A DNA stretch of 64,000 nt. It comes from a bacterium. GTDB lineage: Bacteria > UBA10199 > 2-02-FULL-50-16 > JAJFLM01. The DNA lies in contig CBDCFN010000016.1 of the NCBI GenBank assembly GCA_965216315.1, forward strand, positions 1,184,001 through 1,248,000. The letters run 5' to 3'. The translations under genes were made by a program, and so were the position numbers. Below are positions 1 to 64,000 of the stretch, piece by piece (within the stretch, counting starts at the first letter, position 1; every line of letters starts with the position of its first letter). The notes beneath the pieces were generated by a model. It saw only the letters and a list, made by a program, of their open reading frames with translations, was not told the origin of the DNA and did not search any database.

Positions 1-1
1 G

Positions 2-667
2 CACGAACTGGAAGGACTGATGATAGCTAACCGCAGTCATGAACGAGCTGAAAACTTAGCGCGCGAGTTTCTTGATAAGGTGGCGTGCGAGGTATTGAGC
101 CTGGAGTCACTGGGAGCACATCTTCATGAAGCGGATATTGTTATTGCATCGACGTCAGCCCAAGAAACCTTGATTAGTGCGGACCAGGTCCGTGAAGCCA
201 TGCGGTTGCGGCGCAATCGCGCGATGTTCTTTATTGATCTCGGTGTGCCGCGGGATATTGCACCCGAGATCAATGAGGTCATGAATGCCTACTTGTTTGA
301 CATCGATGATCTGCAACAAGTGGTCGATGATAATCTAGAGGAGCGACAGCAGGCGGCAGCGGAAGCCGATGTTCTGATTCGAGCCGAGGTAGGAACCTTG
401 AATGGTTACCTTGCTGAACGTGATTTGACACCCGTCATTCGCGACTTGGTCACGCATTATGAATCGCTGGGGCAGATAGAAATTGATAAGTTGTGCCGCA
501 AATTACCTGATATGGATGTTAAGGAAAAAGAGGCGATTGAGCAGGCGATGAGGGGAATGATGAAGAAGGCCTTACATCCGACGTTGATATGGCTCAAAGA
601 AGCCAACTCCACCCAAGACCAGCAAGAGAAGGTGGAATTGCTCAAACGATTAATGCAGCAATCCTAA
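2..667 (+). CDS. hemA: glutamyl-tRNA reductase, C-terminal part (runs off the window start)
   Basis: IANRS..RA, ADIVIAST, FFIDLGVPRDI, YLFDIDDLQ motifs and a dimerisation tail ending in LHPT. Confidence 0.93.
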   Translation, partial: HELEGLMIANRSHERAENLAREFLDKVACEVLSLESLGAHLHEADIVIASTSAQETLISADQVREAMRLRRNRAMFFIDLGVPRDIAPEINEVMNAYLFDIDDLQQVVDDNLEERQQAAAEADVLIRAEVGTLNGYLAERDLTPVIRDLVTHYESLGQIEIDKLCRKLPDMDVKEKEAIEQAMRGMMKKALHPTLIWLKEANSTQDQQEKVELLKRLMQQS

Positions 668-735
668 GCTCATACCTTGACAGAGACAGCCGAACATTGC
701 TATTAATTTCAGTCAGTTACGCAAATAACCTCCTG

Positions 736-780
736 CGATGGGGGGTTGTCAGGGGGGAGAGAGTTTTCTTCCCCCGACTA
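736..780. repeat. ~45 bp G-rich hairpin-containing repeat; inverted copy at 7945-7991
   Basis: CGATGGGGGGTTGTCAGGGGGGAGAGAGTTTTCTTCCCCCGACTA is nearly the reverse complement of 7945-7991. Confidence 0.8.
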
Positions 781-815
781 AAGCAAAGTGGAAGCTGCGC
801 TTTCGCTTTGCGAAA

Positions 816-889
816 GGGCGCGTAGCTCAGTTGGTTAGAGTACTACCTTGACATGGTAGGGGTCACAGGTTCGAATCCTGTCGCGCCCA
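816..889 (+). tRNA. tRNA-Val(GAC), CCA not encoded
   Basis: GGGCGCG acceptor stem, TAGCTCAG D arm, CTACC-TTGACAT-GGTAG anticodon arm, GGTTCGAATCC T arm. Confidence 0.97.
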
Positions 890-905
890 CAGGTAAACTG
901 TTATG

Positions 906-933
906 GTAGGGGCGGTTCATGAACCGCCCCTAC
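906..933. repeat. perfect 28 bp GTAG-type REP palindrome
   Basis: GTAGGGGCGGTTCA|TGAACCGCCCCTAC. Confidence 0.85.
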
Positions 934-953
934 TTGTCTTTAGGAGATTCGTG

Positions 954-2699
954 ATGGTCTGTCGTCCGGGTCATGAGAATGACCCATTAGAGAAAATTAG
1001 GCATTCCGCTGCTCATGTGATGGCATCGGCGGTTCAGGCTCTCTATCCTGGTACGAAGGTGACGATCGGCCCTGTGATTGATGATGGCTTTTACTATGAC
1101 TTTGATACGCAGGAGACACTGACAGAGGCCGACCTGGAAAAAATCGAGGCCAAGATGGCCGAGATGATTAAGCAAGATATGGCATTTACCTGCCGCGAGC
1201 TTTCTCGCGATGAAGCCATCCAACTCTTTGAAGATAAAGGCGAGTCTTTCAAGGTTGAGATTATTGAAGGCTTTCCGGAGGACGAAGCCATCACCGTCTA
1301 TGAGCACGGCGGTTGGGTGGATCTCTGCAAGGGGCCGCACATCGAACGAACCAGTGAAATAGGGGCCTTCAAGCTTCTCTCGGTCGCCGGGGCCTATTGG
1401 CGAGGTGATGAGAAGCGTGAGCAGCTCCAGCGTATTTATGGCACGGCTTTTCTTAAGCAAAAAGATCTGGATGATTTCCTTGAACGGCGTCGCGAAGCGG
1501 AAGCTCGCGATCACCGCAAATTAGGGCGCGAGCTCGATCTGTTCAGCAGTCTCGATGAAATGGGTGCGGGGCTTATCCTGTGGCATCCGCGGGGTGCGCG
1601 GGTGAGACACGAGATCGAAAGTTATTGGCGTGAGGCCCACCTTAAGGGTGGGTATGACATTGTTTATACGCCGCATGTGGCCCATCGAGAGCTTTGGAAG
1701 ACTTCCGGTCATCTTGATTTCTACGCGGAGAATATGTTTGCGCCAATGTCAGCGGACAATGTTGATTACCAACTCAAGCCGATGAATTGCCCGTTTCACA
1801 TCATGATTTATAAGAATGAGCGGCGCAGTTATCGAGATCTTCCATTCCGTTGGGCGGAATTAGGAACAGTCTATCGCTTTGAGCGTTCGGGTGTTTTGCA
1901 TGGCTTGATGCGGGTAAGAGGATTTACGCAAGATGATGCCCACCTTTTTTGCCGCGAGGATCAGCTGGAAGCCGAGATTGCAGAAGTCCTTCGTTTCACC
2001 TTGAAGGTCTTGAGCGACTTTGGCTTTTCGGATTTTGATATTTTTCTTTCGACCAAGCCGGAAAAATACGTCGGTAGCGATGATAACTGGGAGATGGCGA
2101 CGACGTCGCTAGAGGCGGCCCTCAAGAGTGAGGGCTTGGCGTATGAGATTGATCCCGGAGAAGGGGTTTTTTATGGCCCCAAGATTGATATCAAGATTCG
2201 GGATGTCCTGGGCCGTTCGTGGCAGTGTTCGACGATTCAGATTGATTTCAACCTCCCGGAACGATTCGGAGTGACTTATATCGGTACCGATGGTGAGGCG
2301 CATCCGACGATTATGGTCCATAGGGCCCTGCTAGGCTCTCTAGAGCGGTTTTTTGGGGTTTTGATCGAGCATTATGGGGGACAATTTCCCGCTTGGCTGG
2401 CCCCCGTACAGCTCCGGCTCTTGACGATTAGTGAAAAGCATGAGAAATATGCCACGAAATGCCTCGAGGAGCTCCGAAATCGCGGATTTCGGGTTGAGAT
2501 TGACGCAAGTTCAGATAAACTAGGGGCGAAAATTCGGCAGGCGGAGTTGTTGAAGGTGCCGTATATGGCTATCATCGGCAACAAGGAAGTCGAGGCCGAA
2601 GCATTAAGTATTAGAAGTAAGAAAAAAGGTGATTTAGGTTCTATGACCGTTGATCAGTTTAGCGAAACGCTCAGCCGCGCAATAGCGGAACGCTCCTAA
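954..2699 (+). CDS. thrS: threonyl-tRNA synthetase (no N-terminal TGS domain)
   Basis: IRHSAAH, DLCKGPH, KPMNCP, GLMRVRGFTQDDAH, FYGPKID; AGGAG RBS before GTG951/ATG954. Confidence 0.97.
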   Translation: MVCRPGHENDPLEKIRHSAAHVMASAVQALYPGTKVTIGPVIDDGFYYDFDTQETLTEADLEKIEAKMAEMIKQDMAFTCRELSRDEAIQLFEDKGESFKVEIIEGFPEDEAITVYEHGGWVDLCKGPHIERTSEIGAFKLLSVAGAYWRGDEKREQLQRIYGTAFLKQKDLDDFLERRREAEARDHRKLGRELDLFSSLDEMGAGLILWHPRGARVRHEIESYWREAHLKGGYDIVYTPHVAHRELWKTSGHLDFYAENMFAPMSADNVDYQLKPMNCPFHIMIYKNERRSYRDLPFRWAELGTVYRFERSGVLHGLMRVRGFTQDDAHLFCREDQLEAEIAEVLRFTLKVLSDFGFSDFDIFLSTKPEKYVGSDDNWEMATTSLEAALKSEGLAYEIDPGEGVFYGPKIDIKIRDVLGRSWQCSTIQIDFNLPERFGVTYIGTDGEAHPTIMVHRALLGSLERFFGVLIEHYGGQFPAWLAPVQLRLLTISEKHEKYATKCLEELRNRGFRVEIDASSDKLGAKIRQAELLKVPYMAIIGNKEVEAEALSIRSKKKGDLGSMTVDQFSETLSRAIAERS

Positions 2700-2711
2700 G
2701 GCGCAACATAA

Positions 2712-3299
2712 GTGGCCATTAGTAAAGGAGCAAAAAAATCAGGTAAAGGGCATCTTCGGGTCAATAAGCAGATTCGGGCTACGGAGATGCGGGTAATCGG
2801 TCCAGATAATGAGGCACTTGGTGTCCTCTCTTTAAATGATGCATTGGAGGCCGCGCGCAATCTTGATTTAGACCTGGTTGAAGTATCGCCGACGGCGAGA
2901 CCTCCGGTTTGCAAGATCATTGATTACGGGAAACATAAGTATTTAGAAAAAAAGAAGCAGCAGGTTGCGCGCAAGAAGCAGGTCGTTACTCATCTCAAAG
3001 AGGTGAAATTTAGGCCCCGTACTGACGAACACGACAAGGCCTACAAGATGAAACATCTGCGCCGCTTTCTGGAGGATGGTAATAAGGCCAAGATTACCGT
3101 TAATTTTAGAGGCCGCGAAATTGTCTACGTTGATAAAGGCAAGGAGATGATGGCTGAGATCGCGGAGGCTTTGCAGGATGTCGGTAAGGTAGAAAAAGAG
3201 CCCTCCCGACAGGGACGAACCATAATTATGGTGCTGGCCCCGATAGGGAAGGCGCATAAGCAGGAGACGAAACAGGATGCCAAAGATCAAGACAAATAG
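2712..3299 (+). CDS. infC: translation initiation factor IF-3 (start may be ATT at 2718)
   Basis: [34 protein letters not shown]; position after thrS. Confidence 0.96.
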
Positions 3300-3477
3300 A
3301 GGCGCGAGTAAACGCGTTCGGGTGACGGCGAGTGGTAAGCTCAAGAGGCGTCATGCCTTTAAGAGTCATATTGCGGCTCCGAAGACGACAAAGCAGAAGC
3401 GCCATTTGCGGCGGCCAACTCAGATTTCAGCCGCTGACATGAAGGAATTTTCACAGTTATTGCCGTATCATGGTTGA
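3277..3477 (+). CDS. rpmI: 50S ribosomal protein L35
   Basis: [21 protein letters not shown]; infC-rpmI-rplT synteny. Confidence 0.96.
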
Positions 3478-3491
3478 AAAAGGATTGAATT

Positions 3492-3839
3492 ATGCCTCGA
3501 GTAAAAAATAGTCTTCATTCGCATAAACGCCGCAAGAAAGTCCTGAAGAACGCCAAAGGATTTAGGGGAGCTAAGGGACGTCTGCTTCGCTTGGCTCAAG
3601 AAGCCGTCGAAAGATCTTGGAATTATGCTTATCGGGATCGCAAGGTAAAGAAGCGTGATTTTCGCAGTCTTTGGATCGTGAGAATTAATAGCGCCGTCCG
3701 TCCTTATGGGCTCTCTTATTCGCAATTTATGGGTGGTCTCAAAACTGCCGGTATCGGTCTTGATAGGAAATCGCTGGCGGATCTCGCCATCAGTGATCCC
3801 GATGGTTTCAAACAGATTGTCGAGCAGGTTCAGGCCTAA
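3492..3839 (+). CDS. rplT: 50S ribosomal protein L20
   Basis: [36 protein letters not shown]. Confidence 0.97.
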
Positions 3840-3845
3840 TATTCC

Positions 3846-4955
3846 ATGTCCAATCAGACCTCCGCTCAGGTCGTTAAAAAACTCCATGATCTGGGAGTAG
3901 ATTTTGATCAACAACTGAATGCCGCAGCGACCGAGTACGACATCCGTCAGGTCAAGGCGGCTTTCCTGGGGAAGCAAGGTCATCTCTCCGCGATCTTGAA
4001 AAGCCTCGGTTCAGTCTCCGCTGAAGAGCGCCCTGTGATTGGACGTGAGGCGAACCTCCTGAAAGAGCGCTTGGAGGCGGCGTTTAAAAGCGCCCTCGAC
4101 AATCTACAGAAGAAGTCGCAAGCCGCGCGTCTCCAGCAGGAGAGCCTTGATCCGACCTTGCCAGGTATTCACTATTCCCCTGGCTCGCTTCATCCGATTA
4201 CGCAGGTCATGAGCGAGATAGAGGCTCTCTTTCGTAGTATGGGCTTTGAAATATGTGTCGGGCCTGAGGTTGAAACAGAGTACTTTAATTTTGAAGCCCT
4301 CAATATTCCCGCAGAGCATCCGGCGCGCGACATGCAAGATACGTTTTATTTGAAAGACGTAGGGGCGCCCCTTGGTGCGCCCGACGAGGTGGCGAGGCAA
4401 GCATCGCCCCTACTAAGAACGCACACGTCGCCCGTGCAGATCCATGTGATGAAAAAACGACAGCCGCCGATTCAAATGATTGCGCCGGGACCGGTTTATC
4501 GACGTGATTCCGATGTGACGCACACACCGCTTTTTCATCAGATCGAGGGGCTATTGGTGGATAAAGACATTACCTTTGCCCAGCTCAAAGGGGTCTTGGA
4601 AGTCTTTCTTCAGGAGTTTTTTGGTCCGGAAACAGCGGTGCGATTCAGGCCGAGCTATTTTCCTTTCACGGAGCCGTCGGCAGAGGTCGACATTAGTTGT
4701 GTGATGTGCCCCGAGCATCGTTCCAATGGAGCGGGAATTGGTTGCCGTGTCTGTCAGCAGACGGGATGGCTCGAGGTGATGGGTTGCGGCATGGTGCACC
4801 CCGCCGTCTTTAGGGCCGTGGACTATGATCCGGAGCAATGGTCCGGCTTTGCTTTCGGGATGGGCATAGAGCGACTTGCGATGCTGCGGTATCGCATTAA
4901 TGATATTCGACTTTTTTATGAGAATGACTGGCGTTTCTTGGAGCAATTCAAATGA
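3846..4955 (+). CDS. pheS: phenylalanyl-tRNA synthetase alpha subunit
   Basis: HPARDMQDTFY, LRTHTSPVQ, FRPSYFPFTEPS, GFAFGMGIERL. Confidence 0.97.
   Translation: MSNQTSAQVVKKLHDLGVDFDQQLNAAATEYDIRQVKAAFLGKQGHLSAILKSLGSVSAEERPVIGREANLLKERLEAAFKSALDNLQKKSQAARLQQESLDPTLPGIHYSPGSLHPITQVMSEIEALFRSMGFEICVGPEVETEYFNFEALNIPAEHPARDMQDTFYLKDVGAPLGAPDEVARQASPLLRTHTSPVQIHVMKKRQPPIQMIAPGPVYRRDSDVTHTPLFHQIEGLLVDKDITFAQLKGVLEVFLQEFFGPETAVRFRPSYFPFTEPSAEVDISCVMCPEHRSNGAGIGCRVCQQTGWLEVMGCGMVHPAVFRAVDYDPEQWSGFAFGMGIERLAMLRYRINDIRLFYENDWRFLEQFK
4359..4413. repeat. GTAG-type REP doublet inserted in frame in pheS
   Basis: GTAGGGGCG...CGCCCCTAC termini with two internal hairpins (GGGCGC/GCGCCC and GGCGA/TCGCC); same ends as the 906-933 palindrome. 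Confidence 0.75.
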
Positions 4956-7009
4956 AAGTAACCATTGAATGGTTGGAAGAAATTCTCGGTCAAAAGCTTG
5001 ATGCCGAAAAGCTGGCGCATGAACTGACGATGGCGGGCTTGGAAGTCGAGGGTGTTGATGCCGTTGGCGATGATACCGTGTTGGATATTGCCATCACGCC
5101 GAATCGAGGTGATTGCCTTTCAGTGATTGGGCTGGCTGCGGATATTGCGGCCATTCATGGCAAGCGCTTGAATCATCCGAGTCTCGTTGTCGATATTTCT
5201 AAAGCGGCTTTAGGGGGTGCGTCGGTGCAGATTGAATCCCAAGAATTGTGTACGCGTTACTGTGGCCAAATTATGGAGGATGTTCGGATCAAGGAGTCAC
5301 CTGCCTGGATGCAGCGACGCCTCGAGGCCTGTGGGGTACGCGCTATTAACAACGTCGTCGATATTACGAATTACGTGATGCTGGAGATGGGCCAACCTCT
5401 CCACGCCTTTGATGCCGATTGCCTCGAAGGCGGGGGTGTCCACGTGCGTCTCGCCGCTGCCGAAGAAGAGATCGTGACCCTCGATGGAAATGAGCGGCGA
5501 CTTACCACGCAGGATTTGGTTATCGCCGATGACGAGGGTCCTGTTGCCTTGGCAGGCGTCATGGGCGGATTGCATAGCGAGGTGAGCGATAAGACGAAAC
5601 GTCTTTTCTTGGAAAGTGCGTGTTTTGATCCGAGCTCCGTTCGACGGACGAGTAAGCGGCTGGGCTTGCAGTCGGAGTCTTCTTATCGTTTTGAGCGGGG
5701 AATTGATTGGCTCCGAGTGAGGCCGGCCCTTGAGCGGATGATTGAACTCCTCACGGAGCATGCGGATGCGAAGTGCGTCGACTCAATCTCGGATGTTTTT
5801 GCGGCACCACCGGCTGCGACTCAAATCGACTTCGATCCTGAGCACGTCACGCGGCTCTTGGGCGGCCAATGGGATGAAAAGGCGGTTGAACAACCGCTGC
5901 GGGCGCTCGGTTGTGAGCTGAGCAAGCAAACGCAAGCTTGGCAGGTGACGGTGCCGACACGCCGGCATGATCTGAATGAGCCGGTGGACCTTATTGAAGA
6001 AGTGGCACGCATTACGGGATACGAACAGATAAAAGAAGATTTGCCGTTAAGGACGACACGGGTTCCGGCGGAGCGAAATGCGGCGGCCATTGATCGCGAG
6101 GCCAAACTCAGGTTAGTAACGCTCGGTTTTTCTGAATGTATTCATTATAGTTTTTGTAGTCAGGCTGAGTTAACGAAGCTCGGCGGTCGATGGCTCTCTT
6201 TAGCCCCCCAACTTGCCAACCCTTTAAGTGAAGAGACGGCGTATCTGCGACCGACGGTGATGCTCTCACTGTTGACCTCGGCTCACTATCATCAAAGTCG
6301 GCAGATGAATGACCTCCGTCTCTTCGAGTTAAGGACCCGGTATCAGTTGGAAGCGGAGCAGGTCGAAGAAAAGACCTTCTTAAGCGGTTTAATGTGCGGA
6401 AAAAAGCAGCCGCAGCACTGGAGTCGCAAGGCAGGCGGCGTCGATTTTTACGAGGCCAAGGGGGTGGTCGAAGCCCTGTTGAATGCGTTGGGTTTAGTGG
6501 GGTGGGAGTGGACGCCGCCGGAAGCCGGCAATCCTTATGAGGACTTTTTTCACCCGGGACGTTGTGCCCAGCTCAATTGGGCGGGCCGACCCGTCGGTAT
6601 CGTGGGGGAACTGCATCCTGAGCGTGAGCAGGCCTTTGAGCTCAAGGGTCCGCTTTATCTGTTTGAATTGGACTGGCAGGATCTGGAGGGCTGCACACCG
6701 GAAAAAATTTCCTTTCAAGCGATCCCCTCCGTCCCCTGGGTGCATCGCGACATCGCCGTTGTCGTCGATGAATCGGTTCGCGCCGAGGAGGTCAGGGCTA
6801 TTATTCAAGCTGAGGATGAGAAAATGGTCCGTAACGTGTTGATATTTGATGTTTATTCTGGCGATCAAATTTCCAAAGGAAAGAAAAGTTTGGCCTTCAG
6901 CTACCAAATAGGCAGCCTTGAGCGGACGCTGACGGACGCCGAAGTAGAGGCCCTCCAGGATAAAATTATCAAATCATTAAAGAAAAAGTTGCAAGCAGAG
7001 GTAAGATAG
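4952..7009 (+). CDS. pheT: phenylalanyl-tRNA synthetase beta subunit (short form, appears to lack the OB-fold domain)
   Basis: ITPNRGDCLS, INNVVDITNYVMLE, SYRFERG, DLIEEVARI, C-terminal RTLTDAEV. Confidence 0.96.
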   Translation: MKVTIEWLEEILGQKLDAEKLAHELTMAGLEVEGVDAVGDDTVLDIAITPNRGDCLSVIGLAADIAAIHGKRLNHPSLVVDISKAALGGASVQIESQELCTRYCGQIMEDVRIKESPAWMQRRLEACGVRAINNVVDITNYVMLEMGQPLHAFDADCLEGGGVHVRLAAAEEEIVTLDGNERRLTTQDLVIADDEGPVALAGVMGGLHSEVSDKTKRLFLESACFDPSSVRRTSKRLGLQSESSYRFERGIDWLRVRPALERMIELLTEHADAKCVDSISDVFAAPPAATQIDFDPEHVTRLLGGQWDEKAVEQPLRALGCELSKQTQAWQVTVPTRRHDLNEPVDLIEEVARITGYEQIKEDLPLRTTRVPAERNAAAIDREAKLRLVTLGFSECIHYSFCSQAELTKLGGRWLSLAPQLANPLSEETAYLRPTVMLSLLTSAHYHQSRQMNDLRLFELRTRYQLEAEQVEEKTFLSGLMCGKKQPQHWSRKAGGVDFYEAKGVVEALLNALGLVGWEWTPPEAGNPYEDFFHPGRCAQLNWAGRPVGIVGELHPEREQAFELKGPLYLFELDWQDLEGCTPEKISFQAIPSVPWVHRDIAVVVDESVRAEEVRAIIQAEDEKMVRNVLIFDVYSGDQISKGKKSLAFSYQIGSLERTLTDAEVEALQDKIIKSLKKKLQAEVR

Positions 7010-7042
7010 TGTTTATATTGAGGAAACGCGAGAGGAGGAGAG

Positions 7043-7339
7043 GTGACCAAGGCCGAAATTACCGAAAGAATCTTTAACAAGGTCGGATTCTCCAAGAAGG
7101 AATCTTCAGATATCGTCGAGCTCGTATTTGATACGATCAAAGAAACCCTGGAAAAAGGCGACAAAATTAAGATTTCAGGCTTTGGAAATTTTGTGGTCCG
7201 TGATAAGCGACCCAGAATAGGCCGCAATCCTCAGACGGGTCAGGAAATAGAAATTTCGGCGCGGCGGGTGATCACTTTTAGGCCGAGCCAAGTTCTCAAA
7301 GCGGCACTGAATACGGGGAATCCCGCGAGCGAGTTATAG
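7043..7339 (+). CDS. ihfA: integration host factor alpha
   Basis: MTKAEI, KISGFGNF, GRNPQTG; follows pheT. Confidence 0.93.
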   Translation: MTKAEITERIFNKVGFSKKESSDIVELVFDTIKETLEKGDKIKISGFGNFVVRDKRPRIGRNPQTGQEIEISARRVITFRPSQVLKAALNTGNPASEL

Positions 7340-7401
7340 AAACAGTTGAAACAATAACCATTTGTAGTCAGCTGCGAGGGTAGGGCAAACGCTCTTTACA
7401 T

Positions 7402-7830
7402 ATGGAAGAGCCACAAATACCGGAAAAACTTTATTTTAAGATCGGCGAGGTCAGTAAGATTCTCGGGGTGAAACCGTACGTGTTACGCTACTGGGAAACC
7501 GAGTTTAAAGAGATCGGACCGATCAAATCCCGTTCCAATCAGCGCCTTTATCGGCGCAAAGATGTTCAAGCGCTGTTGGCAATCAAGCAGCTCCTGTATC
7601 AAGATGGTTTTACGATTAGTGGGGCTCGCAAGAAGGTCAAAGAGCTGATGAAGAATGGAAATGGGGCCAGTTCTAAACCCTCAAAAAAGAAGGCCTCTTC
7701 AATCCCTAAAAAGGTTCCAGAGCCCGGGCAAATGAATTTAGGCTTTGCCGGATCGGGTGGGAGGAAGCTCTTGGTTAAGATAAAAAAAGAACTGGAAGAG
7801 CTTCAATCAATTATCAGTGCGAGCGCCTGA
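7402..7830 (+). CDS. MerR-family transcriptional regulator
   Basis: [21 protein letters not shown]; conserved position after ihfA. Confidence 0.9.
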
Positions 7831-7861
7831 TAGGGGAATCTGTATTTTCGAAGCATATTAT

Positions 7862-7935
<74 letters not shown>

Positions 7936-7944
7936 CATTCATTA

Positions 7945-7991
7945 TAGTCAGGGGGGCGAAAAACTCTCTCCCCCCTAACAACCCCCCATCG
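7945..7991. repeat. inverted copy of the 736-780 repeat
   Basis: TAGTCAGGGGGGCGAAAAACTCTCTCCCCCCTAACAACCCCCCATCG. Confidence 0.8.
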
Positions 7992-8004
7992 TGGGTTAAA
8001 GTGG

Positions 8005-8754
8005 ATGCTCATATTGGTTTCAAATGACGACGGGATTCAGGCTCGGGGTGTTCAAGCCTTAGCGCGTGAATTGAAGACGTGGGCGGAGGTTGTCGTGGTG
8101 GCGCCGGAGCGGGAGCAGAGTGCCTCGAGTCATTCTCTGACCTTGCATCGCCCGTTACGAATCTGGAAGGTGCGCAAGGGTCAGTATGTTGTGAATGGGA
8201 CGCCCACCGATTGTGTGACCTTGGCGGTGCATCAGATCCTGGATAAGCGGCCGGATTTGGTTGTTTCCGGCATTAATAGGGGGCCTAACTTGGGGGATGA
8301 TGTGCATTATTCCGGGACCGTGTCCGCAGCGATGGAAGGCGCGATCATGGATATTCCGTCCGTGGCGGTTTCGTTGGCGATCTTTGGCGAAGAACGGGGC
8401 CACTATAAGACGGCGGCCGCCGTGGCTTCCCGCTTTTGTAAAAAGCTTTCGCGGCGCAAATTACCCAAACGGACCTTATTCAATATTAATGTGCCGAATG
8501 TTCCGCACCCGCAGTTGAAGGGCACTGTTGTAACGACTTTAGGGCGCCGCAATTACGGTGAAATCATCGTCGAAAAAACGGACCCGCGCGGGCGACTATA
8601 CTATTGGATTGGGGGCGATCAGACGGGTTTTCACGAGTTAGCGGGGTCGGATTGTATGGCGATCAATGAGAACAAGGTGTCCATTACCCCTTTGAAGACG
8701 GATCTGACGAATCGGACTTTGATTAGGGAGATGAAGTCGTGGTCCAGGCTCTAA
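8005..8754 (+). CDS. surE: 5'/3'-nucleotidase SurE
   Basis: ILVSNDDG, GTPTDCV, SGINRGPNLG, YSGTVSAA. Confidence 0.96.
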   Translation: MLILVSNDDGIQARGVQALARELKTWAEVVVVAPEREQSASSHSLTLHRPLRIWKVRKGQYVVNGTPTDCVTLAVHQILDKRPDLVVSGINRGPNLGDDVHYSGTVSAAMEGAIMDIPSVAVSLAIFGEERGHYKTAAAVASRFCKKLSRRKLPKRTLFNINVPNVPHPQLKGTVVTTLGRRNYGEIIVEKTDPRGRLYYWIGGDQTGFHELAGSDCMAINENKVSITPLKTDLTNRTLIREMKSWSRL

Positions 8755-9401
8755 TGGATTTTCGCTTGGCCCGTCGGCGCATGGTTGAGGAGCAGCTGCG
8801 ATCCCGCGGTATCAACGATGCTCGGGTGCTGGCAGCGATGGAGGCTGTGCCCCGTGAGCATTTTGTGGCGCCTGGGCTCAAAGAACAGGCGTATGTCGAT
8901 CATCCGCTCAATATTGGGGATCGTCAGACCATTTCACAGCCCTTTATTGTGGCCTTGATGACGCAAGCGCTCGCATTGACGGGGCAGGAGAAAGTACTTG
9001 AGATTGGGACCGGGAGCGGTTACCAGACAGCCATTCTGCTTGAGTTGGCCCAGTCGGTCTATAGCGTGGAACGCATCAAGGCGATGAGCTATCAGGCGCG
9101 GAAAAAGCTCTACCAGTTAGGTTTTGATCAGTTTCATTTACGTGTCGGTGATGGAACCTTGGGTTGGCCGGAAGAGGCCCCGTTTGATGCAATTATTGTC
9201 ACGGCGGCAAGTCCTAACTTGCCACCGGCCTACGGGGAACAATTGGCGGAGGGCGGACGCTTGGTCGTTCCGATCGGCACTGTCGATGAACAGGAATTGA
9301 GGCTTTATCGGAAGACGAATGGAAAGCTGGAATGCAAAGTCCTGGGTCAATGTCGTTTCGTTAAGTTGATTGGTGAATATGGATGGCAAAACGTAGACTA
9401 A
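8754..9401 (+). CDS. pcm: protein-L-isoaspartate O-methyltransferase
   Basis: VPREHF, QTISQP, VLEIGTGSGYQ, APFDAIIVTA; ATG overlaps the surE stop. Confidence 0.95.
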   Translation: MDFRLARRRMVEEQLRSRGINDARVLAAMEAVPREHFVAPGLKEQAYVDHPLNIGDRQTISQPFIVALMTQALALTGQEKVLEIGTGSGYQTAILLELAQSVYSVERIKAMSYQARKKLYQLGFDQFHLRVGDGTLGWPEEAPFDAIIVTAASPNLPPAYGEQLAEGGRLVVPIGTVDEQELRLYRKTNGKLECKVLGQCRFVKLIGEYGWQNVD

Positions 9402-10141
9402 AATATTTAGCGCAAGCGGTGGTTGTCGCGGTTTTCTTTATCGGCCTAACCGGCGCGACGTGCTCGGAAATTTATACGAGTAAGGGGACTTGGTATCGCG
9501 TGCAAAAAGGCGATTCCATTTCTCGCATCGCCCAGCGTTTCGGCACGACAACTCAATATGTCGCCGAGATGAATAATATCACCGATTCGAATCAACTGGT
9601 GACCGGACAACGGATTTATATTCCCAATGATCGCCGTTCCTATGCGAAAAAGAAAAAATCATCCAAGAAGAGCGCCGCTGCAAAAGGAAGTCCGGAAAGT
9701 AGCGATAAAATTATTGTCCAGCGGGGTAAGTTTAGCTGGCCGGTTGAAGGGGTGTTGACTTCAAAATACGGGATGCGGCGGGGCCGCAAGCACGATGGAA
9801 TTGATATCAGTGCGCCGAAGGGAACGCCGGTCAAGGCCGCTGGGAGCGGTGAGGTGGTTTTCTCATCACGTTTGCGGGGTTATGGAAATCTCATTCTCGT
9901 CAAACATGCGGGCGATTACTTTACGGTGTACGCGCATAACTCGCGCAACCTGAAGAAAAAGGGGCAGAAAGTCAAAAAGGGCGAGGTCATCGCGCGCGTT
10001 GGAACGACGGGTCGCGCGAGCGGCCCGCATGTCCATTTTGAGGTGCGCAAGGGGAGCCGTGCCCGCAATCCATTATTCTTTTTACCGAAAACGAAAAGTC
10101 GCATTGCGAAGGGGGATCGCGTCGGGACAGGAGGAACCTAG
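9383..10141 (+). CDS. nlpD: LysM + M23 peptidase protein (NlpD-like)
   Basis: LysM YRVQKGDS, M23 HDGIDI and HVHFE; surE-pcm-nlpD synteny. Confidence 0.85.
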   Translation: MAKRRLKYLAQAVVVAVFFIGLTGATCSEIYTSKGTWYRVQKGDSISRIAQRFGTTTQYVAEMNNITDSNQLVTGQRIYIPNDRRSYAKKKKSSKKSAAAKGSPESSDKIIVQRGKFSWPVEGVLTSKYGMRRGRKHDGIDISAPKGTPVKAAGSGEVVFSSRLRGYGNLILVKHAGDYFTVYAHNSRNLKKKGQKVKKGEVIARVGTTGRASGPHVHFEVRKGSRARNPLFFLPKTKSRIAKGDRVGTGGT

Positions 10142-10663
10142 ATGGAGCTAACTCAACTAAAAGAAAAAATTCGCGATATTCCGGATTTTCCGAAACCCGG
10201 CATTGTCTTTAAAGATATTACGCCTCTGCTGGCCGATGTGGAGTCTTTTCAATCGGTGATTGATACATTTGCAAAACGTTACAGTGATAAAGGCGTTGAT
10301 GCGGTTGTCGGCGTTGAAGCGCGTGGGTTTATTTTTGGCAGTGCCTTAGCCTATCGGATCGATGCCGGTTTTATCCCGGTCCGTAAAAGCGGTAAATTGC
10401 CTCACCACACGCATCATGTGGAATATGCCCTCGAATATGGGACCGATAAAGTCGAAATGCACATCGACGCGCTCGAACCGCATCATCGTGTCGTGGTGAT
10501 CGATGACTTGCTGGCGACGGGTGGGACGGTCAAGGCCACCTGTGACCTCATCGAGAAGTTCGATTCTGAAATCATTGAATGCGGTTTTGTGGTCGAATTA
10601 GGCTTTCTCAACGGCCGCGAGCAACTCAAGGGTCGGGAGCTCTTTTCTTTAATCCAATATTAG
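10142..10663 (+). CDS. apt: adenine phosphoribosyltransferase
   Basis: IPDFPKPGIVFKDITPLL, VEARGF, VIDDLLATGGT. Confidence 0.96.
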   Translation: MELTQLKEKIRDIPDFPKPGIVFKDITPLLADVESFQSVIDTFAKRYSDKGVDAVVGVEARGFIFGSALAYRIDAGFIPVRKSGKLPHHTHHVEYALEYGTDKVEMHIDALEPHHRVVVIDDLLATGGTVKATCDLIEKFDSEIIECGFVVELGFLNGREQLKGRELFSLIQY

Positions 10664-10684
10664 CTTATCACTTAGTGGTAAATT

Positions 10685-10756
10685 GCCCTCGTAGCTCAGT
10701 GGATAGAGCATCGGCCTCCGAAGCCGGGAGCGCAGGTTCGATTCCTGCCGAGGGCG
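10685..10756 (+). tRNA. tRNA-Arg(CCG)
   Basis: GCCCTCG acceptor, TCGGC-CTCCGAA-GCCGG anticodon arm, GGTTCGATTCC T arm. Confidence 0.95.
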
Positions 10757-10766
10757 CAGTTATTGA

Positions 10767-10839
10767 GCCCCCGTAGCTCAGTGGATAGAGCACAGGATTC
10801 CTAATCCTGGTGCCGCAGGTTCGATTCCTGCCGGGGGCA
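10767..10839 (+). tRNA. tRNA-Arg(CCT)
   Basis: GCCCCCG acceptor, CAGGA-TTCCTAA-TCCTG anticodon arm, GGTTCGATTCC T arm. Confidence 0.95.
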
Positions 10840-10841
10840 CA

Positions 10842-11054
10842 TTATTTCTTCTTCCACTCGTAATATTCCTTAAATTCTTCATCGTCTTCATAGCGCTTAT
10901 CCCGGTATTTCTTGTGCAATTCAGGCTCGTAATAGCCCGGGTTCTCCTCGGTAATTTCGGTGGGCTCGGACGCGGTGGTCGGCTTGGGTTTCGAGCCTGG
11001 GCTGGCGCAAGAAATAACGGCCAGCATGATGATTATTGCCATAAAAATGCGCAT
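10842..11054 (-). CDS. small hypothetical lipoprotein
   Basis: hydrophobic signal peptide ending in AVISC, then a charged tail. Confidence 0.6.
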   Translation of the reverse strand: MRIFMAIIIMLAVISCASPGSKPKPTTASEPTEITEENPGYYEPELHKKYRDKRYEDDEEFKEYYEWKKK

Positions 11055-11175
11055 AGGAGCTGAATATCAGCCTTAGCCGGGGATGGCAATCTTAGACAAA
11101 CCTTTTGACTCCCTAGGGGCAAAATGGTACTTTACCAATGATATTAATAGATTAGCAGTTTGAGGATGAATCCAG

Positions 11176-11505
11176 ATGAACAAATCGGAACTCATCGAAG
11201 TCGTCGCCGAGCGTGGAAGAATGACGAAAAAGAAGGCAGAAGATGTGGTCAATCTCATCTTCGACTCCATGGTCGATGCCATGAAAGAGGGAGACCGCAT
11301 TGAAATTCGCGGTTTCGGCAGCTTTGTCGTCAAGGAATATGGCTCTTATACCGGACGCAATCCCCGCACCGGAGAGTCGATAAAAGTCAGTCCTAAAAAA
11401 CTTCCCTTTTTCAAGGTCGGCAAAGAGCTCAAAGAGCGGGTGGATAGTGACGAGTCTGGCGCCGTGCCCGCGCAGCCAAGTTCAAGTGAAAGTGTTGTCA
11501 GTTAG
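11176..11505 (+). CDS. ihfB: integration host factor beta / HU-family protein
   Basis: MNKSELI, RIEIRGFGSF, GRNPRTG, PFFKVGKELKERV. Confidence 0.9.
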   Translation: MNKSELIEVVAERGRMTKKKAEDVVNLIFDSMVDAMKEGDRIEIRGFGSFVVKEYGSYTGRNPRTGESIKVSPKKLPFFKVGKELKERVDSDESGAVPAQPSSSESVVS

Positions 11506-11554
11506 TCCTGATACCGCTTGACCTTTTGCTGTCCCTGCCGTACATCGCGCCGCT

Positions 11555-12418
11555 GTGACTTGCTGTTTTTCCTCATCCGCTCCTGAATTTCCCCAGCAAC
11601 TCAAAGAGATTCCTTCCCCGCCAGCCGAGCTGTTCTGCCGCGGTGATGAAAATCTGCTCCAGTGGGAACCTAAAATCGCCGTCATTGGAACCCGCAATCC
11701 GACCGCCTATGGAATTGAACTCGGACGCGCGATTGCGGGCGACTTAGCGAAGGCGCAGGTCTGTGTGATTAGCGGGTTAGCTCTTGGTATCGATGCGGTG
11801 GCGCATGAGGCGGCACTGGATGCCGGCGGGAAGACCATTGCGGTGCTGGGTTCGGACATCGACCATATCACGCCGGCGCGGAACCGCGCCTTGGGAACAC
11901 GCATCATCGAGCAAGGCTTAGTCGTTTCGGAATATGGAAGCGGCTTAAAGACGCAGAGCTGGCATTTTGCCGCCCGTAATCGCCTCATCAGCGGACTCGC
12001 GCGCGCCGTCGTCATTATCGAGGCGGCCGAGCGGAGTGGCACCCTCATCACGGCGAAATGCGCCCTCGATCAGGGGCGTGAGGTCTTCGCCTTGCCGGGG
12101 CCCGCAAATGTGCGCCAGAGTGCCGGTACCCTCCAGTTATTGCGGGATGGGGCCCGCCTCATCCGCTCTGGAGAGGACATTTTGCAGGATTTAGGGCTCC
12201 GTTCCGCTGGTCAGTTGCCCTTTAGTGATGTAAATGCTTATAATCACAGCGGAAAACAGGACCCCTTATTAAAGTACTTCCTTAAGGGCCCTGTACATAT
12301 GGATGAATTGCTGGAAAAATCCGGTATGGAGCCTGCCGCTTTGAGCCAGAGCCTGCTTGGCTTGGAACTTGAGGGGCAGATACAACAGTTGCCAGGACAG
12401 CGTTTCGTGAGGAGTTAA
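11555..12418 (+). CDS. dprA: DNA-processing protein DprA (start uncertain)
   Basis: AVIGTR, SGLALGID, RNRLISGL, EAAERSGTLITA; precedes topA. Confidence 0.93.
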   Translation: MTCCFSSSAPEFPQQLKEIPSPPAELFCRGDENLLQWEPKIAVIGTRNPTAYGIELGRAIAGDLAKAQVCVISGLALGIDAVAHEAALDAGGKTIAVLGSDIDHITPARNRALGTRIIEQGLVVSEYGSGLKTQSWHFAARNRLISGLARAVVIIEAAERSGTLITAKCALDQGREVFALPGPANVRQSAGTLQLLRDGARLIRSGEDILQDLGLRSAGQLPFSDVNAYNHSGKQDPLLKYFLKGPVHMDELLEKSGMEPAALSQSLLGLELEGQIQQLPGQRFVRS

Positions 12419-12421
12419 TCA

Positions 12422-14713
12422 GTGGCCCATTCACTTGTCATTGTTGAGTCGCCGGCTAAGGCCAAGACGATCGGGAAGTATCTCGGCAAGGGATATCGCG
12501 TCAAAGCTTCGGTGGGGCATATTAAGGATCTTCCCAAGAGTAAATTGGGCGTCGACATCGAGGATGATTTTAAGCCGACTTATAAGGTGATCTCCGGCAA
12601 GAAGCAGACGATTACGGAGCTGAAAAAAGCGGCCGAAGGGGCCGAGCATATTTATCTCGCCCTCGACCCCGATCGCGAAGGGGAGGCGATCGCCTTTCAT
12701 CTGGCCGAAGAACTGTCGGCCAAGAAGAAAGGGCGCAAAAAAGCGGACGACGGGGAAGACAAGACCTTTGACGGGCGGATTCAACGCATCCTCTTTAACG
12801 AGATTACTAAAAAAGCGATTCAAGCCGCGGTCAAGGCCCCGAAGGCCTTAGATAAGCATCTCTATGAGGCCCAGCAAGCCCGCCGTATCCTGGATCGCCT
12901 CGTGGGTTATCAGTTGTCGCCGCTGCTCTGGGAAAAGGTCAGGCGCGGGTTGTCGGCCGGGCGCGTTCAGTCGGTTTCGCTCCGGATTATTTGCGAGCGG
13001 GAACGTGACATCAAGGCCTTTAACATCGAGGAGTATTGGTCGCTGCATGCCCAGTTAGAAGGAAGTCAGCAGCCGACCTTCGAGGCGAAGCTGGCGAAGA
13101 TCGATGGAAAAAAACCGGAGATCGGGGATGAGACGCTCGCCAAGGGTCTCGTCGATGAATTTAAGGCGCAGCCCTTTCTCCTGAAAGAGGTGGTGCGTAA
13201 AGAGCGCCGCCGCAAAGCCGCCCCTCCTTTTATAACGAGTACCTTGCAGCAGGAGGCCGCGCGTAAGCTGGGCTTTACGGCGAAACGGACGATGCGGGCC
13301 GCGCAGGGACTCTATGAAGGGGTTGATCTCGGCGACGAGGGTTCGGTGGGGCTGATTACGTATATGCGAACCGACTCAACCCGTATCTCGGATGATGCCT
13401 TGGCGGAGGCGCGCGACTTGATCAATAAAAAATATGGCGCGGACTATCTGCCGGAAAAGCCGAACGTTTATAAGAGTAAAAAAGGCTCCCAGGATGCGCA
13501 TGAGGCGGTCCGGCCGACGAGCGTGAATTATGAGCCGAGCCAAATAAAGGGGTTCTTGGAAAAAGACCAGTTCAAACTCTACGATCTGATTTGGAAGCGC
13601 TTTATGGCCTGTCAGATGGCCCATGCCGTGATGGACCAAACGAGTCTCGTCATCGAGGCCGGGCGGGGCGAATTCAGGGCCTCAGGGTCCGTGATTAAGT
13701 TTCCCGGTTTTCTGGCGATCTATCAGGAAGGCCGCGATGATGACAAAGAAGATGAAAACGAAACCAAAGACCAACTGCCGGATCTCAAAGACGGTGAGAC
13801 CTTAAAGCTGCTGGAATTGCGGCCCGACCAACATTTTACCGAACCCCCGCCGCGTTTCACCGAGGCCTCCTTGATTAAAGAGCTCGAAGAGAAGGGGATT
13901 GGGCGGCCGTCGACCTATGCCGCCATTCTATCGAATATTGTCGACCGCGAATATGTCCACAAAGAGGACAAGCGCTTGGCACCGACGGATCTCGGTTTTA
14001 TCGTCAATGACCTCCTGGTCGAGAATTTCCCGAACGTGATGAACGTCGAATTTACCGCCAAGATGGAGCAGGAGCTTGATGGGGTTGAAGAAGGCTCCTG
14101 CAATATGGTCGGGGCGGTACGCGATTTCTACGAGCCTTTCGAAAAGAATCTCGAGCGGGCCAAGGTGCACATGAAGAACATGAAGGCCCAGGAGATTGAA
14201 ACCGAAGTCGTCTGCGAAAAATGCGGTAAGCCCATGGTGATCAAATGGGGTCGCCGGGGTGAGTTCCTCGCCTGCACGGGTTATCCGGAGTGCCGTCATA
14301 CCTGTGAGTTTCAAAAGGACGATGAGGGCCGGGTCATTCCGATGAAGATGGAGGTGACCGGGGAATTCTGCGCGGAATGTGCGTCGCCGATGATATTAAA
14401 GAAAGGGCGTTACGGTTCGTTTCTCGCCTGTTCGCGTTATCCTGATTGCAAGGCGACCCGCTCGGTGAATATAGGCGTCGAATGTCCGCTTTGTGGCGGC
14501 AATGTCGTCGAGCGCCGGACTAAAAAAGGCAAAGTGTTCTTTGGCTGCAGCGCTTACCCCAAGTGTACGTTTGCCAGCTGGAGTAAACCCATCAACGAAA
14601 AGTGTCCGGATTGTAGCTCTCCTTATCTTATTGAGAAGGAAACGAAAAAAGACGGCCAGTACATCGCTTGTCCGGAAAAAGAATGTCCCTATCGTCGTGA
14701 GGTTCCGGCGTGA
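12422..14713 (+). CDS. topA: DNA topoisomerase I
   Basis: LVIVESPAKAKTI, DPDREGEAI, SAGRVQS, LITYMRTDS, C-terminal zinc ribbons. Confidence 0.97.
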   Translation: MAHSLVIVESPAKAKTIGKYLGKGYRVKASVGHIKDLPKSKLGVDIEDDFKPTYKVISGKKQTITELKKAAEGAEHIYLALDPDREGEAIAFHLAEELSAKKKGRKKADDGEDKTFDGRIQRILFNEITKKAIQAAVKAPKALDKHLYEAQQARRILDRLVGYQLSPLLWEKVRRGLSAGRVQSVSLRIICERERDIKAFNIEEYWSLHAQLEGSQQPTFEAKLAKIDGKKPEIGDETLAKGLVDEFKAQPFLLKEVVRKERRRKAAPPFITSTLQQEAARKLGFTAKRTMRAAQGLYEGVDLGDEGSVGLITYMRTDSTRISDDALAEARDLINKKYGADYLPEKPNVYKSKKGSQDAHEAVRPTSVNYEPSQIKGFLEKDQFKLYDLIWKRFMACQMAHAVMDQTSLVIEAGRGEFRASGSVIKFPGFLAIYQEGRDDDKEDENETKDQLPDLKDGETLKLLELRPDQHFTEPPPRFTEASLIKELEEKGIGRPSTYAAILSNIVDREYVHKEDKRLAPTDLGFIVNDLLVENFPNVMNVEFTAKMEQELDGVEEGSCNMVGAVRDFYEPFEKNLERAKVHMKNMKAQEIETEVVCEKCGKPMVIKWGRRGEFLACTGYPECRHTCEFQKDDEGRVIPMKMEVTGEFCAECASPMILKKGRYGSFLACSRYPDCKATRSVNIGVECPLCGGNVVERRTKKGKVFFGCSAYPKCTFASWSKPINEKCPDCSSPYLIEKETKKDGQYIACPEKECPYRREVPA

Positions 14714-15621
14714 GTCCCCCATTGGACCCGACCATCAAACAATTTTTGGAATGGCTGGAAAATGAGAAAAGAGCCTCGAAGCATACGGTGTCCAATTACC
14801 GGCGCGATCTGCGGCAATGGAAAACATTTCTGGAAGGTCGCTATCCGGATGCTATCAAGGCCGGCCAGATTATCCTGAAAAAAGTCAGCCCGGACATGAT
14901 CCGTGATTGGTTGGCGCATCTCTTTAGTGACCATCAGGCCTCGTCGATTGCGCGCAAGTTGGCTGCGGTGCGTTCGTTTTTTAAATTTCTATCGCGTCGT
15001 CATGGTTTGCCGGTTGATCCCGCGCAGCAAGTCAGTGCGCCCAAGCAGCCGAAAAAAATACCGGTGTTCTTAGGGGTTGATGACCTCCTGCACTTGTTGG
15101 CGAGTATCAAGACCGATACCTGGCTGGGCTTGCGGAACCGGGCCATCGTTGAAATGCTCTATTCTTCGGGCCTGCGGGTCGGCGAATTGGTCGGGCTCGG
15201 CCTTGCGGACATCGATTTTGAAGGGCACGTCCTGCGTGTCATGGGCAAGGGAAGTAAAGAACGCTTAGTGCCCTTTGGTAAGACGGCGAATGAAGCGCTG
15301 AAGGAATATATGTTGCAACGAACGGCGAAGGCTCAGGCCGGGGAAGAGGCTTTATTCATCAATAAATTGGGCAGACGCTTGACCGCGCGGAGTGTGGAGC
15401 GACTCATCGAGAAATTAAGGCGTGACGCCGGTCTCGCGGCGCGGGTCACGCCGCATACCTTGCGGCATAGTTTTGCCACCCATCTGCTCGATGGGGGCGC
15501 CGATTTGCGGAGTATTCAGGAGCTGTTGGGGCATGCCAATCTCTCGACAACCCAGAAGTACACGCATATTACGCTTGATCGATTGATGGAAGTGTACGAT
15601 AAAGCTCATCCTAAGGCCTAG
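14710..15621 (+). CDS. xerC: tyrosine recombinase XerC
   Basis: LYSSGLRVGEL, GKGSKER, PHTLRHSFATHLL, LGHANLSTTQKY; topA-xerC-hslV synteny. Confidence 0.93.
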   Translation: MSPPLDPTIKQFLEWLENEKRASKHTVSNYRRDLRQWKTFLEGRYPDAIKAGQIILKKVSPDMIRDWLAHLFSDHQASSIARKLAAVRSFFKFLSRRHGLPVDPAQQVSAPKQPKKIPVFLGVDDLLHLLASIKTDTWLGLRNRAIVEMLYSSGLRVGELVGLGLADIDFEGHVLRVMGKGSKERLVPFGKTANEALKEYMLQRTAKAQAGEEALFINKLGRRLTARSVERLIEKLRRDAGLAARVTPHTLRHSFATHLLDGGADLRSIQELLGHANLSTTQKYTHITLDRLMEVYDKAHPKA

Positions 15622-15645
15622 GGGCTCTAATTTGGTATTTTAGCG

Positions 15646-15677
15646 GGGCACCCCAGTATGGGTGCCCATTATTTTTT
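15646..15677 (+). terminator. possible intrinsic terminator after xerC
   Basis: GGGCACCC-CAGTAT-GGGTGCCC followed by ATTATTTTTT. Confidence 0.45.
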
Positions 15678-15693
15678 GTGGGTAGGATAACTT

Positions 15694-16239
15694 ATGGAAC
15701 ATAAAGACGGGATCTTTTACGGAACGACGATTCTGGCGGTGGCCCGCGACGGCAAGGTGGCCTTCGGTGGGGACGGACAGATCACGCTCTCGACAACGGT
15801 GATGAAAGAGAGTGCGGTGAAGATTCGTACGCTGCGCAACAAGAGCGTGCTCGCGGGCTTTGCCGGGTCGACGGCGGATGCCCTGACTTTGTTTGAGAAG
15901 TTTGAGGGCAAATTGGAAGAGTATAGTGGCAATCTCACCCGCGCGGCGGTCGAAATGGCGAAAGAATGGCGGACGGATAAATACTTGCGTCGCTTGGAAG
16001 CGCTCTTAGTCGTCGGTGATAAGACGCGCATCCTGACCTTGTCGGGGACCGGTGATGTCATCGAAACGGATGACGGACTGACGGCGATCGGCTCCGGCGG
16101 GCCTTATGCCCTCGCGGCGGCCCGGGCATTAGCCCAGAACACCAAGGATAGCGCGCGTGAAATCGTCGAAAAGGCGCTTAAGATAGCCGCGTCTATTTGC
16201 ATTTATACGAACGATCATCTGTCTATTGAGGAGTTATAA
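15694..16239 (+). CDS. hslV: ATP-dependent protease subunit HslV
   Basis: [35 protein letters not shown]. Confidence 0.97.
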
Positions 16240-16248
16240 AGAAGCATT

Positions 16249-17652
16249 ATGGAATCATTGACCCCTAAGGAAATTGTCGAGGCACTCAATAAATACATCG
16301 TCGGGCAGCACGATGCCAAACGCGCTGTCGCGATTGCCGTGCGTAATCGCTGGCGGAGACAGCGGCTTCCCGAGGAGCTGCGCGACGAAGTCGCCCCTAA
16401 GAACATCATGATGATCGGGCCGACCGGTGTCGGTAAGACCGAGATCGCACGGCGCCTGGCCAAGTTGGTGAATGCCCCCTTTATTAAGGTGGAGGCGGTT
16501 AAGTTTACCGAAGTGGGCTACATCGGCAAGGATGTGGAGAGTATGATTCGGGATCTCGTCGATCTGGCGGTTAAAATGGTGACGGAAGAAGAACAGGAGA
16601 CGGTCCGGTCCCGGGCCAAAGAAATGGCCGAGGAACGCGTCTTGGAATTGTTGGTTCCGGATGTTGCGGCGAAGCCGCAGGATTCGACGGATGTGTGGAC
16701 CGCGATACCGGGCGAAGGCATCCAGGCCCAGGAACCGGCCCCCGCGGAAGCCGACAAACCTTCATCGGTTAGTGATACCCGAGAAAAAATGCGGCAGCTG
16801 CTTCGGGATGGCAAGCTGGATAAACGCATGATCGAATTGGAGACGATGGCGAAGGCGACACCGGTTGTCGAAGTCGTTGGGGCCAGCGGCCTCGAGGAGA
16901 TGGGCCTCAATCTGCGGGAAATGTTCGGCAATATCATGCCGCGCAATAAGAAGCGGCGTAAGGTCAGCGTTCAAGAGGCCTTGAAGCTACTCGCGGAAGA
17001 AGAAGCCCAAAAATTGATCGATCAGGACCTGGTCATTAAAAAGGCGATCGATCTGACCGAACAGAGCGGCATCATCTTTCTGGACGAGATTGATAAGGTG
17101 GCGGCGCGGGATTCATCGGGCAAGGGTCCGGATGTTTCGAGGGAAGGCGTGCAGCGGGATATACTGCCGATCATTGAGGGCTCTACGGTCAATACCAAGT
17201 ACGGGATGGTCAAGACGGATCACATTCTATTCGTGGCCGCCGGCGCCTTTCATCTGACGAAGCCCTCCGACTTGATGCCGGAGCTGCAAGGACGCTTTCC
17301 GATTCGGGTCGAGTTGGATTCCTTGTCCAAAGAAGACTTTTTGACGATCTTAAAGGAGCCGCAAAACTCTTTAACCCGGCAGTATGTCGCCTTGCTCGGG
17401 ACCGAAGAGATCAAGCTTGAGTTTATGCCCGATGCCCTAGAGGAGATCGCTACTTTTTCAGCGCTTGTTAATGACCGAACGGAGAATATTGGGGCGCGGC
17501 GGCTTCACACGATTATGGAACACGTCGTCGAGGACATCAGTTATGATGCGCCGGACAAACAAGGCGAATCGATTCAAATCACGGCGGAGTATGTGAGGGA
17601 TCGCCTCAAGGAAGTCGTCGAAGACCAAGATCTCAGCAGGTATATACTATAG
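16249..17652 (+). CDS. hslU: ATP-dependent protease ATPase subunit HslU
   Basis: [46 protein letters not shown]. Confidence 0.97.
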
Positions 17653-17654
17653 TT

Positions 17655-18533
17655 ATGGACGATCCGATCAAAAGAGCCTCCGTTCTCATGGAAGCGCTGC
17701 CCTATATCAGGCGCTTTTATGGGAAGACCATCGTTGTGAAGTACGGTGGCAGTGGGATGATAACCGATGAGCTCAAGGAGAGCTTTGCGCGGGATATCAC
17801 CTTGCTCAAGTATATCGGCATGAACCCCGTCATCGTTCATGGCGGCGGGCCGCAGATCGGTTCGATGCTCAAAAAGATGGGGATCGAGAGCCGCTTTCAC
17901 GAGGGTATGCGGATCACCGACGAAGAAACAATGGACGTCGTCGAGATGGTCCTCGGTGGCAAGATCAATAAAGAGATTGTGTCCTTGATCAATCGACATG
18001 GGGGTAAGGCGGTCGGCTTGTCCGGTAAAGACGGCCAGTTGATCGTCGCGGAGAAAATTCCCGCGGAAAAAGTCCATAAAGAAGATAGTCCTCCGGAGTT
18101 GATCGACCTGGGCCGGGTCGGCAAGGTCAAGCATGTCAATCCGTCGGTGTTGGAAACATTAGATACCAAGAATTTTATTCCAGTCATCGCGCCGATCGGC
18201 GTCAGTGAGTCCGGTGAAACCCTCAATATTAACGCGGATTGGGTGGCCGGTGAAGTCGCCGGGGCGCTAAAGGCCGAAAAACTCTTGCTGATGACGGATG
18301 TGGCCGGGGTACAGGATGATAACAAGCAACTGATTCCGGTCTTGGAGCGAAAGCGCCTGGAAGAATTGCTCAATGACAATATTATTCAAGGGGGCATGCG
18401 GCCGAAGGTGAAGGCCGCCTTGTGTGCGCTAGAGAGCGGCACGCATTCCGCCCATATCATTGACGGGCGGGTTCAGCATGCCGTTCTATTGGAAATCCTT
18501 ACCGATGAAGGTGTAGGGACGATTGTAGAATAA
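17655..18533 (+). CDS. argB: acetylglutamate kinase
   Basis: [34 protein letters not shown]. Confidence 0.96.
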
Positions 18534-19724
18534 ATGGATCTCGAGACCATAATCAGTACATCACAGCAGTATCTCATCGGGAACTATAAGCGCTTTCCGG
18601 TCGCCTGGAAAAAGGGCAAGGGAGTCTATCTCTGGGATACGACGGGGAAGAAATATCTCGATTTAGTCGCCGGCATTGCGGTCAATACCCTGGGCTATAA
18701 TCATCCGCGCATTGCCTATGTCCTGTCCAAGATGGCGACGCACCCGCTGCATGTCAGTAATCTCTATGAAATCGAAGAGCAGGCCGCGCTCGCCAAAAAG
18801 CTCGTTGATCTGAGTTTTGCCGCCAAGGCGTTCTTTTGTAACAGTGGCACGGAAGCGACCGAAGCCGCGGTCAAGGTCGCCCGCAAGTGGGGTAACGAGA
18901 AGGCAGACCAGCCGCGCAACGAAATCTTAACGACCTCCATGTCGTTTCACGGCCGGACGCTCAGTATGATCGCGGCCTCGGGGCAAGAAAAGCTGCGGAA
19001 GGGTTTCGATCCGATGCTGCCGGGGTTTCGTCACGTCCCTTATAATGATGCCACTGCCATGCGGGAAGCGGTCGGGCCCGAGACCTGTGCGATCATGGTC
19101 GAGCCGGTGCAGGGCGAGGGCGGCATCAATATTCCGGATCGGAATTATTTAAAGGAACTCAAGGATATCTGTCAGGAGCACCAACTGCTCTTGATCTTGG
19201 ATGAGGTGCAGAGTGGGATTGCCCGGACCGGGACGATGTTTGCCTACGAACAGTTTGGCGTCGTGCCGGATATTATCGCCTTAGCCAAGGGCCTGGGCGG
19301 CGGCGTACCGATCGGGGCGATGTTGGCCCGTGAATCCGTGGCGGAGAGCCTGACCCCGGGGTCCCATGGGAGTACCTTTGGGGGCAACCCGCTGGTGACG
19401 GCCGTGGCCACCGCGGTACTGGAGGCGATCGAGGAAGAAGATCTCGTGGAGCAGAGTGCGGAACTGGGGCAGTATTTCTTAAAATGCCTTAACGAGCTGC
19501 AGTCGCGCTATGATTTCTTACATGGCGCCCGGGGGATCGGGCAGATGCTGGCGATTGATATTGATCAGGAGGCACGCCCCGTTGTAGAAAAGTGTTTGGA
19601 AGAGGGCTTGATAATCAATGCCGTGCAGGCGCATACCTTGCGCTTTTTGCCGCCGCTCATCATCAATCGGAAGCAGATTGATGAGGGCATTGAAATTTTG
19701 GACTCGGTTTTTAAGGAATTGTAA
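18534..19724 (+). CDS. argD: acetylornithine aminotransferase
   Basis: FFCNSGTEA, FHGRT, EPVQGEGG, DEVQSG, AKGLGGG, HGSTFGGNP. Confidence 0.95.
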   Translation: MDLETIISTSQQYLIGNYKRFPVAWKKGKGVYLWDTTGKKYLDLVAGIAVNTLGYNHPRIAYVLSKMATHPLHVSNLYEIEEQAALAKKLVDLSFAAKAFFCNSGTEATEAAVKVARKWGNEKADQPRNEILTTSMSFHGRTLSMIAASGQEKLRKGFDPMLPGFRHVPYNDATAMREAVGPETCAIMVEPVQGEGGINIPDRNYLKELKDICQEHQLLLILDEVQSGIARTGTMFAYEQFGVVPDIIALAKGLGGGVPIGAMLARESVAESLTPGSHGSTFGGNPLVTAVATAVLEAIEEEDLVEQSAELGQYFLKCLNELQSRYDFLHGARGIGQMLAIDIDQEARPVVEKCLEEGLIINAVQAHTLRFLPPLIINRKQIDEGIEILDSVFKEL

Positions 19725-20629
19725 TGAAAAAGGACCTGTTAACACTGTGGGATCTGGAGGCGGAAGAAATACTCTCCATCGTCGATGATGCGGTGACGGA
19801 GAAGGAATGTCCGACCGCCGATCAACCGCTCGCCGGCAAGACCTTGGCCCTCGTCTTTGAGAAGTCCTCTACGCGCACCAAAGTCAGTTTTACCGTCGCG
19901 GCGCAGCAACTAGGCGCCGGCGTCGTGAGTTTGGATCAACAAAGCAGCCAACTCGGTCGTGGGGAGACCCATGCCGATACGGGCCGGGTCTTGAGTCAAT
20001 ATGTCGATGGCATTGTGCTCAGGACCTTTGCGCAGCGCAATCTCGAAGAGCTTGCCGCGGCTGCGAGCGTGCCCGTGATCAATGGTCTCTCTGATGCCTA
20101 TCACCCTTGCCAAGTCCTTGCCGACCTTGCGACGGTTCAAGAAAACTTTGGTGAGTTAAAGGATATTCGCTTTGCCTGGGTTGGGGATGGCAACAATATG
20201 ACCCATAGCTGGATTGTCGCGGCGGCCAAGTTAGGGCTTGAGCTGCAGATTGCCACTCCGAAGGGCCGGGAGCCGGCCGCGGATGTCGTCAAACGAGCCG
20301 GTGAGTTGACGGACAAAATCCATATCGGTACGGACCCGGTGGCAGCGGTCAAGGGGGCTCACGTGATTAATGCGGATACCTGGGTGAGTATGGGGCAGGA
20401 AGATGAGGCCGAAGCGGTAGCGGTCTTTGAACCGTATCAGGTAAACGCGGCGCTTTTGAAGCACGCGACGGATAGTGCCATCGTATTACATTGCTTGCCG
20501 GCTCACCGGGGCGAGGAAATCACCGATGAGGTGATGGACGGGCCGCAATCACGTATCTGGCAGCAGGCCCAGTATCGCCTGCATGCCCAAAAGATTATTT
20601 TGAAACGTTTTATGGGGGATAGGACTTAA
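19724..20629 (+). CDS. argF: ornithine carbamoyltransferase
   Basis: SSTRTK, HPCQVLAD, WVSMG, HCLPAHRG. Confidence 0.96.
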   Translation: MKKDLLTLWDLEAEEILSIVDDAVTEKECPTADQPLAGKTLALVFEKSSTRTKVSFTVAAQQLGAGVVSLDQQSSQLGRGETHADTGRVLSQYVDGIVLRTFAQRNLEELAAAASVPVINGLSDAYHPCQVLADLATVQENFGELKDIRFAWVGDGNNMTHSWIVAAAKLGLELQIATPKGREPAADVVKRAGELTDKIHIGTDPVAAVKGAHVINADTWVSMGQEDEAEAVAVFEPYQVNAALLKHATDSAIVLHCLPAHRGEEITDEVMDGPQSRIWQQAQYRLHAQKIILKRFMGDRT

Positions 20630-20630
20630 T

Positions 20631-21836
20631 ATGGCTGCGAAGAAGAAAATTGTTGTCGCCTATTCGGGCGGGCTGGATACCTCGATTATAATTCGCTGGT
20701 TGATCGAAGAGTATGACTTTGATGTCATCGCGTACATTGCCGACCTCGGGCAGGAAGAACCACTCCAGCAGATCAAGCAAAAGGCCCTCAAGACCGGGGC
20801 CTCCAAGGCCATTATCTCCGATCTCCGCGAAGAATTCGTCAAAGATTACGTCTGGCCCATGCTGCGCGGCAACGCGCGCTATCAAGATACCTACTTGCTG
20901 GGCACCTCGATTGCGCGGCCGATCATCGCGAAGGAACATGTGCGGATCGCTAAGAAAGAGAAGGCGGCCTATGTGTGTCACGGTGCGACCGGTAAGGGGA
21001 ACGACCAGATTCGCTTTGAGCTGACCTATTATGCCTTGGCTCCAAAGATACAAGTTATTGCGCCGTGGAGAGAATGGTCTTTTGAAGGGCGCCAAGATCT
21101 TATCGACTATGCCAAGAAGCATGGCATTCCGGTACCGGTCTCCAAGAAGAAGCCCTATAGTATGGACCGGAATCTCCTTCACCTGAGTTTTGAGGGGGGG
21201 ATCTTAGAAGATCCTTGGGCGGCGCCGCCGGAGGATATGTTTGTTTTGACCCAGTCGCCGCAAAAAGCCCCGGCGAAACCCCAGGATCTGACCCTTGAGT
21301 TCAAGAAGGGTGATGTCGTCAAGATTAACGGCAAGGCGGGGACGCCTGCGCAGTTGTTGCAGCGCCTTAATAAGGTGGCCGGCAAGCACGGCGTGGGGCG
21401 GGTCGACATGGTCGAGGATCGCTTCACGGGCATGAAGAGCCGCGGGGTCTATGAAACCCCCGGCGGGACCGTCATTCACGTCGCCCGCGGGGCCCTGGAA
21501 TCGATCACGCTCGATCGGGAGGTCCGGCAGATTCTGCTGAGTACGATGCCTCATTATGCCGAGGCCGTGTATAACGGGTTTTGGTTCGCGCCGGAACGCG
21601 AGTTGATGCAGGAAATGATCGATAGTGCCCAATCCGCCGTTACCGGCTCGGTGCGGGTGCGGCTTTATAAAGGGAGCTGTACTGTGCTCGGGCGGAAGGC
21701 GCCGAAGTCGCTGTTTAGTAAGGAGTATGCGACTTTTGAGAGTGATAAGGTTTATAAGCAGAATGATGCTGAGGGGTTTATTAAGCTGAATGCCCTGAGG
21801 TTGAAACTGCAGGCGATGGTTAGACCGAGGCGGTAG
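20631..21836 (+). CDS. argG: argininosuccinate synthase
   Basis: [29 protein letters not shown]. Confidence 0.97.
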   Translation: MAAKKKIVVAYSGGLDTSIIIRWLIEEYDFDVIAYIADLGQEEPLQQIKQKALKTGASKAIISDLREEFVKDYVWPMLRGNARYQDTYLLGTSIARPIIAKEHVRIAKKEKAAYVCHGATGKGNDQIRFELTYYALAPKIQVIAPWREWSFEGRQDLIDYAKKHGIPVPVSKKKPYSMDRNLLHLSFEGGILEDPWAAPPEDMFVLTQSPQKAPAKPQDLTLEFKKGDVVKINGKAGTPAQLLQRLNKVAGKHGVGRVDMVEDRFTGMKSRGVYETPGGTVIHVARGALESITLDREVRQILLSTMPHYAEAVYNGFWFAPERELMQEMIDSAQSAVTGSVRVRLYKGSCTVLGRKAPKSLFSKEYATFESDKVYKQNDAEGFIKLNALRLKLQAMVRPRR

Positions 21837-21846
21837 GGGAGAGTTT

Positions 21847-22497
21847 CTAGTTTTCTTTGCATGATTGCGGTTTAATTTTACGGGACGGAGTAAACTCTAC
21901 CGTTGTGCCCTTTTTACATTTGATACCTTGAATAATCTCATCTTCGGCAAGTAGTGCTCTTTGTATTGACTCTGTGTGGGAATAATATGTTGCGGATCCT
22001 TTCACAATTCTGATTCCCTGCGCTCTTACAACCCCATCAGGTAATGTCTCACATGATTGCTCTATAAGCTTACCGTTTTCGTCAAAATCGATATACACTG
22101 AAGCGGGACAGTTAACATCGTGAATCAACATATCACTGCGTAGAATAACGTCTTTAAGTTTTCCGTTTTCACGAAAATTGATTCTTGTAGCCTTTGGGAA
22201 GTTTAGCCCCTGCACCATCATCTGATTTGCGATCATGGCATGTTTTATATTTCCATTTTCATAGAAATATACTCTACTGCCTTTTGGAACAGTAAGTCCC
22301 TGTATTACCATGCGATCGGTGGGTTCAAGTTGATCAATATTCCCGTTTTCGTAAAAACACGCGTATTGACCCTTTGACAGTTTAAAACCCTGAACAAGTT
22401 GATCTTCACTCAAATAACTGCAATTGGGCCTGGAATCGTCAAGAAACATACTGCAACCCGCCCCTATTAATGCGATTATTAGAACCAGTATTTTCAT
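21847..22497 (-). CDS. hypothetical lipoprotein with MORN/YwqK-like FYENG repeats
   Basis: lipobox GAGC; ~23 aa repeats (FYENGNI, FRENGKL, FDENGKL); AT-rich. Confidence 0.7.
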   Translation of the reverse strand: MKILVLIIALIGAGCSMFLDDSRPNCSYLSEDQLVQGFKLSKGQYACFYENGNIDQLEPTDRMVIQGLTVPKGSRVYFYENGNIKHAMIANQMMVQGLNFPKATRINFRENGKLKDVILRSDMLIHDVNCPASVYIDFDENGKLIEQSCETLPDGVVRAQGIRIVKGSATYYSHTESIQRALLAEDEIIQGIKCKKGTTVEFTPSRKIKPQSCKEN

Positions 22498-22647
22498 ATG
22501 CTAGCCTGCAACGTTGCCCTGCAGATATATAAGTTGATGGTTCAAAAGTATCTGTTTCTGAAACACTGATTGTAGCGAGATTGGCGCCTGAAATCACTGA
22601 GAAAAGACACACAAGCAATTCACAATACGGAGAAGAGCTTGCATGAG

Positions 22648-22671
22648 GACACAAGACGGAGCTGAGCTCCC
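22648..22671 (+). repeat. RAYT-associated repeat copy
   Basis: GACACAAGACGGAGCTGAGCTCCC, preceded by degenerate partial copies at ~22603-22640. Confidence 0.85.
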
Positions 22672-23085
22672 TTTACCGGGATGAAGAGTCGCGGGGTCTA
22701 TGAAACACCCGGTGGAACGGTTATTCATAGTGCCCGTTGTGCGCTTGAATCGATCACCCTCGATCGGGAAGTCAGGCAGATCCTGCTGAGTACTATGCCT
22801 CATTATGCAGAGGCCGTGTATAATGGGTTTTGGTTTGCTCCGGAGCGGGAGTTGTTGCAGGAAATGATTGATAGTGCTCAGGAAGCCGTTACTGGCTCGG
22901 TGCGGGTGCGGCTGTATAAAGGGAGTTGTACCGTCTTAGGGCGGAAGGCGCCGAAGTCGCTGTTTAGTAAGGAGTATGCGACTTTTGAGAGTGATAAGGT
23001 TTATAAGCAGAATGATGCCGAGGGCTTTATCAAGCTCAACGCTTTGAGGCTGAAGTTGCAAGCGATGGTTCGACCGAGGCGGTAG
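22671..23085 (+). pseudogene. argG: diverged duplicate of the argG 3' third (134 codons from ATG 22681)
   Basis: matches 21422-21836 with 4 amino acid changes and many synonymous changes; begins right at the repeat. Confidence 0.93.
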
Positions 23086-23122
23086 GGGGTGGGTTAGGAG
23101 CTAGACTGTGAATTAGTTCATA

Positions 23123-24316
23123 TTAGGTGTGATTCTCAAGTTGAGTAATAGTGAACCTCAGTCTAGCTAACAAATCATCATATGTAATGATATCAACGAT
23201 ATTCTTATATTTTCTCTTTATGACCTCGAAGTCTTGCTTTTGTTCTGACTTCAGATTTTCATCCCTCCCCATCACGATGATTCCACTCGGATTCGTGATC
23301 TTGATGCTGAAGCCGTCTGGTAGCCTATCTTGATATCGCTCAGATAGGGTCATTTCACCTGCTCGTCCCCATTTGTTTAGGTAGAAAATGTACTTCTCAA
23401 TCTGCATTACCGTACCGGAGAGTTCCCGTAGTGGGATGTAGTTATCTCTATATTGACTATTGGTGACAATGCATTTATCAAATGGTTGTTTGATTTCCAC
23501 TATGTCAGTATTGCCCGACGAATCCACCAAGAGAAAATCCAATTCTCTAGTTTTTTGATTGTAGGTATCCCTAATCTTCGCTGATTTGAATACCCTTATG
23601 TATTTAGGGTAAAGCAAAAGAATAATTTGCACTATCTGATCCTGCCATTGCGCCTCACTGTACGTATTCTCATTATTCAGCATGTCAGTAAGTTTTTTTT
23701 GTAGTAATGTGTATTTGATAATTTCATTGTCCTTAAATATTTCTATGAGATCTTCTCCTGTGTTCACGATTTTTTTATTCAGGTACTGGTGATATTTCTT
23801 TTCACCGTCGTATTTAGTCTCAAAGTAATCTCTGATAATAGCGCTGACTCTTGCTTCAACGTATAATCTCAATTCGTAAGTATTCGGAAAGTACTTGATG
23901 AGCAGATTAAAATCCTCTTCTGGTATGCTATCAGGGTGGTTGCCTCCAATGCGAATCAACTTTGCTCCTAAAGCGCTCACCTTGGAAAAAATTGATACAT
24001 TTTTTTCAGCAGTAAATGATCGATAGGTAAGAGGAATATCTTGGTGGATCCATAAATCGAATTCGATTGAAAGAATTCTTCTATGTATTAGGAAGTATTC
24101 ACCATGCTTTTTTCCAATATTGAACTCAACAGGTATATCTGGATTAGGCGTTACTTCTGTGCTTGATCCGTACAGATCTTCTTTTGTGACGTGAAATGTG
24201 TTCTTTAGACATACTGTCTCATCATTATTAAGTCTCCGGTATAGCCAATCGTTATCGCTATTCGTAGTGTCGTATTCTAATACCAGAGAATCATTGACTT
24301 TTTCGAACTCAAGCAC
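23123..24316 (-). CDS. Shedu-like (DUF4263) anti-phage nuclease
   Basis: C-terminal E..WQ, DFLLVD..G..DIVEIKQP, ELSGTVMQIEKY, IITYDDLL motifs. Confidence 0.8.
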   Translation of the reverse strand: MLEFEKVNDSLVLEYDTTNSDNDWLYRRLNNDETVCLKNTFHVTKEDLYGSSTEVTPNPDIPVEFNIGKKHGEYFLIHRRILSIEFDLWIHQDIPLTYRSFTAEKNVSIFSKVSALGAKLIRIGGNHPDSIPEEDFNLLIKYFPNTYELRLYVEARVSAIIRDYFETKYDGEKKYHQYLNKKIVNTGEDLIEIFKDNEIIKYTLLQKKLTDMLNNENTYSEAQWQDQIVQIILLLYPKYIRVFKSAKIRDTYNQKTRELDFLLVDSSGNTDIVEIKQPFDKCIVTNSQYRDNYIPLRELSGTVMQIEKYIFYLNKWGRAGEMTLSERYQDRLPDGFSIKITNPSGIIVMGRDENLKSEQKQDFEVIKRKYKNIVDIITYDDLLARLRFTITQLENHT

Positions 24317-24403
24317 GGTAATTAATGAACCTCGAGGACGTAACTATTCGTTAGTATGGTTGTTTCTTTCTTATAGCGCAAGCATTTCACAGCAAAGCAG
24401 GAT

Positions 24404-24424
24404 GACACAAGGTGGAGGTGCGAA
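24404..24424 (+). repeat. RAYT-associated repeat copy (GT variant)
   Basis: GACACAAGGTGGAGGTGCGAA. Confidence 0.75.
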
Positions 24425-24674
24425 TAGGTTACCTTGCTCTGGCCCTCTAAATAATTACTCTCCAGCCGAAGAAGTAAATTTTTTTCTAATCTCCGACTAA
24501 TTTTATTCAAATTAAAGGCATGCGCCAAGCGTTATTGAATAGCGCTTGGCGGGGGGTGGATAAATTTTCGCCATGTGAAGGCGATGTGCTCGTTTGTTAG
24601 TTCTTTTAGCGCAACATGATTTAATATATTCTGTCGAAACGACGTCCTAATCGACGAATAAACTTACAAATGAC

Positions 24675-26531
24675 ATGGCAAGAAACGTTAATGATGCATA
24701 TAAATCCCAAAACAGATGGCGTGCTGTATTAGATCATACTGAAGGAACCCTTGTTGTAAACGCTGGTCCTGGTACAGGAAAGACATTTAGCTTGTTGAGA
24801 AAAATTGAGCAGCTTCTTAATGATGGTACAGATCCGGATAAGATATATTATCTCACATTTGTGAATAGCATCGTTGATGCATTTAAAGCAGATGTTGCGA
24901 AAGCTGAGGCGAATGGTGGACTTGGGAGAGACGCTGATGAATTAGGAATAAGAATCTCAACACTGCACAGTTTAGGCTTTAAGGTTGTTAAAGCTTATGC
25001 AGCCAAGCTAGGGCTCTCAGAGCATATCGAGGTTGTTGAAGCTTCTAAAAAGCCGGTTCGAATTATTTCGAAGCTGTTTGTTTCAGATCTATATTTTTTA
25101 GCTAAAGATGACGGCGTAGTTTCAGACAAGAGAGGATTTAAAACGGCGTTGTTAAGGCTGCAGAAAGCTTGGCAAAGTGGGAATGCAGTACCAATAGAAT
25201 TGCAAGGGCTAGATGAACTTGTAGATAAGCTAAGTCGGAAGTATGAAGCGCTTTCGTGGGACCATTTGGTGCTGCTAGCAAATCAGGCTATTGAATCCTA
25301 CGGATTGCCCAAATGGCTCAAGGATGCAGAACATTTTATGATTGATGAATACCAAGACTTTAATCCGGCAGAGCAACGTTTGATTGATTTGGTTACTGAA
25401 CCTTCGGATTCTGTTGTCATCGTAGGGGATATGGACCAAAGTATTTATAGCGGTAGATCCGCTTCTCCGCAGGGACTACAAGAATTGCTAGAGCACAATC
25501 ATGTATCTACGGTCAACTTCGTGTATTGCCGCAGATGTCCGATAAAAGTAATTGAAGCGGCAAACCGTATGCTGGAACTTATGGATCCTAACAATTTCCA
25601 AGATAGAGCCTTGCAGGCGTTTAAAGGAGAAGAGGGGTTGCTACATATAAGCCATGTTAGGAGTTGCAAAGCAGAACTAGATTTGATCGCGGCTGAGATC
25701 AAGGAACATCTATCTAATGGCACGACAGATATAGCTATCTTGATGCCGGGTAGAAAAGGTATGGACTATTACAGGGATAAGCTGAAAGAGCGGGGCATTA
25801 ACTGTGTTATTCATAAGACTGGCAATGAGGAGCGGGAAATGTTGTCTGTATACCTGCGATTAGCTATTCTGAAGGAACAAGCTCTACTTGAACGAGTCTT
25901 GCTGAGTACGTTTCCAGCTCTCGAGAGGAGATTTCAAAGGGATGTGCTGCCTCGAATGATCATGCAGGATCTTTCGATTGTCGAAGCTCTGAGAGCTGCA
26001 GAGCTAGAAGTGGGGAGCGGGTGGCGTAATGATGTCCGTCAAGCTCTTCAGAAGTTCGAAGAAGAGCTGAAACTAATTAGGTCTCAAGATTCAAATAAAT
26101 TATCGGTATTCCTAAAAGAAAAGGGATGGGAGGTTCCAGAAGACCAATTGAAGGAAATATTAGATGATGAGCATGATGCATGGACCGTTGCAGAGCGAGT
26201 TGATATGATAATTAAGCAGCTCGATCATAATAAGGATGAAGAAGAAACATCCGATGCTACTGTACAATTACTCACGATGCATAGTTCCAAAGGGCTTTCC
26301 AAAAGTGTGGTAATTATGCCAGCTCTTGAAGACAAGTGGATACCAGCTAGATCAGTTGGTGAGGCTCTGAAAGAAAAGCATCGATTATTTTATGTAGCGC
26401 TGACAAGATCGGAAGAATGTATGATTATTACTTATCCCAGGACTCGAGCGAGAGGTGATCCTTTAAACCATACCCCACAGGGGGCTAATGAAGGTCCATC
26501 ACGATATTTGGAGACAATCGATAATATATAG
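24675..26531 (+). CDS. UvrD/Rep-like SF1 helicase
   Basis: AGPGTGKT, ISTLHS, IDEYQD, VGDMDQSIY, TMHSSKGL, RLFYVALTR. Confidence 0.9.
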   Translation: MARNVNDAYKSQNRWRAVLDHTEGTLVVNAGPGTGKTFSLLRKIEQLLNDGTDPDKIYYLTFVNSIVDAFKADVAKAEANGGLGRDADELGIRISTLHSLGFKVVKAYAAKLGLSEHIEVVEASKKPVRIISKLFVSDLYFLAKDDGVVSDKRGFKTALLRLQKAWQSGNAVPIELQGLDELVDKLSRKYEALSWDHLVLLANQAIESYGLPKWLKDAEHFMIDEYQDFNPAEQRLIDLVTEPSDSVVIVGDMDQSIYSGRSASPQGLQELLEHNHVSTVNFVYCRRCPIKVIEAANRMLELMDPNNFQDRALQAFKGEEGLLHISHVRSCKAELDLIAAEIKEHLSNGTTDIAILMPGRKGMDYYRDKLKERGINCVIHKTGNEEREMLSVYLRLAILKEQALLERVLLSTFPALERRFQRDVLPRMIMQDLSIVEALRAAELEVGSGWRNDVRQALQKFEEELKLIRSQDSNKLSVFLKEKGWEVPEDQLKEILDDEHDAWTVAERVDMIIKQLDHNKDEEETSDATVQLLTMHSSKGLSKSVVIMPALEDKWIPARSVGEALKEKHRLFYVALTRSEECMIITYPRTRARGDPLNHTPQGANEGPSRYLETIDNI

Positions 26532-26562
26532 AGGTGCTTTTAAATCTTAAGGAGGGTTATCG

Positions 26563-27381
26563 ATGAAGGTTTTCATAGGATGGTCACATGAAGTCAGCCA
26601 TAAGATGGCGTTGGCAATACACGAATGGTTTCCCAACGTAATTCAGTCTATTGAACCTTATGTATCATCTGAGGATATTTCTAAGGGCAGTCACTGGTTT
26701 TCGGATGTATGTGACAATTTAGATCAAGCTGATTTTGGAATCATATGTCTTACTCCTGATAATGTAAATGAGCCATGGATTCTATTTGAGGCAGGCGCGT
26801 TAGGTACGAAATTTGGGAGATCAAAGGTTTGCCCATTATTGTGGCGTATATCTGCTACCGACCTTAAAGGTCCATTGTCACATTTTCAATCATGTGCATT
26901 AAATGCAGATGATATGTTACGACTTGTCGGTGATATAAATAAGCAATTAAATTCGAGTATATCAGATGAAAGGCTCGTCAGTACATTCGAACTATGGTGG
27001 CCAAAATTAGAAGAGAAATTGTCTTCTATTCATGAAACAGCCCCGCTTGATTCTTCATCAGGGAAAAGTAGAGGTGACAGAGATCTATTAGAGGAAGTTC
27101 TCCAGCGAGTTCGTGCATTGAAGAATAGCATGGATAGAAGATTCAATGCCGCGAGTAACGTAAATGTTTATGAATGCCATCAAGATAATGCTAAGCCCCG
27201 TGAAGGTTCTGAAGGCATTGAACTTCTTCAGGGTCAGTTGGATAATTTTGAACGGAATTTTATTGGAAGAATTTTAAAAAGTAATAAATTCAACTTAGAT
27301 TTAGCTGCCAGAACGTTAGGAATTCATAGGAAGACGCTAGAGTATAAGATGAAGAGACTGGATATAGACATGCCAAACTAG
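26563..27381 (+). CDS. TIR-domain protein with C-terminal Fis-type helix-turn-helix
   Basis: MKVFIGWS, GIICLT, PWILFEAGAL (TIR); FER..I..IL.....N...AARTLGIHRKTLEYKMKR (HTH_8). Confidence 0.85.
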   Translation: MKVFIGWSHEVSHKMALAIHEWFPNVIQSIEPYVSSEDISKGSHWFSDVCDNLDQADFGIICLTPDNVNEPWILFEAGALGTKFGRSKVCPLLWRISATDLKGPLSHFQSCALNADDMLRLVGDINKQLNSSISDERLVSTFELWWPKLEEKLSSIHETAPLDSSSGKSRGDRDLLEEVLQRVRALKNSMDRRFNAASNVNVYECHQDNAKPREGSEGIELLQGQLDNFERNFIGRILKSNKFNLDLAARTLGIHRKTLEYKMKRLDIDMPN

Positions 27382-27398
27382 GAGAATCAAAAAAAGAA

Positions 27399-27422
27399 GG
27401 CACAAGACGGAGGTAAGCTCCC
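27399..27422 (+). repeat. RAYT-associated repeat copy
   Basis: GGCACAAGACGGAGGTAAGCTCCC, 17 bp after the TIR gene stop. Confidence 0.85.
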
Positions 27423-27569
27423 TTTTAGGTGTAGTCGGGGATAAGACTCCAAAAATAAGACTCACCCAGTAGCGATAATTTGCACTTCACGCGGCTAGTG
27501 CTAGAGATTAAAATATGTGACGACTTGATGAAACATATAATCTACACATGACAATGATTTCGGTAAACT

Positions 27570-28460
27570 GTGATGAATGAACTGTGGTTGACAGCAAAAA
27601 ATATTATTTTTCAATGGGTGCTACCAATTGCTGGTTTTTTAGGTTTGATATATGGGTGGCGAAGCTACCGTATAGCTAAGCGGAGCCAAAAAAATAGGAA
27701 GTTGAAATTTGAATGTAATGAAAGAGCACTCGTTTTTTCAAGCAAACTTACTGAAAAGGATAGTGTTGATTTCAGACTCAACGGTGAAAGAGTTAGAAAT
27801 TTATATTTTCTTGAATTCACTATTACAAATATCGGCAATGAGGTCCTGTATGCTAAAGATTTTAGGGAGCCATTCCAAATTGAATTCCCGGGTGAGATAA
27901 ATATTTTCCCACTACGCATCGAACGCGATAAAAATGATATCAACATCACATACGACATTAAACCTGAAAGTACAAAGACGACGGTGACAATCAATACAGA
28001 ACTCGTGGAGCCGAAGGACAAAATCATCTTTACACTACTATATGAGGCTACGAAGTACGCTGGTTATGTGCCTGTCGTGCGGATAATAGATGGCAATTTG
28101 GAGAATGTTAGATCCGATTGGGGACGTGAGGAGTCCTCTGAAGACATCGAGGCGAGAATACGAAAGAAATATGAACGTCGTTCTAAGCTAGGTGACTTGC
28201 CGGTGATGATAATGACAGGTCTTTTTTGTGCGCTCATTGCGCTGCCAGTTTACATAATATATCCAGATTTTTTTGCGGATGATTATGAATATAGCATCAT
28301 TCGTAATATTATCATTGGTTGTGTTGCTCTGATTGTTCTAAGTGGCGTTATGAGGTATGCTTTGCGAAGTCACCAGAAATGGTTCAATGAATTTGTTAAT
28401 GAGAAGGTTGATGAAGCAAAACGCAGAAAATTTCTATTGCCACATGAAGGAGATAGGTAA
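27570..28460 (+). CDS. hypothetical membrane protein (1 N-terminal and 2 C-terminal TM segments)
   Basis: 296 aa AT-rich ORF; hydrophobic segments flank a beta-rich soluble domain. Confidence 0.75.
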   Translation: MMNELWLTAKNIIFQWVLPIAGFLGLIYGWRSYRIAKRSQKNRKLKFECNERALVFSSKLTEKDSVDFRLNGERVRNLYFLEFTITNIGNEVLYAKDFREPFQIEFPGEINIFPLRIERDKNDINITYDIKPESTKTTVTINTELVEPKDKIIFTLLYEATKYAGYVPVVRIIDGNLENVRSDWGREESSEDIEARIRKKYERRSKLGDLPVMIMTGLFCALIALPVYIIYPDFFADDYEYSIIRNIIIGCVALIVLSGVMRYALRSHQKWFNEFVNEKVDEAKRRKFLLPHEGDR

Positions 28461-28465
28461 GAAGA

Positions 28466-28557
28466 GACACAAGACGGAGGTGAGATCCCCTGGGGCACGA
28501 ACTGCGGGCTAGATTTCAGCTAATCTCGTGTGCCGTTTTCGTACCTCCACCTTGTGG
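28466..28557. mobile_element. miniature non-autonomous derivative of the RAYT element (left end joined to right end)
   Basis: starts GACACAAGACGGAGGTGAGATCCC, ends TTTTCGTACCTCCACCTTGTGG; interior resembles 28993-29031. Confidence 0.7.
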
Positions 28558-28612
28558 GCTGCCAATTTTCCCCTTGAGCTCCCCCGCATCCTCAACTAGT
28601 AAGACACAATAA

Positions 28613-28964
28613 GACACAAGACGGAGGTGAGCTCCCATGGCGCACGAAATTCGGACTAGATTACAGCGGATTTGGTTTACGGATTATTGCTTCTGTTAGT
28701 TTTCGACGATGATGGTGCTGGTTTGGGCCGGATCGCTACTTTAATGCCGAGATTGGATCGTCAGCCGGCCATTAAAGCGCATTCACGATATAGCTGTGCG
28801 CCATTTTCTTAAAACTGAATTGTATGAGCTGGTTTAGTTTTCTTTATGGGACATTTTCACCAAAGCGTAGGGCATGACGCTCTTTCCAGTCGGCATACTG
28901 ATCCTTGCGAATCTCTTTGATTTCCCGTGTCTTCCAATTGACCCAATTTGGGTTACCAATGAAG
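28613..28964 (-). pseudogene. diverged tandem copy of the RAYT element left end including the last ~40 transposase codons
   Basis: colinear with 28969-29324; starts with the repeat and is cut off just before the next repeat copy. Confidence 0.9.
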
Positions 28965-29203
28965 AAAAGACACAAGACGGAGGTAAGTTCCCCTAGCGCA
29001 CGAGATTCGGACTAGATTTCATAGGATCTCGCTTACGGATTGTTACTTCTGTTAATTTTACGGCAATGATGGGTTTGGTTTGGGGCGGATTACTATTTTA
29101 ATGCCAAGATTTGCTCATTATTCAGCCATTAAAGCGCATCCAAGGTATAGCTGTCCGCTGGTTTTCTAAAAACTGAATTGTATGAACTGATTTATTTTTT
29201 TCT

Positions 29204-29917
29204 TTAGGGGACATTCCCACCAAAGCGGAGGGCATGTCGCTCTTTCCAGTCGGCATACTGATCCTTGCGAATCTCTTTGAGCTCCCGAGTCTTCCAATTA
29301 ACCCAATTTGGGTTACCAATGAAGCACGTGCTTGAATACGGTTTCTTTTCCTTCCAGTCGTTCTTAAGGATTTCTTGAATCATCGCGAGGTATGCTGCCT
29401 GTCGGCGTTGAGGCGTGGAGCTTAGTGTGAGATAAGATGGGGCTGGGGTGATGAGGGGGTCAGCTGTACCGTAGGCATAGTAGCCGAAAGATGAGTATTC
29501 GTTGTGTCGGGGATGCTTGACCTTGTAGGCCCGTTTGGGATTGAGGTCGATGTAGAGCATGACCTTGAGTAAATCACGATCTGTTTGAATACTCGGGGAT
29601 TTAAATCGATCCATGACTACCTGGCCGCGTCTTTGGACTTGCTTGTTGTAGGCCTTGGCAAAGCATGCGTTTACGACACGGAAGAAATCAGAGAAGGTTT
29701 CTAACTCCTCCATACGTCCAGACAAATGGATATGATTATCCATGAGACAGTACGAGTAGATCTGCACTGAGTATCGGTCCTTATATTTTAGTAACAGCTG
29801 ATAGTAGAGCTCCTTGGCCCAGCATTCTTTGAGGAGCCAGGACTTATTATGGCACTGCCACGTGACGTGGAAGGTGGATTCCTCTTCGAGGATGGCACGG
29901 CGGGGGAGTGAAGGCAT
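29204..29917 (-). CDS. REP-associated tyrosine transposase (Y1/HUH, RAYT)
   Basis: FHVTWQCHN, YCLMDNHIHL (HUH), RRGQVVMDRFKS, YIDLNP (catalytic Tyr), EYSSF. Confidence 0.88.
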   Translation of the reverse strand: MPSLPRRAILEEESTFHVTWQCHNKSWLLKECWAKELYYQLLLKYKDRYSVQIYSYCLMDNHIHLSGRMEELETFSDFFRVVNACFAKAYNKQVQRRGQVVMDRFKSPSIQTDRDLLKVMLYIDLNPKRAYKVKHPRHNEYSSFGYYAYGTADPLITPAPSYLTLSSTPQRRQAAYLAMIQEILKNDWKEKKPYSSTCFIGNPNWVNWKTRELKEIRKDQYADWKERHALRFGGNVP

Positions 29918-29930
29918 TAGAACTGCATAG

Positions 29931-29946
29931 AGCAAGGACTGTGCCA
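29931..29946 (-). promoter_or_regulatory. sigma54 -24/-12 promoter upstream of the RAYT gene
   Basis: minus strand TGGCAC-AGTCC-TTGCT. Confidence 0.6.
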
Positions 29947-30125
29947 AGATGGCATTCGATAAAAAATAGGTAGTTAGCGTTTATTGGGACCAGGGAAGGG
30001 TTTCAAGTTGAGACGCGCGAGTCTCGTTTTCGTACCTCCGTCTTGTGGCCATTGTGGCCATTTCTCCACCTTGCGGAACTGCCAATTTTCCCCTTGAGCT
30101 CCCCCGCATTCTCGACTAGCACTAA

Positions 30126-30524
30126 GTGACTATCAAAACCCCACCCTCACAACTAAGCACCCTCAACCACATCGCCCTCAAGGTCCGCGATCTTGCGGCC
30201 TGCACCGACTTCTATCACGGCATCCTTGGCCTGGAGCTCATCGAAAGGCAACAAAATGAGACCGGGGCCGAGCGAGCCGTTTGGTTTCGATTGGCGGACG
30301 GCATCCTCATGCTGGAAAGACAGGAGGAGGGGACTAAGGCTTCGATAGCGTCCGAAGCCGGCTGGCATTTGCTCGCGTTGACGATTCCGGAGACGTCACG
30401 TGACCAATGGAAAGACTACTTAAGCAGTCATGATATCTCGATCGCGCAGGAGAGCGCGTATTCGCTTTATTTTCGGGACCCCGAAGGCAATCGCGTGGCG
30501 TTGTCGCATTTTGCCTCAGCATGA
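30126..30524 (+). CDS. VOC/glyoxalase family protein
   Basis: LNHIALKVRDL..FYHGILGL, WHLLAL, SLYFRDPEGNRVAL. Confidence 0.9.
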   Translation: MTIKTPPSQLSTLNHIALKVRDLAACTDFYHGILGLELIERQQNETGAERAVWFRLADGILMLERQEEGTKASIASEAGWHLLALTIPETSRDQWKDYLSSHDISIAQESAYSLYFRDPEGNRVALSHFASA

Positions 30525-30525
30525 A

Positions 30526-30571
30526 GAGATAAGCCGGAGGTGAACTCCTTTTTGGAGGCTAACTTGTGGCC
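30526..30571. repeat. degenerate RAYT-associated repeat plus right-end remnant
   Basis: GAGATAAGCCGGAGGTGAACTCC ... CTTGTGGCC immediately after the VOC stop. Confidence 0.5.
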
Positions 30572-30574
30572 CTC

Positions 30575-31255
30575 TCATTTCATTAAACGCTGATCCTTAA
30601 GTCGATAAAGCGTTCTCTTTTCTTTCTGTGGGCGGATGAACTCTTTTAGCTGCGCTGGAGACATATCGATTTTAGCCGGACATTGCCCAGGAAAATCACG
30701 GATAAAATTTCGCTCTGGAACGTTAACAACGTTAAGATGCGATCTATCGGAATCGGATGCCATAACCATGCGAGGCACCTCTACAGTACTGCTTGATGGT
30801 GAGGTTTCCGAATTGTCCGTTTCTGTAGTTAGTTCGATGCGGTTAAAGGGTATGATGAATTGGCCTTCTTCCGTGATAATGGGAGACGTACTGAAACAAG
30901 AATGGTAGTTTTCACATAGGCAATTAAAAATCTGTTCAGAGAATGTTGCGTGAAGTCTTTCAAGACACATATTAAAGTATGCGACACGGCTTTCAGTCGT
31001 GTTTAGGCGGGCGATTTCTCTGTGGCAGTCCAGCATTCTTTGATAGCCGTCGGCGCCAATGACGCACCTCTCTGCAGACGCCCCTTTTTCCATACATTGC
31101 TCACGGTCCTTTCGCATAGCTTCAATGATGCTGGGCATTTCCAGCGGGGTGAGCCTTTTCAGATCTGGGCCTTGCGTTGGCGGAGCGGCTTGGCTCAAGG
31201 GGATAAAGGTAAGGCTTAGTAGGGCGGCAATAAATAGGGTTAGGGTGGTTCGCAT
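30575..31255 (-). CDS. hypothetical secreted Cys-containing protein
   Basis: signal peptide MRTTLTLFIAALLSLTFIPLSQA, RBS CAGGAG. Confidence 0.75.
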   Translation of the reverse strand: MRTTLTLFIAALLSLTFIPLSQAAPPTQGPDLKRLTPLEMPSIIEAMRKDREQCMEKGASAERCVIGADGYQRMLDCHREIARLNTTESRVAYFNMCLERLHATFSEQIFNCLCENYHSCFSTSPIITEEGQFIIPFNRIELTTETDNSETSPSSSTVEVPRMVMASDSDRSHLNVVNVPERNFIRDFPGQCPAKIDMSPAQLKEFIRPQKEKRTLYRLKDQRLMK

Positions 31256-31310
31256 CGGGGACTCCTGTTTGAAAGTTTTTGTGCTTACGGCTTTATAAGG
31301 GATTAGGTTG

Positions 31311-31374
31311 TGCAAATATTGTACCAAGAGTCGTGTAGCTAAATAAAAATAAATTCAGTAATATCAATAGCTTA
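31311..31374 (-). promoter_or_regulatory. sigma54 promoter with adjacent IHF site
   Basis: minus strand TGGTAC-AATAT-TTGCA (31311-31326); TATCAATAGCTTA (31362-31374) fits WATCAANNNNTTR. Confidence 0.6.
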
Positions 31375-31775
31375 TTGAGTAATTGATTAACATGGTTGTT
31401 ATCATTCTGATAATATTATCATTATGAGAAATAACTATTAAGGCGCGAGCCGGCGGTGCAGTCCCCTGGGGGCGAACTGCCAGCGGAGCGACCGGGGGAA
31501 ACAATGCGCGGCAATCTCAGCCCCAGGCTCAACCCGATACCTCAACTCATTCCTTTACGGCGGATACCTTGCTCCAGGGTATGATGCAGGTCGGTGGCGT
31601 GGATGTCGTTGGCGCCTTGGGTCCCGCTATGAGCTGAGCGTTGTGTCATGCGCGTTGGATCTGTCTTCGTCTTCTTGAAATTAACATCACTCTGCGATAT
31701 CTTCTCCCGCTAACGTGAGGCGGTCCGCACGATGAGCGCCGCCATCTAAGTCATCAAATAACGAGGGAGAGTCTC

Positions 31776-32144
31776 ATGGCAGAGCAAAAGAAAATATGTA
31801 TCGTCATCACCTCAGGAATGACCGATGAACGTTCGTCAGTCGCGTGGAGCATGGCCAACGGCGCCATCACGGCGGGGCTGGACGTGTCGGTATTTCTGGC
31901 CAGCGCCGGCATTGATTGGGTGCGAAAAGGCGCCGCCGACAAAGTGTGTTTGAACCCGCTTGATCCTCCGATGAAAGAGATGATCGACAAGGTGGTGAAC
32001 TCAGGCTGTCACATCGGGGTGTGTCCGCCCTGTACCGCGGTGAGAGGCTACGAACAAGCCGACCTGATCGATGGGATTGAAATCGTGGGGGCCTCGGCCA
32101 TTTGGAACCGCGTCAAAGAGGGTGCGGTCATTTTAAGTTACTAA
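31776..32144 (+). CDS. DsrE/DsrF-family protein
   Basis: VSVFLASAGIDWV, VCPPCTAVRGY, GIEIVGA. Confidence 0.8.
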   Translation: MAEQKKICIVITSGMTDERSSVAWSMANGAITAGLDVSVFLASAGIDWVRKGAADKVCLNPLDPPMKEMIDKVVNSGCHIGVCPPCTAVRGYEQADLIDGIEIVGASAIWNRVKEGAVILSY

Positions 32145-32169
32145 GGCAATTAAAAGGGCCGCTTAATCG

Positions 32170-33633
32170 CTAATACCGGATCAGCGAACAGCCACCGCTA
32201 CTCGCTTCGTCGCCGGTCCCACCGTCACCCGTCGGCGTGCAGACGGAGGGCTCGCCGGTACAGTCAAAGTCCGCCTCCACTTGGCACGTGGCATCGCAGC
32301 CGTCACCCGCTGCGGTGTTGCCATCATCACAGACTTCCCCGGCGTTGGTGTTGATTGAGCCGTCGCCACAGGCCGTGACCTCGTCGGCACCCATGTCGGG
32401 GGCGGAGCCGAGCGTACGCGGGTCACCGTCAATATCTTCAGTCGGAAGTTCAGGTGCGGCCGGATCTCCCTGGTCGATGAGCGGCGAGGTACTCTGGAGG
32501 TGCAAGTCTCCCGCGCTGGCATCGACAAAAAGCGGGTCAACATCGAGATTATTCATTGAGCTGATGGTCGAGGTGCAGCTTCCACTGTTACAGTCTTCCG
32601 AGAGATCTGAATAATTATTATTATGTATCGTGACGGTATTACCGATATTATTCGCATCATCGTCGCTGTTGAAAATGTCAATGTCGCCACCGGAAGTTGT
32701 GGCCGTATTTCCCCAGGCGATATTATTATAAATGTCGATATGTTGACTGTCGGCAGTGCTGAACGCTCTTAATCCGCCACCGAGATTGGAACTATTGTCG
32801 TGAACCGTATTGTGCGTGAACACTGCCGTTCCACCGGTCCCGAATAACATACCGGCCAATCCGCCACTGCTATTGTCGGCCGAATTTCCAAAGGCGATAT
32901 TATTGATTAGCGTCGCCGAGCCGGTATCGAAGGTGAGCATACCGGCCCCTCCGCCGTTATTGCCGGCATGGTTGCCATCAAAGATATTATTTTCAAGTGT
33001 TACCGAGCCGCTTGCGAAGCCAAGAAAAGCAGCTCCGCCACCGTTATTGTCGGCATCATTGCTCACGAAGTTATTGTGGCGGATAATTCCGGCGCCATCA
33101 TTGGTCAGCACGCCGAGGCCCCCGCCGTTATTGGTGGCTTTGCCGCCGGTGAAGCTACAGTGTTCAACTGTGACTGGCGCCTGCGTGGTGCCGATCAGTA
33201 AATTGCCACCATTGTTGGCTCCGCTGCCATCAACAAAGGAAATATGACGCACGGTGGTACTAGCCGCAGAATCATCAGATAGGCCGGACGTTATAATGCT
33301 CAGTCCTCTCGCGAGCATTCCGCCGTCGATTATCGTCTGACCGACGCCGGCCCCTTCGATGGTCAAGGCAAAGTTTTCTTCCGACAAGGCGGTCGCATCA
33401 GCGAGATAGCTGAAAGTTGCACCCGACGCATCGTAAGTCCCCGCCGCGATATTGATCGTATCCGCCTCGTCATTATCTTGTGCTGCGGTGAGGGCGGATT
33501 GCAGATCGCAGTCGTTATCCGTGCAGTCATTATCCGAAGTTTCAGTGACCGTAAAAGTCGCTGCGTGGGACGGAATGGCTGCCCATGCCATGACGGCACA
33601 ACCGAAAAAAAACGTTGCGATAAGTTTAAGCAT
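32170..33633 (-). CDS. secreted beta-helix protein with choice-of-anchor-Q-like segment, myxobacterial Cys-rich repeat and GGCSL C-terminus
   Basis: signal peptide; NNGGG repeats; DPLFVD..DLHLQSTSPLID..PDMGADE; CGDG..EVCDDGN..GDGCDATC. Confidence 0.8.
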   Translation of the reverse strand: MLKLIATFFFGCAVMAWAAIPSHAATFTVTETSDNDCTDNDCDLQSALTAAQDNDEADTINIAAGTYDASGATFSYLADATALSEENFALTIEGAGVGQTIIDGGMLARGLSIITSGLSDDSAASTTVRHISFVDGSGANNGGNLLIGTTQAPVTVEHCSFTGGKATNNGGGLGVLTNDGAGIIRHNNFVSNDADNNGGGAAFLGFASGSVTLENNIFDGNHAGNNGGGAGMLTFDTGSATLINNIAFGNSADNSSGGLAGMLFGTGGTAVFTHNTVHDNSSNLGGGLRAFSTADSQHIDIYNNIAWGNTATTSGGDIDIFNSDDDANNIGNTVTIHNNNYSDLSEDCNSGSCTSTISSMNNLDVDPLFVDASAGDLHLQSTSPLIDQGDPAAPELPTEDIDGDPRTLGSAPDMGADEVTACGDGSINTNAGEVCDDGNTAAGDGCDATCQVEADFDCTGEPSVCTPTGDGGTGDEASSGGCSLIRY

Positions 33634-33777
33634 GATAGGGCCCCTCCCCGGCGGTGAATTTATGTCGCGCTATTGTAGCAGAGGGCACAAAGGCAGAGCA
33701 ACACCGATTCCTCCCCATTTTCTCCAGTCATAACATACCTTGACAGCTCAGCCCGTTTTCTTGGATAAGAACCCCCT

Positions 33778-34872
33778 ATGACCGAAAAACGCGTCTATAA
33801 TTTCTCTGCCGGGCCCGCGACGCTGCCGCTGCCCGTGCTCAAACAAGCCCAAGAGGAATTTCTTTCCTATCAGGGCAGTGGGATGTCGGTCATTGAGATG
33901 AGCCATCGTTCCAGTTGGATTAGTGAGGTCTTTGAGCGGGCGGAGCAGAACCTGAGAACTCTCCTCAAGGTTCCGGATGACTATGATGTCTTGTTTCTGC
34001 AGGGCGGGGCGCGCCTGCAGTTCGCGATGATCCCGATGAACTTCTTAAACGACGGGCAGTCCGCGGATTACATCCTGACCGGGTCGTGGGGGAAGTATGC
34101 GCTCAAAGAAGCCAAGGGGATCGGCAAGGTCCGTCTGGCGTGGAGTGGCGAAGAAGACAATTTTAATCGGGTGCCGGCCGATGACGAACTGGATCTCGAT
34201 AAACAAGCGGCCTACGTGCATTACACCTCCAATGAAACGATTCAGGGCGTTGAATTCAGTACGGAACCTGCCTGTGCGGATGTGCCGTTGGTCTGTGACA
34301 TGTCCTCCGATTTTATCTCGCGACCGATCGATGTAAGCAAATACTCCCTGATCTACTCCGGAGCGCAAAAGAATGCCGGTCCGGCCGGCGTGACGATGGT
34401 CATCTTGAGAAAAGAACTCAAGGATCGCATTAAGGACGGCCTGCCGCAGATGCTCGACTATCGCGTCCATGCGGAGAAAAAATCGCTCTACAACACGCCG
34501 CCGGTCTTTTCCGTCTACATCGTCAGCCTCGTGACGCAATGGCTCTTAGATGAATTTGGTGGCCTTGATAAGGTCCAGGAGTTCAATCGAAAGAAGGCGG
34601 ATCTACTCTATAAGGTGATCGATGCGAGTGGCGGCTTTTATCGCGGGCACGCGGTCGAAGAAAGCCGTTCGCTGATGAACGTCGCCTGGCGTCTGCCGAG
34701 TGAAGAGTTGGAGCAACAATTCATCGCGGAAGCGAAGGCGGTCGACCTGCTCGAACTCAAGGGTCATCGGTCGGTCGGGGGCATTCGGGCCTCGATCTAT
34801 AATGCGATGCCGCTGGAAGGGGTTCAGGCCCTGACGGCTTTCATGCAGGCGTTCCAGCAAAAGAACGGCTAG
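33778..34872 (+). CDS. serC: phosphoserine aminotransferase
   Basis: YNFSAGPA, EMSHRS, LQGGA, GAQKNAGPAG, GHRSVGGIRASIYNA. Confidence 0.97.
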   Translation: MTEKRVYNFSAGPATLPLPVLKQAQEEFLSYQGSGMSVIEMSHRSSWISEVFERAEQNLRTLLKVPDDYDVLFLQGGARLQFAMIPMNFLNDGQSADYILTGSWGKYALKEAKGIGKVRLAWSGEEDNFNRVPADDELDLDKQAAYVHYTSNETIQGVEFSTEPACADVPLVCDMSSDFISRPIDVSKYSLIYSGAQKNAGPAGVTMVILRKELKDRIKDGLPQMLDYRVHAEKKSLYNTPPVFSVYIVSLVTQWLLDEFGGLDKVQEFNRKKADLLYKVIDASGGFYRGHAVEESRSLMNVAWRLPSEELEQQFIAEAKAVDLLELKGHRSVGGIRASIYNAMPLEGVQALTAFMQAFQQKNG

Positions 34873-34924
34873 TCCTCATCTTGACATCCCCGAGAATACA
34901 GGCTTTATTGGCGTCCTTCTTATT

Positions 34925-37806
<2,882 letters not shown>

Positions 37807-37870
37807 CAGACCCCCTCTCTTCCGCTATAACTTCCTTGAATGATTAGAGAAATTCCGGCATCATAGCTTT

Positions 37871-38944
37871 ATGCCCAAGACGGATGTCGCCTCCTTTAAA
37901 GTCAAATATCTGCAGATCCTCGACGCGGAAGGCAAATTGCTGGATGCCGCGCCCCCGGAGCTTTCGCCGGACCGCATGAAAGAGCTGTTTCGGATGATGG
38001 TTCTGATCCGCGAGTTGGATCGCCTGGCCGTTAATTACCAGCGCCAGGGTCGCATGGGGACCTATGCGCCGGTCGAGGGTCAGGAGGCCTGCCAGGTCGG
38101 GAGCGTGGCGGCGATGACGGATGATGACTGGGTTTTCCCGGCCTTTCGTGAGCAGGGCATGTTTTTGATGCGTGGGTTACCGATGCGGGCGATGTTGCTC
38201 TATTTCATGGGATGTGAAGAAGGGAATCGCGTTCCGGAGGGCAATAACACCTTTCCCGTCTCCGTTCCCGTCGCGTCGCAGATTCCTATCGCTGTCGGTT
38301 GTGCGATGGCGCTGAAATTGAAGAAACGACCCGGCGCGGCAATCACCTATTTTGGTGACGGCGCGACCTCGGAGGGTGATTTTGCAGAGGCACTTAATTT
38401 TGCCGCTGTTTATAAGACTCCCAATCTCTTTATCTGCCAAAACAATCAATGGGCCATCTCGGTACCGCGTTCCCTGCAATCCGCCTCTCAAACCTTGGCG
38501 CAAAAGGGAATCGCCTGTGGAGTAGAATCACTTCAGGTCGACGGGAATGATTTGCTAGCCGTATATGCCGCATCAAAAGCCGCGTTAGAGCGAGCTCGCA
38601 AAGGAGAGGGCGCTACATTTTTAGAGTTGGTAACTTATCGCCGACGCATGCACACGACCGCCGACGATCCCAAAAAATATCAGGATGAGAAAGAGCATGA
38701 AGAGCGCTTGAAGAACGATCCGGTACAGCGCTTCGGAAACTTCTTAAAGGATCACGGCATCATTGATGATGATTTTCAGGAAAGTATTCGGGCGGAAGCG
38801 GAAAAGACGATGAAAACCGAGTATGCGGCGGCGGAGGAGATCGCGAAGGGGATGAGTGTTGAGGATATTTTTAAGTACACTTACGAGCAGATGCCGGAGC
38901 ATTTGCGGAGACAACTGGAAGAGTTGAAGTCTTATGGCGATTGA
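37871..38944 (+). CDS. pdhA: 2-oxoacid (pyruvate or branched-chain) dehydrogenase E1 alpha
   Basis: GQEACQ, FGDGATSEG, NNQWAIS, HTTADDP. Confidence 0.88.
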   Translation: MPKTDVASFKVKYLQILDAEGKLLDAAPPELSPDRMKELFRMMVLIRELDRLAVNYQRQGRMGTYAPVEGQEACQVGSVAAMTDDDWVFPAFREQGMFLMRGLPMRAMLLYFMGCEEGNRVPEGNNTFPVSVPVASQIPIAVGCAMALKLKKRPGAAITYFGDGATSEGDFAEALNFAAVYKTPNLFICQNNQWAISVPRSLQSASQTLAQKGIACGVESLQVDGNDLLAVYAASKAALERARKGEGATFLELVTYRRRMHTTADDPKKYQDEKEHEERLKNDPVQRFGNFLKDHGIIDDDFQESIRAEAEKTMKTEYAAAEEIAKGMSVEDIFKYTYEQMPEHLRRQLEELKSYGD

Positions 38945-39929
38945 TTGGGACAAAGAACAAAAGAACATGGTTGAGGCGATCAACCAGGCGCAGTACGTCG
39001 CCCTCAAGGAGGACGCGGATGTCGTCGTCTTAGGAGAGGACGTCGGGGTCGATGGGGGGGTATTCCGGGCGACGGATGGTTTGATCGATGAGTTCGGCAA
39101 AGACCGCGTCATGGATACGCCGCTGGCGGAGGCGGCTATCGTCGCGACGTCGATCGGGATGGCCTTGGCGGGACTGAAACCTATTTGTGAAATTCAGTTT
39201 TCGGGTTTTATCTACCAGGCCTTTCATCAGATCGAGCAGCAAATGGCGCGGATTCGCCAGCGGACGCGCGGACGTTTCCATGTGCCGATGGTTTGTCGTG
39301 CGCCCTATGGCGGCGGGATACGGGCCCTCGAGCACCACTCCGAGAGTCGCGAGGCCTATTTTGCCCACACCCCGGGTTTGAAGGTCGTGATGCCCTCGAC
39401 GCCTTACGATGCGAAGGGTTTGTTGTTGGCCGCGGTGAAGGATCCGGATCCGGTCATTTATTACGAACCGAAGCGACTGTATCGGGCCTTTCGTGAGCAG
39501 GTGCCGAGTGGTTGGTATGAGGTCCCGATTGGCAAGGCTAAGCTGTTGCGCGAAGGCAAGGATCTGAGCCTGATTACCTGGGGGGCCTGCGTCGGCAATT
39601 GTATGGAAGCCGCCGAAGAATTGGCTGGGGAGGGCGTTAAGGTGGAAGTGATCGATGTCCGGACGATATCCCCCTTGGATTCGGATATGTTAGTCGAGTC
39701 GTTGAAGAAAACGCAACGCGCGGTGATTGTGCACGAAGCCAACCGCAGCTTTGGGCCGGGAGCCGAGATTATTACACGTCTGCAGGAGGAGGCCTTTCTC
39801 TACTTGAAAGCGCCGCTCCGTCGGGTTACAGGCTATGACGTGCACGTCCCGTATTTTGTCTTAGAAGAGGCCTACCTTCCCAGTACGCCCAAGGTGTTAC
39901 GGGCGGTGCGGGAAACTCTGGCATTTTAA
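38934..39929 (+). CDS. pdhB: 2-oxoacid dehydrogenase E1 beta
   Basis: GEDVGVDGGVFRAT, DTPLAE, EIQF, HHSES. Confidence 0.88.
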   Translation: MAIDWDKEQKNMVEAINQAQYVALKEDADVVVLGEDVGVDGGVFRATDGLIDEFGKDRVMDTPLAEAAIVATSIGMALAGLKPICEIQFSGFIYQAFHQIEQQMARIRQRTRGRFHVPMVCRAPYGGGIRALEHHSESREAYFAHTPGLKVVMPSTPYDAKGLLLAAVKDPDPVIYYEPKRLYRAFREQVPSGWYEVPIGKAKLLREGKDLSLITWGACVGNCMEAAEELAGEGVKVEVIDVRTISPLDSDMLVESLKKTQRAVIVHEANRSFGPGAEIITRLQEEAFLYLKAPLRRVTGYDVHVPYFVLEEAYLPSTPKVLRAVRETLAF

Positions 39930-39954
39930 TACTGTTTGTCATTGCGAGGAGCAC

Positions 39955-41211
39955 ATGAGTCTAGAATTTAAATTCGCCGACTTAGGTGAAGGCATCACTG
40001 AAGGAGAACTGGTCAAGTGGCTGGTCAAGGTCGGTGATCAGGTCAAAGAACATGATCCCGTCGCCGAAGTGGAGACGGATAAGGCTATCGTCGAAATTCC
40101 ATCTCCCTATAGTGGGGCCGTCGAAACCTTGAACTATGCGGAGGGCGACGTCGTCCATGTCGGTGATGTATTGATGACATTTACGGGAGCCGGTGAGGCG
40201 GCTGCCGCGCCCGCTGAGCAGGAGGCACTGCCTGAAGTAGCGGAAAAAGAAGCCGCGTCGCCAGCCGTACCGACCCCAACGCGTCCCTCCGGGATGCACT
40301 TACCCGCGTTAGCGAGTCCGCACACGCGGCGCTTAGCCCGCGAACTTGGGGTTGATATTGAACAGATCAAAGGAAGCGGTACGGGCGGCCGCGTCACCGA
40401 CGAAGATGTCCGTCGCGGACAGGAGACGGAACGAAGCGAAAAGGCGGCCGTCAAACACATCATCAAGTCCTCCGCGGATGAGGCCTTGAGTGTGGAGATG
40501 TTTTCCAAGTGGGGTGAGATCGAGCGCAAGCCCTTGAATAGTACCCGCCGCCATATTGCTCAGCACATGGTCCAGGCCCAGTTATTGACGGCACCGGTCA
40601 CGCATATCGATGAAGCGGATGTGGGCGATTTGGTCGATGTTCGCATGCAGATGAAAGAAAAGGCGGCAAAAAAGGGCGCCAAGCTCACCTATCTTCCCTT
40701 TATGATTCGTGCGGTTCAGACCGGTCTGCGAGATTTCCCTACCTTGAACGCGACGATCTTGGGCGACGAAATTATTTATAAGAAATATATCAATATTGGT
40801 TTTGCGGTCGAGACCGAAGAAGGCTTGTTGGTTCCGGTAATCAAGAATGTGGCGGACAAATCCTTGTTGGATCTTGCCGTTGAGTTGCAGGAATTGTCCG
40901 ACCGGGCGCGAAGCCGCAAGATCGATTTAGCGGACCTGAAGGGGAACTCCTTTACGATCACTAACTTGGGAAGCATCGGGGGTCGTTATTTCACGCCGAT
41001 CATCAATTACCCGGACAGTGCGATTCTAGGTTTTGGTCAAAGCTATGAAAAGCCGGTGGTGCGGGATGGTCAAGTCGTTGTCAGGCCGGTGATGAGTCTC
41101 AACCTGACCTTCGATCATCGTATCGCCGACGGCGCGACGGCCGCGCAATTTGTCAACCACGTCAAAGAACGGCTTGAAGATCCACAAGTGTTATTCATGG
41201 ATATAGATTGA
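39955..41211 (+). CDS. pdhC: dihydrolipoamide acyltransferase E2
   Basis: lipoyl ETDKA, E3-binding ASPHTRRLARE, catalytic DHRIADG. Confidence 0.9.
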   Translation: MSLEFKFADLGEGITEGELVKWLVKVGDQVKEHDPVAEVETDKAIVEIPSPYSGAVETLNYAEGDVVHVGDVLMTFTGAGEAAAAPAEQEALPEVAEKEAASPAVPTPTRPSGMHLPALASPHTRRLARELGVDIEQIKGSGTGGRVTDEDVRRGQETERSEKAAVKHIIKSSADEALSVEMFSKWGEIERKPLNSTRRHIAQHMVQAQLLTAPVTHIDEADVGDLVDVRMQMKEKAAKKGAKLTYLPFMIRAVQTGLRDFPTLNATILGDEIIYKKYINIGFAVETEEGLLVPVIKNVADKSLLDLAVELQELSDRARSRKIDLADLKGNSFTITNLGSIGGRYFTPIINYPDSAILGFGQSYEKPVVRDGQVVVRPVMSLNLTFDHRIADGATAAQFVNHVKERLEDPQVLFMDID

Positions 41212-41380
41212 CTATGACGGCTGTATGCAGCGCATACGGATTCCATAAGGAAGGGGTTACAGTTCGCGACAGCGGACGTCCTAGGGGAAACCTCGTTTCC
41301 CCTGGGAAATATGTGGAAGTTGCAGAAATGAATGAGATTTACGTGCATTGCGTAGCAATGCCCATGAGGTCAATGTAGCT

Positions 41381-42793
41381 GTGGTTATGGGCGATATCCA
41401 GGAAGGGGTCGATGTCGTCGTCATTGGGGCGGGACCCGGCGGCTATGTCGCGGCGATACGTGCGGCCCAGCTCGGACGTGAGGTCCATCTCGTCGACTCC
41501 CTCGATCGTTTAGGCGGTGTCTGTCTTAATTGGGGCTGTATTCCTTCAAAGGCCCTTATTCACGTGGCCAATTTTTTTAATGATTTAGGTGCTGCCGGTG
41601 ATTTTGGCGTCAATATCGAGCAGAGTTCACTGGATTCTCAAAAGATGCAGGAGTGGAAAGAGGGGATTGTTGACCGTCTCTCCAAAGGTATCGGCCAGTT
41701 ATGTAAGGATAACGGCGTAACGGTTCACAAGGGAACGGCGCATTTCACCAGTGACAAGTCACTCGCTATCGATTCCGGCGATCGACTGGCCTCTTATCAT
41801 TTTAAAAACGCGATTATTGCGACGGGCTCGACTGAGATTGAGATCCCTGGCCTGGCCTTTGATGATAAGAAAGGAATCGTGTCCTCCCGCGGAGCCCTCA
41901 GTTGGACGGAAGTTCCACAACGCTTGGTCGTCGTCGGTGGAGGCTACATTGGTATCGAACTGGGTACGGTCTTCGCCAAGTTTGGCAGCCAGGTGACGAT
42001 TGTCGAGGCCCTCGATCGTATCTTGACCGGCATGGATCCCGATATCGTTAAACCGGTGGAGCGTAAACTTAAAAAACTTGGCGTTGACGTGCGGCTTAAT
42101 GCCAAGGCCGAGTCGTTTACGGATAAAAAGTTAATGCTCGAAGGTGGCGAGATGGTTGAAGCCGACAAAGTCTTGGTGGCTGTGGGTCGTAAACCGAATA
42201 CGGCCTCACTTGAGCTCAACAGTGCCGGAGTGGAACTCGACGAGAAAGGCTTTATCAAGACCCAACCCAATGGACAGACCTCTTGTTCGCATATCTATGC
42301 GATCGGTGATGTGGCCGGCGGGATGCTGCTCGCACATAAAGCAAGTGCCGAAGGAAAAGTGGCGGCCGAAGCGATCTGTGGTCAGGCCGCGGCCTTGGAT
42401 AGTCTGGTGCCGGCGGTTATCTTTTCGGACCCTGAGATTGCTAGCATTGGTTTGAATGAACACGAGGCACGTACACAAGGTTACCAGGTTGAAACCGGTC
42501 AGTTTCCTTTTGCAGCGCTAGGACGGGCGATGGCGGCCCATGCGACGGATGGTTTTGTTAAAGTCGTGTCCGATGCCCAAAGCCGGCGTCTGTTAGGTTT
42601 TCAAATCGTCGGGGGTCATGCCTCGGAATTAATTGCGACGGCGACGCATGCCCTCGAAATGGGGGCCTTATCCGATGACCTGGAACTCGTGATCAATACC
42701 CACCCGACCTTCGCCGAAGCGATTGGGGAGGCGGTGGAGTCGATTTACGGCAAGGCGATTCATCTTTCGCCGCGCAAACAGAAGCGTACCTAA
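41381..42793 (+). CDS. lpdA: dihydrolipoamide dehydrogenase E3 (start uncertain)
   Basis: GAGPGGY, GGVCLNWGCIPSK, LAHKA, HPTFAE. Confidence 0.95.
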   Translation: MVMGDIQEGVDVVVIGAGPGGYVAAIRAAQLGREVHLVDSLDRLGGVCLNWGCIPSKALIHVANFFNDLGAAGDFGVNIEQSSLDSQKMQEWKEGIVDRLSKGIGQLCKDNGVTVHKGTAHFTSDKSLAIDSGDRLASYHFKNAIIATGSTEIEIPGLAFDDKKGIVSSRGALSWTEVPQRLVVVGGGYIGIELGTVFAKFGSQVTIVEALDRILTGMDPDIVKPVERKLKKLGVDVRLNAKAESFTDKKLMLEGGEMVEADKVLVAVGRKPNTASLELNSAGVELDEKGFIKTQPNGQTSCSHIYAIGDVAGGMLLAHKASAEGKVAAEAICGQAAALDSLVPAVIFSDPEIASIGLNEHEARTQGYQVETGQFPFAALGRAMAAHATDGFVKVVSDAQSRRLLGFQIVGGHASELIATATHALEMGALSDDLELVINTHPTFAEAIGEAVESIYGKAIHLSPRKQKRT

Positions 42794-43521
42794 TCTTGTT
42801 TGGATAATTTTTCCGTAACTTGAAGCGCATTCCGACACAATCCCCGAATGATCCGCACTTCTTGTGAGGTGGGGCGTGCCCGATTAAAGAGGCGCCGCAG
42901 GATACGCGGGATGCGGTCGCGGTTTTGGGCGTCGAAATACTTCACGGCTTCATACAGTTCATCGAGGTGGTTGTACATTCCTTCGAGTTCATCGATGGAG
43001 GCCTCATCGGCCGGAAAGGAGGTCTCGATTTCAATCTGGCCCCGGCTGATTTCATAGAGAGCGACGAGGACGGCAGCGGAAAGGTTAAGCGAGGGCACTT
43101 GTTCAGAAGTAGGGATTTGGACGAGCTGTTGGCAGGCATCGGCCTCGCGCGTCGTGAACCCGCGTTTTTCGGGGCCAAAGACGAAGGCGACGCCGTGATC
43201 GCTCTTGAAATGTTTGTGGGTCGTGGTCGCGAGATCTTCCATCGAGAGGAGCTGGCAGCGGTGCCGGCCGAGACGGCGCGTGAAACCGACGGACCAGTGG
43301 CAACCACTGAGCGCGGCTTCGAGGCTAGAAACGGTTTGAGATTTTTCCAGAATGGGATAGGCGGCCATCGCCATGGCCTTGGCGTCGCTGGCAGTCGTGT
43401 CCGCTTTCGGGCTGACGAGGATCAGCTCCTCATAGCCCATATTGCCCATGGCGCGGGCAACGGAACCGAGATTGCCGGAAAACTCCGGTTCGATCAGCAC
43501 TATCCGTAGCGGTTGGCCCAT
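42790..43521 (-). CDS. trmJ: TrmJ/LasT-family SPOUT RNA methyltransferase
   Basis: IVLIEP..GNLGSVARAM, FGPEKRG, SLNLSAAV. Confidence 0.85.
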   Translation of the reverse strand: MGQPLRIVLIEPEFSGNLGSVARAMGNMGYEELILVSPKADTTASDAKAMAMAAYPILEKSQTVSSLEAALSGCHWSVGFTRRLGRHRCQLLSMEDLATTTHKHFKSDHGVAFVFGPEKRGFTTREADACQQLVQIPTSEQVPSLNLSAAVLVALYEISRGQIEIETSFPADEASIDELEGMYNHLDELYEAVKYFDAQNRDRIPRILRRLFNRARPTSQEVRIIRGLCRNALQVTEKLSKQD

Positions 43522-43763
43522 GGGGCCTTCTAGCCTAGATAGTTTTTAAAGGAAAGTTCCAAGGTCGGAGGGATTGAAATCAGTCTCGATTTCCTGATTC
43601 AGGCGCTCAAATGAGCTTTCCCTCTCCTCAGATGCGCCTTGGTTAGGCTGCATTAAGCAATTCATCGTCATATCCTTCCTAGCACCCAGTTCCAGTTGAT
43701 CTTTTGCTTAATGGATATTATCGGTAGCGCTTACTTTCGAGTTTCCTGAGAGGAGAGAGGATT

Positions 43764-45308
43764 ATGGAATTACAGCAAATGAAACGGCTCAACGGGACCG
43801 ACTTCATGGGGGCGGATGAGGATTTTTTGCCGCTGCTTCAACAACTTGGTGCGGACTCCGCACTCGTAGCGAAGCTGCAAAATTTTTCCGCTCGCGTCTC
43901 GACGGATTGGGATGCTTGGGCCGAAGAGGCGGCCTTGCAATATGAAGGGCCGTGGCTGGAGAGCTATGATGCACAGGGCCATGCCATCGAAAAAGTCTGT
44001 CTTCCCCCTCCGACGCGTAAAATCCGCGAAGAGGTCGTTGAGGCGGGGATCTTTAACAATAATTCCTATGTCGAACAGTATGCCAAGGTCTATTTGCTGG
44101 CCCACATCGGTGAGGCCGGCGTCGTCTGTCCCTTGGCCTGTACGGAGGGCCTGATCCGCGCGGTTCGCGAAGTCGGTTCGGATTTTCTGAAGGAGCGCTA
44201 TCTTCCGCAAATTCTCTCATCCAAAACACCGTTGGCCGGTGCGCAGTTTGTTACCGAACAGGATATGGGTTCGGATGTGGGGGCGTTAACGTGCCAAGCC
44301 ACGCCCGATGGCGAGGGGCAGTGGCGTCTGACCGGTGAAAAGTGGTTTTGCTCGGCGATTGACGAATTTTTTCTGATCGCGGCGCGGCCTCAAGGCGGTG
44401 CGGAGGGAACCCGCGGCGTGGGTATTTTTCTGATGCCGCGCGTTGTAGATGGAAAGCCGAATGGACTCCGCATTAAGCGACTCAAGGACAAGATCGGGAC
44501 ACGTAACCTGCCCACGGCCGAGATCGAACTCGAAGCGGCGATGGCGTACAACATTGGTCCGGTTGAACAGGGTTTTGCGAGCCTGATGAACTACGTCATC
44601 AATACCTCTCGCGTCATGAATGCGGCCAGCGCTCTCGGGATGATGGCGCGGGCCTGCTTAGAGGCCGAAAACTACGCGCGGCAACGTAGTGCCTTTGGGA
44701 CTAAAATCGGAAATTATCCGATGGTCAAAGAAAGTCTGAGTAAGATGCGCGCGATCCTGGCCGCGAAACGCGCGCTTTATTTTCAGCTCTTGGCCCGCAT
44801 GGATGCCAACCCGATTCAGGATTTGCGGAGCGAGGAAGCTTATTGGCAACGCTTTTTGATCAACCTTTGTAAATATAGAACGTCGATCGGCGCGACGGAG
44901 TGTGCCCATGAAGCCATTTTGCAATTCGGTGGTAATGGGACGATCGAAACCTTTTCGATTTTGCCACGGCTCTATCGTGACAGTCTGGTGATCGAGACCT
45001 GGGAGGGGACGCATAATACCTTGAGTCTGCAGATCTGCCGGGACTCGGAGCGCTTTTCATTTAAGTCCCATCTCGAGGAAACTTTTAAGGATGCTGAAAA
45101 CTCAGTCCAAGCAGCGTGGCAAGAGACCGCACCGCTGGTCGACTCAATGAAAGATCCCACGTGGGCCAGTCACCATGCGCGTCACATGCTCGATCGTTTG
45201 GGGTCATTGTTGGAACTTAATGCCTTGAGCCAGAGTCCTTCGAAAGAATTATTCGCGCGATATAAACAGCAAATTGAGCCTTTCCTCCGTCCTTTTGACT
45301 CGTTATAG
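43764..45308 (+). CDS. acyl-CoA dehydrogenase family protein (AidB-like)
   Basis: CPLACT, QFVTEQDMGSDV, GEKWFCS, LKDKIG, TWEGT. Confidence 0.88.
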   Translation: MELQQMKRLNGTDFMGADEDFLPLLQQLGADSALVAKLQNFSARVSTDWDAWAEEAALQYEGPWLESYDAQGHAIEKVCLPPPTRKIREEVVEAGIFNNNSYVEQYAKVYLLAHIGEAGVVCPLACTEGLIRAVREVGSDFLKERYLPQILSSKTPLAGAQFVTEQDMGSDVGALTCQATPDGEGQWRLTGEKWFCSAIDEFFLIAARPQGGAEGTRGVGIFLMPRVVDGKPNGLRIKRLKDKIGTRNLPTAEIELEAAMAYNIGPVEQGFASLMNYVINTSRVMNAASALGMMARACLEAENYARQRSAFGTKIGNYPMVKESLSKMRAILAAKRALYFQLLARMDANPIQDLRSEEAYWQRFLINLCKYRTSIGATECAHEAILQFGGNGTIETFSILPRLYRDSLVIETWEGTHNTLSLQICRDSERFSFKSHLEETFKDAENSVQAAWQETAPLVDSMKDPTWASHHARHMLDRLGSLLELNALSQSPSKELFARYKQQIEPFLRPFDSL

Positions 45309-45315
45309 TGCTGTC

Positions 45316-46353
45316 GTGGAAATAAAACAGCTTTCGGATCCCGACTTTGAAGAAATCTGGCAGATAGAAGATGCGAGTTGTTCGCTGACGGCCTTTGTGG
45401 CGATTCATAGTACCAAACTAGGTCCGGCCATTGGTGGCGTGCGGCTGCGCGCCTATGCGGATCAGGCCGATGCGGTGACGGAAGTTAAACGTCTCGCCGA
45501 GGGGATGACTTATAAAGCGGCCATTGCAGGACTAAAGTATGGCGGCGGCAAAGGCGTGATCATGTTACCGGCAGGTGAGTTCGATCGCAGGGCACTCTAT
45601 CAGGGCTTCGCTGAGCTCATCAACCATCTCCAAGGTCGTTATATTTCCGCGATCGATGCGGGGACTCAACTGGAAGATGTTGCAGAGATGAAGCGGCATT
45701 CTCAATGGGTCGGGGGCGCACCTGAATCGGCCGGAGGATCCGGCGATCCGTCGCCGATTACGGCGCGCGGCGTGCTCGCCGGTATCAAGGCGGCGGTCGA
45801 GGAGGCGTTGGGGAGCGACTCGCTCTCGGGGGTGAGGGTTGGGGTGCAAGGGCTGGGTTCCGTCGGGTCACGGCTCGTTGAGCTCCTGAATCAAGCAGGG
45901 TGTACCGTCTGGGGAACGGATATCGATCCGCGTCGTATCTTAACGCTCTCGGCGCAGACGTCGTTGCATTCGGTTATCCCGGAACAGCTCTTGGCACAGG
46001 ATCTCGATGTCTTATCTCCATGCGCCTTGGGAAGTGTGTTAAACGAACAAAGCATTCCGGAACTTCAGTGCCGCATTGTGGCCGGTGCCGCCAATGACCA
46101 GCTTTCGCACCGAGAAGATGCCCAGCGTCTCCATGAGCGGCATATCCTTTATGCTCCGGATTTTGTCATCAATTCGGGCGGGCTTATTCATATTGCGGTG
46201 GAATTAGCCGGCGCTGCAGAGGCTAAGGCCCTCGAACAAGCGGATGCGATTGGTGAGACTTTACGAGAGATCTTTCAACGGTCCAAATCCGAGCATATTA
46301 ATACGCATGAAGCGGCACTAGCGGAGGCCAAAAGACGGATTAGCTCAGTATAG
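45316..46353 (+). CDS. Glu/Leu/Phe/Val dehydrogenase (leucine dehydrogenase-like; start uncertain)
   Basis: HSTKLGPAIGG, GMTYK, GGGKGV, GDPSPITARG, GAANDQL, YAPDFVINSGG. Confidence 0.9.
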   Translation: MEIKQLSDPDFEEIWQIEDASCSLTAFVAIHSTKLGPAIGGVRLRAYADQADAVTEVKRLAEGMTYKAAIAGLKYGGGKGVIMLPAGEFDRRALYQGFAELINHLQGRYISAIDAGTQLEDVAEMKRHSQWVGGAPESAGGSGDPSPITARGVLAGIKAAVEEALGSDSLSGVRVGVQGLGSVGSRLVELLNQAGCTVWGTDIDPRRILTLSAQTSLHSVIPEQLLAQDLDVLSPCALGSVLNEQSIPELQCRIVAGAANDQLSHREDAQRLHERHILYAPDFVINSGGLIHIAVELAGAAEAKALEQADAIGETLREIFQRSKSEHINTHEAALAEAKRRISSV

Positions 46354-47311
46354 CCATTTCTCGATTCCATCTTTTTATCAGACGCATGACGGCTCCGTAG
46401 GAAACACCGGGGCGTTTAACAATGGCAATTCCGTTGTTTCGCCACCGATATTCCATGAATCTGTTTTTATATCGAGGCCAGATCTCCTTTAAGACCTTCT
46501 TTTGTTCGCGCGTGGGCCGTTTTCTGAAGTAAAGGCGAATTGTTTTCCGGCGGACGTAATCGAGGCGATAGAAATGCGTATAGAAATTAGAAATAATTTT
46601 AACCGCATTAGCAGGCTGGCGGACGATGCTAATTAAATGGAGGTCTTCACGATCGATATAGCCCGCTTTGACCGCATGATGCATGTCTTGCTTCAGATGG
46701 GTGGGATCACGTGATAAATAGATGATCGGCATTAACGGGGCCTTACCTGTCTGGATCAGTGTCAGCATTTCAAAGAGTTCATCACGCGTTCCCCAGCCGC
46801 CCTCGCAGGCAATAAAGGCTCGAGATAGTGAGGCGAAGAAAAATTTTCGTACCATAAAATAGTGGAACGTAGCGCCGGTTCCGACCCATGGATTTTCGCC
46901 CTCTTCGAAGGGGAGGGTAATGCGGAGGCCTAACGAATATTTTTTTAATAGCTGCTGATAGAGGTCTGAGTTTCTGATGTCATGTTCTTTGACCGCCTTC
47001 TTGCTACGAATAACATGATCGGCAATCGCATCGGCGACCCCCTGATTGGCGGCTTGCATCACTCCTTGGCTGGCGCCCGTGATCACGGAGAAGCCGGCAC
47101 GAAATAATCTTTGTCCCAATTCATAGGCGCGTTGATAAGGCGGGCTGTCCGGTTGGGCGCGGGCAGAACCAAAAACCGATACGACCGGGATATCAGACTT
47201 GCGCAGGTGACGGAATTGATCAGCAGCATAGAAGTACTCTAGGAGAACTCTCAAGCCACGCAAATGGGGTGCTTTGCCTTCTTCGATGTAGCGAGTCAGA
47301 TGCTCTTTCAT
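46340..47311 (-). CDS. LOG-family protein
   Basis: VSVFGSAR, GVMQAANQG, LPFEE, HYFMVRK, GGWGTRDE. Confidence 0.85.
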   Translation of the reverse strand: MKEHLTRYIEEGKAPHLRGLRVLLEYFYAADQFRHLRKSDIPVVSVFGSARAQPDSPPYQRAYELGQRLFRAGFSVITGASQGVMQAANQGVADAIADHVIRSKKAVKEHDIRNSDLYQQLLKKYSLGLRITLPFEEGENPWVGTGATFHYFMVRKFFFASLSRAFIACEGGWGTRDELFEMLTLIQTGKAPLMPIIYLSRDPTHLKQDMHHAVKAGYIDREDLHLISIVRQPANAVKIISNFYTHFYRLDYVRRKTIRLYFRKRPTREQKKVLKEIWPRYKNRFMEYRWRNNGIAIVKRPGVSYGAVMRLIKRWNREMAILS

Positions 47312-47420
47312 TCGATGTCTATTGTACGACAAGACTTGATTCGGGGCAATTGTTCAAGGTGACAGCGTAGTGACTCATTAGGGATTGTATGTTGGGATTT
47401 CATAGGATATAACCGTAGCG

Positions 47421-48200
47421 GTGAAACGAACGATTATCAGCGTCGCTTTGTTGATTTGGCCAGCACTCCTGCACGCCGGAACGGTGATGGAGCTTGAACT
47501 GGTCCGGCCGGGGCACATGAGTGAATTTCATAAGAGCTATTTTGATAAGGATCGCTTGCGCGTTGATATCAACCCTCAGCATGCGGTTATCTTTCGGCAG
47601 GATAAAAGCGCACTCTGGATCCTGGATAGAGAGAAAAAGTCATATATGGAGATTACGGAGGCCTTTCTCAATACTGTTTCCCAAAAGATGGCTCAGGCGC
47701 AGGGAATTATGATGAAGCGCATGGAAAATATGCCACCGGAACAACGTAAGGCGATGCAGAAGATCATGGGCAATAAATTGCCTTTTTTCCCGCAGCAGAA
47801 AACCGTGAAACCGACCTTTAACAAGGTGGCGACGGCTGTGGCCTGTTCGCAATGGACTTGTGATCAGTATGAAGAAAAGCGTGGCAATGAGAAAAAACGT
47901 GATGTGTGGGTTGCAACCTCCAGTGCACTCGGCATCGATGATACGGTGTATCAGTCCATGCGCGCGTTCGCCGGGTTTACGGCGAAATTAACGGACAAGG
48001 CGCTGACCGCTATGGGAGAAACGCCTGTTACGATGATAATGGATCTGGGGGGATTTCCGGTCAAGCAGACCTCTTATCAGGGCGATGGTCAGGTGAAGAT
48101 GGAGAGTCAGCTGAAATCCATTAAGACAGTTTCTTTGACTGCCGATACCTTCGAGCTCCCTGCGGGTTATGCGAAAAGGTCAATGCCTCAATTAAAGTAA
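47421..48200 (+). CDS. secreted hypothetical protein (DUF4412-like)
   Basis: signal peptide; K.Y.EI motif; C-terminal FELPAGY. Confidence 0.7.
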   Translation: MKRTIISVALLIWPALLHAGTVMELELVRPGHMSEFHKSYFDKDRLRVDINPQHAVIFRQDKSALWILDREKKSYMEITEAFLNTVSQKMAQAQGIMMKRMENMPPEQRKAMQKIMGNKLPFFPQQKTVKPTFNKVATAVACSQWTCDQYEEKRGNEKKRDVWVATSSALGIDDTVYQSMRAFAGFTAKLTDKALTAMGETPVTMIMDLGGFPVKQTSYQGDGQVKMESQLKSIKTVSLTADTFELPAGYAKRSMPQLK

Positions 48201-48248
48201 GCCCGTTCGATTCTTGAAAAAATAGGATAAATCTGGTTATTAGGCTCC

Positions 48249-49841
48249 GTGGCGAGTGAAGTTTATCGAACAAATCGCGCCAGTGGCTCGTATGATGTCA
48301 TTGTTATCGGTTCCGGTATTGGCGGCCTGGGCGCGGCCGCGCTTTTGGCTCGGGCGGGGAAGAAAGTCCTGGTGTTGGAAAAACACTATGTGGCTGGAGG
48401 CTTTACGCATACCTTCAAGCGACCCGGATATGAGTGGGACGTTGGCGTGCATTACATCGGGGAGGTCCATCGGCCTCGATCTATCCTGCGGCGCATTTTC
48501 GATGATATTTCAGATAAAAACCTTAAATGGGCACCCATGGCGCCCGTCTATGATCGCGTGATTATTGATGGAGATGAGTATTTATTTGAACAGGGAGTCA
48601 CTAATTTCAGGAAGCGAATGGTCGCGGCCTTTCCGGCGGAAGAGCAAGCCATTGATCAGTATATCCGCCTTGTTCACGAATCCGCGGGGTCTGCCCAGGG
48701 CTTTTTTGGTGAAAAGGCGATGCCTCCCTGGCTGGCGCGCATGTTACGACCCCTGAAGACGCGCAAGTTTCAGCGCTTATCGGACCGCACCACATGGGAT
48801 GTCATTTCTTCCCTTACAAAAAATCCAAAATTGATCGGTGTACTGACGGCTCAGTGGGGTGACTATGGTTTGCCGCCTAAAGAAAGTAGTTTTGCAATCC
48901 ATGCAATGGTTGTGAAGCATTACTTTGACGGCGGCAACTATCCTGTCGGTGGCTCGGCAAGCATGGTGGAGACAATTGAGCCGGTTATTGAAGGCTGCGG
49001 TGGTAAAATATTGGTAAAGGCCGGGGTGGAGAAGGTTCTCGTCAAGCAAGGCAAGGCTATCGGCGTTCGCCTTGAGAATGGCGATGAAATTTTAGCGCCG
49101 TTGATTGTCAGTGATGCAGGCGTGCCGAATACCATTGGGAAATTGCTTGATCGAGATGTTGCTGAGACGACCGGGTTATTAAAAAAACTGACGCGGGTAA
49201 AACCTTCACTGGGGCATATTTGCCTGTATCTGGGTTTTAAGGAAAGCGATGAAGCCTTAGGCCTGCAGAAAACCAACTACTGGATTTATCCAGATTATGA
49301 CCATGATGCCAATGTAGCGCGCTATAAAAACGATCCCGAGGCTCCCTTGCCGATTGTTTATATCTCTTTTCCCTCGGCCAAAGACCCGGCTTGGAACGAC
49401 AGGTATCCCGGGCACGCGACGGTTGAGGTGCTGGGTTTTACCCCCTATGAGTGGTTTCATCAGTGGGAAGAGACGCAGTGGAAAAAACGAGGAGATGATT
49501 ATGAGGGGTTTAAGCAGAAATTATCAGATCGCCTCTTAGAGAAACTCTATCAGTATGAACCTCAGTTGAAGGGAAAAGTCGATCATGCCGAATTATCGAC
49601 ACCGCTTTCAACGCGCCACTTTTGCAACTACGATCGTGGTGAAATTTATGGGATAGATCATACGCCGGCCCGTTTCCGGCAGAACTGGTTGCGTCCGCAC
49701 ACGCCGATAAAAAATCTCTTCTTAACGGGGCAGGATATCGCGACTGATGGCATAGGTGGGGCCCTGTTCGGGGGGGTGCTCGCAGCGAGCGCCATCCTGC
49801 GCCGCAATGTCATTAAAGACATTCTCCAGCGCACCGCCTAA
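48249..49841 (+). CDS. phytoene desaturase / retinol saturase-family FAD oxidoreductase
   Basis: IGSGIGG, LEKHYVAGG, WDVGVHY, STPLS, LFLTGQD. Confidence 0.88.
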   Translation: MASEVYRTNRASGSYDVIVIGSGIGGLGAAALLARAGKKVLVLEKHYVAGGFTHTFKRPGYEWDVGVHYIGEVHRPRSILRRIFDDISDKNLKWAPMAPVYDRVIIDGDEYLFEQGVTNFRKRMVAAFPAEEQAIDQYIRLVHESAGSAQGFFGEKAMPPWLARMLRPLKTRKFQRLSDRTTWDVISSLTKNPKLIGVLTAQWGDYGLPPKESSFAIHAMVVKHYFDGGNYPVGGSASMVETIEPVIEGCGGKILVKAGVEKVLVKQGKAIGVRLENGDEILAPLIVSDAGVPNTIGKLLDRDVAETTGLLKKLTRVKPSLGHICLYLGFKESDEALGLQKTNYWIYPDYDHDANVARYKNDPEAPLPIVYISFPSAKDPAWNDRYPGHATVEVLGFTPYEWFHQWEETQWKKRGDDYEGFKQKLSDRLLEKLYQYEPQLKGKVDHAELSTPLSTRHFCNYDRGEIYGIDHTPARFRQNWLRPHTPIKNLFLTGQDIATDGIGGALFGGVLAASAILRRNVIKDILQRTA

Positions 49842-49889
49842 TCGCCGTTAATATCTTCCTGTATATCTGTTACTATACTCACATTAACT

Positions 49890-50909
49890 ATGTTCTTGAT
49901 GAGAAACGCCAGGCGCAGCGATCTGGGAGATCTGCACAAACTCAGTTATGAACTCAAATCGATGAATCTGCCGAGTCAGAAGGCCGATTTGAGCCGAATG
50001 ATTACGCGTTCGGAGCAGAGTTTTAAGCGTTTCTGGGGCCGTAACAAGGAACATGCGCAGTATGTCTTCGTGATGGAAGATACGGATACCGGCAAGGTCA
50101 TTGGTTCGAGTAAAATATTTGCCCGGCATGGAACCGAGAAAAAGCCCCATTTATACTTTCAGGTAATAGAAGAGAAAGTCAGGTCGAAGACGCTCAATCT
50201 GGAGTTTGATCGGAAGTCGTATCGCTTTAAGTCGGATACGCGGGGGTGTACGGAGGTCGGCGGACTTATTTTGTCGCCGCGTTATCGTGGGCATCCGGAT
50301 CAACTTGGCAAGCAACTCTCATATATAAGATTTTTATTTATGAAGGTGCGTCCGGGAAGCTTCATGAAAAAAGTTATCGCGGAGCTATTGCCACCGCTGC
50401 GTGATGGCCGGTCAAGTCTTTGGGAGTTTTACGGGAAAAAGTTGACGAGACTGGCTTATCACAAGGCGGATCTACTCAGTTATAAGAATAAAGAATTTGT
50501 CATGCGGCTTTTTCCACGCGCGGATCTCATTCATGATGTGCTGCCCGCAGAGGTGCAGGCAGATATGGGGCAAACCGGAGCCGAGTCAACCGCAGCTCGC
50601 GCTCTCTTGTCGAAAATTGGCTTTCGCTATGCCCATCAGGTGGATCCCTTTGATGGGGGACCTCATTATACGGCGGTGCGTGACCAGATTCAGATTTATC
50701 GTCAGGCGAAGCAGCTAAGGTTTGGTGGGATACTCAAATATCCAACAAAGCAGCGTCGAATGATCTTGGTAGAGCGCGGTGCTGAAATCAGATGCTTGAC
50801 AGCCGTCAGTCAGATTCGACATGGTTATATATATATCCAACCGGAGGCAGCCGAGTTGTTGAAATTGCGTCGTGAACAGGTAGTTTTTGCCTATTTAATG
50901 AGGACTTAG
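49890..50909 (+). CDS. astA: arginine N-succinyltransferase
   Basis: YVFVMED, TEVGGLIL, LSYIRFLF, VIAEL, VDPFDGGP. Confidence 0.88.
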   Translation: MFLMRNARRSDLGDLHKLSYELKSMNLPSQKADLSRMITRSEQSFKRFWGRNKEHAQYVFVMEDTDTGKVIGSSKIFARHGTEKKPHLYFQVIEEKVRSKTLNLEFDRKSYRFKSDTRGCTEVGGLILSPRYRGHPDQLGKQLSYIRFLFMKVRPGSFMKKVIAELLPPLRDGRSSLWEFYGKKLTRLAYHKADLLSYKNKEFVMRLFPRADLIHDVLPAEVQADMGQTGAESTAARALLSKIGFRYAHQVDPFDGGPHYTAVRDQIQIYRQAKQLRFGGILKYPTKQRRMILVERGAEIRCLTAVSQIRHGYIYIQPEAAELLKLRREQVVFAYLMRT

Positions 50910-52349
50910 ATGTTGAACTTCAAGGGAGCTTACGTCAACGGGCGTTTCGCCAAGGCGAAGGAGAAAGGTCTCCAAGAGAAGCGGGATCCCGGTAATTTGG
51001 ATCAGGTTATTGGCGAGTGGACGGCGACGCCTGAGCAGGTGGATCCGGCGGTTGAGGCCGCGGGCAAGGCTAAGAAACAATGGTTTCGCTTGCCGGCGAA
51101 AGAACGCTATCAGCACTTGATTGGGCTGCAGAGCGTTTTCAAGGAACGGGCCGGTGAGTTGGCGCAGATAATCTCGGCCGAGATGGGGAAGATATTACCG
51201 GAATCCGAAGCGGAGGTTGCGGCTTCGATCAGAAAAATTGATGTGACCCTGTCGGAAGGCATGAAGCTGGTTGAGGAGACGCGGCAGGGTTCGAATGGAT
51301 ACTCTACGCGCTATCATCCGCGCGGCGTGCTGGCCATACTAGGCCCTTTCAACTTCCCCTTGCATTTACCCAACGGACAATGGGTGGCGGCCTTGGCGAC
51401 CGGTAATACGGTTATATTTAAGCCATCGGAGTTAACACCTTTTACGGGTCAGTTGATCGCCGAATGTTTTCACCAGGCGGGTTTTCCTCCGGGAGTTTTT
51501 AATTTGGTTCAAGGTGCCGGCGATGTGGGGGCCCAGCTAGCGAAGCACGCTGATATCCAAGGAGTGATTTTTGTCGGTTCTGATGCAACGGGACATAAGA
51601 TTGAGCATGCCATCAGTGCTGATTTGAATAAGATTTGTGTGCTGGAGATGGGAGGCAAAAATGCCGCGATTATTTTTGAAGATGCTCCCATTGACAAGGC
51701 GTTGACGACGTGTACGGCTAGTGCGCTCAGCACGACGGGACAGCGCTGTAATGCCTTGAGTCGCATTATTATCCACGAAGATCTGGTGACGGACTTTACA
51801 GTGGAGCTTTCCAGTCGCGTTCTTGAATGGATATCAGGACATTACACGGATAAAGCGGCGATGATGGGGCCTTTGGTATCAGAGGCCGCGTTAAAGAAAT
51901 TTCTTAAATATCAAGAGAAGGCCAGCAAAGAAGGTGCGCGGAGTGTGCTCAAAGGGCGCGCGATCAGCAAACATCCTCCCGGTTATTATGTCTTGCCGTC
52001 GATACATCGTATCGATTGGCAGGGACCTGGTAAGGATAGAAAAGGCTATCGCTATGACGAAATATTCGGTCCCGATATCGCCATTTATACCTTTAAGAAA
52101 ACCGCGGAGGCCATCGCGATGCATAACGATACCCGTTATGGTCTGGTGGCCTCTGTATTTACTAAGAAGAAAAACGTTTTTGAGAGGATGTACCGTGAGT
52201 TAGAAGTGGGAGATTTGCGCTGGAATAAACCGACGATTACGGCCTCGGGCATGCTGCCTTTTGGGGGCGTCAAGGCGAGTGGCAACAATCATCCCGCCGG
52301 TCTCTTCAGTCCGCTTTATTGCACCTACCCGGTCGCCATACAAATGTAG
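50910..52349 (+). CDS. astD: aldehyde dehydrogenase, succinylglutamate-semialdehyde dehydrogenase-like
   Basis: GPFNFPLHLPNG, FKPSELTP, LEMGGKN, PFGGVKASGN, YCTYP; follows astA. Confidence 0.8.
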   Translation: MLNFKGAYVNGRFAKAKEKGLQEKRDPGNLDQVIGEWTATPEQVDPAVEAAGKAKKQWFRLPAKERYQHLIGLQSVFKERAGELAQIISAEMGKILPESEAEVAASIRKIDVTLSEGMKLVEETRQGSNGYSTRYHPRGVLAILGPFNFPLHLPNGQWVAALATGNTVIFKPSELTPFTGQLIAECFHQAGFPPGVFNLVQGAGDVGAQLAKHADIQGVIFVGSDATGHKIEHAISADLNKICVLEMGGKNAAIIFEDAPIDKALTTCTASALSTTGQRCNALSRIIIHEDLVTDFTVELSSRVLEWISGHYTDKAAMMGPLVSEAALKKFLKYQEKASKEGARSVLKGRAISKHPPGYYVLPSIHRIDWQGPGKDRKGYRYDEIFGPDIAIYTFKKTAEAIAMHNDTRYGLVASVFTKKKNVFERMYRELEVGDLRWNKPTITASGMLPFGGVKASGNNHPAGLFSPLYCTYPVAIQM

Positions 52350-52456
52350 TATATTTAATCACTAGGCGGGTCCTGCCGCATACGCAATCCTTTTGCTGCG
52401 TCTAAAAACGACGTTCAAAAGGATCGCTCGCGTCACCCGCCGCAAGTGAGAAATAT

Positions 52457-53386
52457 ATGAAAATCTCTCGACACGTATTAATGGGGGATCCCGCCTGTTT
52501 TCAGATCAAGCACGGTGTCAACCCGCACACGCGCAATCGCTGGGGAATGCGAAAAAAGGTCGATCGCGTCAAGGCACGCGAGCAATGGCAGGGAATGAAA
52601 GAGACTCTGGAGTCTTACGGGATCAAGGTCCATGTGATTCCGCCGCATGAAGAGCTGCCGGGCTTGGTATTCCCGGCGAACGCCGGCTTTGTCCCTCAGC
52701 TGGATGAAGCGCTTGCTTTAAGTGATCGCGATTTCGTATTGGCGCGCTTGAATCAGGCGCGTCGCCAGGAAGCTATCGTCAATGAAGTGGTGGCGCGGGA
52801 ACTTGGAATGAACTTACATCATGTGTTGGGTCAGTTTGAGGGGCAGGCCGATCTCATTCAGTGGGGCGATCGCTATCTTTTTACCCACGGCCGCCTCATA
52901 ACGCCTCATTTTACGCTTCGTCTCGGGTTTCCACCGTGGCGTCGGGTCTACGGCTTCCGGTCGGACGTGAAGGCGTTGGGAGAAATCGAGCGCTGGATTC
53001 CTATAAAGCGGACGCTTAGCTTAGAACTCTGCGATGAACGTTTTTATCACGGCGATACCATACTTTATTCGATTGGCCCCTCGAGAGAGTATTTGCTGCT
53101 TTATCGGAAGGGACTCATGCAGGCGTCGCTGCGAAAGTTAGGCGATGATCAGCATATTATCCCTTTAAGTGATGCCGATGCGCTGGCCTATGCGGCGAAT
53201 TCATTTCAGGTGATGGTGCAAGGGCAATGTACTCTCTTTATGCCGCTGGGCATCTCGGCCGCCTTACGCCGGGAGATAGAAGCTCGGGAGGTTCAGGTCG
53301 TGACGCTTGATGTCTCCGAGTTTCTCGAGAAGGGGGGTGGATCGGTTAAGTGTATGGTCGGCGATCTCGGTCAGGCCCCTCCTTAG
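52457..53386 (+). CDS. amidinotransferase/DDAH (pentein) superfamily enzyme
   Basis: VFPANAG, FEGQAD, RFYHGDT, SEFLEKGGGSVKC. Confidence 0.85.
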   Translation: MKISRHVLMGDPACFQIKHGVNPHTRNRWGMRKKVDRVKAREQWQGMKETLESYGIKVHVIPPHEELPGLVFPANAGFVPQLDEALALSDRDFVLARLNQARRQEAIVNEVVARELGMNLHHVLGQFEGQADLIQWGDRYLFTHGRLITPHFTLRLGFPPWRRVYGFRSDVKALGEIERWIPIKRTLSLELCDERFYHGDTILYSIGPSREYLLLYRKGLMQASLRKLGDDQHIIPLSDADALAYAANSFQVMVQGQCTLFMPLGISAALRREIEAREVQVVTLDVSEFLEKGGGSVKCMVGDLGQAPP

Positions 53387-53406
53387 ATGTATCGAAAGTA
53401 TACATC
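53386..53406. promoter_or_regulatory. inverted-repeat operator/enhancer upstream of the kinase-activator gene
   Basis: GATGTAT-CGAAAGT-ATACATC; the same motif occurs at 58109-58127. Confidence 0.55.
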
Positions 53407-53433
53407 CTATCTTCAGGGTGATATGCTAACCCT

Positions 53434-56400
53434 GTGAAAAAGAAGCTGATCTCGGATCGATATGAAATTATTAAAGAACTCGGACGAGGTGCCGGTGGAG
53501 TCACCTATCTGGTTCAGGATCGAAATGATCCCGATTTACCCAAAGCGCTTAAAATCATTAACGCTGAGTCCCAGGACGAAGCGCTCCGCCTTGCCTTCCG
53601 TCAAGAATGTCAACTGCTCAAAAAACTTTCTCACCCGAATATTGCCTGCGTTCTTGAGAGTGGAGCCGACGAAGACAGTCTTTATTACACGACAGAATAT
53701 GTGGAGGGCGAGGATTTTGTGAGCGCCTGCCGGGAGCGCGACTGGAATGCGGTCTTCTCCCTGATCGTACAGGCCTGTTGGGGGCTGGACTATCTCCATA
53801 AACAAAAAGTCATCCACCGTGATCTGAAACCGGCTAACATACTCGTCGGAAAAATTCACGAATCCGACAAGACGCTGGAGATGGAAAGCGTCCGGCTTAA
53901 GATAATTGATTTTGGATTGGCACTGAGTGCGGCGCAGCAGAGTCATGCGATGGAGACGGCGGGGACGCTCGGTTATATGGCACCCGAAGTCCTTGCGGGC
54001 GATGCCTATGACGGTCGAGCGGATCTCTACTCCTTAGGGGTTGTTCTCTACGAAATGGCTTTAGGCCGTTTACCGACGACAAAAACAACTAACTTTTCCG
54101 AATATCTGCAGGCTTTGCATCAACATCGAGTCGATATGGCGCCGCTACACGATAGTGATGAAATTCCCGGGGGGATTGTCAGTATTATCGAAAATTTAGT
54201 GATTGCTGACCCCGAAAAACGTCTTAAATCGGCACGCGAGGTCATCAAGTTACTCAATAAACGTGAGGATGAGTCATTTACCCTGACAGTTCCATCAAGC
54301 GAGACGAAGGGAAGAAGTCAGGCAAAGCGTAAGAAGGCTCCGATAAAACGTGCCACATCAAGTCAAACCGCATCAGCCCAAGAGAAAGTTGATAGTTTGC
54401 TGTCAATGATAAGGAGTGGGCGGCAACAAGAGGCTCGGGATTACATAGAAAACGAATTAGGATCGTTTGATGCGGAAAAAGATGCCGGTTTGGTCGAAGA
54501 ATTCTATGGGGCTGCGGGCCACGTTCTGACGGAGCAGGGTCAGTTTGATCAAGTGCATGATCTTATCAATAAAATGGAGAAACATCCGGCGCTTCGCGGT
54601 AAGGTTTCTATCGAGCAATTGATACTAGCCGTCCAATTGGCTTACCGGGAAGGGAAATTGGATGAGGCGAAGAAAAAACTGGGCGCAGTGACAGCCAAAC
54701 AGCTCAAAAAAGCTTCGTTGCAACAACAGACGCGCGTCGAGACGTATCGAGGTCTCGTATTGCAGGGCTTAAAGGAATTTGATGAGGCCGTGAAGGCTTT
54801 TGAGCGTGGGGCGGCGATGGCGGCTGAAAGTGGGCGCAAAGATCATCAGGTCGGCTTGCTCGCGAATGCCGCAACGCTTTATTACGATCAGGGTCAGTGG
54901 GGTCAAGCTTATGAGATGTATTGCCGGGCCGAAAAACTCGCCCGTGCCGGCACGAATACGCCTCTGCTCGGGACGATCCTCAATAACTTAGGCAATCTTT
55001 ACTTGTATTTCGGGCGTCAAAAGCAGGCCGAGCAGGCCCTGGAAGAATCTTTGCATATTGCGGAGGAACAGGGCCTTTCCGAATTGATCGCTTATAATCG
55101 ATACCTGCTCTCAACCGGAGAAATCGGGAAGGGCAATAGAGAAAAGGTTGCCGATTACTTAAGGCAGGCCTTGGAGTATGCCCGTGGTCTCGGGGGGTCT
55201 CAGGCGCTTTTTCAGGCGCGTCTTGCCGAGGCGTATTTTCATTTGTCGCAAGATGATTTCGAGGCCTGCAACGAGGACCTCCGTCTCTTGAGGGAGTGTG
55301 CCGGTGAAACGGGGCAGGCGGCATATGACTTGCAAGTAGACTGGTTTGAGGCGCGGTTTCGCATTCAGGAAAATAGTTTTGCTGATTATCCTGTGGCGGA
55401 TTGGTTGCAAGCCGTTCACGATGATGTGGTGAAACGACAGCTCCCTAACAGTCTGTGGCAGGTACTCAAGGATAAAGGCGATTTAGCGAAGGCGTTGGGG
55501 AATGAAGCTGAGGCTCAACAGGATTACCAGCGGGCCTTGGAAGTCATCGAAGAGCTAAAAGCGCGCGTGCCGAAAAAGTATCAGGAGAGCTTTATGCGAG
55601 ATCGCAAAAAAGAAAAAATACGTCGCTCACTTGAATTATTAAAGCCGTCAGAAACGGCAGAACCTGCCGAACCTGCGGATAAGAGTGATGTGACTTTTTC
55701 CTTTAAACGTTGGGCCGAGATTAATCGACGTCTCCTTATGCAATACGATATCGACCAACTGCTGGAGGAAATACTTGATACGGCATTGCGCATTACCGAT
55801 GCTGAACGTGGTTTTGTTATCCTTTCGGACGAACAGAACCTTGATATTAGAGCGGCACGCAATTTTGATAAACAAACGTTGAATCCGGATGCGGAGGAAT
55901 TCTCCTTTACGATCGCGCGCGATGTTATGCGTAAGGGTGAGAGCACAGTCAGCTTAGACGCGGCAGCCGATGAACGCTTTGCTGAGGCGCGCTCGGTGCA
56001 TTCACTGAAAATTCGTTCCGTGCTGTGCGTCCCGCTTCATTTAGGTCAGCGGACGGTGGGGCTCATTTATCTCGATAACCGTTATCGCCCGGGTGTTTTG
56101 ATCAATGAACATATCGAATTGATCGAAGCCTTGGCGGACCAAGCCTCCTTGACGCTGGAGCATGCGCGTCTGCATCGGGAGAATAAGGAGAAGATCGAGG
56201 AGCTGCAGTTAAACAAGCAACTCATCGAAAAGCTCAATGAACGCCTTGAAAAAGATCTGAGTGATACATCAGCCCATTTGGATGCCATGCGCGAAAGTAT
56301 GAAACGCGAACACGAAGAGATTAGCCTGCGCTATAGCTATGACAATATTATTGGAAAGAGCCCGGGGATTAAGAAAGTTCTTTCCGTGATCGACCGTGTC

Positions 56401-57312
56401 GTTGAAACGCACAGTCCGGTATTCATTTGCGGAGAATCAGGGACTGGTAAGGAGCTGATAGCGCGCGCATTTCATTTCAATGGCCCTAGAAAAGGCGGAC
56501 CCTTTATCGCGGAGAACTGCGCGGCCCTGGCGGATAATTTATTGGAGAGTGAGCTGTTTGGGCATGTGCGCGGGGCCTTTACAGGTGCGGAAAAAGATCG
56601 GGCGGGCCTGTTTCAAATGGCGCATCGAGGCACTTTGTTTCTGGATGAAGTCGGGGACATGTCCTTGGCGATGCAGGCCAAGTTGCTACGTGTCTTGCAA
56701 GAGGGTGAAGTGAGAAAGGTGGGCGGCCGGGATTATCAGAAGGTCGATGTCCGGGTGATCGCTGCGTCGCACAAGGATATTCGCAAGATGGTCACAACCA
56801 AGGAGTTCAGGCAGGATTTGTACTACCGCTTGAATGTCGTGCGGGTTGACCTGCCGCCTCTGCGCGATCGGGGTGAAGATATCTTGCTCCTGGCGGATTA
56901 TTTTCTGAGTCAGCAGGCGGAAGAGGCAGGTAAGCGGAAGCCACGCTTGAGCAAGGGGGCGATTCGAGTGTTATTGGATTATTCGTGGCCGGGGAACATC
57001 CGCGAATTGCAGAATGAGATGCAGCGTCTACTCATATTGGGTGCCGACGTGATTAGCCCTTCATTATTGAGTCCTCAGCTGATTGAGGGGGTTCAGTCAC
57101 AGCGCCAGCGTATCAAGGATGGTGGCTTAGAGGCGATTATCGCTCCGATCGAGAAGCAGGCGATTCTCGAGGCCTTGCAACGCTGTCGCGGAAATAAAGT
57201 CAAGGCGGCGCAACTCTTAAAGATTGGGCGCCGAACATTATATATGAAGCTCAAAGAGCATAATATCAGTCCCCATTGGGGCAAGGCGAGTGCCTCGGCG
57301 GCGCATTCATAG
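53434..57312 (+). CDS. Ser/Thr kinase-TPR-GAF-sigma54 AAA+ activator-Fis HTH fusion
   Basis: HRDLKPAN, DFG, YMAPE; TPR helices; GAF SVLCVPL..YLDNR; GESGTGKE, GAFTGA, WPGNIREL; C-terminal HTH. Confidence 0.93.
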   Translation: MKKKLISDRYEIIKELGRGAGGVTYLVQDRNDPDLPKALKIINAESQDEALRLAFRQECQLLKKLSHPNIACVLESGADEDSLYYTTEYVEGEDFVSACRERDWNAVFSLIVQACWGLDYLHKQKVIHRDLKPANILVGKIHESDKTLEMESVRLKIIDFGLALSAAQQSHAMETAGTLGYMAPEVLAGDAYDGRADLYSLGVVLYEMALGRLPTTKTTNFSEYLQALHQHRVDMAPLHDSDEIPGGIVSIIENLVIADPEKRLKSAREVIKLLNKREDESFTLTVPSSETKGRSQAKRKKAPIKRATSSQTASAQEKVDSLLSMIRSGRQQEARDYIENELGSFDAEKDAGLVEEFYGAAGHVLTEQGQFDQVHDLINKMEKHPALRGKVSIEQLILAVQLAYREGKLDEAKKKLGAVTAKQLKKASLQQQTRVETYRGLVLQGLKEFDEAVKAFERGAAMAAESGRKDHQVGLLANAATLYYDQGQWGQAYEMYCRAEKLARAGTNTPLLGTILNNLGNLYLYFGRQKQAEQALEESLHIAEEQGLSELIAYNRYLLSTGEIGKGNREKVADYLRQALEYARGLGGSQALFQARLAEAYFHLSQDDFEACNEDLRLLRECAGETGQAAYDLQVDWFEARFRIQENSFADYPVADWLQAVHDDVVKRQLPNSLWQVLKDKGDLAKALGNEAEAQQDYQRALEVIEELKARVPKKYQESFMRDRKKEKIRRSLELLKPSETAEPAEPADKSDVTFSFKRWAEINRRLLMQYDIDQLLEEILDTALRITDAERGFVILSDEQNLDIRAARNFDKQTLNPDAEEFSFTIARDVMRKGESTVSLDAAADERFAEARSVHSLKIRSVLCVPLHLGQRTVGLIYLDNRYRPGVLINEHIELIEALADQASLTLEHARLHRENKEKIEELQLNKQLIEKLNERLEKDLSDTSAHLDAMRESMKREHEEISLRYSYDNIIGKSPGIKKVLSVIDRVVETHSPVFICGESGTGKELIARAFHFNGPRKGGPFIAENCAALADNLLESELFGHVRGAFTGAEKDRAGLFQMAHRGTLFLDEVGDMSLAMQAKLLRVLQEGEVRKVGGRDYQKVDVRVIAASHKDIRKMVTTKEFRQDLYYRLNVVRVDLPPLRDRGEDILLLADYFLSQQAEEAGKRKPRLSKGAIRVLLDYSWPGNIRELQNEMQRLLILGADVISPSLLSPQLIEGVQSQRQRIKDGGLEAIIAPIEKQAILEALQRCRGNKVKAAQLLKIGRRTLYMKLKEHNISPHWGKASASAAHS

Positions 57313-57348
57313 ACCGAAAAGTCGCTGAGCTGATATAATTGAGGCGAT

Positions 57349-57822
57349 GTGAGCCATTTATTGTCGAAAATAGCGTTAGTTATTATTTTAAGCCCCTTCT
57401 TATTAGCACCTGGTGCCTGTCCCAGTGAACAGGCCGCGGTAGAGGACTCAGTCAATATTCAAGAGAGTGATGTTGCGACGGAACAAAACGTATCCGCAGG
57501 GACACGTCCGCCGAGTACGGAAGCGGCCGGGCCGGTCACTCCGGTTGATCCGGATCTGCAGGAGGCCTTAGAGGAGTGGCAGGAAGAGCAAGAAGAGAAG
57601 CAACGGCAACGCGCTGAGGCGATAAAAGAACAAGAGACAGTGGTTCGAGGGGATATAGAGGGCGTCAGGCTTCCGGATGACGCCGCGCCGATACGTCGTG
57701 AAGAGAGTGAGAAGTGTCCTATTGAGTATGAAGGGGAACCAACCGAGATCTCATGCGAGCTCTTGCGTCGTCTCCGCGAAGCGATGCAGCACAAGGCGAT
57801 CCCGATAATTGACTCGAATTGA
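57349..57822 (+). CDS. acidic hypothetical lipoprotein
   Basis: signal peptide ending in PGAC; C-terminal Cys pair. Confidence 0.7.
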   Translation: MSHLLSKIALVIILSPFLLAPGACPSEQAAVEDSVNIQESDVATEQNVSAGTRPPSTEAAGPVTPVDPDLQEALEEWQEEQEEKQRQRAEAIKEQETVVRGDIEGVRLPDDAAPIRREESEKCPIEYEGEPTEISCELLRRLREAMQHKAIPIIDSN

Positions 57823-57920
57823 TACATATTGGCCCCTCGATCCCTTTATTTCCCCATTCATCTATCCCCGTATTTAGATAATTATTTAATAATTTCAAAT
57901 AGATAAATAATAAGGCTTAT

Positions 57921-57936
57921 TGGCACGCCATTTGCT
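57921..57936 (+). promoter_or_regulatory. sigma54 -24/-12 promoter (unit 1)
   Basis: TGGCAC-GCCAT-TTGCT after an AT-rich tract. Confidence 0.8.
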
Positions 57937-57946
57937 CTACTCTAGG

Positions 57947-58025
57947 GCAGCACACTACACACACTACGCACCCAACACACGGGACGAATGGCTGGCGGCG
58001 CAACGCGGCCAGCCATTCGCTCCTA
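57947..58025 (+). ncRNA. candidate sigma54-dependent small RNA 1
   Basis: CA-rich leader, then a 12 bp perfect stem CGAATGGCTGGC/GCCAGCCATTCG; no downstream ORF. Confidence 0.55.
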
Positions 58026-58108
58026 TCCTCTCCAGTCATAGCCGCATAATCTAGTTCACTCGCTATGCGAATTCATGCGAATTGGCGCGCTAAGAGTCCG
58101 GTCAATTT

Positions 58109-58235
58109 ATGTATCGATCCGATACATACTGGGGTTTTTCAGCGGCGATGTTATCAAGTTCGTGCGAAAGGAATGATAAAATATTAAATAATATCAATAA
58201 GTTATAAAATTTCGGCTATTGGCATGGCTCTTGCT
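58109..58235 (+). promoter_or_regulatory. enhancer + IHF site + sigma54 promoter (unit 2)
   Basis: ATGTATCG-ATC-CGATACAT (58109-58127), TATCAATAAGTTA (58192-58204), TGGCAT-GGCTC-TTGCT (58220-58235). Confidence 0.8.
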
Positions 58236-58245
58236 CTCTAGGGAG

Positions 58246-58322
58246 GGACAATACGCTTTCATGCCCCTATGAAAGGTCGGATGGCTGGTGGCAATGAGGT
58301 CGCCAGCCATTTCGACCTCTTT
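58246..58322 (+). ncRNA. candidate sigma54-dependent small RNA 2 or structured leader
   Basis: long stem 58274-58318 shares the ATGGCTGG...CCAGCCATT core with unit 1. Confidence 0.5.
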
Positions 58323-58368
58323 CGGTGAGACGCCGCGAGGGGATAATGGTATAGTAGTGAGTAGACCC

Positions 58369-58854
58369 ATGAAGTTATCTAAAATTCAGTTATTATGCTT
58401 CAGTATCATCCTCCTCTCCGGTTCAGGGCTTGTCGCTTGTAAAGGTCAGTTTTCAGCGTTGCAAGGAACCGGCGTTGAAGTCGATGAGGGCGCGGATACC
58501 TCCATCGAAGGTGACGTCGGTGATGACACCGGTTTAGGCGGTGGGCCCGGCATTGATGGAGGAACCGATTCCTTTATTCCCGAAGACCCGGCCAGTGAAG
58601 GGACACCGGAACGTCCGGGTGCAACCAATCCTTCGATTCCGCGCGATCATGGCGACTTTGCGCCGTATATCCCACAAGATATGCCTAACGAGATGCGCAT
58701 GGCTGATCCGGATAGCGGGAAGGACGATGATGCACCCGCACCGGACAATGAAGAAGAGCCCGTCAACTGCGTGATTAAGTTTGGCGAAGACGGCGAGGAG
58801 ATTCCCTGTCCGCGCTTTAATGAAGTGAAGCAGTATCAGGAATTTACCGAATAA
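58369..58854 (+). CDS. acidic hypothetical lipoprotein
   Basis: lipobox LVAC; paralogous to 58864-59283. Confidence 0.75.
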   Translation: MKLSKIQLLCFSIILLSGSGLVACKGQFSALQGTGVEVDEGADTSIEGDVGDDTGLGGGPGIDGGTDSFIPEDPASEGTPERPGATNPSIPRDHGDFAPYIPQDMPNEMRMADPDSGKDDDAPAPDNEEEPVNCVIKFGEDGEEIPCPRFNEVKQYQEFTE

Positions 58855-58863
58855 TGCAGTCCG

Positions 58864-59283
58864 ATGACGTTTCTCTTTTCAAAACACAAACTGCTTGTTG
58901 CGATTTCACTCTGCGCGATGAGTTTGCTCGCCTGCCGCGGTGAATTTAGTGCGCTGACTGATGGACTGCAGGAGGCTGGAGACGGGACAACTTTAGGCGA
59001 TTCGGAAGTTGTGTCGGATAATCCGGCGCAACATGAAGGCACTCCTGAGCGACCCGGCATGCCGAATCCGCTCCCGCTTACCGATGATGAACATGATCTT
59101 CCCGAGCGTCCCGAGCATAACGCCCCAACGGAAGCGCTGGATGATACGAAGTACGACGATGAGGGGGAAGAACCGGAGCCGAGTGAAGAGGAAGAGTGTT
59201 TTCTGATGATTGACGGTGTTGAGACCAAGATTCCCTGTGAAGAATCGGCGCAACACATGCAACGCCCGGTGCTTTCAAAGTGA
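58864..59283 (+). CDS. acidic hypothetical lipoprotein
   Basis: lipobox LLAC; shares C.G.FSAL, EGTPERPG and IPC with the upstream gene. Confidence 0.75.
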   Translation: MTFLFSKHKLLVAISLCAMSLLACRGEFSALTDGLQEAGDGTTLGDSEVVSDNPAQHEGTPERPGMPNPLPLTDDEHDLPERPEHNAPTEALDDTKYDDEGEEPEPSEEEECFLMIDGVETKIPCEESAQHMQRPVLSK

Positions 59284-59297
59284 AAACGTGCGACCTA

Positions 59298-59960
59298 TTA
59301 CCCAAGCGTTCGCTTGGCAGCAAACTTATCCCGGCTCTTAATCGGAAGAATGTGCGTTTCTTTTGTTGGATCTAACTTAGGCTTAGTTCCAAAGACGATG
59401 TCCCAAAAAGGAGAGCTCACGCCGAAATAGTTGTCGCTGTCCTTAAAGTGATGAATCGAGTGATACTGTTTTAAATATTTTCCCAGTCGGGTCTTGGGGC
59501 GACCATGATGCGAGAAATAATGAATCCATTCATAAATAAGATAACCGACGGCCAGTCCCGCGCCCCATAGCATCGTGAATGCAAGGCTCTGGCTGACAGC
59601 CCACACGAGCAGCAAAAAGATTGCGTATAGGGGAATGGCCATGATGATAGGGGCGACGACATAGTCGGGGGCATTAGGAATTTCATGATGGAGGCGATGA
59701 AAACCAGAGGTCATGAATTTCCACGGTTCTTTTTCCGTATCGATGTGAAATGAAAACCGGTGCAGGAGATATTCAATCAGTGTCCAAGAGAAGAACCCCG
59801 TGAATAGTGACACGACGGCGTTGGAATACGTCATCGTGCTGTATCGAAGGGTGAGGGCCGTCATGAGGACGGCAGTACTCCCAAATACGACTATGGGAAC
59901 CCAGAAAGGTGACTTGCCCATCTTAAGATACTCTTCCGAAGTCATGTGCGTTCCTTTCAT
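59298..59960 (-). CDS. fatty acid hydroxylase / sterol desaturase family protein
   Basis: His boxes HRFSFH, HRLHH, HYFSHH, HSIHH; YFGVSSPFWD. Confidence 0.9.
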   Translation of the reverse strand: MKGTHMTSEEYLKMGKSPFWVPIVVFGSTAVLMTALTLRYSTMTYSNAVVSLFTGFFSWTLIEYLLHRFSFHIDTEKEPWKFMTSGFHRLHHEIPNAPDYVVAPIIMAIPLYAIFLLLVWAVSQSLAFTMLWGAGLAVGYLIYEWIHYFSHHGRPKTRLGKYLKQYHSIHHFKDSDNYFGVSSPFWDIVFGTKPKLDPTKETHILPIKSRDKFAAKRTLG

Positions 59961-59973
59961 TTAGGCTTGCCAA

Positions 59974-60044
59974 TAAGTAACCTATCAGTTACTTAATCTA
60001 GCGAGATAGGATTGGGCTGTCAATATTAATTAACCGTTCAGTTA
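59974..60044. promoter_or_regulatory. two candidate TetR operators in a divergent promoter
   Basis: TAAGTAAC-CTATCA-GTTACTTA (59974-59995) and TAACCGTTCAGTTA (60031-60044). Confidence 0.65.
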
Positions 60045-60073
60045 CTATATAGACATAAGTTATTGACATTATT

Positions 60074-60727
60074 ATGGTAAATGAAAGCAAAAAAACGCGG
60101 ACTCGAAATCCGGAGCAGACCCGGGCCCATATTCTGGCCCAATCGACCGGGCTGTTTGCCGCGAAGGGTTTTGAGGGGACGACGATCAGTGAAATCGTAG
60201 CGGCCACGGGATTTAACAAACGAATGATCTACCATTATTACGGGGATAAAAAGGGCCTCTATCGCGCCATCTTCGTTCACGAATGGGCCCAGCTCAAGGA
60301 GTCGTTTGATCGCGCCTTTCAACAGCGCATCGAGGAGGCCAGTGAAAAACCGGTGGATAGCCGGGAGCTCGTGCAGGATGCCCTGTCTATTTTCTTCGAT
60401 TTCATTGCATCCAACCAAAACTTTGTCCGTCTCATGATGTGGGAAGGCCTGGAAGGTGGCGAGATTTCGCGAAGTATTTGGAAAGAGGTAAGAGGTCCGC
60501 TCTATATCCAAATGGAGTTCTTAATTAAACAGGCCCAATCAGAGGGGAGTCTGGATTCGCAATTAGACCCCGCCCATCTCGTCATCAGCTTTATGGGGGC
60601 GATTAGCTTCTATTTTGCCTATGCCTCAACGATGGAGGACATACTGGGTGAGGATGCCTTGACCCCTCAGGCCTTAAAAAAACGAAAATCACAGTTATTG
60701 CGCCTGATGGAGAATTTGCGTTCATAA
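60074..60727 (+). CDS. TetR/AcrR-family regulator
   Basis: LFAAKGFEGTTISEI..MIYHYYGDKKGLY. Confidence 0.92.
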   Translation: MVNESKKTRTRNPEQTRAHILAQSTGLFAAKGFEGTTISEIVAATGFNKRMIYHYYGDKKGLYRAIFVHEWAQLKESFDRAFQQRIEEASEKPVDSRELVQDALSIFFDFIASNQNFVRLMMWEGLEGGEISRSIWKEVRGPLYIQMEFLIKQAQSEGSLDSQLDPAHLVISFMGAISFYFAYASTMEDILGEDALTPQALKKRKSQLLRLMENLRS

Positions 60728-60751
60728 GCGGACTCCTATAGGCTTGATGCG

Positions 60752-61258
60752 ATGAAGGAACTCATTTCTCAACAGGAGATTCAGGCGCGCGTCGAGGCGT
60801 TAGCGCGAGAAATTTCACAAGACTTGCAGAACAAGCCTACGGTGATTATCGGCGTCCTCAAAGGAGCCTTCGTTTTTATGAGTGATTTGGTGAGGCAACT
60901 GGACCTGCCGGTCCATTGCGACTTTATGCGGGTCTCGAGTTATCGAGGGACAGAATCTACGGGTCAGGTTCAGTTGGACCTTGATTTGAGTCAGTCTATA
61001 CAAGATAAGCATGTCCTCCTCGTTGAGGACTTGATTGATACCGGGACGACCTTGGAGTTTTTGCTGGAGCATTTAGGAAGCAAACGGCCGGCATCGATTC
61101 GTGTCTGTGCATTGCTCTACAAAGACGTGAATCCTCGGATTCGCCAGTCGATTGACTATGTCGGGTTTACCATTGGCGATGAGTTCGTCATTGGTTATGG
61201 AATGGATTTTGATGGTTTATACAGGTCGCTTCCCTACATTGCCGCCCTCCCGTCATAA
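60752..61258 (+). CDS. hpt: hypoxanthine phosphoribosyltransferase
   Basis: GVLKGAFVFMSDL, VSSY, VEDLIDTGTTL, FVIGYGMD. Confidence 0.95.
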   Translation: MKELISQQEIQARVEALAREISQDLQNKPTVIIGVLKGAFVFMSDLVRQLDLPVHCDFMRVSSYRGTESTGQVQLDLDLSQSIQDKHVLLVEDLIDTGTTLEFLLEHLGSKRPASIRVCALLYKDVNPRIRQSIDYVGFTIGDEFVIGYGMDFDGLYRSLPYIAALPS

Positions 61259-62687
61259 CGGTTTTGTCTCCAAACAGCTCGTTTTTTTGTTTGCCATCTT
61301 GATTGGCGCGGCACTTGGCATGCCGGCACGACTTGAGGCGGGGATCTTTCGGCAATCGGTTCCCGATAAAGAGTTGCCGCCTGTCGTGCCGCGACCCGAC
61401 TATACGCGCAATCGACCTGAACTCCCGGAATTGATCTTAAAAGAGAAGGCGGAGGGGCGTTATGTCACGGGTCTTCCATTAATTGGTTGGGATCCTGATG
61501 CGGGGTTTAAATTTGGGGGTATTTTTAACCTGTTCGACAACGGTCCCAAAGAAGATCCCTACTTTCGTATCAGTGAATACAGTCAACTTTTCTCCGTCTT
61601 GGCCTTGGGGAGTACCGGAGGTGTCGTTAAAGTCCTGGCGGCTTACGACCAACCTTATATCTTTGATTCCCCGTGGCGTATTCGTGGGGCTCTCTATTTT
61701 GGGCGCGATCCGGGGGCAAACTATTTCGGTATTGGTAATGACAGTTTGAATCTGACTTTTCCGGGGTCGGCGCAGAGTTTCAGCAAGTATGATGATTACA
61801 GAAATGCGCTTGATCAAGAGAGTGGGGGCTTCACATTTGCACGCTACGATCAATTCAAAAGCAGGCGAATTGAGTTATTAGGGTCTGCCGAATATGACCT
61901 TGTCGGTGGGTTGCTGCGCCCTTTGATCGGCTTTAAAGTGTCGCGTGTCTCCGTCGGTGATTTTACCGGGGAGACGGTCAACGCAATCAATGCTGCCGGG
62001 CAAAAAGTAAGGGCGATTCAGCGAAATACGCATTTGCAAGATGACTGTCTTGCCGGCCGGGTTGTCGGTTGTGGTGGCGGCTGGGACAATTATCTTAAGC
62101 TGGGCATTGTCTTTGATACGCGTAATTTTGCTCCCGATCCAAGTTTGGGATTGATGACGGAGCTGACTTCAGAACTCTCCCATAAACTCTTGGGCTCTTC
62201 ATTTAATTATGGCCGACTCACAGCGAGTGGGCGCGCCTTTTGGAAACTTTTTGACTGGCGCAAGCAACAAGCTGTTCTTGCCGGACGTCTCATTTATTCA
62301 TGGCAATTCGGAGATATTCCGTTCTACTCAATGAATCAGTTGGCCTTGACGGATGGAGATGTAGAGGGTCTGGGCGGGTTTAGTACCTTGCGCGGTTTTC
62401 ATGAAAATCGTTTCATCGGGCCGAGTTCCGTTTTGGCGAATATTGAGCTTCGTTGGAGTTTCATTGATTTTACCATCCTACACCAACACATTAAGCTGAT
62501 GGTGACACCGTTTCTCGATACGGGCCGTGTCTTTGAGGATGTGGGTGAAACTTCTTTTGGAGGTTGGAAAACCGGGGGTGGGGCCGGTCTGCGCGTCGCT
62601 TGGAACCTTGCGACGATTATGAGTCTGGACTTTGGCGTCAGCTCGGAAGGGACGACACTCTTCATGGAGCTGGGGCACCAGTTTTAA
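61212..62687 (+). CDS. Omp85/BamA-superfamily outer membrane beta-barrel (start uncertain)
   Basis: LGGFSTLRGF (VRGF-like), ELRW, PFLDTGRV, GAGLR, terminal LGHQF. Confidence 0.85.
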   Translation: MVYTGRFPTLPPSRHNGFVSKQLVFLFAILIGAALGMPARLEAGIFRQSVPDKELPPVVPRPDYTRNRPELPELILKEKAEGRYVTGLPLIGWDPDAGFKFGGIFNLFDNGPKEDPYFRISEYSQLFSVLALGSTGGVVKVLAAYDQPYIFDSPWRIRGALYFGRDPGANYFGIGNDSLNLTFPGSAQSFSKYDDYRNALDQESGGFTFARYDQFKSRRIELLGSAEYDLVGGLLRPLIGFKVSRVSVGDFTGETVNAINAAGQKVRAIQRNTHLQDDCLAGRVVGCGGGWDNYLKLGIVFDTRNFAPDPSLGLMTELTSELSHKLLGSSFNYGRLTASGRAFWKLFDWRKQQAVLAGRLIYSWQFGDIPFYSMNQLALTDGDVEGLGGFSTLRGFHENRFIGPSSVLANIELRWSFIDFTILHQHIKLMVTPFLDTGRVFEDVGETSFGGWKTGGGAGLRVAWNLATIMSLDFGVSSEGTTLFMELGHQF

Positions 62688-62740
62688 ATCAGTAGAAAGG
62701 TCTTGTCATTTCAATGGCTTAGCGCTTATCATCGTTCACC

Positions 62741-64000
62741 ATGCGGGCTCTGGTTGAATTCTTTCTCAAGCGTAAACTCGTCGTTAATATCCTTTTAATC
62801 GCAATCTTGATTCTTGCCGCACAGTCGATGCGTACGGCGACACGGAATATTTTTCCCGAGGTCGATTTGTCGACCATGCTCATCACAACAGTCTACCCAG
62901 GGGCATCTCCAAAAGACGTGGAGCAAAATGTCACACGTCTGCTCGAAGAGGAACTAGAAGGAGTTACCGGCATAGACAAGTTTACTTCCGTCTCAGCGGA
63001 AAACAGTTCTGTAATCATTGTCAACGTAGATATCGATTATCCGGATCAGGATGAGGTGAAAGACGAGGTGCGACGGGCGGTTGATCGCGTGACTGATTTA
63101 CCTGAAGAGATCGATGAGCGTCCCCAAGTTGTTGATCTGAAGTCATCTGAGTTGCCGATCCTGGTCGTCGGTGTCTTTGGTGAAGCGGATTACGCGACTT
63201 TAAGGCGTACGGCGAAGCTCATTGAACGGGACCTGAGGAATATTAAAGGAGTGGCTAAGGTCGATAAGTACGCCTATCGTGATAAGGAGTTCCAGGTCGA
63301 TCTAGATCCGGTCAAGCTGGTTGAAAATTACGTGGCCCTCAATGACATCCTCTTTGCCATCGATAAGCGTAATGTGCGCTCTACTGGTGGCAGTCTGGAG
63401 TCTTTTCAAACCCAGCGCAATATTCTGACATTATCAGAATTTGAGAATACGGATCAGATTCGCGATGTCATCGTTCGATCGACTTTCACCGGTGAAAACC
63501 TTCGAGTCAGAGATGTTGCCGATGTTCATGAAGGCTTTGAGGATGAAACGATGCGTACTGGCTTCAATGGGGAGCGCGGCATTTCACTTGTCATTAAAAA
63601 ATCATCGTCAACTGACATAATCCGTTTGGTAAAGCGGGTCCAAGAATATGTCGAGACGAGGCAAGGGATGATGCCGGACGGTGTCAAAATTCTCGCAGTC
63701 AATGATTCCTCCGTCATTGTGCAAAATCGACTTAGCATAGTGATGATCAATGGCATTGTTGGCTTTATCGTCGTTATCGCTGTGCTTATTTTCTTTTTGA
63801 CCTTCAGAACGTCTTTCTGGATCGCGATGAGCATTCCCAGCGCCTTTGGCGTCGCGCTTATTTTAATGCCTGCTTTTGGTGTCGATATTAATGCGGTCTC
63901 ATTGGCAGCGATGATCACTGTATTGGGTATGCTGGTCGATGATTCGATCGTTGTGTCTGAGAATGTCTATTACTACCGAACGGTTAAAGGCATGAATGCT
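62741..64000 (+). CDS. RND efflux transporter permease (AcrB family), truncated by the window end
   Basis: frame open from ATG 62741: FPEVD, YPGASPKDVE, GMLVDDSIVVSEN. Confidence 0.9.
   Translation, partial: MRALVEFFLKRKLVVNILLIAILILAAQSMRTATRNIFPEVDLSTMLITTVYPGASPKDVEQNVTRLLEEELEGVTGIDKFTSVSAENSSVIIVNVDIDYPDQDEVKDEVRRAVDRVTDLPEEIDERPQVVDLKSSELPILVVGVFGEADYATLRRTAKLIERDLRNIKGVAKVDKYAYRDKEFQVDLDPVKLVENYVALNDILFAIDKRNVRSTGGSLESFQTQRNILTLSEFENTDQIRDVIVRSTFTGENLRVRDVADVHEGFEDETMRTGFNGERGISLVIKKSSSTDIIRLVKRVQEYVETRQGMMPDGVKILAVNDSSVIVQNRLSIVMINGIVGFIVVIAVLIFFLTFRTSFWIAMSIPSAFGVALILMPAFGVDINAVSLAAMITVLGMLVDDSIVVSENVYYYRTVKGMNA

Follow-up and report, generated by a model that had tools for sequence, protein, structure and literature searches.

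What has gathered, immediately downstream of argG in this bacterium, a set of defence and accessory genes, a small transposase gene and a short repeat that recurs between them? Within the 64,000-nucleotide stretch analysed here (the window), the resident argG (20631..21836, + strand; Pfam Arginosuc_synth and Arginosuc_syn_C) is followed by an inserted island of ~11.9 kb (21837..33777). The island is missing at the syntenic site of the relative G001, where argD-argF-argG on contig C319 lead directly into the homologue of window positions 33778-34872, with 10 genes syntenic in all. This comparison retains the left end of the interval proposed in the initial annotation (21837-30571) and moves its right end to ~33777. 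Between 22 and 30 kb the GC content drops to 0.375-0.464, compared with 0.52-0.57 in the flanking DNA. A co-assembled strain, represented by contig C11, carries different defence genes at the site, a PDC-M34-like candidate pair. The region between argG and a class-V aminotransferase gene is thus a strain-variable hotspot for defence and accessory genes, as had been suggested.

The gene calls of the initial annotation were confirmed using Pfam, NCBIfam and PADLOC. On the - strand lie a MORN-repeat lipoprotein-like gene (21847..22497; MORN_2, 2.9e-8), for which just distant MORN proteins were found in 93 genomes of the class, and the Shedu defence gene SduA (23123..24316; Pfam SduA_C 1.4e-39; PADLOC SduA 2e-155). 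The + strand encodes a UvrD-family, GajB-like helicase (24675..26531; Pfam UvrD-helicase 1.6e-34; PADLOC GajB 1.5e-47), a TIR domain protein with a C-terminal Fis-type HTH (26563..27381; Pfam HTH_8 and CAP12-PCTIR_TIR; PADLOC TIR-TM 7.3e-72 over residues 1-190), a membrane protein of no known family (27570..28460; no Pfam, NCBIfam or PADLOC match), present in one of the 93 class genomes, the window's own, and a VOC/glyoxalase-family protein (30126..30524; Pfam Glyoxalase 7.2e-12). The rest of the island (30575..33633) holds a 250-aa ORF without a family, a DsrE-like gene and a DUF5123/DUF4215 protein.

The repeat that lies between these gene modules, as the initial annotation had described, is ~30 nt long with the core CACAAGRYGGAGGT, and its eight significant copies in the 2.96-Mb genome all fall inside 22650-30047, within 7.4 kb around the only intact transposase gene copy. 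Allowing up to two mismatches, the core is matched 11 times in the window against 1.03 expected (maximum of 3 in 100 shuffles), eight of the matches being those at 22650, 24406, 27401, 28468, 28543(-), 28615, 28971 and 30034(-). Genome-wide, with up to one mismatch, there are 13 matches against 3 for a control pattern, and all seven exact matches together with one single-mismatch match are in the island. Searching with a profile of the eight copies recovers exactly these at E<=0.002, the next match in the genome having E=0.81, and places no copy in 30575..33633. By these searches the repeat is confined to the transposase locus.

Three solo copies on the + strand separate the larger gene blocks: R1 (22640..22675; gene-distal end type, short form; profile E=7.8e-6), R2 (24396..24430; variant core GT; E=8e-4) and R3 (27391..27426; short form; E=4.2e-6), whose core begins 20 nt past the TIR gene stop codon. 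The short form common to R1 and R3 differs from the end of the intact element, which points to related copies rather than independent truncations. The 3' flank of R2 looks like that of the gene-proximal end type and agrees at 18 of 19 positions with the inverted copy of the mini element described below. A ninth copy, R8 (30517..30548, +), overlaps the VOC stop codon. Although its profile E is 28, the ungapped alignment to R1 and a local score against R4 reached by only 1 of 2584 random window stretches suggest that this copy, annotated as degenerate at 30526, is probably real and decayed. The term non-palindromic suits the solo copies, which fold weakly (z about -0.3); in relatives, however, paired copies of this repeat fold into long hairpins (z = -14).

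The nature of the repeat is apparent from the unit around the transposase gene. Here, R6 (+, 28971), the gene and an inverted copy (-, 30034) make up an intact mobile unit of 1,078 bp (28970..30047, - strand); the initial annotation was right about the gene and missed that the copies flanking it are its inverted ends. The unit is conserved in other genera, and in three independent comparisons similarity ends at the repeat edges. A 79% identical stretch in G001 (C219:1770-2844) matches the unit span only (28970-30046/30047), similarity to L145 starts at 30047 with the 1106 bp upstream of it unrelated, and the five copies in G031 have only the stretch between the end cores in common. In 10 of 34 metagenomic relatives the pattern used finds a plain gene with two ends, R(+) upstream and R(-) downstream, and four more distant loci (L035-L038) carry inverted copies of a variant core. 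Rather than a novel type of site, the repeat is thus a terminal inverted repeat, that of a RAYT-like element, as in described TIRYT/TIRtron elements. It makes up ~30 nt at the end of the transposon, where a weak hairpin comes after a purine-rich tag, AAGACGGAGG.

The 237-aa product of the gene (29204..29917, -) is a Y1 HUH transposase (Pfam Y1_Tnp 29.5 bits, cut-off 23), in which H62, H64, Y122, D124, L125 and N126 are invariant across 20 of 20 sequences. Its top Foldseek match is 4er8_A (TnpA-REP; E=2.1e-6, target TM 0.71), and 4ER8 is also its sole PDB profile match. The enzyme is thus of the Y1 HUH type, with E. coli TnpA-REP as its closest counterpart, and the kind it fits best is the described but little-studied TIRYT/'TIRtron' one. 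Subclass 2.1 of Quentin 2018 (PMC6006769), equated with TIRYT, has a median length of 238 aa, a C-terminal extension and no canonical REP, and Di Nocera 2013 (PMC3733652) reports TIR families as single, dimeric or grouped copies, many with a GGGGWSAS motif. Measured against these accounts, our element likewise combines a RAYT-like Y1 HUH gene with terminal inverted repeats instead of GTAG-tagged REPs, a protein of ~238 aa with the C-terminal extension and the Y-x-x-x-N-P motif, and a moderate-size family of ends in single, dimeric and grouped copies; its ends differ in being of the AAGACGGAGG type rather than GGGGWSAS. Placement in subclass 2.1 is provisional, by length and motifs.

With REPtrons (RAYT plus REP/REPIN) the element shares the closest solved fold, a gene between inverted repeat copies, a single intact gene copy in this genome and, in G041, REPIN-like doublet hairpins. 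It differs in having no GTAG tag, in five full-length gene copies in G031, in an NCBIfam REP_Tyr_transpos score of 55.6 bits, below the cut-off of 80, which we count against the explanation preferred below, and in copy number, with 8-9 copies, all local, against the 57-140 occurrences of flanking 16-mers given for classic groups in the part of Bertels 2017 used here. The IS200/IS605 elements IS608 and ISDra2 share the catalytic fold (Foldseek ranks 2-28) and the HUH and tyrosine chemistry; in contrast, their ends are subterminal hairpins instead of inverted repeats, no tnpB is present here, and subclass 1.1, as given in Quentin 2018, has Y-x-x-x-Q and ~150 aa with no tail, against Y-x-x-x-N-P and 237 aa.

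Five forms of the repeat occur in the window: the ends of the intact unit, a gene-less mini element, the end of a truncated older copy, tandem stutters and solo ends between gene blocks. The mini element (28458..28600, +), recognised earlier as such, is really what remains of the transposon after loss of its gene, the two ends joined (R4, +, 28468; inverted copy, -, 28543), together with a 41-nt tail common to 30079-30119; its hairpin is imperfect (-16 kcal/mol, z -1.16). Next to it (28601..28964, +) lie the stutter AAGACACAAT/AAGACACAAG, R5 and the truncated copy, made up of the gene-distal end and the last 39 transposase codons, which is 84.9% identical to 28967-29324 (94.9% for the 39-aa fragment). 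In IS200/IS605 elements, reuse of target sites would be expected to place insertions next to ends already there and to yield tandem copies; back-to-back element copies occur in the window. The second stutter reported earlier is likewise present (30041..30076). It is 9 bp long, TTGTGGCCA, and after it comes a further inverted copy, degenerate, at 30063-30076. This stutter, at 30043, is polymorphic in the population, being present in runs X1 and X2 and absent from X3 and X4, and stutters also mark repeat edges in G031 (a 19-bp tandem array), L145 (21 bp) and G041 (35-36 bp).

Several rearrangement junctions end at repeat copies. The three local duplications noted initially do break at the repeat, each starting at a copy (86.7% over 421 nt, 84.9% over 358 nt, 91.1% over 56 nt), and they are real and old. 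One involves a displaced or imported argG 3' end, argG' (22672..23088, +), 86.7% identical in nucleotides to 21419-21839 and 97% in amino acids, with 42 synonymous against 4 non-synonymous codon differences and a GC3 of 0.585 against 0.69; it starts at R1, joined at a shared TTTA. A third argG end, absent from the earlier description, is argG'' (24462..24577, +), which begins ~45 nt after R2 and consists of the last ~13 nt of argG (24462-24474) and the hairpin-containing downstream spacer, 85% identical to the C11 argG end and spacer. Both displaced ends thus come just after a repeat copy. Rolling-circle HUH elements of the ISCR/IS91 type pick up adjacent genes and undergo one-ended events, and one-ended events with neighbour capture would explain the pickup of an argG 3' end beside a repeat. 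Their enzymes, which are larger, two-tyrosine (Y2) proteins, belong to another HUH family and act with distinct ori/ter ends, and no gene of this type is among the 11 island ORFs scanned with Pfam.

The association extends beyond this genome. In G027 and G041, from another family, 10-35 kb arrays of the same repeat, kb-spaced, lie beside homologous genes with their accessory genes scrambled; by tally, 18 of 28 core matches in G027 and 24 of 40 in G041 are <=25 kb from a family gene, against 4 per genome for a control pattern. One cargo gene, F8, has inverted repeats on both sides in both genomes, and similarity stops at the repeat edges while the neighbours differ.

Overall, we favour, with reservation, an explanation in which a small ssDNA transposon of the TIRYT kind has colonised a hotspot island, its ends have piled up, and cargo has been co-mobilised through those ends. 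By analogy with solved Y1 enzymes, the protein would nick ssDNA at the outer repeat edge and rejoin the ends, fresh copies would insert next to ends already present, and any pair of usable ends could carry along the genes caught between them, so that cargo blocks and junctions would gather at repeat copies. Ordinary homologous recombination through argG would also exchange the whole island between strains. Module shuffling through the repeat is plausible. Counted against it are the outer island borders, where the profile search and the G001 comparison find no repeat; the 1.2-kb alternative cargo of C11, also without the repeat; and the argG sequence itself. The last ~440 nt of resident argG are a divergent allele relative to C11 (in 200-nt bins up to 21246, identity is mostly 97-100%, falling to 91-94% in two of them; beyond 21392 it is 86-89%), and the differences form a mosaic that begins 35 nt before the argG' start point and has other patches, which plain homologous exchange fits. 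Further, each cargo block of the window is flanked by the repeat on a single side, always in one orientation, and none is bounded by inverted repeats; F8, found in 2 of 93 genomes, is the only cleanly repeat-bounded cargo block. In the runs, which are represented by low-depth contigs and whose listed joints have <30 letters on the shorter side, nothing points directly to cleavage, circles or excision.

The initial annotation, whose interpretation is partly supported, had proposed an integron-like system, in which the Y1 HUH enzyme would cut same-orientation repeats, free repeat-plus-gene ssDNA circles and stack them downstream of argG. We regard this as doubtful. Like integrons (IntI, attI/attC) and CALINs, the locus has short repeats between small accessory genes in hypervariable arrays with VOC/glyoxalase-type and unknown genes, VOC genes being also among the scrambled cargo of G027 and G041. 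Seven same-orientation copies separate gene blocks, and three copies overlap a stop codon or come <=20 nt past one. A repeat adjoins each of the two displaced argG ends, and in L145 a single 263-aa ORF lies exactly between two same-orientation copies. As reported initially, and in keeping with the proposal, none of the 11 main island ORFs matches an integrase, cas or reverse-transcriptase family in the Pfam scan. Unlike in integrons, no tyrosine recombinase accompanies the array. Neither is there a fixed platform or polarity, since both the side of the gene on which an array is found and its direction relative to the nearest gene end vary among the window, G027:C6, G041:C74 and L145. Moreover, the cargo includes genes on both strands, no significant hairpin or attC-like imperfect palindrome is seen at solo copies, and the repeat is lacking from the outer borders. 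The majority of relatives are plain ~1.1-kb elements, few of the 34 metagenomic ones having copies beyond the two ends, and the exact core is in none of nine genome-collection loci (L031-L039, 8-20 kb each). The window's cargo genes were not found elsewhere, so no cassette is seen in two contexts, and, given the C11 mosaic, homology explains fixation at argG at least as well.

A further reading, which we judge improbable, takes the repeats for passive debris of the transposon, its decayed ends and miniature copies having collected in insertion-tolerant DNA. Homologous recombination in the flanking core genes, together with unseen mobile elements of other kinds, would then alone have built and exchanged the island, and repeats would coincide with module borders for no other reason than that both are intergenic. 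Against this, two non-homologous junctions (R1/argG', R2/argG'') lie 0-45 nt from a repeat, an unlikely pair of coincidences when repeats cover just a few percent of the island (a post hoc estimate); in two species F8 similarity stops at a repeat edge on either side; R1 and R3 are related copies; and repeat-edge stutters recur in four genomes, one being polymorphic now. Such debris would fit the intergenic position of every copy, the argG mosaic, and the repeat-free C11 cargo and outer borders. Also on its side, and counting against our preferred explanation, of 104 ends of blocks that G027 and G041 have in common, 13 are within 30 nt of a repeat against 5.0 expected (maximum of 14 in 2000 trials), a modest enrichment confounded by both being intergenic. 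Debris would likewise fit the terminator-like sites in the island, which are not enriched (11 against 11.3 expected).

The transposon with its accumulated ends, as we read the locus, is therefore of a known kind. Its kb-spaced arrays in hypervariable islands, end-bounded cargo and link to defence genes are not described for TIRYT/TIRtron elements in the portions of Di Nocera 2013 and Quentin 2018 on which we draw. If the shuffling is true, a poorly studied small transposon helps to rearrange defence-gene modules.

Central to the island inserted 3' of argG is a repeat of about 24 bp, which the initial annotation had picked out and which proves to be real. The window (C16:1184001-1248000) is part of a 16-contig, 2.96-Mb assembly (G000), and within the window the core CACAAGRYGGAGGT gives 11 matches with at most two mismatches, against 1.03 expected (100 shuffles, largest count 3); eight of them fall within 22650-30047. 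Over the whole genome, 13 matches with at most one mismatch are found against 3 for a control pattern, and the island holds all seven exact matches together with one single-mismatch match. A profile built from eight copies recovers the same eight, all in the island, at E<=0.002, the next best match in G000 being at E=0.81. The degenerate copy proposed at 30526 is less even: its profile match is at E=28, while it aligns to copy R1 without gaps and its local score against copy R4 is equalled by one of 2584 random stretches of the window. Judged by these alignments, it is probably a decayed ninth copy. Both stutters of partial copies that had been described are found in the sequence, and each of the three local duplications starts at a repeat copy, the duplicates having diverged (86.7% identity over 421 nt, 84.9% over 358 nt and 91.1% over 56 nt).

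The repeat carries the tag AAGACGGAGG rather than a GT[AG]G tag, and its solo copies in the window fold with a z of about -0.3, that is, with no significant structure. Its identity as a known RNA (no RNA-family match at E<=0.1), a tRNA-type attachment site (no tRNA or tmRNA found) or a terminator family (11 terminator-like sites against 11.3 expected) finds no support. A metagenome scan with the 22-nt extended repeat returned no match in the set searched, outside which near-identical records could possibly lie. At a second locus of the same genome (C16:1699762-1703944; 5762-9944 of the fetched locus L001), two sequences weakly similar to the repeat (E 0.87 and 7.1) lie on the same strand, one of each end type, and bracket a single ORF for a 1260-aa M4 (thermolysin-like) peptidase in a stretch of slightly low GC; this pair (C16:1699762 and 1703918) is too weak to be counted as copies.

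It is evident that the 237-aa protein encoded at 29917..29204 on the reverse strand is a member of the Y1 HUH transposase superfamily, on the basis of its model matches, motifs and fold. The protein scores 29.5 bits against Pfam Y1_Tnp PF01797 (cut-off 23, E=8.7e-7) and 55.6 bits against the NCBIfam REP_Tyr_transpos equivalog, below the cut-off of 80 for that model. The HUH pair H62-x-H64 and the single catalytic Y122 are invariant in all 20 aligned family members, as are D124, L125 and N126 and a motif particular to the family, FH[VI]TWQCHN. The C-terminal columns, including the conserved G-[ND]-P-x-W-V, are also present in the window protein. A single-sequence search of the PDB gave no match, and a profile search of solved structures gave a sole match (E=0.28), TnpA-REP of E. 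coli (4ER8), in which the two motifs line up with those of the query. With an AlphaFold model (pLDDT 82.3), the best Foldseek match is again 4er8_A (E=2.1e-6, target TM 0.71, 160 columns), followed by the IS200, IS608 and ISDra2 transposases.

The transposase gene is flanked by one direct (28971, +) and one inverted (30034, -) repeat copy, in an intact unit of 1,078 bp, and a mini element at 28468-28556 (89 bp) consists of the two ends of this unit joined, with the gene absent. The boundaries of the unit coincide with the outer edges of the two cores in three independent comparisons. In G001, from another genus of the same family, the homologous protein is 86% identical and nucleotide identity is 79% over 28970-30046; elsewhere in the island, G001 matches only an argG fragment (argG') and 45 nt near query 10460-10504. 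In the metagenomic contig L145 (98% amino acid and 87.9% nucleotide identity), the match begins at 30047 and runs inward, and the 1106 bp upstream of it resemble nothing in the G000 genome. The five copies in the related genome G031 have in common only the stretch from AAGACGAAGGT to ACTCCGTCTT. When 34 metagenomic relatives (48-98% identity) were searched with a simple pattern, ten had the repeat 120-150 bp upstream of the gene and, inverted, 210-260 bp downstream of it; another eight show one end, several of these being cut by contig ends. In four more distant homologues (L035-L038), the core of the inverted copies is a variant, GTGACGGAGG or TGACGAAGGT. The basic entity is therefore a unit of about 1.1 kb made up of an end, the gene and an inverted end. 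It occurs once in G000; the G031 copies stand at 67-68% to the window protein and at about 80% nucleotide identity to one another, as judged by eye. 5' of the element, G031 has at least 6-7 tandem copies of a 19-bp unit, AAGACGAAGGTTCGAAATT (G031:C35:16486-16610, locus L018, and G031:C19:15-120), an array that reaches the contig ends and is an extreme form of end stutter. At two further loci (L025 13558-16564, on G041:C48, and L028 11090-14486, on G027:C6), 0.6-2.2 kb with one to three extra ORFs separate the transposase gene from the next repeat downstream, among them a VOC gene in G041, and these elements may carry passenger genes themselves.

Among known systems, the closest kind, by sequence features, is the TIRYT/TIRtron, the fit of the window protein resting on length, motifs and end layout. 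In the available text of Quentin et al. (2018; PMC6006769), subclass 2.1 of TnpA-Y1 has a median length of 238 aa, a C-terminal extension and no canonical REPs, is prevalent in epsilon-, beta- and delta-proteobacteria, and is equated with the TIRYTs of Di Nocera et al. (2013; PMC3733652). The available portions of the latter work describe TIRYTs as RAYT-like genes between terminal inverted repeats ('TIRtrons'), the TIRs forming moderately abundant families in some genomes, with copies single, dimeric or grouped. The window element likewise has its gene between non-GTAG inverted repeats, a layout found also in G001, G031, the ten metagenomic relatives and L035-L038, and its protein, at 237 aa, keeps the C-terminal extension. 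Its tyrosine motif YIDLNP corresponds to Y-x-x-x-N-P, the class-2 signature in that text (PMC6006769). Unlike many TIRs as described there (PMC3733652), its ends lack the GGGGWSAS motif, and the NH[IP]H seen here differs slightly from the HuH motifs NHVH and NH[YF]H of subclass 2.1 in the text at hand. In contrast to RAYT/REPtrons, the window lacks GT[AG]G-tagged hairpin REPs in high copy and has 8-9 local copies, whereas the flanking 16-mers of classic RAYT groups occur 57-140 times genome-wide in the available text of Bertels et al. (2017; PMC5581495). Nor does the element fit IS200/IS605, with its Y-x-x-x-Q, core of about 150 aa, subterminal hairpins without inverted repeats and near-identical multiple copies; here, the protein has Y-x-x-x-N-P and 237 aa, and the element has inverted end repeats.

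The initial annotation had gone further and proposed an integron-like array in which the transposase stacks gene cassettes at the repeat. The absence of an integrase, which it had itself recorded, holds for the 11 main island ORFs, for which a Pfam scan gives no integrase-family match. The likeness to integrons does not: no IntI tyrosine recombinase is seen among these ORFs, the solo copies, with no significant structure, are not attC-type imperfect palindromes, and the cargo is not co-oriented, with genes on both strands and repeats at their 5' or 3' side. Moreover, arrays are found both upstream and downstream of the transposase gene, and their orientation with respect to the nearest end of the gene varies. 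The proposed clustering of the repeat at transposase loci stands for G000 and for the related genomes G027 and G041. Against an integron, none of nine genome-collection loci (L031-L039) has the exact core, and few of the 34 metagenomic loci, some of 12-20 kb, have copies beyond the two ends. A full cassette system of the kind first proposed seems unlikely.

The short core AAGACGRAGGT has 28 matches in G027 and 40 in G041 (control, 4 each), of which 18 and 24, respectively, are no more than 25 kb from a gene of the family, as tallied from match lists. The matches form arrays that extend over roughly 10-35 kb with kilobase spacing and an orientation mostly one way, and contain doublets about 53 bp apart, one of them a near-perfect hairpin (-42.4 kcal/mol, z -14). 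Their genes are small and accessory (RRM, VOC, GH46, GH114, PEBP, DUF6683, DUF6585), many being without a family, and these two congeneric arrays have only nine gene families in common, in scrambled order. Two common genes have a repeat at the homologous position in both genomes, decayed in one. The block of one common family, F8, consists of repeat, gene and inverted repeat in both; similarity ends at the repeat edges, the neighbours differ, and the gene is found in only two of 93 genomes. The 26 common blocks have 104 ends, of which 13 fall no more than 30 nt from a repeat where random positions would give 5.0 (2000 trials, largest 14), a test confounded because block ends and repeats are both intergenic. 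In L145, upstream of the element, two copies in the same orientation exactly enclose a 263-aa ORF. GC skew in the two arrays (-0.04 to +0.05) is too weak to serve as a guide to replication direction for a strand rule of repeat orientation. A further cluster in G027 (L029 2215-3420; G027:C1:666215-667420) has five profile matches in 1.2 kb around a 248-aa ORF without a family, and no transposase gene within the 5.5 kb fetched.

The island itself is larger than the interval 21837..30571 first assigned to it. In G001, argD-argF-argG is joined directly to the homologue of 33778-34872, with synteny over ten genes in all, and the arrangement in G003 and G005 is similar; since argG there abuts this homologue, the insertion runs from 21837 to about 33777. 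A profile search finds no repeat copy at its outer borders. The earlier gene calls hold: Shedu SduA (PADLOC, 2e-155), a GajB-like UvrD helicase (PADLOC, 1.5e-47) and a TIR protein with a Fis-type HTH (PADLOC TIR model, 7.3e-72), both within 24675-27381, a membrane protein without a family, and the Y1_Tnp and VOC proteins (Pfam). The TIR protein follows the helicase by 32 nt, and its C-terminal HTH replaces the TM part of the PADLOC TIR-TM model; the two may form an undescribed two-gene defence pairing. Among 93 genomes of the class, the membrane protein occurs only in its own, and the window lipoprotein has only distant MORN matches. Island DNA matches other genomes only at argG', the transposase unit and about 250 nt around query 10401-10652.

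That the locus 3' of argG varies is borne out by G001, which lacks the insertion, and, between strains, by C11, a small contig of a close co-assembled strain. The argD-argF-argG stretch of C11 shares 96.3% identity with the window across 3258 bp, with 200-nt bins mostly at 97-100% up to 21246 (two at 91-94%) and at 86-89% between 21392 and the argG end. Its argG continues directly into a homologue of 24462-24577, and this part of the window (argG'') is thus a third argG-end remnant, comprising the last ~13 nt of the gene and the spacer that follows it. There follow 1.2 kb of unique low-GC DNA encoding, directly 3' of argG (L205, 1-1026), a DUF5343 protein and a Swt1-like HEPN protein, which match the PADLOC candidate defence pair PDC-M34A/B (2.8e-47 and 5.1e-14). 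C11 alleles at 21392-21428 are minority variants in sequencing run X4, so both strains coexist, and the defence systems at the argG hotspot therefore differ from one to the other.

At the protein level, the argG' fragment (22672-23088) shares 97% identity with the resident argG, with 42 synonymous and four non-synonymous codon differences and a GC3 of 0.585 against 0.69; it therefore evolved as part of a functional argG in a related lineage before being brought in. It follows R1 immediately, with a junction at a common TTTA, while argG'' begins about 45 nt after R2, and pairwise identity among the three alleles of the argG 3' end is 87-90%. The mosaic between C11 and the resident gene starts 35 nt before the start of argG'. 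Further patches at 20798-21002 and 19999-20455 in argF/argG, with 4-12% divergence amid 97-100% identity, are signs of frequent homologous exchange. By this mosaic, ordinary homologous recombination through argG clearly takes place. A single site-specific crossover target in argG was dropped, because divergence begins earlier, from 21392, and other mosaic patches exist.

Taken together, a defence hotspot colonised by a TIRtron, the ends of which would be sites of Y1 nicking and rejoining, is the most likely reading, held with moderate confidence. By analogy, the Y1 enzyme would nick and rejoin ssDNA at the TIRtron ends, new copies would land beside old ends, and genes trapped between usable ends could move along with them. 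Landing beside old ends would explain the back-to-back mini, truncated and intact copies as well as the stutters, which recur in four genomes and in one case are polymorphic at present. In a search for circles or deletions in four runs of one study, with contigs at 3-6x, none of the five joints listed, with shorter sides of 20-28 letters, is at a repeat edge, and they were left out of account; in run X3, some island pieces, including R2, R3 and R4, are deeper, with ends near repeats, a pattern for which contig-level data are too slight a basis. That the repeats are passive debris is the least probable reading, slightly behind the full cassette system.

A bolder proposal, which we advance tentatively and regard as rather doubtful, is that TIRYT Y1 HUH enzymes act as recombinases in a so far unrecognised system of gene modules, in which blocks of one to a few accessory or defence genes, delimited by ends of about 30 nt, would be excised as ssDNA circles and reinserted beside other ends to give hypervariable arrays, some units being fixed to a locus by a piece of a core gene such as argG. 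If true, the outcome would parallel that of integrons by HUH chemistry, without a tyrosine or serine recombinase. A literature search, judged in part by the titles and abstract openings of the papers listed, found no work linking Y1/HUH transposases to cassette arrays; any TIR lists in supplementary files may bear on the novelty of the arrays.

The present locus and the arrays of G027 and G041 provide concrete material, namely a 1,078-bp unit, an 89-bp mini element, same-orientation solo ends with cargo and two argG-end junctions, suited to direct tests of whether TIRYT enzymes move genes beyond the transposase gene itself. Should they not, this would nonetheless be a clear case of a defence hotspot whose systems differ by strain, one having Shedu and the GajB-like helicase with the TIR protein, the other the PDC-M34-like pair. 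If they do, they would constitute an HUH-based route to defence-island assembly in an uncultured lineage.

Follow-up and report, generated by a model that had tools for sequence, protein, structure and literature searches.

Tandem sigma-54 promoter modules with hairpin-forming leaders near a kinase-fused activator gene: a lipoprotein operon leader and a candidate non-coding RNA

The 64-kb stretch of bacterial DNA analyzed here (hereafter, the window) contains a module of approximately 300 bp in which an enhancer site, a sigma-54 promoter and a hairpin-forming leader follow one another, and which is present in two tandem copies downstream of the gene for a kinase-fused sigma-54 activator (Table 1). 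A sequence-only reading of this DNA had described the two units as lying beside the activator gene, and had taken them for an unannotated pair of paralogous small RNA genes. The activator gene is near but not immediately adjacent, as the gene of a 157-aa lipoprotein sits between it and the units.

Table 1. Positions of the features of the locus in the window, and what characterizes each of them.
Feature	Position	Strand	Remarks
Enhancer palindrome, copy 3	53387..53405	.	ATGTATCG-AAA-GTATACAT; 2 mismatches to the 17-nt core
Sigma-54 activator (bEBP) with N-terminal Ser/Thr kinase fusion	53434..57312	+	Pfam scan, translation, relatives
Lipoprotein paralog 1, 157 aa	57349..57822	+	Stop codon inside enhancer site 1
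Unit 1 enhancer site	57809..57827	.	Degenerate palindrome, core TGACTCG-AAT-TGATACA; 3 mismatches
Unit 1 AT-rich tract	57865..57916	.	71% to unit 2; IHF consensus degenerate
Unit 1 sigma-54 promoter (predicted)	57921..57936	+	TGGCACG-N4-TTGCT
Unit 1 predicted leader	57947..57984	+	C/A-rich, G-poor; 9-nt repeat CACACTACA
Unit 1 hairpin (predicted)	57982..58023	+	-32.4 kcal/mol; without U-tract
Unit 1 tail/spacer	58024..58108	+	No similarity to unit 2; ORFs of 32-40 aa only
Unit 2 enhancer site	58109..58127	.	Perfect palindrome, TGT-N11-ACA
IHF consensus match	58192..58204	+	WATCAANNNNTTR, perfect; center approximately -48 from the unit 2 start
Unit 2 sigma-54 promoter (predicted)	58220..58235	+	TGGCATG-N4-TTGCT
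Structured 5' UTR of the lipoprotein operon	58246..58368	+	Hairpin 58274-58318, -32.2 kcal/mol
Operon of lipoprotein paralogs 2 and 3	58369..59283	+	58369-58854 (161 aa); 58864-59283 (139 aa)

The activator is a protein of 1292 aa in which a Pfam scan identified Pkinase, TPR, GAF, Sigma54_activat (E 1e-68) and HTH_8 (E 4e-14) domains, and its translation contains a GAFTGA loop. Eight full-length relatives share 46-60% identity with it; some of its database relatives carry the source label 'Nif-specific regulatory protein'. A search for related loci with the activator as query retrieved 17 loci, none of them orthologous or full-length, the best one reaching 42% identity over the AAA+/HTH part only. 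A kinase-domain phrase was absent among the matches listed in a literature search on this architecture, and the fusion of a Ser/Thr kinase to such an activator may be uncharacterized.

The enhancer site of unit 2 is a perfect palindrome (ATGTATCG-ATC-CGATACAT), and that of unit 1, into which the end of the preceding gene with its stop codon extends, has its mismatches within the 17-nt core. The gap between enhancer and promoter is 94 bp in unit 1 and 93 bp in unit 2, with the palindrome centers at approximately -129 and -128, respectively, relative to the predicted starts; the 19-bp motif, its degeneracy in the first copy and its spacing are thus as first described. A third copy of the palindrome was found 30 nt before the start codon of the activator gene, after the stop codon of the gene upstream, and sites with at most 2 mismatches number 2 in the window, against 0.17 expected. 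This third copy is likely a putative autoregulatory site of the activator gene, and its position ties the motif to the activator protein. Considering this position together with the domains of the activator, we infer on good grounds that both promoters would be controlled by the neighboring activator, in agreement with the control by a kinase-activator fusion that had been proposed for the units.

Between enhancer and promoter, each unit had been credited with an AT-rich tract containing an IHF site. The AT-rich tract is indeed present in both units, but a perfect IHF consensus match is found in unit 2 only, as a consensus scan of the unit 1 tract returned no match and the site is degenerate there. 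The consensus is not enriched in the window (5 matches vs 2.66 expected), so that the weight rests on the position of the unit 2 match, and not on the number of matches. The upstream activating sequence of the NifA type reads TGT-N10-ACA. The present system resembles that type in the GAF, AAA+ and HTH_8 core of its activator, in the TGT...ACA ends located approximately 130 bp upstream and in the putative IHF-type site in between, and differs from it in the 11-nt spacer, in the additional N-terminal Ser/Thr kinase and TPR, and in its targets, which are lipoprotein genes and not nif genes.

Sigma-54 promoters are characterized by GG at -24 and GC at -12, at a fixed spacing. Both units match TGGCAY-N5-TTGCW exactly, with 299 bp between the two matches. 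This pattern occurs at 3 sites in the 64-kb window, where 0.12 would be expected, and none of 100 shuffles reached 3 sites, placing the two consensus promoters reported earlier beyond chance. Of the two -24/-12 regions, the one in unit 1 is closer to the consensus. As a sigma-70 scan of 57000-59600 returned a single site, at 57310-57339, unit 2 is the sole evident promoter of the operon. The analysis thus demonstrates the sequence elements, their duplication and how they are linked to the activator, and the activity of both promoters, the ends of their transcripts and the function of both units are predictions.

The two units are copies of each other, albeit unevenly conserved. A 59-nt repeat with 71% identity recurs at the 299-bp spacing, and the blocks 57880-58017 and 58179-58311 are 66.7% identical over 141 columns (E 2e-11), which bears out the claim of two duplicated units of about 300 bp. 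In the overall alignment, 150 of 314 columns are identical; agreement rises to 12-16 of 20 columns in each block that covers the enhancer, the AT tract, the promoter or the hairpin, against 4-7 of 20 outside them. Such punctate identity is what would be left if the duplication is old and the functional blocks of both copies have been under selection.

Within the leaders, the arms ATGGCTGG-N(6-24)-CCAGCCAT occur in the window only at 57988-58016 and 58281-58310 (2 occurrences vs 0 in 100 shuffles), confirming the stem core that had been noticed in both units. The predicted hairpins are similar in energy and have stems of 17-19 bp, and the fold of unit 1 is predicted to contain one dominant hairpin. 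In a comparison limited to the two paralogous copies of this locus, 11 of the 17 consensus pairs are unchanged, 5 have changes on one side that still allow pairing, 1 is compensatory (A-U to U-A) and none is broken; between the units, 27 of 34 paired columns are identical, against 7 of 27 unpaired ones. Moreover, hairpin 2 folds with -32.2 kcal/mol on the + strand vs -21.7 kcal/mol on the - strand. These comparisons and folding models point to a structure formed by the + strand RNA. It is highly improbable that the inverted repeat ATGGCTGG-N13/14-CCAGCCAT would instead be a DNA operator for a dimeric repressor, placed downstream of both promoters: its 8-bp arms are perfectly conserved with centers 21-22 bp apart, and hairpin 1 is nearly equally stable on either strand, as an operator could be, but the complementarity extends past the arms both inward and outward, in sequences that differ between the units, this extended pairing includes G-U pairs and the compensatory change, and the - strand fold of hairpin 2 is weaker by 10.5 kcal/mol.

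Two further possibilities for the hairpin were rejected. As a REP-type dispersed repeat it should recur, but no further copies were found in 64 kb; as for a peptide-coding element, hand translation of the short ORFs starting at the ATG of the 5' arm showed that the two units use different frames across the conserved 3' arm. When the whole window was searched with a covariance model of the hairpin and filters off, E <0.01 was reached only by the two copies used for training, on either strand, the next match having E 0.72; the model returned 0 matches over the 17 related loci (207,337 bases). Positions 57800-58370 had no match in a blastn comparison with plasmids.

It had also been proposed that each unit yields a transcript of approximately 75 nt ending in the stem. 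This part was not supported: both hairpins lack a U-tract, their tails containing 4 T in 8 at most, and a terminator scan of 57000-59600, which required at least 5 T in 8 after the hairpin, called neither of them. Because the U-tract is missing, neither hairpin is a canonical terminator. T-tailed hairpins are found elsewhere in the window, e.g., at 15646-15667 and 44409-23. Since unit 2 holds the only evident promoter of the operon, and hairpin 2 ends 50 nt before the lipoprotein start codon, unit 2 is a promoter plus a structured 5' UTR, and not a small RNA gene. Being inside the 5' UTR, hairpin 2 must be read through; hairpin 1 has equal energy and also lacks a U-tract, and is thus unlikely to be an efficient terminator. 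We consider it very unlikely that both units would make small RNAs of about 75 nt ending at the hairpin, with the lipoproteins produced through regulated read-through (attenuation) only. In its favor, the hairpins are strong and GC-rich and lie about equally far from the respective predicted starts, the sequence after hairpin 2 is TCTTTC, with 4 T in 8, and a post-tRNA hairpin at 905-934 that was called a terminator by the scan has an interrupted T-run as well (TGTCTTTAGG); against this, neither hairpin reaches 5 or more T in 8, the gene of unit 2 lies 50 nt downstream with no other promoter, and no Rfam family was matched.

The lipoproteins encoded at the locus belong to no Pfam family, according to a Pfam scan. 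Among the 2488 candidates of a word-indexed search, only the three proteins of the window itself were recovered, while an exhaustive profile search of 1.84 billion representatives yielded 5 proteins, two of them foreign, and the best score in the ESM Atlas was 0.84, below lead level.

In unit 1, the predicted leader contains a CA-rich 9-nt tandem repeat in 3.3 copies (57951-57980), has the composition A14 C16 G6 T2 and is tied as the most CA-rich 32-mer in the window. It is predicted to be unpaired in a 114-nt fold, so that the single-stranded CA-rich leader of the sequence-only reading was recovered, as was the lack of an ORF behind it: only frames of 32-40 aa are found, which run over the enhancer site of unit 2. 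One ATG, at 58075, aligns with the start codon of the unit 2 lipoprotein and opens a 33-aa frame without a signal peptide. The unit 1 tail also contains a 10-nt direct repeat (58065-58083).

Infernal searches against Rfam and a search for leader targets, both suggested together with the small RNA claim, gave no match for the units. With Rfam 15 at gathering thresholds, the whole window contained 4 tRNAs only, and a permissive search of 57300-58900 gave three chance-level matches (E 2.2-3.2; 15.9-17.1 bits vs thresholds of 36-90), including Pseudomonas P26 (15.9 bits vs a threshold of 36), so that no family was matched at the locus. When duplexes of the CA-rich leader with 5116 windows of the 64-kb stretch were computed, no target emerged, as the best non-self duplex had -30.4 kcal/mol and 10 out of 10 shuffled leaders had a stronger best duplex. 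Pairing of the unit 1 tail with leader 2 does not stand out either, as 35% of 1660 control windows match it.

Given that unit 1 has no credible ORF, but has the better promoter, a conserved hairpin and a repeat leader, it is plausibly a single candidate for a non-coding RNA, the alternatives being an upstream promoter in tandem with that of unit 2, or a relic; of the proposed small RNA pair, it is the member that stays. That unit 1 would be a relic, i.e., a decaying remainder, with no function of its own, of the duplication or of a fourth lipoprotein paralog that has been lost, seems unlikely to us. The 3 mismatches of its enhancer site and the loss of its IHF match are also what a decaying copy could show, neither an ORF nor a target nor a relative was found for it in the sequences searched, and the ATG at 58075 is aligned as the remnant of a start codon would be. 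Nevertheless, the promoter core is perfect and 0 of 17 hairpin pairs are broken while the flanks are identical at 4-7 of 20 columns, and decay would not spare these blocks; moreover, the 33-aa frame from 58075 lacks a signal peptide.

A real, if somewhat unlikely, alternative is that the promoters of unit 1 (P1) and unit 2 (P2) would both serve the lipoprotein operon, with an mRNA leader of approximately 420 nt from P1 and no separate small RNA function. P1 transcripts would then cross hairpin 1, the second enhancer and P2. There is no intrinsic terminator between 57947 and 58369, and hairpin 2, equal in strength to hairpin 1, is necessarily read through, for which reason the P1 transcript may run on into the operon. 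Furthermore, the enhancer motif is common to both promoters, and duplication of a promoter region initially yields exactly such an arrangement. However, a redundant P1 would not be expected to keep the better -24/-12 region and the hairpin while the rest diverged to random level, and the unit 1 leader is now an unrelated CA-rich repeat. Established sigma-54 biology also implies that a polymerase coming from P1 would meet obstacles on its way, namely an occupied enhancer, a bent AT tract and a sigma-54 closed complex.

As the best explanation, we tentatively favor the possibility that copy 1 makes a non-coding RNA and that copy 2 is the promoter and leader of a two-gene orphan lipoprotein operon. 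The ancestral module would have consisted of an activator-binding palindrome at approximately -128, an AT-rich bending tract, a -24/-12 promoter and a hairpin leader, and would have been duplicated in tandem, copy 1 keeping the better promoter and the hairpin with no gene behind them. Its RNA would start near 57947, pass through the unstructured CA-rich repeat and reach the hairpin, which would represent an RNA element common to the lipoprotein leader, and not an intrinsic terminator. A discrete RNA of approximately 75-150 nt therefore needs another route to its 3' end: Rho could act on the leader, which is rich in C, poor in G and untranslated, copy 2 could form a roadblock when its enhancer and promoter are occupied, or the transcript could be trimmed from its 3' side back to the hairpin. 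The most likely action of the unit 1 RNA would be to mimic the hairpin of the lipoprotein leader, titrating the factor that recognizes it, or else to act through its CA-rich 5' domain. A more elaborate version is, in our view, quite unlikely to be right in full: an RNA derived from the duplicated promoter and 5' UTR would use its hairpin to titrate the leader factor, and its CA-rich repeat domain to recruit Rho or a second protein or to pair with GU-rich targets, with the whole circuit turned on and off by an activator that has a eukaryote-like Ser/Thr kinase for its input domain.

Several of these features have counterparts in known systems. Qrr and CrcZ have sigma-54/EBP-dependent promoters, and CrcZ adjoins its own activator gene and has repeated single-stranded A-rich motifs. 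Unlike in CrcZ, the repeats found here are CACACUACA, and not A-rich motifs, and, unlike for both RNAs, there is no terminator here, nor any Rfam family at E = 1 or better in 57300-58900. The nearest precedents come from Cystobacter, with its tandem pxr paralogs, and from Desulfovibrio, with ncRNAs encoded next to EBP genes. In Cystobacter, several pxr paralogs are arranged in tandem, each with its own sigma-54 promoter (PMC5568312). In Myxococcus, Pxr is encoded downstream of a sigma-54 activator gene, between it and an NADH dehydrogenase gene, and has three stem-loops, of which SL1 and SL2 are conserved (PMC5568312); its promoter is of the sigma-54 type, accumulation of the RNA requires the conserved 8-bp core of a hairpin stem, and the 3' primer sequences indicate an end in a T-run (PMC5568312, PMC5684412). 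The locus described here shares with Pxr and its paralogs the sigma-54 promoter downstream of an activator gene, the tandem copies and the 8-bp hairpin core, and differs from them in having one dominant hairpin without a U-tract, a different core sequence, lipoprotein genes as neighbors, a kinase/GAF fusion as activator where that of Pxr is a response regulator, and one copy that is an mRNA leader. No sequence relation to Pxr was found, Pxr being set apart here by its published description.

In D. vulgaris (DVU0653, DVU0679, DVU2359), sigma-54 promoters with enhancer sites are described beside EBP genes, with an ncRNA as the sole product (PMC4641369). These ncRNAs are likened to the present units by description, as EBP-adjacent ncRNAs from a deltaproteobacterial-type lineage, and their activators are response regulators or single-component EBPs with no kinase domain, unlike here (PMC4641369). 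Regarding mimicry, GlmY and GlmZ are homologous RNAs of which one is a decoy for the protein binding the other, glmY being sigma-54-dependent via an EBP that binds upstream activating sequences (PMC7073468, PMC4152352, PMC6075780). Both are free-standing small RNAs with known partners, RapZ and glmS, whereas the partner presumed to be mimicked here would be an mRNA leader, and mimicry is a hypothesis only.

Altogether, the meaning of the locus depends on the fate of unit 1. If its RNA is not functional, what is described here is a small regulon of one activator, one palindromic motif, two promoters and three orphan lipoproteins, in which case the locus would serve as a test bed for this class of activator and would otherwise represent ordinary sigma-54 biology. 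If the unit 1 RNA is functional, it would illustrate cleanly how a small RNA gene can come from a sigma-54 promoter and its mRNA leader through tandem duplication, and riboregulation would here be governed by an activator that has a Ser/Thr kinase as its input domain. Should that RNA moreover act by mimicking the leader, Ser/Thr-kinase signaling would be wired directly to riboregulation, through a small RNA that originated from an mRNA leader.

The two tandem modules of about 300 bp that lie downstream from the gene of the sigma-54 activator, named units 1 and 2, each contain an enhancer palindrome, an AT tract, a sigma-54 promoter (P1 and P2, respectively) and a leader hairpin. The features described in an earlier sequence-only reading, which proposed two tandem sigma-54-driven small RNAs, were confirmed, while their interpretation was partly supported. 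Scanning the window with the consensus TGGCAY-N5-TTGCW recovered P1 and P2 where they had been read, plus a third site (three against 0.12 expected, a number reached in 0 of 100 shuffles). P1 matches the extended consensus more closely than P2, and transcription would start at 57947 and 58246, approximately 12 nt past the -12 GC. The third site allows almost no 5' UTR to the transposase gene behind it, and no enhancer palindrome was seen nearby.

Coordinates of the features of the activator-lipoprotein locus and of the additional sigma-54 site
Feature	Position	Strand	Remarks
Palindrome before activator gene	53387-53405		30 nt before activator GTG start, after stop of upstream DDAH-like gene; 2 mismatches
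Activator gene	53434-57312	+	1292 aa; Pkinase + TPR + GAF + Sigma54_activat + AAA_lid + HTH_8 (Pfam)
Lipoprotein gene 1	57349-57822	+	157 aa; between activator gene and unit 1
Palindrome, unit 1	57809-57827		3 mismatches within 17-nt core; overlaps stop codon of upstream gene
P1 (unit 1 sigma-54 promoter)	57921-57936	+	Consensus match
Palindrome, unit 2	58109-58127		Perfect; TGT-N11-ACA ends
IHF consensus match	58192-58204		Perfect; near -48 of unit 2
P2 (unit 2 sigma-54 promoter)	58220-58235	+	Consensus match
Lipoprotein paralogs 2 and 3 (operon)	58369-58854, 58864-59283	+	After unit 2
Third sigma-54 consensus site	29931-29946	minus	Directly upstream of IS200-like Y1 transposase gene
Transposase gene	29204-29917	minus	Pfam Y1_Tnp, E 8e-7

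The 19-bp palindromes, one degenerate and one perfect as previously noticed, precede the promoters by 94 bp (unit 1) and 93 bp (unit 2), with centres at about -129 and -128 relative to the predicted starts. Sites with at most two mismatches occur twice in the window, against 0.17 expected, and the copy before the activator gene is taken as the strongest sign that the kinase-fused activator recognises the palindrome; it also suggests that this protein may bind its own promoter region, i.e., autoregulation. The proposed control by the adjacent activator gains from this copy; the gene for a 157-aa lipoprotein intervenes between activator gene and units. For the IHF consensus, the window shows no enrichment, with 5 matches where 2.66 would be expected. 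The activator translation contains GAFTGA, Walker A and kinase catalytic motifs, and eight full-length relatives (46-60% identity) were found, one labelled as originating from a deltaproteobacterial MAG. The lipoprotein family is very rare: it has no Pfam match, a word-indexed search returned only the window's own three proteins, and an exhaustive search of 1.84 billion representative proteins added two foreign relatives and no more. Common to the three paralogs are an EGTPERPG-type motif and a pair C-x10-12-C close to the C-terminus. Only 10 nt separate the end of a sigma-70-like promoter (57310-57339; 10/12 matches, extended -10 TG) from the GTG at which lipoprotein gene 1 starts. Either the mRNA of this gene has almost no leader, or the gene is transcribed together with that of the activator.

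Judging by their alignment, the units are diverged tandem copies. They share a 59-nt repeat at a distance of 299 bp (71% identity), as well as other repeat families whose copies lie 296 and 293 bp apart, and blastn detected a single block and nothing beyond it (57880-58017 against 58179-58311; 66.7% identity, 141 columns, E 2e-11). Aligned over their full length, the units agree in 150 of 314 columns, and the agreement clusters in enhancer, AT tract, promoter and hairpin (12-16 per 20 columns, against 4-7 elsewhere). The pattern resembles that of an ancient duplication, with continued selection on the functional blocks in either copy; that unit 1 is a relic of the duplication, or of a lost paralog, seems rather improbable.

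The hairpin arms (ATGGCTGG...CCAGCCAT) match twice in the window, both times in the units, and in 0 of 100 shuffles. Each hairpin has a computed folding energy of about -32 kcal/mol, and the predicted transcripts are more stable than shuffles (unit 1, z -4.3, 0/200 as good; unit 2, z -3.2, 1/200). In the consensus fold, which draws on two copies, few for covariation, 11 of the 17 pairs are unchanged, five carry a one-sided change that still pairs, one is compensatory and none is broken; identical columns amount to 27/34 paired and 7/27 unpaired positions. Moreover, hairpin 2 has G-U pairs and drops from -32.2 kcal/mol on the + strand to -21.7 on the opposite strand. Pair conservation and strand asymmetry favour a + strand RNA structure over a DNA operator, which is considered a very unlikely reading of the inverted repeat. 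A peptide-coding reading was excluded, as short ORFs from the 5'-arm ATG, translated by hand, read the conserved 3' arm in differing frames. Leader 2 holds, at 58337-58354, GAGGGG and, 3 nt further on, a mini-ORF of two codons (ATG GTA TAG), and in its predicted fold GAGGG pairs with CCUCU located after the hairpin. Elsewhere, shortly behind a tRNA gene (816-889), there is a 28-bp perfect palindrome starting GTAGGGGCGG (905-934); it may represent a terminator or else a REP-like element, the latter being of interest because the window also has a Y1 transposase gene.

A T-run is missing after both hairpins, and a terminator scan of 57000-59600 calls neither; T-tailed hairpins are present elsewhere in the window. 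By these features the two do not qualify as canonical terminators. The operon begins 50 nt past hairpin 2, and since unit 2 is its only evident promoter, transcription has to pass through hairpin 2; the symmetry of the units makes it unlikely that hairpin 1 stops transcription efficiently. The lack of a T-run and the obligatory read-through point to unit 2 as a promoter plus 5' UTR. Transcripts of about 75 nt ending in the stem are therefore no longer demonstrated, and two terminated small RNAs appear improbable; from that pair, unit 1 stays a candidate non-coding RNA.

The ORFs behind unit 1 span only 32-40 aa and extend across the unit 2 enhancer, which bears out the reported lack of a gene there. 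Its leader consists of 3.3 copies of the 9-nt repeat CACACTACA and, as had been proposed, is CA-rich (A14 C16 G6 T2), jointly holding the most CA-rich 32-mer of the window. In the spacer before the unit 2 enhancer, 10 nt are directly repeated without mismatch (ATGCGAATTC, 1.9 copies, 58065-58083); the repeat bears a weak resemblance to the enhancer region's right half. The suggested Rfam search matched no family to the units, the unit region matched no plasmid, and no further hairpin copies were found in the window or in 17 examined loci. Target prediction for the leader returned none within 64 kb of genome. Nothing found thus supports a trans-acting role, but these negatives are weak, given that coverage and the inherently weak pairing of a seed poor in G. 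P1 and P2 may instead be tandem promoters serving the one operon, a possibility somewhat less probable than our tentatively preferred reading, in which there is a single candidate non-coding RNA and not a pair.

Pxr is the closest precedent. The pxr gene is reported to be downstream of nla19, which encodes a sigma-54 activator, and in Cystobacter strains pxr occurs as tandem paralogs that each have a sigma-54 promoter of their own (PMC5568312); Pxr accumulation requires a conserved 8-bp stem core (PMC5684412). However, Pxr has three stem-loops and a different core, and no sequence relation between Pxr and the units was found. Table rows of PMC4641369 place three D. vulgaris ncRNAs next to the genes of their own activators, and the searched passages of PMC12316311 contain no mention of sRNAs. 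GlmY/GlmZ serve as the model for RNA mimicry under sigma-54 control (PMC7073468, PMC4152352, PMC6075780).

Altogether, in the single-RNA reading that we tentatively prefer, the kinase-fused activator would bind the palindromes and open both promoters, P2 yielding lipoprotein mRNA with a structured leader and P1 an RNA that is not translated and whose 5' end, rich in C and poor in G, should suit Rho entry well. Rho, a roadblock at unit 2 or trimming as far as the hairpin could define where this RNA ends on its 3' side, and it may work by imitating the leader hairpin or via its CA-rich domain.
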